Notes: generated from the letters alone by a model not told the origin. Positions 1 to 35,016 are shown, counted from the first letter of the stretch. The stretch is 35,016 bases of DNA from Macrostomum lignano (GCA_002269645.1 NIVC01004789.1:1-35016); one strand, 5' to 3'. A program made the numbers and translations.

Positions 1-1750
1 AGGAGAGGAGAGGCGAGGAGAGGAGAGGAGAGGAGAGGAGAGGAGAGGATAAGAGAGAGAGGAGAGGAGAGGAGAGGAGAGGAGAGTAGAGGAGAGGAGA
101 GGAGAGAGAGAGAGGAGAGGAGAGGAGAGGGAGGAGAGGAGAGGAGAGGGGAGGAGAGGAGAGGAGAGGAGAGGAGAGAGAGGAGAGGAGAGGAGGGAGA
201 GAGAGGAGAGGAGAGGAGAGTAGAGGAGAGGAGAGGAGAGGAGAGGAGACGAGAGGAGAGGAGAGGAGAGGAGAGAGAGGAGAGGAGAGGAGAGTAGAGG
301 AGAGGAGAGGAGAGGAGAGGAGAGGAGAGGAGATGAGAGGAGAGGAGAGGAGAGGAGGAGAGCGAGAGGAGAGGAGAGGAGAGAGAGGAGAGGAGAGGAG
401 GAGAGGAGAGGAGAGGAGAGGAGAGTAGAGGAGAGGAGAGGAGAGGAGAGGAGAAAGAGGAGAGGATAAGAGAGAGAGGAGAGGCGAGGAGAGGAGAGGA
501 GAGGAAGGAGAGGAGAGGAGAGTAGAGGAGATGAGAGGAGAGGAGAGGAGAGGAGAGGAGGATGAGAGGAGAGGAGAGGAGAGGAGGAGGTAGAGGAGAG
601 GAGAGGAGAGGAGAGGAGAGGAGGAGAGGAGAGGAGAGGAGAGGAGAGGAGAGGATAAGAGAGGAGAGAGGAGAGGAGAGGAGAGGAGAGGAGAGGAGAG
701 GAGAGGAGGAGAGGAGAGGAAGAGAGGAGAGGAGAGGAGAGGAGAGGAGAGGAGAGGAGGAGAGGAGAGGAGAGGAGAGGAGAGGAGAGGAGAGGAGGAG
801 AGGAGAGGAGAGGAGAGGAGAGGAGAGGATAGAGAGAGAGAGAAGGAGAGGAGAGGAGAGGAGAGGAGAGGATAAGAGAGAGAGGAGAGGCGAGGAGAGG
901 AGAGGAGAGGAAAGGAGAGGAGAGGAGAGGAGAGGAGATGAGAGGAGAGGAGAGGAGAGGATAAGAGAGAGAGGAGAGGAGAGGAGAGGAGAGGAGAGAG
1001 TTGAGGGAAAAGAGGAGAGGAGAGGAGAGGAGAGGAGAGGAGAGGGAGGATAAGAGAGAGAGGAGAGGAGAGGAGAGGAGAGGAGAGGAGAGGAGAGGAG
1101 AGGAGAGGGAGGAGAGGAGAGAGAGGAGAGGAGAGGATAAGAGAGAGAGGAGAGGAGAGGAGAGGAGAGGAGAGTTGAGGAGAAAAGAGGAGAGGAGAGG
1201 AGAGGAGAGGAGAGGAGAGGAGAGGAGAGTTGAGGAGAAAAGAGGAGAGGAGAGGATAAGAGAGAGAGGAGAGGAGAGGAGAGGAGAGGAGGAGGGAGAG
1301 GCGAGGAGAGGAGAGGATAAGAGAGAGAGGAGAGGAGAGGAGAGAGAGGAGAGGAGAGGAGAGGCGAGGCGAGGAGAGGAGAGGAGAGGAGAGGATAAGA
1401 GAGAGAGGAGAGGAGAGGAGAGGAGAGGAGAGGCGAGGAGAGGAGAGGAGAGGAGAGGAGAGGATAAGAGAGAGAGGAGAGGAGAGGAGAGGAGAGGAGA
1501 GGAGAGAGAGGAGAGGATAAGAGAGAGAGGAGAGGAGAGGAGAGGAGAGGAGAGGAGAGGAGAGGAGAGGAGAGGAGAGGAGATGAGAAAAGAAGAAGGA
1601 GAGGAGATGAGAAAGAGAAGAGAAATAAAAGAGAGGAGAGGAGATGAGTAAAGAGAAGAGAAATAAAAGAGAGGAGAGGAGATGAGTAAAGAGAAGAGAA
1701 ATAAAAGAGAGGAGAGGAGATGAGTAAAGAGAGAGAAATAAAAGAGAGGA
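1..1750. repeat. GA-rich (GAGAG)n-type polypurine simple repeat
   Basis: Almost pure A/G sequence with a degenerate GAGAG period. The last ~150 bp turn into a few copies of a longer gagatgagtaaagagaagagaaataaaagagaggagag unit. Confidence 0.97.
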
Positions 1751-2032
1751 GATTGGAGAGCAGGGAGCTGAGAAGCGACAGTCCTTGAGCGGGCCGGATG
1801 GCTATTGTGAAGTTTCAAAGACCCGAGGGCCGGTGGAGAGGCTTCGAAGGCCGGAGTTTGCAGTGTGCAGTGCGGTCGCGCACAGACAGTTAAGCATGGA
1901 ACTTCAAGCGGTTAAGATCAGTTGACAACGAGTTCAGCCCTCAGAAACCCGATTCATCGCGAGTTCGACTCTCACTGTTGGACGCACCTGTAGAATTTCG
2001 CACCTGAGCTCAAATTCCTCTCCAATTCGCAG

Positions 2033-3137
2033 TGCCAGCCGCCAAGATCGCAAGCTCGGCCCCCAGCAACCCGAGCCACGAGCCGCTGCGCGCAGCATCC
2101 GCGCCGCCCTGGACCCCAGCCGCACCGAGGCCCTCGAGGAGGCCGCCGAGGCCGCCATCGCCGAGTCCGGCGGCAGCCGGCAGGTCGAGAAGCTGCTGGC
2201 GCTGAGCTACTCGGAGTTCGGCTCGATGGCTAAGTAAAATCTTTTTTTTCATTAAAATTCGATTTGAGCCGTAACAGCCTACTGATAGACTGAGACTGCC
2301 AGTAGTACGAATGTACAGCGCTTCCAAAGGGCGCACAATAGCTGTGGCTGAGCTGTCGGTTGCACATCTGGCCGATTGGGGATGGTGTAATCAATTTTTA
2401 ATAAACCATGACCATAATCCCTGACCCGAACCATAACCTAAACCTTTAATACCAGCCCTGACCGCCCCAGCCCTGACTGCCCCAGCCCTGACCGCCCAGC
2501 CTTGACTGCCCCAGCCCTGACTGCCCAGCCCTGACCGCCCAGCCCTGACCGCCTCAGCCCTGACTGCCCCAGCCCTGACCGCCCAGCCCTGACCGCCCCA
2601 GCCCTGACTGCCCTAGCCCTGACCGCCCCAGCCCTGACCGCCGATTCCCAGAGTGCAGCCGTTCAACCGCCTGCTGGCCAACAACACGGACAATTTTGTC
2701 CCACTGGTGCTCAGCCTGCTGGGAGCCGACTCCAGACACCTCGCCGATTTCCGAGAGCTGGCCTTCCCGGAGCTGGCTAACGGCACCGGGCCGGAGGGCT
2801 GGCGGCTGCACAAGTTGGCGCACTGGCCGAAGGATGGGCGCAGCTCCGGCACGAAGCTGTCCTGCCTGCTGGTGGCGCCGGCCGGCCGGCCAGCTACGAC
2901 CTGGTGCTGGTCATCTCCGCCACGGCGCCAGTGCAGATCGGCGACCGCGACCTGCTGTTGGCCGAGACCAAGCTGGCCGAGCAGCTGGGCTGGCCGGACA
3001 GGCGGGAGTCGCGCCTGGCCAGAGTCGGACACGAGGCCGGCCTGTCCGAGTCCGATCTGGACGGTCTGATGGCCTTCGCCGAGCTGAACTGCCTGCGCAA
3101 ACTCGGCGCTTATTTTGAAGTCGCGCTGGACAGTTGA
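2033..3137 (+). CDS. 3' part of a gene of unknown function (exons ~2033-2233 and 2652-3137), one apparent frameshift near 2885
   Basis: Acceptor ttcgcag at 2032, donor AA|gtaaaa at 2234 and acceptor ttcccag at 2651 join in phase (SEFGSMA-K-VQPFNRLL). GC3-rich codons. The reading frame shifts from ORF 2653 (..LLVAPAG) to ORF 2904 (YDLVLVISA..VALDS*). Confidence 0.6.
2455..2640 (+). repeat. 14-15 bp minisatellite (ccctgaccgccccag)n at the 3' end of an intron
   Basis: About 12 copies read directly, ending ~10 nt before the acceptor at 2651. Confidence 0.9.
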
Positions 3138-3148
3138 GAATGCGAGCG

Positions 3149-3562
3149 GCTGCCTACTTGCAGTAGTACCGGCTAATTTCCCGATATTTGCGTTGCTTTA
3201 ATTGAACTTCAGCTGCCTACTTGCAGTAGTACCAGCTAATTTCCCGATATTTGCGTTGCTTTAATTGAACTTCGGCTGCTTACTTGCAGTAGTACCGGCT
3301 AATTTCCCGATATTTGCGTTGCTTTAATTGAACTTCGGCTGCTTACTTGCAGTAGTACCGGCTAATTTCCCGATATTTGCGTTGCTTTAATTGAACTTCG
3401 GCTGCTTACTTGCAGTAGTACCGGCTAATTTCCCGATATTTGCGTTGATTTAATTGAACTTCGGCTGCCTACTTGCAGTAGTAACGGCTAATTTCCCGAT
3501 ATTTGCGTTGATTTAATTGAACTTCGGCTGCCTACTTGCAGTAGTAACGGCTAATTTCCCGA
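3149..3562 (+). repeat. 63 bp tandem repeat, ~6.5 copies
   Basis: Unit gctgcctacttgcagtagtaccggctaatttcccgatatttgcgttgctttaattgaacttc(a/g) starts at 3149, 3212 and onward; it begins 11 nt after a stop codon. Confidence 0.95.
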
Positions 3563-3866
3563 TTTGATTTTCGATTCTCTGCAAGGGCCAGCCCCCAAGA
3601 CATAGTGGCTCGTATGTGCTGAGTCAGCTGAATGGGGAGGATCGCCTCACGGCTGGTTGTGAGACGGGGGCGGGGGGGCAGCTGAGTGCTCCATGGGTTG
3701 CTGAAAGGCGAATGGGGACTAGAGGTGAGAAGCTGCTGGGCCGCAACCCCAGACCCAAAAGACAAACAAAAAGAATAGCAACCGGGTGGTGGCTTAGGCC
3801 CTAGCAACGAGTAGCTCCCCGGCTTGGAAAAACCAGAGGTCGAGCCAAAGGTCCATCAGCGCGGTG

Positions 3867-4836
3867 CTACACTGGGGCCTTGAGAGAGAATGTCTCTGGA
3901 AGCTGTCTTCGGAGCCTGTGGACAACTGCATGCCCAAATGCGGCCGGAGTCACTGGATGGTCCAGCAGCCGTAGGGTGTGGCTTGAACTCCAGCTGGAGC
4001 ATGTACCCTGAGCTGGAGCATGTACCCTGAGCTGGAGCATGTACCCTGAGCTGGAGCATGTACCCTGAGCTGGAGCATGTACCCTGAGCTGGAGCATGTA
4101 CCCTGAGCTGAAGCATGTACCCTGAGCTGGAGCATGTACCCTGAGCTGGAGCATGTACCCTGAGCTGGAGCATGTACCCTGAGCTGGAGCATGTACCCTG
4201 AGCTGGAGCATGTACCCTGAGCTGGAGCATGTACCCTGAGCTGAAGCATGTACCCTGAGCTGGAGCATGTACCCTGAGCTGGAGCATGTACCCTGAGCTG
4301 GAGCATATACCCTGAGCTGGAGCATGTACCCTGAGCTGGAGCATGTACCCTGAGCTGGAGCATGTACCCTGAGCTGGAGCATGTACCCTGAGCTGGAGCA
4401 TGTACCCTGAGCTGGAGCATGTACCCTGAGCTGGAGCATGTACCCTGAGCTGGAGCATGTACCCTGAGCTGGAGCATGTACCCTGAGCTGGAGCATGTAC
4501 CCTGAGCTGGAGCATGTACCCTGAGCTGGAGCATGTACCCTGAGCTGGAGCATGTACCCTGAGCTGGAGCATGTACCCTGAGCTGGAGCATGTACCCTGA
4601 GCTGGAGCATCGGGGGGCTGAAGGGTGAAGCATCGCAGACCAGAGCCTGAAGGCCAAGTCTGTCTCGTAATTCTCAAGCAAGCTGCCGCATCAACGCGAG
4701 CGTGCACAATGCGCTCTCTTCTGGCTGTTGCGAGGGCCAATCGCACAGCGAAACCCCATGACCAGCGGTCAGGCCAAAACGCGACAGATTCCGAAAGACA
4801 CGCAACAGAACCGGGGTTCCAGAAGTTTGCATTAAG
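3867..4836 (-). CDS. Candidate coding segment of unknown function interrupted by the 19 bp array
   Basis: Protein-like open stretches on both sides of the array (MQTSGTPVLLRVFRNL..ALMRQL / LENYETDLAFRLWSAMLHPSAPRCSS, and WSSSHTLRLLDHPV..LKAPV*). Needs one frameshift near 4680 plus removal of the array. No family recognised. Confidence 0.3.
3994..4610. repeat. 19 bp minisatellite (ctggagcatgtaccctgag), 32 copies plus 9 nt
   Basis: Near-perfect 19 bp period (608 bp = 32 x 19). This explains the three overlapping minus-strand ORFs with a 19-aa repeat. Confidence 0.97.
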
Positions 4837-5414
4837 GTCGCCTACCTGAAGCAAACCAACTGCAGAGCTTGTTAAATGTGCTGACCTTTGCGAATATAAA
4901 ATTGCATTGTCCCAGCCAAAGCAGGCGTGACCTAAAATTAGACTCAGAAGCTGCTCATTCGTAAATAAAAACTCTATGGTAAAAAGTTACTCAAAACAAA
5001 GAATAGTTAAACAGAGGTTCTGCTCGATGAAGCTTTATTATTATTTTTATTTCACTGCGAAGTCTCCTCGCGGACGCGACCGACCAGGATGCCCCGCCAG
5101 CCGCAGCCACCCAGTAGCCGGATGGACATCCGCTTCTTCACCGGCCGATCGGACTCTGTCGACGCGCAGTCGCCAAAGAATTTCTCTTCCTCAAGCGTCG
5201 TCATTCCGTGCAGCGAAGAGGCTCCGGAATCGACGCCAAGGCGGAGCGCCTCGCCGCCGGAGCGGCAGCCGCAGCCATCGCTGACGCAGTCGCAGTCGCA
5301 GCCGCCCCCGCTCTTTTTCCAGAGCCACCGAGAGCGAGCGACGCTGGCGACGCTGAGCCCCCGGCGACAGCGCCGGCAGCTCCGTCGGGAGCGCCGCTGG
5401 AGCAGCGAATCCAG

Positions 5415-7707
5415 ATGCCGGACCCGGCGCCGCATCGGAGTGCGCAACCGGCGCCGAACCTGCTGCCTGCGGAGCGGCGTTGGAGCGCCTTCGATGCCGA
5501 CGGCTCGGCCACTGACCGGCGGAGAAAGCGTTCGAAGCAGCGGAAAGAGAAGCCGTCTGTGTCCAAGACGATTTCGAACGAGCCGCAGGAGGCCCACCAG
5601 CCGGTTAAGAAGTCAAAGAAGCCAAAAGCGAACTCACCACCGCCCAGGCAGTTGACTGAGCCAGCTGACGGACTTCAGAAGCAGACGGATTCGACAGGCG
5701 ATCAGCTCTCAACCTCGGAGAACCGGCCGGACAGACGGCAGAAGTGCCGCAGCGGTGGCGGCAGGCAGAGCGGCTGCTTGCAGCAGCGGCACAGGAAAGA
5801 CTCGTCGACTGAGCAGCCCACAGACGATGAGGCGACTCGTCCTGCAATGGAAAACCAGCAGACAGGGCAGCGGCCAGTGCAGCAGCGACCAAAGAAAGTT
5901 TGGCGGCTTCCTCGGTTTCCTGAGGACGTAGTGCACCCGCAGCTGCAGGCGCAGGATGAGGACCAAATGCTGTTCCAACAGTTGAGCAGTGTGCTACATC
6001 ATCAGAGGGACCAGCTGATTAGCACACTTCCTGCTCCGACTGAGGATCGACAGGAAAAAATTGCGCGACATCATAAAAAGACGGCCGCTAAACTTCAGCA
6101 AGAGGATTCGCTGGATCGCGCGCTGCATCACAAGGAGAAATCTGTAGTGCCTCGTATTGGCCGTTCCAATGCATCAGAGCAAAGTCGTGTCATCCGCCCA
6201 CGCGATCAAGTCCACTCTGTGCAAGATGAAGGGATTGCGGTGCGACCACGGGATCATGTCCACTCTGTGCAAGATGAAGGGATTGTGGTGCGACCACGGG
6301 ATCATGTCCACTCTGTGCAAGATGAAGGGATTGTGGTGCGACCACGGGATCATGTCCACTCTGTGCAAGATGAAGGGATTGTGGTGCGACCACGGGATCA
6401 TGTCCACTCTGTGCAACATGAAGGGATTGTGGTGCGACCACGGGATCATGTTCACTCTGGCAATGTGGTGCGGTCACGGGATCATGTCCACTCTGTGCAA
6501 GATGAAGGGATTGTGGTGCGACCACGGGATCATGTCCACTCTGTGCAACATGAAGGGATTGTGGTGCGACCACGGGATCATGTTCACTCTGGCAATGTGG
6601 TGCGGTCACGGGATCATGTCCACTCTGTGCAAGATGAAGGCATTGTGGTGCGGCCACGGGATCATGTTCACTCTGGCAATGTGGTGCGGTCACGGGATCA
6701 TGTCCACTCTGTGCAAGATGAAGGCATTGTGGTGCGGCCACGGGATCATGTTCACTCTGGCAATGTGGTGCGGTCACGGGATCATGTCCACTCTGTGCAA
6801 GATGAAGGGATTGTGGTGCGGTCACGGGATCATGTCCACTCTCTGCAAGATAAAGGTATTGTGGTGCGGCCCAGACAGCACGGACCGTCAGAGCTGCAGC
6901 CAAGAGATCTCCCCGTCTTCTTCCTACCAGAGCAAAGTTCGCTTGAAGCAAATTCAATAAGGCGCTCGAATCGCACTGTGGACCATCAGCGCCATGCTCA
7001 GCTGGAACCGTGGCGCGTCAATCATCAGAACAATCGGTTGAAACGCGAGCAGCTGAGTCCGAGTCACCGACGGCATCGGACATCCGCCACTCAGTTGGAC
7101 CATCGAGAGCAGCCAGTTAACATGGGCAGTGGCGAACAGGAGCAGGCATTGCATCAGCCGCCAGATGATTCGTGGCCTGACAAAGATCTGAATCAGGACA
7201 AATGTCAACCAGATAATGTGCATCGTCAGTTAGATCATGTAATATATTCCCAACATCGTGTGCAGCGTCAACATGACCATCAAGACGACGCGCAACATTA
7301 CCAAAATCGTACACAGCGCCCACAAGATCACGTAGGTTGCCAACAAGATCATGTCCAGAGCCACGATGGTCATGTGCAGCATCAGCTAAACTATGTGCAA
7401 TGTCAGCCAAATCATGTGCCGCAGGAATTGCGACGCGACAGAAATCTTTCACAGAAGCGCCGGGAACAGTTCTCATGCCACCGAGATCTTCTGGTCCACT
7501 GCGCAAGCCACGAGACAGTTCAAGAAGTTCAAGAACACATTGAAATGCACCAGTGGAAAGATTCAAAGGACGAACCCGCTTACAGTGGGGCCCCAGATCA
7601 AGAGGCAATTGTCGGGAATGGTGTGGACTGCACGCCTCGACAGCCAGTTCCGCTGGCTCGTCAAAGGAACCAGCGGCAACCATGCTTGCACCTTCATGCT
7701 CAGCAGG

Positions 7708-7741
<34 letters not shown>

Positions 7742-8717
7742 GCAGCATCAGCAGCGTTTATTGGACCACAAACAACAACAACCACAACAGCAACAGCAGC
7801 ATCAGCAGCATTTATTGGACCACAAACAACAACAACAACCACAACAGCAACAGCAGCATCAGCAGCGTTTATTGGACCACAAACAGCAACAACAACCACA
7901 ACAGCAACAGCAGCATCAGCAGCATTTATTGGACCACAAAAAACAACAACCACAACAGCAACAGCAGCATCAGCAGCGTTTATTGGACCACAAACAACAA
8001 CAACCACAACAGCAGCCGCAGCATCAGCAGCGTTTATTGGACCACAAACAACAACAACAACCACAACAGCAACAGCAGCATCAGCAGCGTTTATTGGACC
8101 ACAAACAACAACAACCACAACAGCAACAGCAGCATCAGCAGCGTTTATTGGACCACAAACAACAACAACCACAACAGCAACAGCAGCATCAGCAGCGTTT
8201 ATTGGACCACAAACAACAACAACCACAACAGCAACAGCAGCATCAGCAGCGTTTATTGGACCACAAACAACAACAACAACCACAACAGCAACAGCAGCAT
8301 CAGCAGCGTTTATTGGACCACAAACAACAACAACCACAACAGCAACAGCAGCGGGTATGGCAGCACGGAGACAGCGAGCCAGGGAATTTACCGGCTGATA
8401 ATCATGGAAAATCCCAGATCGAGGATGCTGGCGAGACTTTGTCCGGCTCAGAGATGCCCAGCGTCACCGACAGCGAGCAGAAATCTTCCAGCACGCAGCA
8501 GCAGCTGCAGCAGCTGCGGAGACTTCAAGCGCACCGTCTGAGGCGCGCCTCCAGCAGCAGCAAAACTCAAATCGGTCAATCGGGCGTCAAGGATGTCCTG
8601 GTGGCAAGCAGTCAGCCGGACAACGCGGATGGTCGGGAGCTGCCAGTCCTGCGGGTTGTTGTGGCCGATAGTCAGGAGTTCTCGGAGCCGATCGTGGCGC
8701 GCCTCCTGTTCGACTAG
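5415..8717 (+). CDS. Large single-exon, low-complexity His/Gln/Arg-rich repeat protein (first in-frame ATG 5415; may start at 5089/5122 through a frameshift near 5320)
   Basis: A 3.5 kb stop-free frame (5208-8717) extends through long non-repetitive stretches. All internal repeat units are multiples of 3 (36, 48, 51, 54 nt), unlike most non-coding arrays here. AATAAA near 9152. Confidence 0.7.
6234..6870 (+). repeat. Coding tandem repeat of 48 and 36 nt units (RPRDHVHSVQDEGIVV / RSRDHVHSGNVV)
   Basis: Read directly in DNA and in the ORF translation. Confidence 0.95.
7712..8350 (+). repeat. Coding polyQ tract followed by ~12 copies of a 51-54 nt unit (QQQQHQQRLLDHKQQQP)
   Basis: Read directly in DNA and translation; unit length varies only by whole codons. 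Confidence 0.95.
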
Positions 8718-9447
8718 GGCTGCGGCGCCGCCCTGACAACGGCGCAATGCGAACTTCTGTCCTGTCAGCGTTTTCCAGAACATTTTTTATCACAAAGCAA
8801 CTTGTACTTTGCAACTGTATCCAAGTTTTTTGCTTTCTTCGACAGCGAAGTTTTTTACATTACGGTTTCTTGGAATAAGAAAGTAACTAAACCAAGCGCT
8901 TGGCTCTTTTTTACTAAGAAAAGCTTCAACTTCCAGAACTTCAGCTAAAATTCAGTACAGAATATGTACGTATTACACTACTATCAGTAGCTTACATTAG
9001 TAGACAGAGGGAATTAATTACAATATGTAAGTAACTGGCACCCTAACGAGCCCTCAAGATCCTTCGAAACTGGAACAGACAGGAGTCAAAAGTCATCGTG
9101 AAAGCGTCCAGCGCTCCCGTGGGACGTGAGAATTCAATGAAGTCTCGGCGCAATAAAAACCGACCGCATGCGAAACAGCTACTTACAGTAGGAATCTAAG
9201 CAATCCAACCGCAGATCAATGTAAAACAGTGAAATGAAGAGCTTTGAAAAGAACATTTTAATCTAGGAATTGCAAAGGACAACAGAATGTTTGTTTGGTT
9301 TTCTGAGAAAAAGGATTTGGTCATATTGCAAGCAGTTAGGCTAGATTAGCAATCCAATCGAATGATCGGTATGCACTGAGTTTGCAGCCAGACTAGAAGC
9401 CTCCAGCCGCAAGTCTCAAACATCGGCGGCATCAGCCAAATTTCTAA

Positions 9448-9515
9448 GGCCATCCGACTTGATTGGAATTTGCGTCAAAGAGCTGGAAGGTCGCAGGTTC
9501 GATCTCGAGTGGCGT
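9448..9515 (+). mobile_element. Possible degenerate tRNA-derived SINE head
   Basis: B-box-like aaggtcgcaGGTTCGATCtc at ~9496-9506 with a weak A-box-like gacttgattgg upstream. The T-stem does not pair, so it is not an intact tRNA. Confidence 0.25.
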
Positions 9516-10089
9516 CGGCTTCTGCAAGAATGGGTTGAAGATTGAGAGGGTTTTATATTGATAAAATTCTGTTAGCAGACTATTTTCATGCTGCAAATTA
9601 TGGTTTAAATGATTGGTAGACTTTGTGACTGCGTGCTGAGGTGAAAAAAGGAAAACTGCACTCAATGACCTCAGCCAGTGTTCAAATTTTTTAATTTATG
9701 AATGCAAAAGTGACTTGTGAGCTGGGAAATTTGCCCATTCAGTGCAAAACGGCTAAAAAGGGCACCCGATGAAGAACTCAGTTCGGGCGGCGATGCAGCG
9801 GGCAGCTTCCGTGCAGCAGGCAGGAGCTGCTGAACCGCCGGAGTCTCCGCTGCTGCCGCTGCTGCGGCTCGTCGGTTGAATTCAGCAGAATCTGCGCTGC
9901 ATCCGGGCTTCGTGAGACTGACTGAGCTCCGACTGTGGCCGATGCGTCACTTTCGGCTGCGAGTCTGAGGTGGGGAGAACTCCTGGTCCTGAGTCTTTTT
10001 TGAGTCACTTATTGCTTGAGAAACTTCCATTCATCTTGGCACGGTTTTGATTATGAGCACACTGCTTTTGGAGTAGCACTTTCTAAGGT

Positions 10090-11545
10090 TAGCATCAAGC
10101 AGTCTTTACCCTCCGTATCAGTCTTTATCCTCCGTATCAGTCTTTACCCTCCGTATCAGTCTTTACCCTCCGTATCAGTCTTTATCCTCCGTATCAGTCT
10201 TTACCCTCCGTATCAGTCTTTATCCTCCGTATCAGTCTTTACCCTCCGTATCAGTCTTTATCCTCCGTATCAGTCTTTACCCTCCGTATCAGTCTTTATC
10301 CTCCGTATCAGTCTTTACCCTCCGTATCAGTCTTTACGCTCCGTATCAGTCTTTACCCTCCGTATCAGACAGTCTTTACCCTCCGTATCAGACAGTCTTT
10401 ACCCTCCGTATCAGTCTTTACCCTCCGTATCAGTCTTTATCCTCCGTATCAGTCTTTACCCTCCGTATCAGTCTTTATCCTCCGTATCAGTCTTTACCCT
10501 CCGTATCAGTCTTTATCCTCCGTATCAGTCTTTACCCTCCGTATCAGTCTTTACGCTCCGTATCAGTCTTTACCCTCCGTATCAGACAGTCTTTACCCTC
10601 CGTATCAGACAGTCTTTACCCTCCGTATCAGTATTTACCCTCCGTATCAGTCTTTATCCTCCGTATCAGTCTTTACCCTCCGTATCAGTCTTTACGCTCC
10701 GTATCAGTCTTTACCCTCCGTATCAGACAGTCTTTACCCTCCGTATCAGACAGTCTTTACCCTCCGTATCAGACAGTCTTTACCCTCCGTATCAGACAGT
10801 CTTTACCCTCCGTATCAGTCTTTACCCTCCGTATCAGTCTTTACCCTCCGTATCAGACAGTCTTTACCCTCCGTATCAGACAGTCTTTACCCTCCGTATC
10901 AGACAGTCTTTACCCTCCGTATCAGACAGTCTTTACCCTCCGTATCAGTCTTTACCCTCCGTATCAGTCTTTACCCTCCGTATCAGACAGTCTTTACCCT
11001 CCGTATCAGACAGTCTTTACCCTCCGTATCAGACAGTCTTTACCCTCCGTATCAGACAGTCTTTACCCTCCGTATCAGACAGTCTTTACCCTCCGTATCA
11101 GACAGTCTTTACCCTCCGTATCAGACAGTCTTTACCCTCCGTATCAGACAGTCTTTACCCTCCACATCAGACAGTCTTTACCCTCCGTATCAGACAGTCT
11201 TTACCCTCCACATCAGACAGTCTTTACCCTCCGTATCAGACAGTTTTTACCCTCCGTATCAGACAGTCTTTACCCTCCACATCAGACAGTCTTTACCCTC
11301 CGTATCAGACAGTCTTTACCCTCCGTATCAGACAGTCTTTACCCTCCACATCAGACAGTTTTTACCCTCCACATCAGACAGTCTTTACCCTCCACATCAG
11401 ACAGTCTTTACCCTCCGTATCAGACAGCCTTTACCCTCCGTATCAATCTTTACCCTCCGTATCAGTCTTTACCCTCCGGATCAGTTTTTACCCTCCACAT
11501 CAAGCAGTCTTTACCCTCCACATCAAGCAACCTTCACCCTCCGCA
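10090..11545. repeat. 19/23 bp minisatellite (tcag[acag]tctttaccctccgta)n, ~1.45 kb
   Basis: Direct reading; 19 bp units and a 23 bp variant with a 4 nt insertion. Confidence 0.97.
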
Positions 11546-11668
11546 TCAAGCCTTCAAACCACGGAGGTCTTTAAACTTCACGACAAGGCATTTATCCTCA
11601 ACGTAATAAAATCTCATAAGTCCTCAGCCTCATTTACGAGTAAAACTTGATCATTTCCCCCCAAAGTT

Positions 11669-14361
11669 TCATCCCAATGAGTACCTCGAGCTGCCCCAGG
11701 CGGCAGCTGTGGCGGCCGCTCCGCTGAGCCTCTCGGCCCCCAGGGCCCTCGCCAGCCTCTCCGCCTCGGCCTCCAGCTCGCCGCAGCGCTGCCTCTGCCT
11801 CGCCAGCTCCCGGCCACGGAGGTCGGCCTCTGTCTGAGCTGCGTCCAGCCTCTCCTGCATCAGCTGCAGCTCAGTGCGAGCCTCGTGAGCTTCGAGTCGG
11901 CTTCGCTGCTCCCTGTCCTGACAGGCGCTCAGCTCCGCTTGCTCCGCCTCCAGCTCCGCCTCCAGCCGCTCCGCCGTCTCCTGCGACTCCCGCAGCTCCG
12001 CCTCCAGCCGGCGCAGCCGCTCCGCCGCCTCAGCCTCGAGCTGGCGGCTCCGCCGCTCACCGTCGGCCGTGTCTTCTGCCTGCCGGCCGAGGCGTCGCTC
12101 CAGCAGCTGCAGCCGCTCGCCGACCTCCGCGCAGTGCAGCCGCTGCGCCGCCTCCCGGCTGGCCAGCTCGGCCCGCTCGGCCGCCATCTGGCGAGGGAGT
12201 GGCGAGTGCGACTGAGTGAGCGAATGCGGGTGCAACCGAGGCCCGCGGAGCCTCTCTGTCTGGCCCTTGGGTCCCTTGAAACTTCACAATAGCATCTCTC
12301 CTCTCATCCCATCTCTTCTTTCATCCTATCTCTCCTCTCATCCTATCTCTCCTCCAATCTCTTCTCTCCTCCCATCTCTCCTCTCCTCTTATCCCATTTC
12401 TCCTCTCATCCCATCTCTCCTCTCATCCCATCTCTCCTCTCATCCCATCTCTCCTCTCATCCCATCTCTCCTCTCATCCCATCTCTCCTCTCATCCCATC
12501 TCTCCTCTCATCCAATCTTTCCTCTCCTCCCATCTCTCCTCTCCTCTTTCCTCTTCTCTATTCCTTCTTCTTTCCTTTCTCAGCTTCAAGTGTTTTTTGA
12601 GTTCCTTTTAGAAAATTGTAGTTTCGAGAAAGATTAGGGACCAAGAAACTTGACAGGTCCCCCAAAAAAGGTGCTGCATCTGCTCCCACTGACTCACCGC
12701 TCTGAGGGCCGCTTCAAGCTCAGTTGAGCGCAGCTCCAGCCGCGACCTTTCAGCCTCCGCAGCCTCCGCCGTTGCTCTCAGCCTCTCGCGCTCCGCGGCC
12801 GCCCGCCTCAGCTCCGTTACTGTCTCGTCCCGCTCAGCCTCCAGCCGCTTCATCATCGTCTGAGCCGACGTGGCGCCGGCCGCTGACTGACGCCGAAGTC
12901 GCTGCTGCTCGGCCTGCGCCTCCGCCAGCGCCCGCGCCAGCTCGCCGCGCTCTCTGGCCAACGATCGGACCTCGGCTTGGATGTCGCTCAGGTGGCGCTC
13001 GAACTTGTCCAGCACCTGGCGGAGCTCGTCCCGCTCTCGGCGAACTCTGGACAGCTCGGCTGCCGCAGTCAGCTGCGACCGGCCCGGCGAGGGCGACCTG
13101 CGGCGCTGTGGGAGAGCGTTTGACCAACACTGCTCAGATCTGACCAGCTCTGCTCGGATCTGACCAACTCTGCTCGGATCTGATCAACTCTGCTCGGATC
13201 TGACCAACTCTGCTCGGATCTGACCAACTCTGCTCAGGTTTGATCAACTCTGCTCAGATCTGACCAACTCTGCTCAGATCTGACCAACTCTGCTCGGATC
13301 TGACCAACTCTGACAGTTCCCAACAACCCCAGCTTCGCCCACCTGTCCGTCTCGCAGTCTCTCCTGGCTGTCAGCCCGGCCGCCGCTCAGAGCCGGCATC
13401 CGCATCATCCGCGACAGCCGATCGGCCTCCGCCTTCCAGAATTCGCGGTCTTCCTCAACTCCGCGCAGGTACCGCTCCAGCTGCGCCGCCGAGGCCGAGT
13501 CCCCAGCGACACCACCGCCGCCTCCAGTCCCGATTTTCCTTCGTAGCCGCTCCAGCTCCAACACCAACTCGCGTTCTGATTGTGGAATATGAGCAGAGAA
13601 CTTCTAGCATCGTTTGTCATAGAATTTAGACATATGGCCCCAAAACTGAATTTTAATCTTCTTTGAAGGTTGTTTGAAGTTGTTTTTGAGTCACTTTGAA
13701 AATGGAAGATAAAAGCCGCCGAAACTTACCGCAGGCGGTCAGGCGCAGAATTCGCTGGGCGAGCCGCTGCTTGTCTTCCTGCTGCTGGGCCACAATGCTG
13801 CGCAGCTCCTCCAGGTCCAGCATCGAGCAGCTGACGGCTCCATCGCGGCCGCCGTTTCCGCTGGATGGTCGCCGCTGACGCGAATTTCCAGAACAGTCCT
13901 GCAGCCGCTGACGGTCCTGCAGCGGGTGGTTGGAAAATGCAGAGACTGTCCGCTTCTCTGAGCTCAACTAGAAGGATTTCTGGCAGGTAACAACGTTTCA
14001 AATTTGGGCAGTCAAGACGACTTCACTGACAGCATGACAGCAGCTTACTGTAGGCATCACTGACAGCATGACAGCAGCTTACTGTAGGCATCACTGACAT
14101 GACAGCAGTTTACTGTAGACATCACTGACAACATGACAGCAGCTTGCTGTAAGCGATACATTGAGGTTTGCAGATCAAGGACATCATTCTCAGAAGAGAT
14201 TCATAGCTCGTATGTCAGCTAAAAGTGAGATTTTAAAATCCTTTTATTCTGACTACTAATTAAGAGGCTTTCAATGGGATAAAATCCTAATGCCGCTGGG
14301 GAGGCCTCTGGATGGAACTCACGCTGGCCCTGGCGGATGCGGATCTCTTCAGCGCTGGCAT
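11669..14361 (-). CDS. CEP135: CEP135/TSGA10-family centriolar coiled-coil protein; exons 14361-14323, 13916-13730, 13575-13343, 13105-12698, 12187-11669 (or spliced at 11685 to a last exon 9988-9778)
   Basis: All junctions are GT-AG and phase-consistent (0,1,0,0). The translation LEELRSIVAQQQEDKQRLAQRILRLTACERELVLELERLR..QLERYLRGVEEDREFWKAEADRL..RERDELRQVLDKFERHLSDIQAEVRSLARERGEL matches, from recall, the CEP135 middle region (LETVVHQLEQEKQRLSKK..RLDTFLKGIEEERDYYKKELERL..RERDELQRMLERFEKYMEDIQSNVKLLTAERDKL). The start codon and last exon are less certain. Confidence 0.82.
12292..12560. repeat. CT-rich degenerate repeat (catctctcctctcatcc)n in an intron
   Basis: Direct reading; lies inside intron 12188-12697. 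Confidence 0.9.
13132..13312. repeat. 20 bp minisatellite (tctgaccaactctgctcgga)n, ~9 copies, intronic
   Basis: Direct reading; fills most of intron 13106-13342. Confidence 0.93.
14025..14150. repeat. ~34 bp tandem repeat (actgacagcatgacagcagcttactgtaggcatc), ~3.5 copies, intronic
   Basis: Direct reading within intron 13917-14322. Confidence 0.85.
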
Positions 14362-16955
14362 GGCTCTCTCGATCCCGTGTTGCTGGGCCGGTGGCTCTAG
14401 CGCTCGGAATGCGGAGCTGCAGTCACCTGAAAACAGTTGCCCTCTGAGTGCTTTGCATATAGGGAAGGGCGACTCTCTGACTCACCGCCTCCCCTCTCTG
14501 ACTCCGCCGTTTGAGTACAGTCTTGAGCTGCTGTACTGAGCTGCAAATACAATCGGCTGAGACGTGCAGGTGCATGGGTACTAAGCTGTGCATCCTTTCT
14601 GTCCAGTTCCTGCGCATTCTGCATCCCACCCCCCCCCCGCATTCTTCTGGTCTGTTTGGGAAGCGACGATAGGCAGGCCTGGGGTCTCTTTGGTGAGCAA
14701 CTCTTTCCCCCAAGCTTATTACTTCAAGAATAGCTAAAGGAGCTGCTCATTGGCTAAGCGCGTCTCTCTTTCATTCCCTGGACAGACAGGCTCAAATAGC
14801 CAGACTCATCATCTCGGCAAGGAGAAGGGCTAGGAACGTCTTTCAACTGTTCCATTATTTAGATTTCTGATTTCAAATGCATTCTTTATGATGTACAGTG
14901 GATTACGTGGGCTGTCTTTTGTAATTAGCGTTTGATGGATAGAGGACGTTTGAAAAGAACTGGAGGAGACACTCGATGAAGGCGCTTTTTTGCAAAAACC
15001 AAACGATCATTAACTTTATCAGTTTACCAGTCAGACTTGATCAGTTTCGAGGCAGTGGCGCACTGGCTCAAGAGCAGCTGTGCAAGTGACACAAGCGCTC
15101 TGACAGGTAGAAGAGCGCGGTGGAAATATGATTGTACTAACAGTATTTAGTGTAAGGAAGCACTTGGTTCACAAGCAACAGCGGCAGCAAGAGAAAACCC
15201 TAACCGCTGTCAAGGCCACAATTAAAAGCAGCGTCATAGGTGGGAATGTGCAACGCATATCGCAACCTCCCATCACGGCCTCGCTCTGCCCCAATGTGAT
15301 AATTGATCTGCTTCCAATGATTTCAAGAGAAAGATTCCATTCCTGACTCCCTCGTGCTGTCTTTTTACCTATAGGCAATATGGAAGGCAGAAATGAAGAA
15401 ATGATGAAAATTGAGAAATAGGCAATCTGTATCTGCAGAGTGAGAAATTTTAGAGGAAAAATATGCGAAATTTGTCCCTCTACTTGAGACATTTTACAGC
15501 TATGCTTGTAAATAAGCTGGTACTCGTACTTCTGCACCAGGGTATACCTTAGGAGCCTGGTGGGAATTAAAATGTAAATGAACTTCCCTACGCTCGAAAC
15601 GTTAAAAACAAACTTTATACATTTGCAAGTTAGGCCTTCGAATCCTTTCTACAACCTCGATTCCGATCGCAGGGGGCATCGCAGGGGGCATCGCCATGGA
15701 TTTTATGGTAGGGGGGACAAAGCTAAGAATTCTACATGTACATGTACGACTAAATACGTACATGTACATTATTTTCAGAATCGGTGTTGTCAGCGCTCTT
15801 TTTGGCGCCGCAGACACTCATTTAGAGCTGCAGACACTCATTTTAGCGCCGCAAGCACTCACTTTAGCTCCACTGGCACTAAAAGAAGAAGAAGAATAAT
15901 AATAATCATAGGGACATTAATAACGCTAATAATAATCCCAAATCCAAAAATCCCTAATAGAAGTCCCAAACAGGGGTATGCGAATAATTAGGTACTTATA
16001 GGTGAAATTCGCCTTGGCGCAAAAGAATCAACAATATAAAAAGTTTTTCTAAAAATCGTTAGTCTTTAAGGTCTAAAGAAAAGCTTGCGGCTTCAAAAAT
16101 TAAGGGAACATTCTATAAAATTTGTGAAAAAAGGAGCTACTAAGGCTCCTATTACAATTCATCAAAGACAGCTAGCATGCATATACATGCATGCGTAGCT
16201 CGATCCGAATTAGTTTCTGAAAATTCTTTGATCAAGGGGTCCTGCGTAGGCATTGGTGCCGCCGCAGGTAGCAGTGCAGGAGGGGTGGTGGCTGGGGCGC
16301 CGACCTCGCATTCTTCGATGTGCTGCCTTACTTTGAAAATGTGGAAAGATTTTTTGCAGTGACGCATATGCAGTTTAACAAATGCACTTACACAATAAGC
16401 TAATAATCTACTGCGATTTCGAAATATACATCAAAATTTTACATTTTTAACATAAATCTTTATAGTTCTTGATATTAAAATCTGTGATAATTTATTAAGT
16501 TTTGTTCTAAGAATAGATCAACGTGAGAGCGGCAAACCCCTAATCCAGCTGACAGCAGCCTGTTTCTCTTCTATTGGTCAGCTAGCAACTGAGTGTACGC
16601 GAAGATCTAGAATAGAAAAACTGGTTTTCTTGCTGCTAATCCAGTTCGTTTGCCGGCCAGCAGTTCATAAAAGATATTAAAGCAAGCAAGCGTAGGAGTT
16701 TCTAAAATGTGTGCAAGGCAGCAGGTCATCCTTAGTTTTGATCTAAGAAACAGATTTATATAAGCCCCTGTAACTTAAGTTTTAACTCTGTCCTGCGGCT
16801 CAGTCAGCGGCTGTCTTCTGCATTCTGAAGCTTAGTTTACTTAAGCTTATTCGACATTAGCAGGTATTTTAAAACCAATTTCAGCTCGACTATATCAATG
16901 TTTTGCGCAAGCTGAGGCCCATTCTATTCACTATTTGTTGGCAATTGCAAAATTT

Positions 16956-17374
16956 CAGTGTTGCCACCCCGGCGAATTTTAATCGCTGGGCGATTTTAAA
17001 TAGCTGAGCGATTTTTTTGTCATATTCAGCAATTTTCAGCGATGTTTTATTCTTATGAGGTAGAATCCCCCCCCCAGAATTACCCCAGAATTACCCAGAA
17101 TCGTGAGATTCTGGGGGTAAGAATCGTGTGATTCTGGGGGTAAGAATTGTGAGATTCTGGGGGTAAGAATCGTGAGATTCTGGGGGTAAGAATCGTGAGA
17201 TTCTGGGAGTAAGAATCGTGAGATTCTGGGGGTAAGAATTGTGAGATTCTGGGGGTAAGAATCGTGAGTTTCTAGGATAAGAATCATGCTTAAAACAAAG
17301 AATTTTATTTTAAAGTTGCAGCGATTTTTTATTACATATGCGATTTTTGCAAGCCAAGAGTCAGTGGCAACATG
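16956..17374. mobile_element. MITE-like non-autonomous DNA transposon remnant
   Basis: Imperfect terminal inverted repeats CAGTGTTGCCAC (16956) and GTGGCAACATG (17364-17374), with five internal GCGAT(T/G)TT subterminal motifs. No clean target-site duplication. Confidence 0.45.
17097..17270. repeat. 23 bp minisatellite (gaatcgtgagattctgggggtaa)n, ~7.5 copies
   Basis: Direct reading; preceded by short inverted copies of the core (ccccagaatta). Confidence 0.93.
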
Positions 17375-18412
17375 CAACAGGCAATTTGCAATGTGCATTA
17401 GGCCTATTTTAACCTCGGACTTGCTTGGACTTAAAGCTTAAAGGTTCTACTTTGCTGTTTCCAAATTTACTCTGCCAATTTATTTAACTCAATGACTGTA
17501 ATCTAGAACTATATTTCTACTAGGCCTACATTATGTCTATGTATATCTAATAGCATATTATAAAAACTATAAAATCATAACTAGAATAACATTTTTAAGC
17601 ATATAGTAACATAATATTGCTGTATATTATTTATGTTTTTGGTTGCTTTAGACCTATTTAATAGGCATTTCATTGCAATTGCCAAGAAGCTTATTTCATG
17701 ATCATAAGATTTATAATTGATTCATTGGCTTAATTTGTTTAGGATTCTATAGTCTAGATTATTAACCATAATAAGATAACCATTAATTTAGAGGTTAGAT
17801 AAAATCAAGATTTTTAGAACAAGGTAGGATTAGGATTCTATTTTTGTTAGGATCCTTGGATTTTAGGATAAGTTATTTCTTATGATAGCTAGGCCTATTT
17901 ATTTATCATAGATATAATTTTATAATAATGTCATTTTTGTCTATATAATCATGTTTCATTGTTATCAAAAGATTAAAGTAATTAATTAATTAAAAAATTA
18001 AGTTAAAGGTTAATCATAAAACAAAGAAAATAATATTTTGCTCTTAGTTAGTATTAGAATTATCAACTATATTTTATTTACCAATATTAGATAATCTATT
18101 TTTTTAACATAATTTTAACTTATTTTAACTTTTATAAGGCCTAAATTATACAAATATTTAGATTTTAAAGCAAGTTAAAAATCTATTTTTGCCTTGAAGG
18201 TTTTTGATAACCAACTATTTTGTTTATGTTTTGTATATTGTGTTTTTATTTCTTTTTTGTAGAGATTGGGGCATTTTGTGGAGGTTAGTTGCCACTTTTT
18301 ATAGGCCTACTTTTTAACTAAAATGGTCCTATACCCTCATTAGTAGGACCCCTAGTTACTTGTCATTTTTATTACTTCATTTTAGAGAATTTAAATAACA
18401 CTCATTTTATAG

Positions 18413-18918
18413 TTGAGCTGTTGCCCTTGCCAACTGTTCCAGCCTCAGCAGCAGCCCTGACAACTCGACCTTCATCACCAACATACAAGCATTCATACAA
18501 GCTGTCTCAATTCATGGGCCGGAAGCAGAGGCTGCCCCGCAGGCAAGAGGACGATGTTGCCATTGCTGGCAGCGTCTTCACTGATTCGCCAGACAATGCA
18601 GTTGAGGTCGCGACTTCCCTGAGGCGGCCGCTGAGCGTCACCCAGGCAGCTGCCGAGCTGGATGGCGGCGCCACCGTGCCGATTGTGTTCTCGCCCTCGC
18701 CAACTCCGCCGCTGTCGCCCTCGCTGGTGTCAGCGGCTTCATCTTTGCTGTCCTCGCCGCCGATCCCGCTGCTAACAGCGTCGACAAGTTCCGCTGCTTC
18801 GCCGCCGCCACCACCGCCGCGAAAGCAGCTGCGCCTTGTTGCGCGGGCGTCGACTGAGCAGCCGCAGCAGCAGCGACTGCCGCGCAGGCAGAATCGAAAG
18901 CGAAGCCTTGCAGCTGAG
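18413..18918 (+). CDS. Isolated candidate exon, Ser/Pro/Ala-rich with basic patches, function unknown
   Basis: GC-rich open frame within AT-rich flanks, bounded by ttttatag| and gag|gtgaag. Partner exons not identified. Confidence 0.35.
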
Positions 18919-19124
18919 GTGAAGCCCTTATTGTTGTGTGCACCTGTGTGCGTACAGTTCACAGAGAATCCAGACCATTAGGGTTGCCTCCATTGTCAAG
19001 TTTTTTGTCTGGTCATTTTGTTCGACTTTGGCATTGTGCTAAATATAGATATGCAAAATGGAATATACGTTTTTTAGAACAACTGTTTAAGATAGGGGGC
19101 GAAGTAAACAGGGTATCATGTTAT

Positions 19125-20525
19125 AGGACTGGAGGGTAGCACTGAACGACTGGAGGGTAGGCATTAAAAGACCGGAGGGTAACACTAAAGGACGGGAGGG
19201 TAGCACTAAAGGACCAGAGGGTAACAGTAAAGGACTGGAGGGTAGCACTAAAGGACCGGAGGGTAACACTAAAAGACCGGAGGGTAGCACTAGAGGACCG
19301 GAGGGTAACACTAAAGGACCGGAGAGTAGCACTAAAAGACCGGAGGGTAGCACTAGAGGACCGGAGGGTAACACTAAAGGACCGGAGAGTAGCACTAAAA
19401 GACCGGAGGGTAGCACTAAGACCGGAGGGTAGCACTAAAAGACCAAAAGACCGGAGGGTAGCACTAAAGGACCGGAGGGTAACACTAAAAGACCGGAGGG
19501 TAGCACTAAAGGACCGGAGGGTAACACTAAAGGACCGGAGGGTAGCACTAAAGGACCGGAGGGTAACACTAAAGGACCGGAGGGTAACACTAAAAGACCG
19601 GAGGGTAGCACTAGAGGACCGGAGGGTAACACTAAAGGACCGGAGAGTAGCACTAAAAGACCGGAGGGTAGCACTAGAGGACCGGAGGGTAGCACTAGAG
19701 GACCGGAGGGTAGCACTAAAGGACCGGAGGGTAGCACTAAAAGACCGGAGGTAGCACTAAAGGACCGGAGGGTAGCACTAAAAAACCGGAGGGTAACACT
19801 AAAGGACCGGAGGGTAGCACTAGAGGACCGGAGGGTAGCACTAGAGGACCGGAGGGTAGCACTAAAGGACCGGAGGGTAGCACTAAAAAACCGGAGGGTA
19901 GCACTAAAAGACCGAGGTAGCACTAAAGGACCGGAGGGTAGCACTAAAAAACCGGAGGTAGCACTAAAGGACCGGAGGGTAACACTAAAGGACCGGAGGG
20001 TAGCACTAAAGGACCGGAGGGTAGCACTAAAAAACCGGAGGTAGCACTAAAGGACCGGAGGGTAACACTAAAGGACCGGAGGGTAGCACTAAAAAACCGG
20101 AGGGTAGCACTAAAAAACCGGAGGTAGCACTAAAGGACGGAGGGTAACACTAAAAAACCGGAGGGTAGCACTAAAGGACCGGAGGGTAGCACTAAAAGAC
20201 CGGAGGTAGCACTAAAGGACCGGAGGGTAACACTAAAAAACCGGAGGGTAGCACTAAAGGACCGGAGGGTAACACTAAAAAACCGGAGGGTAGCACTAAA
20301 GGACCGGAGGGTAGCACTAAAAGACCGGAGGTAGCACTAAAGGACCGGAGGGTAACACTAAAAAACCGGAGGGTAACACTAAAGGACCGGAGGGTAGCAC
20401 TAAAGGACCGGAGGGTAACACCAAAGGACCGGAGGGTAGCACTAAAGGACCGGAGGTAGCACTAAAGGACCGGAGGGTAACACTAAAGGACCGGAGGGTA
20501 ACACCAAAGGACCGGAGGGTAAGCA
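19125..20525. repeat. 21 bp minisatellite (ggaccggagggtagcactaaa)n, ~1.4 kb
   Basis: Direct reading; occasional 20 bp units. Confidence 0.97.
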
Positions 20526-21225
20526 TTAAAGAGCACAATCAACCGCACAGTCACACTTTTGCGGTGACTCGAGCATATTGTTTTTCATTAAAAATTTAGG
20601 AAAGAGCTAGTTATTTAGGAAAGATAAGCGCTGATCTGAAGAGCCCCAGGCCCAGTTAAAGTACTCAGCAGGGGGTGCTGACGTCATCAGAAGCTATTTT
20701 GTGTCACCGCCACTCAGCTAAAGTGAATTGGCATGAATTCTATATAATTTCACATTCATTTATCTCGCCTGCCTACCAGAGAGTACAAAAATGCGTCTTA
20801 GACATGTGATTCTTGCTTTCTCCTACTTTTCATTCTCTCTAAACCTCACCCACTCTTGCTACAACTGGCTGTGGAACCGGCCGGTCAGATGACCGAGCCG
20901 CTATTTGAGTGGCGGGTGCAGCCAGTTTTGCATTGCTGCGTACATTCACTCCGCCTGTCTGCCCTGGCCGCTCGCTCTATTAATGGCTAAAGCAAACAAA
21001 TAGCTGGGAGGGTCAGGTGACATTGAGGTATCTGATCTGGCTCGGAGCGGCAGTTCCAGATCGAGTTCACCGTTTAGGATTTCTTTAATTTTACTCTTTG
21101 ATTTTTTTTTGTAAAATTTTACTGCTCATATCCCTGACGCTGTAAGTAGTATGCAAGGCTTTAATATTTTTGTTTACCGTCGTCTTCCAGCCTCTCTCCG
21201 CCGCCCGGTTTGCTTCAACGGCCAG

Positions 21226-21788
21226 CATCTACATTCTGCCGGCGCAGCGCCGCCTTCAGTCGCTGCAACCGCCGGCGCCGCCCTCGCCGCCGATGTCGCT
21301 GTTTGGCAGCGGCGAGTCCACCAACAGCTGCAGCAACCTGAGCCTGCCGGCCTCGGCGGCCACTTCTGACGACTGCGGCTGGCTCGCTTGTAACCGCGAG
21401 GATTCGCCTGGGGTGAGCGGATTGCGGCTTTTGATGTTAGAGAACACCTGGGCAGGAATATTATCTAGAACTCTACTGTTAGAGGGCATATAGGCTGGGC
21501 ACTGATTTCCAATCCAGATATGCTTCGCATTTAGGAGTCCATGATCGAATCGCTGGTCCTGAGTCAGTTGTCCTTGTATCTATGTGTTTGACTGCACAAT
21601 CGGTTATTTGTACTGTCAGTAGCTGACAGGAATTTTATTGTTTTTTCTCACCTCTGGCAGGCGGCGTCAGTCAGCCTGGCCGAGTCCGACCCGCTCATCA
21701 GCTGCCGGTGGCTCAAAGCTGGCGCCCCCAGCCTGTCTGCGGCAGCGGCGGTGGCAGTCTTACTAGTCACGTGACAACTCGTCCGTCG
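21226..21788 (+). other. Two candidate exons (~21226-21412 and 21661-21788), short ORF or 5' exons of a downstream gene
   Basis: GC-rich blocks with good donors (gtgagc 21413, gtgagt 21789) and acceptor (ctggcag 21660). The spliced ORF from ATG 21293 stops at 21774, before the last donor. Confidence 0.3.
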
Positions 21789-22024
21789 GTGAGTTTTGGC
21801 GGTTTATTTCAAGGTCAAATTCATTAAGATAAGTAGGCCAATATATTTTGCACTCAATAGATGCTAGAACTGCCATGGTTAAAACTGATTGCATTTAATG
21901 TACTTTATATTCAGTATAAGTTTCTGCTTTTTAAATGATTTGGTATATAATGCACCAACTTGACTCTTCTCATTATGATTGAGCCGCCAAAGTCCCAGAT
22001 CTTCCGGATGGGCCACCGTCGGAT

Positions 22025-22335
22025 CCCCAGTTTCTGGGTCTCTGCCTTCCCAGATCCTCAGTTTCTGGGCCTCTGCCCTCCCAGATCCTCAGTTGCTGGG
22101 CCTCTGCCCTCCCAGATCCTCAGTTGCTGGGCCTCTGCCCTCCCAGATCCTCAGTTGCTGGGCCTCTGCCCTCCCAGATCCTCAGTTTCTGGGCCTCCCA
22201 GATCCTCAGTTTCTGGGCCTCCGCCCTCCCAGATCCTCAGTTTCTGGGCCTCCGCCCTCCCACATCCTCAGTTTCTGGGCCTCCGCCCTCCTAGATCCTC
22301 AGTTTCTGGGCCTCTGTCCTCTCAGATCCTCAGGC
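22025..22335. repeat. 31 bp minisatellite (ccagatcctcagtttctgggcctctgccctc)n, ~10 copies
   Basis: Direct reading; each unit contains a cccaga/tctggg inverted pair. Confidence 0.93.
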
Positions 22336-23704
22336 TGGGCCGCTGCTACCATCCCAAATGTAGAAGATACCCATTGTAGGAGGCTGTGGAAAGTATTCTA
22401 GTCATTTTAATTGTGTTAATGCAAGCATTCAAAAAAGCCTCACACAGTGTCTACAAGTGCTGTGTCCCAAATTTGGAGTTCGAATTCCTCGCGAACAGGC
22501 AGACAAGACAGACAGTTAATAATGCTTCGCACACAAAGACCACGTGGCACAAAGACTTGTGTATGGGAGGGGGTCCGGACGCCCGGAGACGGAGGCCCTG
22601 CAGTTTTTTCTATTCAAACGACTTTCCTAATTTCCTGTCGAGTGTGTTTAATTGCCTTGGGTGTGGTGTGGAATCAAGGCCCAAGACTGGAAGACTCGGA
22701 GTTCTAGCTGTCTGAGACAAAGACTCGAAAGTCTTTATCTAGCACCCATCCATGGCCTGCGTATAGAAATGCTTAGGGCTCTCACAGACAAAGAGACTGG
22801 CGGTGTCCCGCTGCTGTCAGCGTCTCCCGCTCCGTCTTCATCAAGCCAGGGTTTAAAACGACTCCGAAGAAATTGTTGAGCTGGTATTGCTGGGTGCGTC
22901 TGTGTTGATATTCCTGAGCATAGTGAGCATAGGCCAGATGAGGAGCCTGGCATGCCCTTGTCCGTCTGCCTTCCCCATAGCGCGCGCGTGTGACCTACCG
23001 CTCCCCCTTGAGTGACTGCAATATAATATATTTATACCGCGAGTCAGCCAGAGCCAAGTCCGGTCTTTGTGCTGCCAGAGCGGCGAGGCTGTGGGAAGAC
23101 TTCGCTCCCAGTCCCAGCTGGCCAATTCTCCCAAACAATTCTTCTCGATTACTCGAAGCCATCTGGCAGAAACAAGAAGATCGCTGCTTCTTTCAAACCT
23201 CCCCAGCTTTTTTCTTCCCTCTCGCTTTGAATAAATAAAAATCCCAGGCTTCTCCCGCTCGGCCTGGAGATTGGAGTGAACGCTCCCATTGTTGTGCTGA
23301 CGCGTGGCTGGGGGGGGGCTGGGTTCCCGCATCCCCGGATCCAGCTGGTGCGTGCGCTAGCGAAAAAAGCACATGCCCCCATTATCCCTGCAGCTTTTTT
23401 GGATTATGGCTCTTCTTATCTTAATCCGCAAGCCGGACTCCCCATTCTCCCATCCATTGTTATCCCATGTTTGCTTTGCGGCCTGTCGGATCGCCCGGGC
23501 TGGGCAGGGTGGCTGCGCCGCCCTCTGCCCCGTGTTGTTGGCTCGGTGAAACTTTAATTGGTTGGAAAGTGGAGCTGGGGTGGCTGCGGCCTGCGCTCCC
23601 CTCTCCCATTGCGGCCTCATCTGCATATATAAATATATAGCTGCACGCTCACTGGGTGAGATCGGAGACGGAATTTGGAAGCAATTCAAAGCAGCTGAAG
23701 AAGC

Positions 23705-24995
23705 ATGGAGTCGCCATTGATGAAGCAGAAGTCAGCCGCGCAGCCTCCGCAGTTTCTTGCCGGGCTGCTTCGCCTGCCAAGCCGGCCGAAGCTGAACCAG
23801 CAGCACCAGCTGCAGCGTTCGTTCTGTTGCCATGGCAACAGCGTCTCTAGCGACGGCAAGTTTTTCGGCCGACCATTGGAACTGCAGCCAACAACGGAGG
23901 TGCCGGGACTTGGCGCGGTGCCAGCCATCCTGGCCGCCTGCTGTGACCATCTGGCCAGTCACGTGACAGACGAGGGCCTGTTCCGCGTTGAGGCGCCGCG
24001 GTCGCGCCTCGTCGAGCTGCGTCGTCAACTCGATGCCGGCGCCGGGGTCGGCGAAGCGACGCCGCCGAGGGACGTCGCCTGCGCTCTGAAGGCGTGGCTC
24101 CGCGAGCTGCCCGAGCCGCTGCTGCCGCCAGCGATCGCCCAGGAGCTCGCCGAGGCTGCCGCTGTCGGTGTTGCCGACGACGATGGGGCTCGAGCTCGCG
24201 ACCTGCTGCGCCGGCGATGCCGACCTCCGGCCGTGTCGCCAAGCCAACTGCGGGCGCTGCGGCATCTGTGCGAATTTCTGGCCAAGGTGAGGCAGCTGCG
24301 AATTCCATTTCTGATTTTTCAGTTCTCTAACAATTCCTTTGTTTGACTCTAATTAATTCCTCCTTTCTCAACCCCATCAATCACCTGGCCAGGTGGCTCG
24401 GCACTCCGCCTCCAACCGCATGGACGCTGACAATCTGGCCACCTGCCTCGGGCCCTGCCTTCTGCGACACGTGGGCGCAGCGGCTGCCGCCTCCGCAGCC
24501 TCGCCGTTGCTGCCGCCGGCTTCGCCTCGAGACGCCGTTGCCCGGCTGAACGCCGCCGCCGCCTTGCTGGTCCGGCATCACCAAGCGCTCGGCGCCATCG
24601 ACTCGGTGACAGCGGTGGAGCCTCCGCCTCCGGCTGTTGAGGCTGGGAAGCGCGGACGGAGCGGCAGCTGCAGCGGCAGCGGCGGCTCCTTTGCCGCCCT
24701 CCGAGCCGCTGTCGGCCGCTTCGCCAGCAGGTCGCGCTCGCGCAGCCCTGGCAGCCGGCGCGGCCAGGCATCTCCGTTCTCGGCGTCGTCGGCATCGTCG
24801 ACAGCGGCGGCTCGGGCCCCGTTGGCCACCTCATTGCGCAACCTGGTGGCCGCCGCCGCCGCTGGCAGGCGTGCCGCGCCGCTCATCGGCGGCCGCCGTC
24901 CGTCAGCGCAGAGTCCCGCCGCGACGGTTGCTGCAGACGCCGTCCCGGCCGAGCCCGACGCCGCGAGGGCCGGCGGTTCCGGCAGTTTCTGCTGA
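23705..24995 (+). CDS. ARHGAP11A: ARHGAP11-like Rho GTPase-activating protein; exons 23705-24286 and 24393-24995 (tail may extend to 25425 through frameshifts)
   Basis: RhoGAP motifs: KFFGRPL, EGLFR (arginine finger), DVACALKAWLRELPEPLLP, FLAK|VARHSASNRMDADNLATCLGPCLL. The phase-0 intron 24287-24392 is GT-AG. The FGxP..VPxxGxVPxxL segment resembles ARHGAP11A from recall. Confidence 0.88.
23824..23841. promoter_or_regulatory. Perfect 18 bp palindrome containing a consensus RFX X-box (GTTGCCATGGCAAC), inside coding exon 1
   Basis: The sequence ctGTTGCCATGGCAACag is seen directly; function is unproven. Confidence 0.35.
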
Positions 24996-25756
24996 GCCGG
25001 CTTGGCGGCCAGGAACCGCCAAAGTCGCCCAGCTCGTCCAGCTCTGCCTCGCCGCCTTCGCTGACTTCGCCGTCCTCCCCGCCGTCCAGTCTGGAAGTGT
25101 CGACGCCGCCGTCTCGGTGCCGTCCCGGTGATTCTCGCCGACGGCGCCTCCTGCGATGTCGCCGAGTTGGCGGTGGTCGCCGCGGATTCGACGAGTCGCC
25201 GTCCAGCGGCGGCGGCGCAGCGGCTTCTCGCCCCGCGACAGCCTGCGCGCCCTCCGGCTTCGGGGAGTTCGTCGGCAGAACGGCGGCGGCAGCGGCGGCA
25301 GCGGCGGCAGCGGTAGCGGCGGAGTCGGCCGGCGCTGGCCGCGGCTTCTGATCTCGCCGTCGTCCATGAAGGCCCGCCTGCTTCGGTCCGAAGGCCTGCT
25401 GAGCTCCGCTCGGTTGAAGCCTTGAAGTCAGGAGGATTTGCTTGATAGATAATTGACCGCTTGCTCTTTCACTTTGCAGCATAAATTCTATTGTATATAA
25501 TCTTATACTCTTAGTTTACTATTACTGCCAGTGTCTGCCAATATTTGCACCATACCAATATATTTCGAAATGTGCTGTGCTTTGCATTTTAACTAAATTC
25601 GAAAAAGCAGCTGCGTCTTGGGATTTTAAATCAATTTTATGCTTTGGAAATATTTTTGTTTACTTGCGATGCTCAAATTGTTGGTTTTGTGTGGACATTA
25701 GTATACAAGTTTATTGTCTTATTCCGAAGGTCCTGTACCTCTGCTTGGTAGGTGCC

Positions 25757-26425
25757 GCTGCTTCTCCCCACTGAGCTTCAGTTGGTGCTGCTTCTCCCAC
25801 TGAGCTTCAGTGGGTGCTGCTGTTCCCCCTCCTGAGCTTCAGTGGGTGCTGCTGTTCCCCCTCCTGAGCTTCAGTGGTGCTGCTGTTCCCCCTCTTGAGC
25901 TTCAGTGGGTGCTGCTGTTCCCCCTCCTGAGCTTCAGTGGGTGCTGCTGTTCCCCCTCCTGAGCTTCAGTGGGTGCTGCTGTTCCCCCTCCTGAGCTTCA
26001 GTGGGTGCTGCTGTTCCCCCTCCTGAGCTTCAGTGGGTGCTGCTGTTCCCCCTCCTGAGCTTCAGTGGGTGCTGCTGTTCCCCCTCCTGAGCTTCAGTTG
26101 GTGCTGGTGTTCCCTCCTGAGCTTCAGTGGGTGCTGCTGTTCCCCCTCCTGAGCTTCAGTGGGTGCTGCTGTTCCCCCTCCTGAGCTTCAGTGGGTGCTG
26201 CTGTTCCCCCTCCTGAGCTTCAGTGGGTGCTGGTGTTCCCTCCTGAGCTTCAGTGGGTGCTGCTGTTCCCCCTCCTGAGCTTCAGTGGGTGCTGCTGTTT
26301 CCCCTCCTGAGCTTCAGTGGGTGCTGCTGTTCCCCCTCCTGAGCTTCAGTTGGTGCTGCTTCTCCCACTGAGCTTCAGTGGGTGCTGCTGTTCCCCCTCC
26401 TGAGCTTCAGTGGGTGCTGCTGTTT
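25757..26425. repeat. 32 bp minisatellite (tgagcttcagtgggtgctgctgttccccctcc)n, ~20 copies
   Basis: Direct reading. Confidence 0.96.
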
Positions 26426-27427
26426 CAAAGGTTTTTTCATCCGTGCACTGAAACGGATATAGAACTTGATATAGCGAATTAATCATTGACTGGGTGCCTT
26501 TATTTGCCTTCAGATTTTTCAACTGTTTTTCTCTTAGCATAAGAAAACTTGAAGTCGCTCGCTATAGTTCGGCCTAAACTGTTTACCTTCGTAATCAAGG
26601 GAAACTGATGAAGGGAGCAGCATCCAGCTTCTCCCAGACTGGCCCGCCACTTGCCGAATAGAGCCGTCTGATAGATTTGTCTCCCCGGGGAGTCCGTAAT
26701 CCCGACACCTATTCACTGTCCCCAAGCAATTCCCTATTCAGCCCATTGACTTTTTATTTCACACCCGTGCTGGGGTGGGCGCTGCGGGACTGTTGGCTTC
26801 CACTTCACTGATCCTCTGAGCAAACGAATTAAAGTAAATGGATAATTTATCCCCGAACCAGTTTGATTGCGCAACGGGTCCTGCGGGTCTCTGGGCGGTT
26901 TTGAGGAATTAAATCTCTTTTTTTCCTCCTAACCCCATCTTCTGTAAGCAGACTGATTGCTCCCTCCCAGAGTTCCATTCCTGCCAGGTGGGTCAGGGGG
27001 CCGGGAGCTGACATCTGCTTGCTCGGGAAGGGGTTGCGTCACCGCTCGACTTCTGGCGGGAATAAATCTGGGGCTTGGGGGGCTGCTTCTTTTTTGCAGG
27101 TGAAAATGGGATTTCTGCCTGAATTGGGCTGGGGATCTCAGATCGGAGAAGGTTAAAGCTGCGCTGCCGACTTTTCTCCCCTAATATTATTGTTGCTAAG
27201 GCGAGCTGCGGCCTCGCAACTGTTGCGGGTGGTCCCGGCTGGCCGGGCTGGGGCTGGGACTGCCTGGCAATCGGACACCGGCCGTCTCATCTTTCCTCCG
27301 GCTGCGCGCATCTGCGCCTGCCTGCTTTTTTAGGGTTGCGCTGCCGCGCTGAGCTCGGGTTTCCTCCCGGCCCCAACCAGTGGAGCGAAAGTTGGTGCCG
27401 ACTGCGGCTGACTTTGCCTGGCCTTGC

Positions 27428-27513
27428 CGTGTCTGTCTGTCTGCCTGTCTGTCTGTCTGTCTGTCTGTCTGTGTCTGTCTGTATGTCTGTCTGTCTGTCT
27501 TTCTGTGTGTGTG

Positions 27514-27545
<32 letters not shown>

Positions 27546-27612
27546 CATGTCTGTCCATGTCTGTCTGTCTGTATGTCTGTCTGTCCATGTCTGTCTGTCC
27601 ATGTCTGTCTGT
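27428..27612. repeat. (GTCT)n microsatellite
   Basis: Direct reading. Confidence 0.96.
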
Positions 27613-28832
27613 CATTCTGCATATCTATCTAATTGCGTTTTATCAATTGCTGCCGTGTCCCAGCAATTAAATGCAGTTAAAATAAAGTATACTGTTGTTT
27701 TTCACTTTATTACTAAGCTATTCACACGGCAGTAAACACCCGCAGCCAGCTCACATGAGACAACCCAGCTCTCCATTTCACCAATTCCACAATCCGATGC
27801 GAACATGTTGTGTTGGCCGCATTGTTTATGCATGCATTGTAAATCAAGTGGCTGGCTGGGTGGCACAGGGCTGCCTTACCAATTAATTAATTGGCCAAGT
27901 TTGTGCTTTCCCTGGCGTGGGCAACAAATGAAACCCGATCCACTGCTATCTCCCTGGCTTCCGAAGGCCGCAAGTGTGCGGGCCACTTCGTAAAGCAGAC
28001 ACTTTCAATTGTTCACTTTGAAAGATGTGTTCACTTCATAACCAGTTAGCAATTTTTGCAAACACCAACAAGCTTCAATCTTTCGATTGCAGGAGCCTCA
28101 GCTGCCGGCTGTGGGGCCGCTGCTGGAGCTGGAGGAGCTGTTCCGCTGGAGCAGATCTGGTCTCAGCAGGGCGACTGGCTGCTCCCCTAGTGACCCCGGC
28201 TCGGCTGGGTCCGTGTTCGCTGTTTTCAATTCTGTTTTTGTTTGGAGTTCAGATGCGTTTAGGCTTTGCCAACCGGACTGGTTGATTTTATCCAGGTAGG
28301 AAAATTCCGTTTTAATTCCTCTTGTTTGCTGGCATTTCGGCTGTCATTGCGGCTCTCCCTGTCTTCTAGAAGCGGCAGATGTTCTCAGCTGATGCATTTC
28401 TGTTAATCGCCAACTTTTTGAGAAAAAAAATTCAAACTCGTTTTTGTTAATCTGGTCTGTAAAAATATTTAGCAAAAGTTATATTATATGTATTGTTATT
28501 AAACAGTGCATTTCTGCCAGCAATGCTTCACAATGGCGTACATTTCACACTGGCACGCAGCCTTCCAGTTTAAACGCAATTATCGAAATTCTCTATTTCT
28601 CTCATCATTTTTGAGTTTTCAGTTTCTCATCCCGCTGCCTTGTAGCCAGTCGGACATCAGGCCCTGCTCGGTTCCTATTTGATTAGATAGGTTTATTAAG
28701 ACAAATAAACAGTTTATGTAAGCCTGCCCGAACTCTTTCCCGGCTTTGGGTTCGGCTGCTTTTTTACTTTTTTTGAATGTTGGTCTTGCTGAGATCTTCT
28801 TTTAGCTTTACCTGCTAGTGTGGGTTTAGAGA

Positions 28833-29410
28833 TGATTGCTAGTCTAGCCAATCATGGATGCGGGATTAGAGTGGATTGCTAGTCTAGCCAATCATGGATG
28901 CGGGATTAGAGTGGATTGCTAGTCTAGCCAATCATGGGTGCGGGATTAGAGTGGATTGCTAGTCTAGCCAATCATGGATGCGGGATTAGAGTGGATTGCT
29001 AGTCTAGCCAATCACGGATGCGGGATTAGAGTGGATTGCTAGTCTAGCCAATCACGGATGCGGGATTAGAGTGGATTGCTAGTCTAGCCAATCATGGATG
29101 CGGGATTAGAGTGGATTGCTAGTCTAGCCAATCATGGATGCGGGATTAGAGTGGATTGCTAGTCTAGCCAATCATGGATGCGGGATTAGAGTGGATTGCT
29201 AGTCTAGCCAATCATGGATGCGGGATTAGAGTGGATTGCTAGTCTAGCCAATCATGGATGCGGGATTAGAGTGGATTGCTAGTCTAGCCAATCATGGATG
29301 CGGGATTAGAGTGGATTGCTAGTCTAGCCAATCATGGATGCGGGATTAGAGTGGATTGCTAGTCTAGCCAATCATGGATGCGGATTAGAGTGGATTGCTA
29401 GTCTAGCCAA
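28833..29410. repeat. 40 bp minisatellite (gattgctagtctagccaatcatggatgcgggattagagtg)n, ~14.5 copies
   Basis: Near-perfect 40 bp period ending ~70 bp upstream of the GNAT-1 ATG. Confidence 0.97.
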
Positions 29411-29472
29411 AGTGAATAAACGATATTGAATTACTAATCTATTCTTTTTCTCAAATCTAATTTTCAGCTGCG

Positions 29473-29487
29473 GTCGCCCATGGAAAC
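29473..29487. promoter_or_regulatory. X-box-like sequence GTCGCC-CAT-GGAAAC overlapping the GNAT-1 start codon
   Basis: Fits the RFX consensus GTNRCC-N(0-3)-RGNAAC; may partly reflect Kozak context plus Met-Glu-Thr codons. Confidence 0.3.
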
Positions 29488-31176
29488 GCAGGACTCGACG
29501 GCGAGGGCGGCTGATTTGCCACGGCAGGTGCAGCTGCGGCCCGCAGGCCGGCGGAGGATGCGGAGTTTGTGGCGCTGTGCGTTCGCGACTTGGCGGTCAG
29601 CCACGAGGGCATGCTGCCGTTCTGCCACATGGGCGCCAGCGACCACTTTCGGGTGCTGCAGTCCGGCCTGGCCCGTCTTCTGGTGGCCGAGGCAGCCGGA
29701 CGGCCGGCCGGATTCGCGCTGTACACCCGGTGCCACCTGGACAGGCAGCCTAGGCCAGGACTCTACCTGCAGGCTGTGTACGTGTGCGAGGACTACCGGG
29801 GCTGAAGGTGAGAGCGATCAGTGAGGCTGTTATGATGTGCTTAACTAGCTACTTGTAGTAATAAGAGGCACACTTCTAGTAGTAGTAGTACTACTAATAC
29901 TAATACTACTACTACTACTACTACTGCTACTACTACTGCTACTACAACTACTACTACTAATACTACTACTACTTGCAGGTAGGCAAGTCTCTACTCGTGG
30001 CTCTGGCTCGCCAGGCCTTGGCAACCGGCTGCGACCACATCAAGCTGATTGTGCACACAGATAACGAGGCTCTGTCCTGGTACCAGCGCATTGGCTTCCA
30101 GGTGCTCACAGAGACCGAGGGGGTCGCCTTTTTTGAGATGAATGACGTGGACTTTGTTGCTGGCCTGGTGGCCGCAGCCGAGCAGCCGCTGCCAGACGGA
30201 GCCAGCCTGCGCCTGCGGCCCTGCGACGGCGCCGACGGTAGGCGATTCGAACTTCGGACTTCCGGCTGCGACTGTCGCCTGTTTGGCGCCTCCGAGCTCA
30301 GCTACTGCATGTGGGAGGGGGAGGCGGTGCAGGTGAGAGCTCAGCTACTGCATGTGAGAGGGAGAGGCGGTGCAGGTGAGAGCTCAGCTACTGCATGTGG
30401 GAGGGGGAGGCGGTGCAGGTGAGAGCTCAGCTACTGCATGTGGGAGGGGAGGCGGTGCAGGTGAGAGCTCAGCTGCTGCATGTGGGAGGGGGAGGCGGTG
30501 CAGGTGAGAGCTCAGCTACTGCATGTGGGAGGGGGAGGCGGTGCAGGTGAGAGCTCAGCTACTGCATGTGAGAGGGAGAGGCGGTGCAGGTGAGAGCTCA
30601 GCTACTGCATGTGGGAGGGGGAGGCGGTGCAGGTGAGAGCTCAGCTACTGCATGTGGGAGGGGAGGCGGTGCAGGTGAGAGCTCAGCTACTGCATGTGGG
30701 AGGGGAGGCGGTGCAGGTGAGAGCTCAGCTACTGCATGTGGGAGGGAGAGGCGGTGCAGGTGAGTGCTCATAGGAGGCTTGAGCACAGGAGATGCAGAAA
30801 CCCGTCAGCTTCCACTGCCAACCCCCAGATCGACTTGTCGGCCGAGAGGCCGGTCTGCGCTGCCGCATCGGAGTGCGGCGCCGTCAGCTCCGCCTCGCTG
30901 AAGTGCCTGATGGGCCGCCTGCTGCAGCTGGCCGCTGCCGACAAGCCCACCCTACCGTCGCCGCATATCGTGTGGGTTGACACCGTCGCCAACCGACCGA
31001 CTTCCGGCGGACTCGATGACCTGCTGATGCGCGCCGGCTTCGAGAACAACACGGCCAATGAAGGCTGGCTGATCTGCCTGCTGGCCGGCCGGCCGCTGCA
31101 CCTGCTGGCCAACAGGCCGCTGAACTGCCGCCTGCACCCGGAGCTGGCCGGCTGCCCGGATTCACTGTCTGACTGA
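29480..31176 (+). CDS. SSAT/SAT1-like GNAT acetyltransferase with a second, degenerate GNAT domain (paralogue 1); exons 29480-29807, 29979-30332, 30829-31176; two apparent -1 frameshifts in exon 1
   Basis: LVAEAAGRPAGFALY, GLYLQAVYVCEDYRG[LK]|VGKSLLVALARQA, LIVHTDNEALSWYQRIGF match GNAT motifs D, A and B. Introns are phase 0 and GT-AG. One extra base is needed near 29545 and in the G-run at ~29798-29801. Confidence 0.8.
29875..29973. repeat. (TAG)n/(CTA)n trinucleotide microsatellite in GNAT-1 intron 1
   Basis: Direct reading; the orientation switch creates the palindrome TAGTAGTACTACTA; it abuts the acceptor ttgcag. Confidence 0.93.
30294..30763 (+). repeat. 43 bp tandem repeat made of the last 39 nt of exon 2 plus the donor GTGA, ~11 copies
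   Basis: Unit gagctcagctactgcatgtgggagggggaggcggtgcag|gtga; the first copy is coding (ELSYCMWEGEAVQ). Confidence 0.95.
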
Positions 31177-31183
31177 GAGAGAT

Positions 31184-31593
31184 GTGAGAGTCCTGATCCC
31201 CACTGTGAGAGGCCTGATCCCCACTGTGAAAGTCCTGATCCCCACTGTGAGAGTCCTGATCCCCACTGTGAGAGTTCTGATCCCCACTGTGAGAGTCCTG
31301 ATCCCCAATGTGAGAGTCTTGATCCCCACTGTGAGAGTCCTGATCCCCACTGTGAGAGTCCTGATCCCCACTGTGAGAGTCCTGATCCCCACTGTGAGAG
31401 TCCTGATCCCCACTTTGAGAGTCCTGATCCCCAATGTGAGAGTCCTGATCCCCACTATGAGAGTCCTGATCCCCATTGTGAGAATCCTGATCCCCACTGT
31501 GAGAGTCCTGATCCCCACTTTGAGAGTCCTGATCCCCATTGTGAGAGTCCTGATCCCCAATGTGAGAGTCCTGATCCCCACTGTGAGAGTCCT
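31184..31593. repeat. 21 bp minisatellite (gagagtcctgatccccactgt)n, ~19-20 copies
   Basis: Direct reading; begins 7 nt after the GNAT-1 stop. Confidence 0.96.
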
Positions 31594-32034
31594 GTTTACT
31601 CATTATCTCCTTATCTCTGATCACAGGTCATCTTAGGGTTCGAGTCCTGACTTTACAGTTGGACCAACGCTAATCTTCAGTATTTGATTTACTTCTATAC
31701 TACTATGAGTAGGTTCCGCTTATTCTGGTAATCTTTTATGCAAACTTTAACACAGATCTATCGCTTAGCAGCTCAAACTAAATCGCTGTTTTAATATATC
31801 CTTTTATGCTTAAATTTTAACACTTACACATTGCTCTAACAGTAGTGCGCTGTGCCTAATCCAGTGTAGCTCTCTTAACGTATCAAGCACTCTACTAACT
31901 GATCGCTTGCTGTGCCTTAATATGTTCAACTTTATTTTCTGACTTTAACCTGTTTCTTAACAGAAGTTTTAGTTTTTTGTGGCACTAACCTACCTCACAT
32001 TACATGCAATGTCCTTGATTCTTGACCCTTGACT

Positions 32035-32985
32035 AATGAACCATCCTTGTCTCTTATGAACCATCCTTGACTCTTATGACCCATCATTGACTCTTATGAC
32101 CCATCATTGACTCTTATGACCCATCATTGACTCTTATGAACCATCCTTGACTCTTATGACCCATCCTTGATTCTCATGACCCATCATTGACCCTTATGAC
32201 TCATCCTTGATTCTCATGACCCATCATTGACTCTTATGAACCATCTTTGACTCTTATGACCCATCCTTGACTCTTATGACCCATCATTGACTCTTGTGAC
32301 CCATCATTGACTCTTATGACCCATCATTGACTCTTATGAACCATCCTTGACTCTTATGACCCATCATTGACTCTTATTAACCATCCTTGACTCTTATTAA
32401 CCATCCTTGACTCTTATGACCCATCCTTGATTCTCATGACCCATCATTGACCCTTATGACCCATCCTTGATTCTCATGACCCATCATTGACTCTTATGAC
32501 CCATCATTGACTCTTATGACCCATCATTGACTCTTATGACCCATCATTGACTCTTATAAATAATCTTTGACTCTTATGACCCATCCTTGACTCTTATAAA
32601 CCATCCTTGACTCTTATGACCCATCCTTGATTCTCATGACCCATCATTGACCCTTATGACCCATCCTTGATTCTCATGACCCATCATTGACTCTTATGAC
32701 CCATCATTGACTCTTATGACCCATCATTGACTCTTATGACCCATCATTGACTCTTATAAATAATCTTTGACTCTTATGACCCATCCTTGACTCTTATAAA
32801 CCATCCTTGACTCTTATGAACCATCCTTGATTCTCATGACCCATCCTTGATTTCTCATGACCCATCATTGACCCTTATGACCCATCCTTGATTCTCATGA
32901 CCCATCATTGACCCTTATGACCCTTCCTTGATTCTCATGACCCATCATTGACCCTTATGACCCATCCTTGATTCTTTTGACCCAT
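32035..32985. repeat. 20 bp minisatellite (gacccatcattgactcttat)n, ~47 copies, with a 200 bp higher-order duplication
   Basis: Direct reading; 32401-32600 reads identical to 32601-32800. Confidence 0.96.
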
Positions 32986-33139
32986 CCATGGCAAGACGTA
33001 TTTAACTCACCACAATACACGCAAAAATTTACTGTCTGCAGCTAATTCTACTTTTAGTAGGCTGTTGCGCCTAACAAGTCAAAATGCTTAGAATAAAAAA
33101 TTATTATTATTAACAACATCCCGCATTTGCAGTCAGCCG

Positions 33140-33153
33140 GTTGCCATGGAAAC
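33140..33153. promoter_or_regulatory. Consensus X-box GTTGCC-AT-GGAAAC overlapping the GNAT-2 start codon
   Basis: Matches the ciliary RFX consensus GTYNYY-AT-RGNAAC; partly explained by Kozak context plus MET codons. Confidence 0.4.
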
Positions 33154-34403
33154 TCAGATACAAATTAGACGCGGCACGGCGGACGACATCGAGGCGGTGG
33201 CCGCGCAGGAGCTGGAGCTGGCGAACAGCCACAATGGCATGCAGCTGTACTGCCGGATCGAGTGCGATGAGCACCACCGGATGCTGCTGCCGGCCTGCTC
33301 AAACTGCTGGTCGCCGCCGACTGCCAGTCCGGCCGGGTGGTCGGCTTCCTGCTGTACACGCCGTCTTACATGCACAGCCAGCCCGAGCCCGGCTTCTATG
33401 TGCAGAGCCTCTTTGTGGAGCTGGACTACCGGCGGCACAGGGTGAGGCTTCTTGGGGTCCTCAGTGATTGGGCCGCTGCCTCATTTGGGTCCTCAGTGAC
33501 TGGGCCGCTGCCTCATTCGGGTCCTCAGTGATTGGGCCGCTGCCTCTTCGGGTCCTCAGTGACTGGGCCACTGCCTCATTCGGGTCCTCAGTGACTGGGC
33601 CGCTGCCTCATTCGGGTCCTCAGTGACTGGGCCGCTGCCTCATTCGGGTCCTCAGTGACTGGGCCGCTGCCTCATTCGGGTCATCAGTGATTGGGCCGCC
33701 AAATCTCGCTGGACCAACTGCAACTCTGGTTGGCAACCCGCAGGTCGGCCAGTCGCTGCTGGCCACGCTGGGCCGCCTCGCCGCCTCCTCCGGCTTCGGC
33801 CACCTGAAGCTGCTGGTGCAGCGCAGCAACGCGCCGGCCGTGAACTGCTACAGACGTCTGGGGGTTCGAATTCCTGAGCGATACGGAGAACATCGGCTTC
33901 TTCGAGCTGTGGCCGGCCAAGTTCGTGAACTCGATGCTTCGGGCGGGTCGCCGGCCGCTGCCGCCGGCCTCAGCCTGGAGCTGCGGGACTGCGACGGCCG
34001 GCTGTCGGGCGGGCTGGAGGCCGGGCGGCGTTCGCCCTGACCTGCGCGGCCTGCGACTGCCGCCTTCAGGGCACCGCGCGCTCACCTACTGCATGTGGGA
34101 CGGCTGCATCATGCTGGCCGACCTGCGGCTGGTGCGGCCCGCCTGCGCCCAGCGGCCCTGCCAGCTGCTGAGCGTCGCCAATCTGAAGCGGCTGCTGGGC
34201 CGCCTGGCACTCAGCCTGGCTGCGTCGCCAAGGCGGCTTTGGCTGGAGGCGCCTCGGCAGCAGACCGAGCTGCACCGGATGCTGCTGCACACCGACTGGA
34301 GGACTTGGACGGCCGCCACGACGGAGACTGGGTCGTCTGCGCGCTGCGGGGCGCCAGCTCTGCGGCCTGGCGGAGCGGCAAGTCGCGGATCATTTGTGAT
34401 TGA
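33146..34403 (+). CDS. SSAT/SAT1-like double-domain GNAT (paralogue 2); exons 33146-33441 and 33744-34403; about six frameshifts, so either sequence errors or a pseudogene
   Basis: METQIQIRRGTADDIE..ELA, LLVAADCQSGRVVGFLLY, GFYVQSLFVELDYRRHR|VGQSLLATLG, LLVQRSNAPAVNCYRRLG. Collinear with paralogue 1 when frames are switched (FEFLSDTENIGFFEL, PLP, LELRDCDG, CDCRL, LTYCMWDG, LKRLLGRL, WVVCALRG). Same motif-A intron position. Confidence 0.75.
33454..33698. repeat. 32 bp minisatellite (gggtcctcagtgactgggccgctgcctcattc)n, ~7.5 copies, in the GNAT-2 intron
   Basis: Direct reading; fills intron 33442-33743. Confidence 0.94.
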
Positions 34404-34432
34404 GGCCGACTGTGCTGCGCCTGCGATTCTGT

Positions 34433-34975
34433 AGTGTGCTCAGCAGTGTGCTCAGCAGTGTGCTCAGCAGTGTGCTCAGCAGTGTGCCAGTAGTGTGCTC
34501 AGCAGTGTGCTCAGCAGTGTGCTCAGTAGTTTGCTCAGCAGTGTGCTCAGCAGTGTGCTTAGTAGTGTGCTCAGCAGTGTGCTCAGCAGTGTGCTCAGCA
34601 GTGTGCTTAGTAGTGTGCTCAGCAGTGTGCTCAGCAGTGTGCTTAGTAGTGTGCTCAGCAGTGTGCTCAGCAGTGTGCTCAGTAGTGTGCTCAGCAGTGT
34701 GCTCAGTAGTGTGCTCAGCAGTGTGCTCAGCAGTGTACTCAGTAGTGTGCTCAGCACTGTGCTCATCAGTGTGCTCAGCGGTGTGCTCAGCACTGTGCTC
34801 AGCCGTGTGCTCAGCAGTGTGCTCAGTAGTGTGCTCAGTAGTGTGCTCAGTAGTGTGCTCAGCAGTGTACTCAGTATGTGCTCAGCACTGTGCTCATCAG
34901 TGTGCCAGCAGTGTGCTCAGCACTGTGCTCAGCGTGTGCTCAGCAGTGTGCTCAGTAGTGTGCTCAGCAGTGATG
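34433..34975. repeat. 12 bp minisatellite (agcagtgtgctc)n, ~45 copies
   Basis: Direct reading; begins ~30 nt after the GNAT-2 stop. Confidence 0.96.
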
Positions 34976-35016
34976 CTGAGTTTATTATTTGCAGTATTGT
35001 TTGCAGTTTGCACTAA

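Follow-up and report, generated by a model that had tools for sequence, protein, structure and literature searches.

Organization of the locus

The window, 35,016 bp in length, is an entire contig of the Macrostomum lignano assembly Mlig_3_7. It carries two real genes on the same (+) strand (Table 1), as the first-pass annotation had reported, with exons lying within 29480–31176 and 33146–34434. Comparison of sister contigs shows that these are the first half of a tandem cluster of four paralogues, not the tandem pair previously described; the contig stops past gene 2, before the remaining two paralogues. The end of gene 2, formerly placed at 34403, is also revised, as that stop was brought into frame by absent bases at 34354 and 34393.

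On other contigs with the same locus the gene products are intact, with 343 aa for gene 1 and 330 aa for gene 2. Apart from four leader residues present only in the deposited protein, the repaired gene 1 product matches PAA77652.1 (P0017) exactly; PAA77652.1 is unbroken on NIVC01000731.1, and the gene 2 product is PAA46119.1 (P0005), unbroken on sister contigs L001 and L002. The frame repairs made from the window sequence were therefore right. Both proteins are already deposited in GenBank/UniProt, as uncharacterised, and a 180-aa protein, PAA46587.1 (P0019), is annotated at gene 1 exon 3 on the window contig itself. P0017, P0005, P0008 and P0012 are each encoded on the sister contigs as one ORF spanning both halves of the protein. 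Gene annotation in M. lignano is RNA-seq-guided (PMC5730564); as the transcript models have one ORF running through both halves, the product is a single chain, as had been proposed, and not two proteins.

Table 1. Exons, introns and related features of gene 1 and gene 2 in the window
Feature	Position	Strand	Content
Gene 1 exon 1	29480..29807	+	Met to ...EDYRGLK; GNAT strands β1-β4 of the N-domain
Gene 1 intron 1	29808..29978	+	GT..AG, phase 0; holds a (TAC)n array
Gene 1 exon 2	29979..30332	+	Remainder of N-domain (α3 to β6, Tyr in WYQRIG), then start of C-half
Gene 1 C-half start, in exon 2	~30180	+	LRLRPCDG ... CDCRL ... SYCMWEGEAVQ
Gene 1 intron 2	30333..30828	+	Largely a tandem array, 43-bp x 11 (30294-30770)
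Gene 1 exon 3	30829..31176	+	Remainder of C-half: IDLSAERPVC ... NEGWLICLLAGRPLHLLANR ... SLSD, stop
Gene 2 exon 1	33146..33441	+	METQIQIRRG ... LDYRRHR; base absent at 33289
Gene 2 intron	33442..33743	+	Holds a tandem array, 32-bp x 7.7 (33455-33699)
Gene 2 exon 2	33744..34434	+	Remainder of N-domain, C-half from ~33949; stop 34432-34434

Intron 1 of gene 1 interrupts motif A (YRGLK/VGKS, the slash marking the intron), and its position is the same in all four paralogues. The array units in intron 2 repeat the 3' end of exon 2 together with the GT donor; PAA77652.1 supports the acceptor at 30829, as does the corresponding intron in gene 4.

Frame breaks in the window contig

Gene 1 exon 1 has two 1-nt deficits in the window. 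A G is absent at 29543, and the G-run at 29798–29801 is one G short, which generates a TGA at 29803. In gene 2 exon 2 there is an extra G at 33860, and bases are absent at 33961, 34030, 34078, 34294, 34354 and 34393. Judged by their sequence pattern, these breaks are long-read indel or assembly errors, not gene decay. Comparison of the window with L001 reveals that 42 of the 43 differences are 1-nt indels, of which 37 lie within homopolymers and 32 involve G or C. An indel-to-substitution ratio of 42:1 with this homopolymer and G/C bias is characteristic of consensus error in long reads, not of divergence. The indels are, moreover, as frequent in introns and intergenic DNA, and intact copies are carried by L001, L002 and L003. 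All this makes it highly improbable that the frameshifts are genuine and the window copies are pseudogenes decaying in a redundant, duplicated part of the DV1 genome, although that explanation would account for two frame breaks in gene 1 and eight indels in gene 2 on one contig. It would also fit the 180 Mb of duplicated blocks of at least 95% identity in the M. lignano assembly (PMC5730564), and the short G-run of gene 1, which is common to the window, L001 and L002; L003 has GGGGG at this position and an intact 347-aa P0017.

The N-terminal half

By sequence, the N-terminal half (~170 aa) belongs to the SSAT/thialysine-acetyltransferase lineage and makes up a complete GNAT domain. It matches Pfam Acetyltransf_1 (E 8e-12 to 9e-12; residues 66–150 in gene 1), and the two N-terminal halves score 45.7 and 45.9 bits with PF00583 against a cut-off of 20.7, with PF13508 and PF13673 also above cut-off. 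The top PDB sequence match is the thialysine acetyltransferase 12jc (E 1.1e-12), followed by 2fe7 (E 4.6e-12), SAT2 (SSAT2; 2bei, E 1.4e-8) and SAT1 (E ~2e-6 to 3e-6); PDB matches to SSAT and thialysine enzymes are confined to this half. The closest relatives found outside Macrostomum are all single-domain proteins of 145–195 aa, with 26–43% identity. Features shared with SAT1, SAT2, 2FE7 and 12JC comprise 'IRP/IRxG' in β1, 'LYLxxxxV' in β4, motif A in a variant form, 'N..A...Y.R.G' and the general-acid Tyr.

This Tyr (hSSAT Y140), in α4, is invariant (WYQRIG / CYRRLG), as are the Arg and Gly of α4 in the alignment, while both SSAT Trp positions are lost. The reading of this half as SAT1-like, with Tyr kept and both Trp lost, thus agrees with the Pfam matches, the PDB matches and the alignment. 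Motif A, earlier noted as retained, is altered. Relative to Q/R-x-x-G-x-G/A, the loop still begins with Arg and ends with Gly but has Lys, Arg or Gln where the central Gly should be, giving RGLKVG in gene 1 and R-R-H-R/Q-V-G in genes 2–4 (RRHRVG in gene 2) rather than the SAT1 form RGFGIG. With this variant pyrophosphate loop (R-x-x-K/R-x-G) and the Tyr, the N-terminal half would be the only one able to bind acetyl-CoA.

In place of the general-base Glu92 of SAT1, in β4, all four paralogues have Gln (LYLQAVYV / FYVQSLFV), a change that the first-pass annotation overlooked; the residue is Glu or Asp in all 13 aligned sequences from outside Macrostomum. Since the E92Q variant of mouse SSAT is reported to have shown Glu92 to be essential (PMC4964394), the N-domain may be inactive.

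The C-terminal half

The C-terminal halves of all the paralogues contain YCMW[ED]G and, further on, a conserved Trp (W-x-x-C). The proposal that the Trp motifs are kept here is thereby borne out, and they fall in the proposed register in the hhalign alignment. The SSAT/thialysine-family segments YxxWxG and W....L.G..L..LA are retained. The Tyr general acid is absent, with LLMRAG / MLLHTG at the aligned position, and the position aligned with Glu92 is Ile or Ala; the idea of one active site arising by division of labour overlooks that neither half has the general-base Glu. There are seven invariant Cys, which is unusual for a GNAT.

Family searches that recognize the N-terminal half give no match to the C-terminal half in Pfam (E<=1), in a profile search of the PDB (E<=10) or in NCBIfam, so that of the two Pfam assignments expected only the first was obtained. 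An exhaustive profile search of 1.84 billion (1.84e9) representative proteins found no relatives of this half outside M. lignano, which shows it, at the level of detectable sequence, to be restricted to this lineage. Nor does Smith–Waterman comparison detect similarity to its own N-terminal half or to SAT1 (z -1.1 to +1.1), and the suggested origin by internal duplication of the N-terminal half is thus not shown. The short motif matches are not significant by themselves; what raises the C-terminal half above chance is profile-level and predicted-structure evidence only.

At the profile level, hhalign of the C-terminal half against single-domain relatives aligns the stretch between β3 and the C-terminus in the GNAT register, over 82 collinear columns (P 0.034); among 300 column shuffles, 4 score at least as high (empirical p ~0.013). 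Smith–Waterman comparison of P0031 with C2 gives z 2.9 over β4-α3-β5-α4-β6, and the family profile in HMMER gives P of only 0.08–0.2. The structural evidence comes from AlphaFold models built on an input alignment of nine near-redundant rows. For gene 2 the mean pLDDT is 63 and pTM 0.60, with the C-terminal half at pLDDT 45–85 and blocks up to 84–85. The gene 1 model is poor (pLDDT 25–48 in the C-terminal half, which is effectively unmodelled). Both models nevertheless place β-β-β-β-α-β-α-β in the same order, at moderate to low confidence; relative to the GNAT reference order, β1-α1-α2-β2-β3-β4-α3-β5-α4-β6, this lacks α1 and α2.

With the gene 2 model, the top 50 Foldseek matches are all proteins with two GNAT domains, and NMT and HisAT are not among them. 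The best is 2wpx (E 2.4e-11), then VipF, Eis, GlmA, 2i00 and 3n7z, each aligned over 326–365 columns with identities of 8–17%. The gene 1 model retrieves single GNATs only. Superposed on tandem GNATs, the gene 2 model reaches TM-scores of only 0.30–0.39 (rmsd 14–17 Å), so the modelled domain arrangement is either unlike any known or wrong. The gene 2 model, the Foldseek ranking and the weak profile similarity suggest that the C-terminal half is probably a degenerate, non-catalytic GNAT. Its GNAT fold is supported, not proven: the model of gene 2, Foldseek and hhalign favour the earlier view of a GNAT-like second domain, while there is no family match and the gene 1 model is too poor to contribute.

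Comparison with known two-domain GNATs

The single-chain double-GNAT layout, which had been thought undescribed, is known from MshD, CBG, GlmA, VipF, Eis, NMT and HisAT. Tandem or double GNATs whose acceptor site is shaped by an inactive domain have been described as a class (PMC10936415, PMC12219266, PMC4964394), and the M. lignano proteins are therefore a modest new variant, not a new kind of protein.

Like the tandem GNATs mycothiol synthase MshD (1OZP/2C27), CBG of the clavulanic acid cluster (2WPX), GlmA (5KF1), Legionella VipF (6WQB/7WX5) and the first two domains of Eis, they are chains of ~300–340 aa with two GNAT-type domains, the second of them predicted in this case. In those proteins catalysis is confined to a single domain, while its partner contributes to the acceptor site (PMC10936415, PMC4964394). 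There both domains are complete and Pfam-recognized, each usually having its own P-loop, and the active one is C-terminal. In M. lignano the active candidate is N-terminal; the second domain, which has neither α1/α2 nor a P-loop, goes unrecognized by Pfam. The M. lignano proteins are not related in sequence to these tandem GNATs; the NCBIfam MshD model matches the N-terminal half only, at 15–19 bits where the cut-off is 163.

In the double-GNAT fold of NMT and HisAT/NAT16, the second GNAT forms an insertion in the first, placed between its β6 and β7, and strands are swapped. The N-terminal GNAT binds acyl-CoA, and the second, having lost its CoA-binding residues, provides acceptor contacts, in HisAT a single Trp (PMC12219266). 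These proteins have no sequence similarity to those of M. lignano and are ancient and widespread, whereas the latter are seen in M. lignano only. SAT1, SAT2 and their bacterial relatives are ~170-aa, one-domain, β7-swapped homodimers (PMC4964394), from which the M. lignano proteins differ in having Gln for the general-base Glu, an N-domain without both Trp and a degenerate second domain in cis.

Possible function and origin

A tandem-GNAT-type explanation, with an active-candidate N-terminal half, a diverged GNAT-like C-terminal half and a shared acceptor pocket, is given a probability of about 60% as a whole. Four tandem co-transcribed paralogues would encode intracellular proteins of ~335–345 aa. 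The C-terminal half (~165 aa) would be a strongly diverged, truncated GNAT-like domain (β1-β2-β3-β4-α3-β5-α4-β6) without α1/α2, P-loop or Tyr. By analogy with MshD, VipF, NMT and HisAT, it may pack on the N-domain and, though non-catalytic, supply part of the acceptor pocket of a single active site, its contribution including the two Trp positions that single-domain relatives have in their own chain. The Glu to Gln change in all copies and the fast evolution of the family suggest that the acceptor is probably no classical polyamine, or that turnover is low.

It is distinctly unlikely that the C-terminal half is instead an unrelated flatworm-specific Cys-rich domain, either a metal- or disulfide-stabilized module or a partly disordered tail, attached to an ordinary single GNAT, with the GNAT-like topology and motifs as artefacts. 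The seven Cys, the low pLDDT in the gene 1 model, the marginal sequence statistics (P 0.01–0.2), the want of a family or PDB sequence match and a profile search that yields M. lignano proteins only would all suit such a domain. Against this, two independent predictions agree on one secondary-structure order, hhalign and Smith–Waterman alignments are collinear over 82–94 columns in the correct GNAT register, and Foldseek favours two-domain over single-domain GNATs only when the C-terminal half is modelled. The alternative that both halves are dead, the proteins being pseudoenzymes with a ligand- or CoA-binding or structural role in a fast-evolving lineage-specific process, is also rather doubtful. 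The replacement of Glu92 in every N-domain, given the mouse result, and of the central Gly of motif A by Lys or Arg is consistent with it, as is the high dN/dS of both halves (0.48–0.74; 0.64–0.74 in the C-terminal half, indicating weak constraint). Many GNATs function without a dedicated general base, however (PMC4964394). The paralogues also show no variation in the Tyr general acid, in the α4 residues or in the Arg and terminal Gly of motif A, and the N-terminal half is under significant purifying selection between gene 2 and gene 4 (pN 0.21 vs pS 0.37).

The two halves may plausibly be read as a pseudo-dimer with complementary loss of motifs. A more specific origin can be put forward tentatively and is itself somewhat unlikely: an obligate SSAT-type homodimer may have become a single-chain heterodimer. 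A duplicated SSAT-like domain, joined in cis, would have shed α1/α2, the CoA loop and the catalytic Tyr but kept the pair of acceptor-site Trp residues, which then disappeared from the catalytic domain. This would leave a single, asymmetric active site that has acquired a new acceptor specificity and works independently of Glu, before four fast-evolving paralogues arose in one trans-spliced unit. If this is true, it would represent true intramolecular complementation within an animal lineage.

Reading frames and gene models

Reading the two genes on the window contig requires single-nucleotide repairs at two sites in gene 1 and eight in gene 2. Alignment of window 23138-35016 with positions 1-11891 of NIVC01004736.1 (L001), a sister contig carrying the same locus, gives 99.64 % identity; of 43 differences, one is a substitution and all the rest (42) are single-base indels. 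Homopolymers account for 37 of these 42 indels and G or C for 32, and coding and non-coding DNA are affected alike. Because of this pattern, the frame breaks are attributed to long-read consensus error and not to decay. The Mlig_3_7 assembly was built from PacBio reads with Canu and polished with Pilon, and 180 Mb of it consist of duplicated blocks that are at least 95 % identical; ORFs predicted by TransDecoder on a genome-guided RNA-seq transcriptome underlie its annotation (PMC5730564). The broken reading frames of the window contig are assembly errors, and no ORF call on this redundant, poorly polished copy is reliable. That the window copies are real pseudogenes is very improbable in the face of differences that bear the signature of consensus error.

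The frame repair made in the first-pass annotation was correct, as the intact copies agree with it. In L001 and L002 the gene 2 product is intact at 334 aa (P0005; PAA46119.1/PAA46698.1). A third copy of the locus, on the 459 kb contig NIVC01000731.1 (L003), encodes an intact 347 aa gene 1 product (P0017; PAA77652.1), identical residue by residue to the repaired model after four leader residues. Database matches to the repaired gene 1 protein were confined to M. lignano entries. The stop first assigned to gene 2, at 34403, is false; the gene ends with a stop codon at 34432-34434. In gene 1 (window 29798-29803), a GGGG run (29798-29801) common to the window, L001 and L002 generates an in-frame TGA, where L003 carries GGGGG; the shorter run reflects either a homopolymer error that recurred or, in some copies, a real null allele. 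The practical yield is a set of corrected gene models for the window contig, on which both PAA46586.1 and PAA46587.1 are annotated (exact look-ups).

Among deposited models, the exon-3 acceptor of P0001 (~30927), which skips 32 aa, was rejected in favour of 30829, since PAA77652.1, P0026 and the paralogues keep those residues. P0002, P0003, P0004, P0006 and P0026 are mis-framed or fused, and serve as sequence-variant evidence only.

Features of the window and of the compared cluster segments (window positions unless L001 is named)
Feature	Positions	Strand	Remark
Gene 1 exons	29480-29807, 29979-30332, 30829-31176	same as gene 2	
Gene 1, C-terminal half	30180-30332, 30829-31173		
43-bp unit, 11.2 copies	30294-30770		bulk of gene 1 intron 2
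Gene 2 exons	33146-33441, 33744-34434	same as gene 1	
Compared gene 2 and gene 3 segments	L001 10001-11308 and 13069-14179		
Annotated mRNA 5' ends	29468 (gene 1), 33133 (gene 2)		12-13 nt upstream of ATG
Regions with ttttcag / tttgcag	29461-29479, 33126-33145		
RhoGAP-domain gene	23705-25000	+	upstream of cluster
Ser/Pro-rich gene	18421-18981 onward	+	immediately upstream
Two heptad-like ORFs	11669-13015	-	
Repeat-rich ORF	5208-8717		1169 aa
Long simple/minisatellite arrays	1-1648, 5208-8717, 10100-11548, 19125-20531, 32036-32987, 34433-34977		

Cluster organization and evolution

The locus had been described as a tandem pair, but L001, L002 and L003 all carry a RhoGAP gene followed by genes 1, 2, 3 and 4 on one strand, a four-gene cluster of which the window contig, stopping after gene 2, lacks the last two members. 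The products of genes 3 and 4 are 336 aa and 337-340 aa. Gene 1 shares ~41 % identity with the other paralogues, and genes 4 and 2 share ~63 %. Genes 2 and 3 are nearly identical in exon 2 (dS 0.048) and diverged in exon 1 (dS 0.28), a contrast that suggests gene conversion or exon-level duplication inside the cluster. The position of the intron in motif A is kept in all four paralogues; a second intron, 3' of YCMW[ED]GxxxQ, is found in genes 1 and 4 only. With pairwise dN/dS of 0.48-0.71 for the N-terminal half and 0.64-0.74 for the C-terminal half, the family evolves fast; even so, the reading frame stays open in all four members, and certain Cys, Trp and Gly positions are fixed.

The annotated mRNA 5' ends of genes 1 and 2 directly abut the AG of ttttcag and tttgcag, and the upstream gene and genes 1-3 are numbered g1-g4 in a single transcriptional unit, Mlig017646. 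The cluster looks like an SL trans-spliced polycistron. Its transcript identifiers were not found in the full text or supplements of the published papers tried for expression data.

The N-terminal half

Pfam Acetyltransf_1, _7 and _10 match residues ~55-165 above thresholds, and the solved structures closest in sequence are a thialysine acetyltransferase (12jc, E 1e-12) and Pseudomonas aeruginosa 2fe7, with SAT2 (2bei, E 1e-8), plant NATA1 and SAT1 also recovered. In a search of 5.8 billion sequences, the nearest proteins outside Macrostomum were single-domain GNATs of 145-195 aa with 26-43 % identity. Alignment bears out the proposed retention of the general-acid Tyr, within a kept α4 motif N..A...Y.R.G, and the lack of both Trp positions; motif A is altered to RGLKVG or RRH(R/Q)VG, compared with RGFGIG.

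The general-base position (E92 of hSSAT) is Gln in all four paralogues and Glu or Asp in every other aligned sequence. The E92Q substitution in mouse SSAT confirmed this residue as essential, and some GNATs work without a dedicated base (PMC4964394). Since neither half of the protein has the Glu, the acceptor may differ from that of SSAT, the mechanism may be another one, or activity may be low. It is possible, if doubtful, that the protein is a pseudoenzyme, a reading that overlaps with the tandem-GNAT interpretation given below; the retained Tyr and α4 motif are to be set beside the substituted base. An open literature search on the roles of SSAT Trp84 and Trp154 returned nothing usable.

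The C-terminal half

Unlike its partner, which matches Acetyltransf_1, the C-terminal half has no Pfam match at E<=1, no NCBIfam match and, in a profile search, no PDB sequence match at E<=10. In an exhaustive HMMER profile search against 1.84 billion representative proteins, M. lignano proteins were the only relatives; the one other match, P0007, a 2278-aa repeat protein, was rejected as a low-complexity false match. By sequence, the half is lineage-restricted. Against its own N-terminal half or SAT1, Smith-Waterman alignment with shuffles gave z of -1.1 to +1.1; similarity is thus at chance, and the internal duplication that had been proposed is not demonstrable. Profile alignment of the two halves (and SAT1) with hhalign recovered a 21-32-column α4-β6 match alone (E 0.14 and 0.024), and the family HMM scored the C-terminal halves at P 0.08-0.2 (hmmsearch).

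Three kinds of evidence nevertheless point towards a degenerate GNAT: similarity to single-domain relatives, predicted topology and the ranking of structural matches. Aligned with single-domain relatives of the N-terminal half (hhalign), the C-terminal half matches collinearly over 82 columns, beginning where β3 ends and running to the C-terminus (P 0.034); only 4 of 300 column-shuffled controls reach this score. P0031, a single-domain relative, aligns with the gene 2 C-terminal half at z 2.9 (Smith-Waterman), collinear through β4, α3, β5, α4, β6 and the terminal helix. The profile register places YCMW[ED]G on the family Y-S-T-[WF]-x-G and W-x-x-C-x-L-x-G-x-x-L-x-x-LA on W-x-V-Y-R-L-x-G-x-x-L-x-x-LA, exactly the Trp correspondences first suggested. 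The P-loop, Tyr and Glu positions as aligned are not conserved, in keeping with the claimed loss of motif A and the Tyr.

The AlphaFold model of gene 2 (mean pLDDT 63, pTM 0.60; C-terminal 10-residue blocks 45-85) has a C-terminal order of β-β-β-β-α-β-α-β, that of a GNAT minus α1/α2. The gene 1 model (mean pLDDT 46.8) is unusable for structure in this half, yet gives the same strand and helix order. The 50 best Foldseek matches of the gene 2 model in the PDB were without exception two-GNAT-domain proteins, aligned over 326-365 columns, including CBG 2wpx (E 2.4e-11), VipF, Eis, GlmA, 2i00 and 3n7z; the gene 1 model, in which this half is unmodelled, serves as an internal control and matched single-domain GNATs only (~150-190 columns). 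With TM-scores of only 0.30-0.39 between the gene 2 model and tandem GNATs, the arrangement of the two domains resembles that of no known tandem GNAT, or else is unreliable. An unrelated Cys-rich domain, which the empty database searches would fit, is an unlikely identity for this half.

All C-terminal halves share seven invariant Cys in ~130 residues (RxCxG, CDCRL, YCMW, RPxC, one further and WxxC). GNAT domains seldom have so many, and the residues may bind metal or form disulfides.

Interpretation

These proteins are most likely of the tandem-GNAT type (probability about 0.6). The N-terminal domain would be the only candidate for acyl-CoA binding and catalysis, and the C-terminal half a truncated, non-catalytic GNAT remnant. 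By analogy with MshD, VipF, NMT and HisAT, in which a non-catalytic GNAT domain helps to form the acceptor site, this remnant may help to build that of the present proteins. The residue pattern fits the idea of complementary motif loss between the halves.

Although the first-pass annotation knew of no described family with this layout, the architecture is not new: proteins that carry two GNAT domains in one chain, one of them dead, are well described. The cluster proteins themselves are deposited as 'hypothetical protein BOX15_Mlig...' or 'N-acetyltransferase domain-containing protein'. What is undescribed is an SSAT-lineage catalytic domain joined to a truncated, Pfam-invisible second domain, in one flatworm so far and amplified fourfold. 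Should the C-terminal half prove to be a pared-down SSAT-like domain, the origin of a tandem GNAT could be traced in a recent case: a dimeric enzyme would have become a single-chain pseudo-dimer with its residues split between halves, and the four paralogues, which differ in divergence, could be compared. A region of ~165 aa that is blank in the databases would also gain a fold and a function open to test, in a regeneration model organism.

Other features of the window

Each 43-bp unit in gene 1 intron 2 reproduces the final ~26 nt of exon 2 together with the GT donor, and the intron thus repeats the donor site ~11 times. The RhoGAP assignment rests on PF00620 in the L001 and L002 models. PAA46586.1 (269 aa) represents the Ser/Pro-rich gene on the window contig; in some UniRef models (P0026) this gene is fused to gene 1, and through that fusion a 90 %-identity cluster merges the Ser/Pro-rich protein with the unrelated gene 1 protein. 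The window is minisatellite-rich (57 Tandem Repeats Finder rows), with arrays of (AGGAG)335 and of 23-bp (x 69), 21/42-bp (x 52), 20-bp (x 47) and 12-bp (x 46) units. The two ORFs on the reverse strand have Glu/Ala/Arg/Leu heptad-like sequences and resemble exons of a coiled-coil protein.
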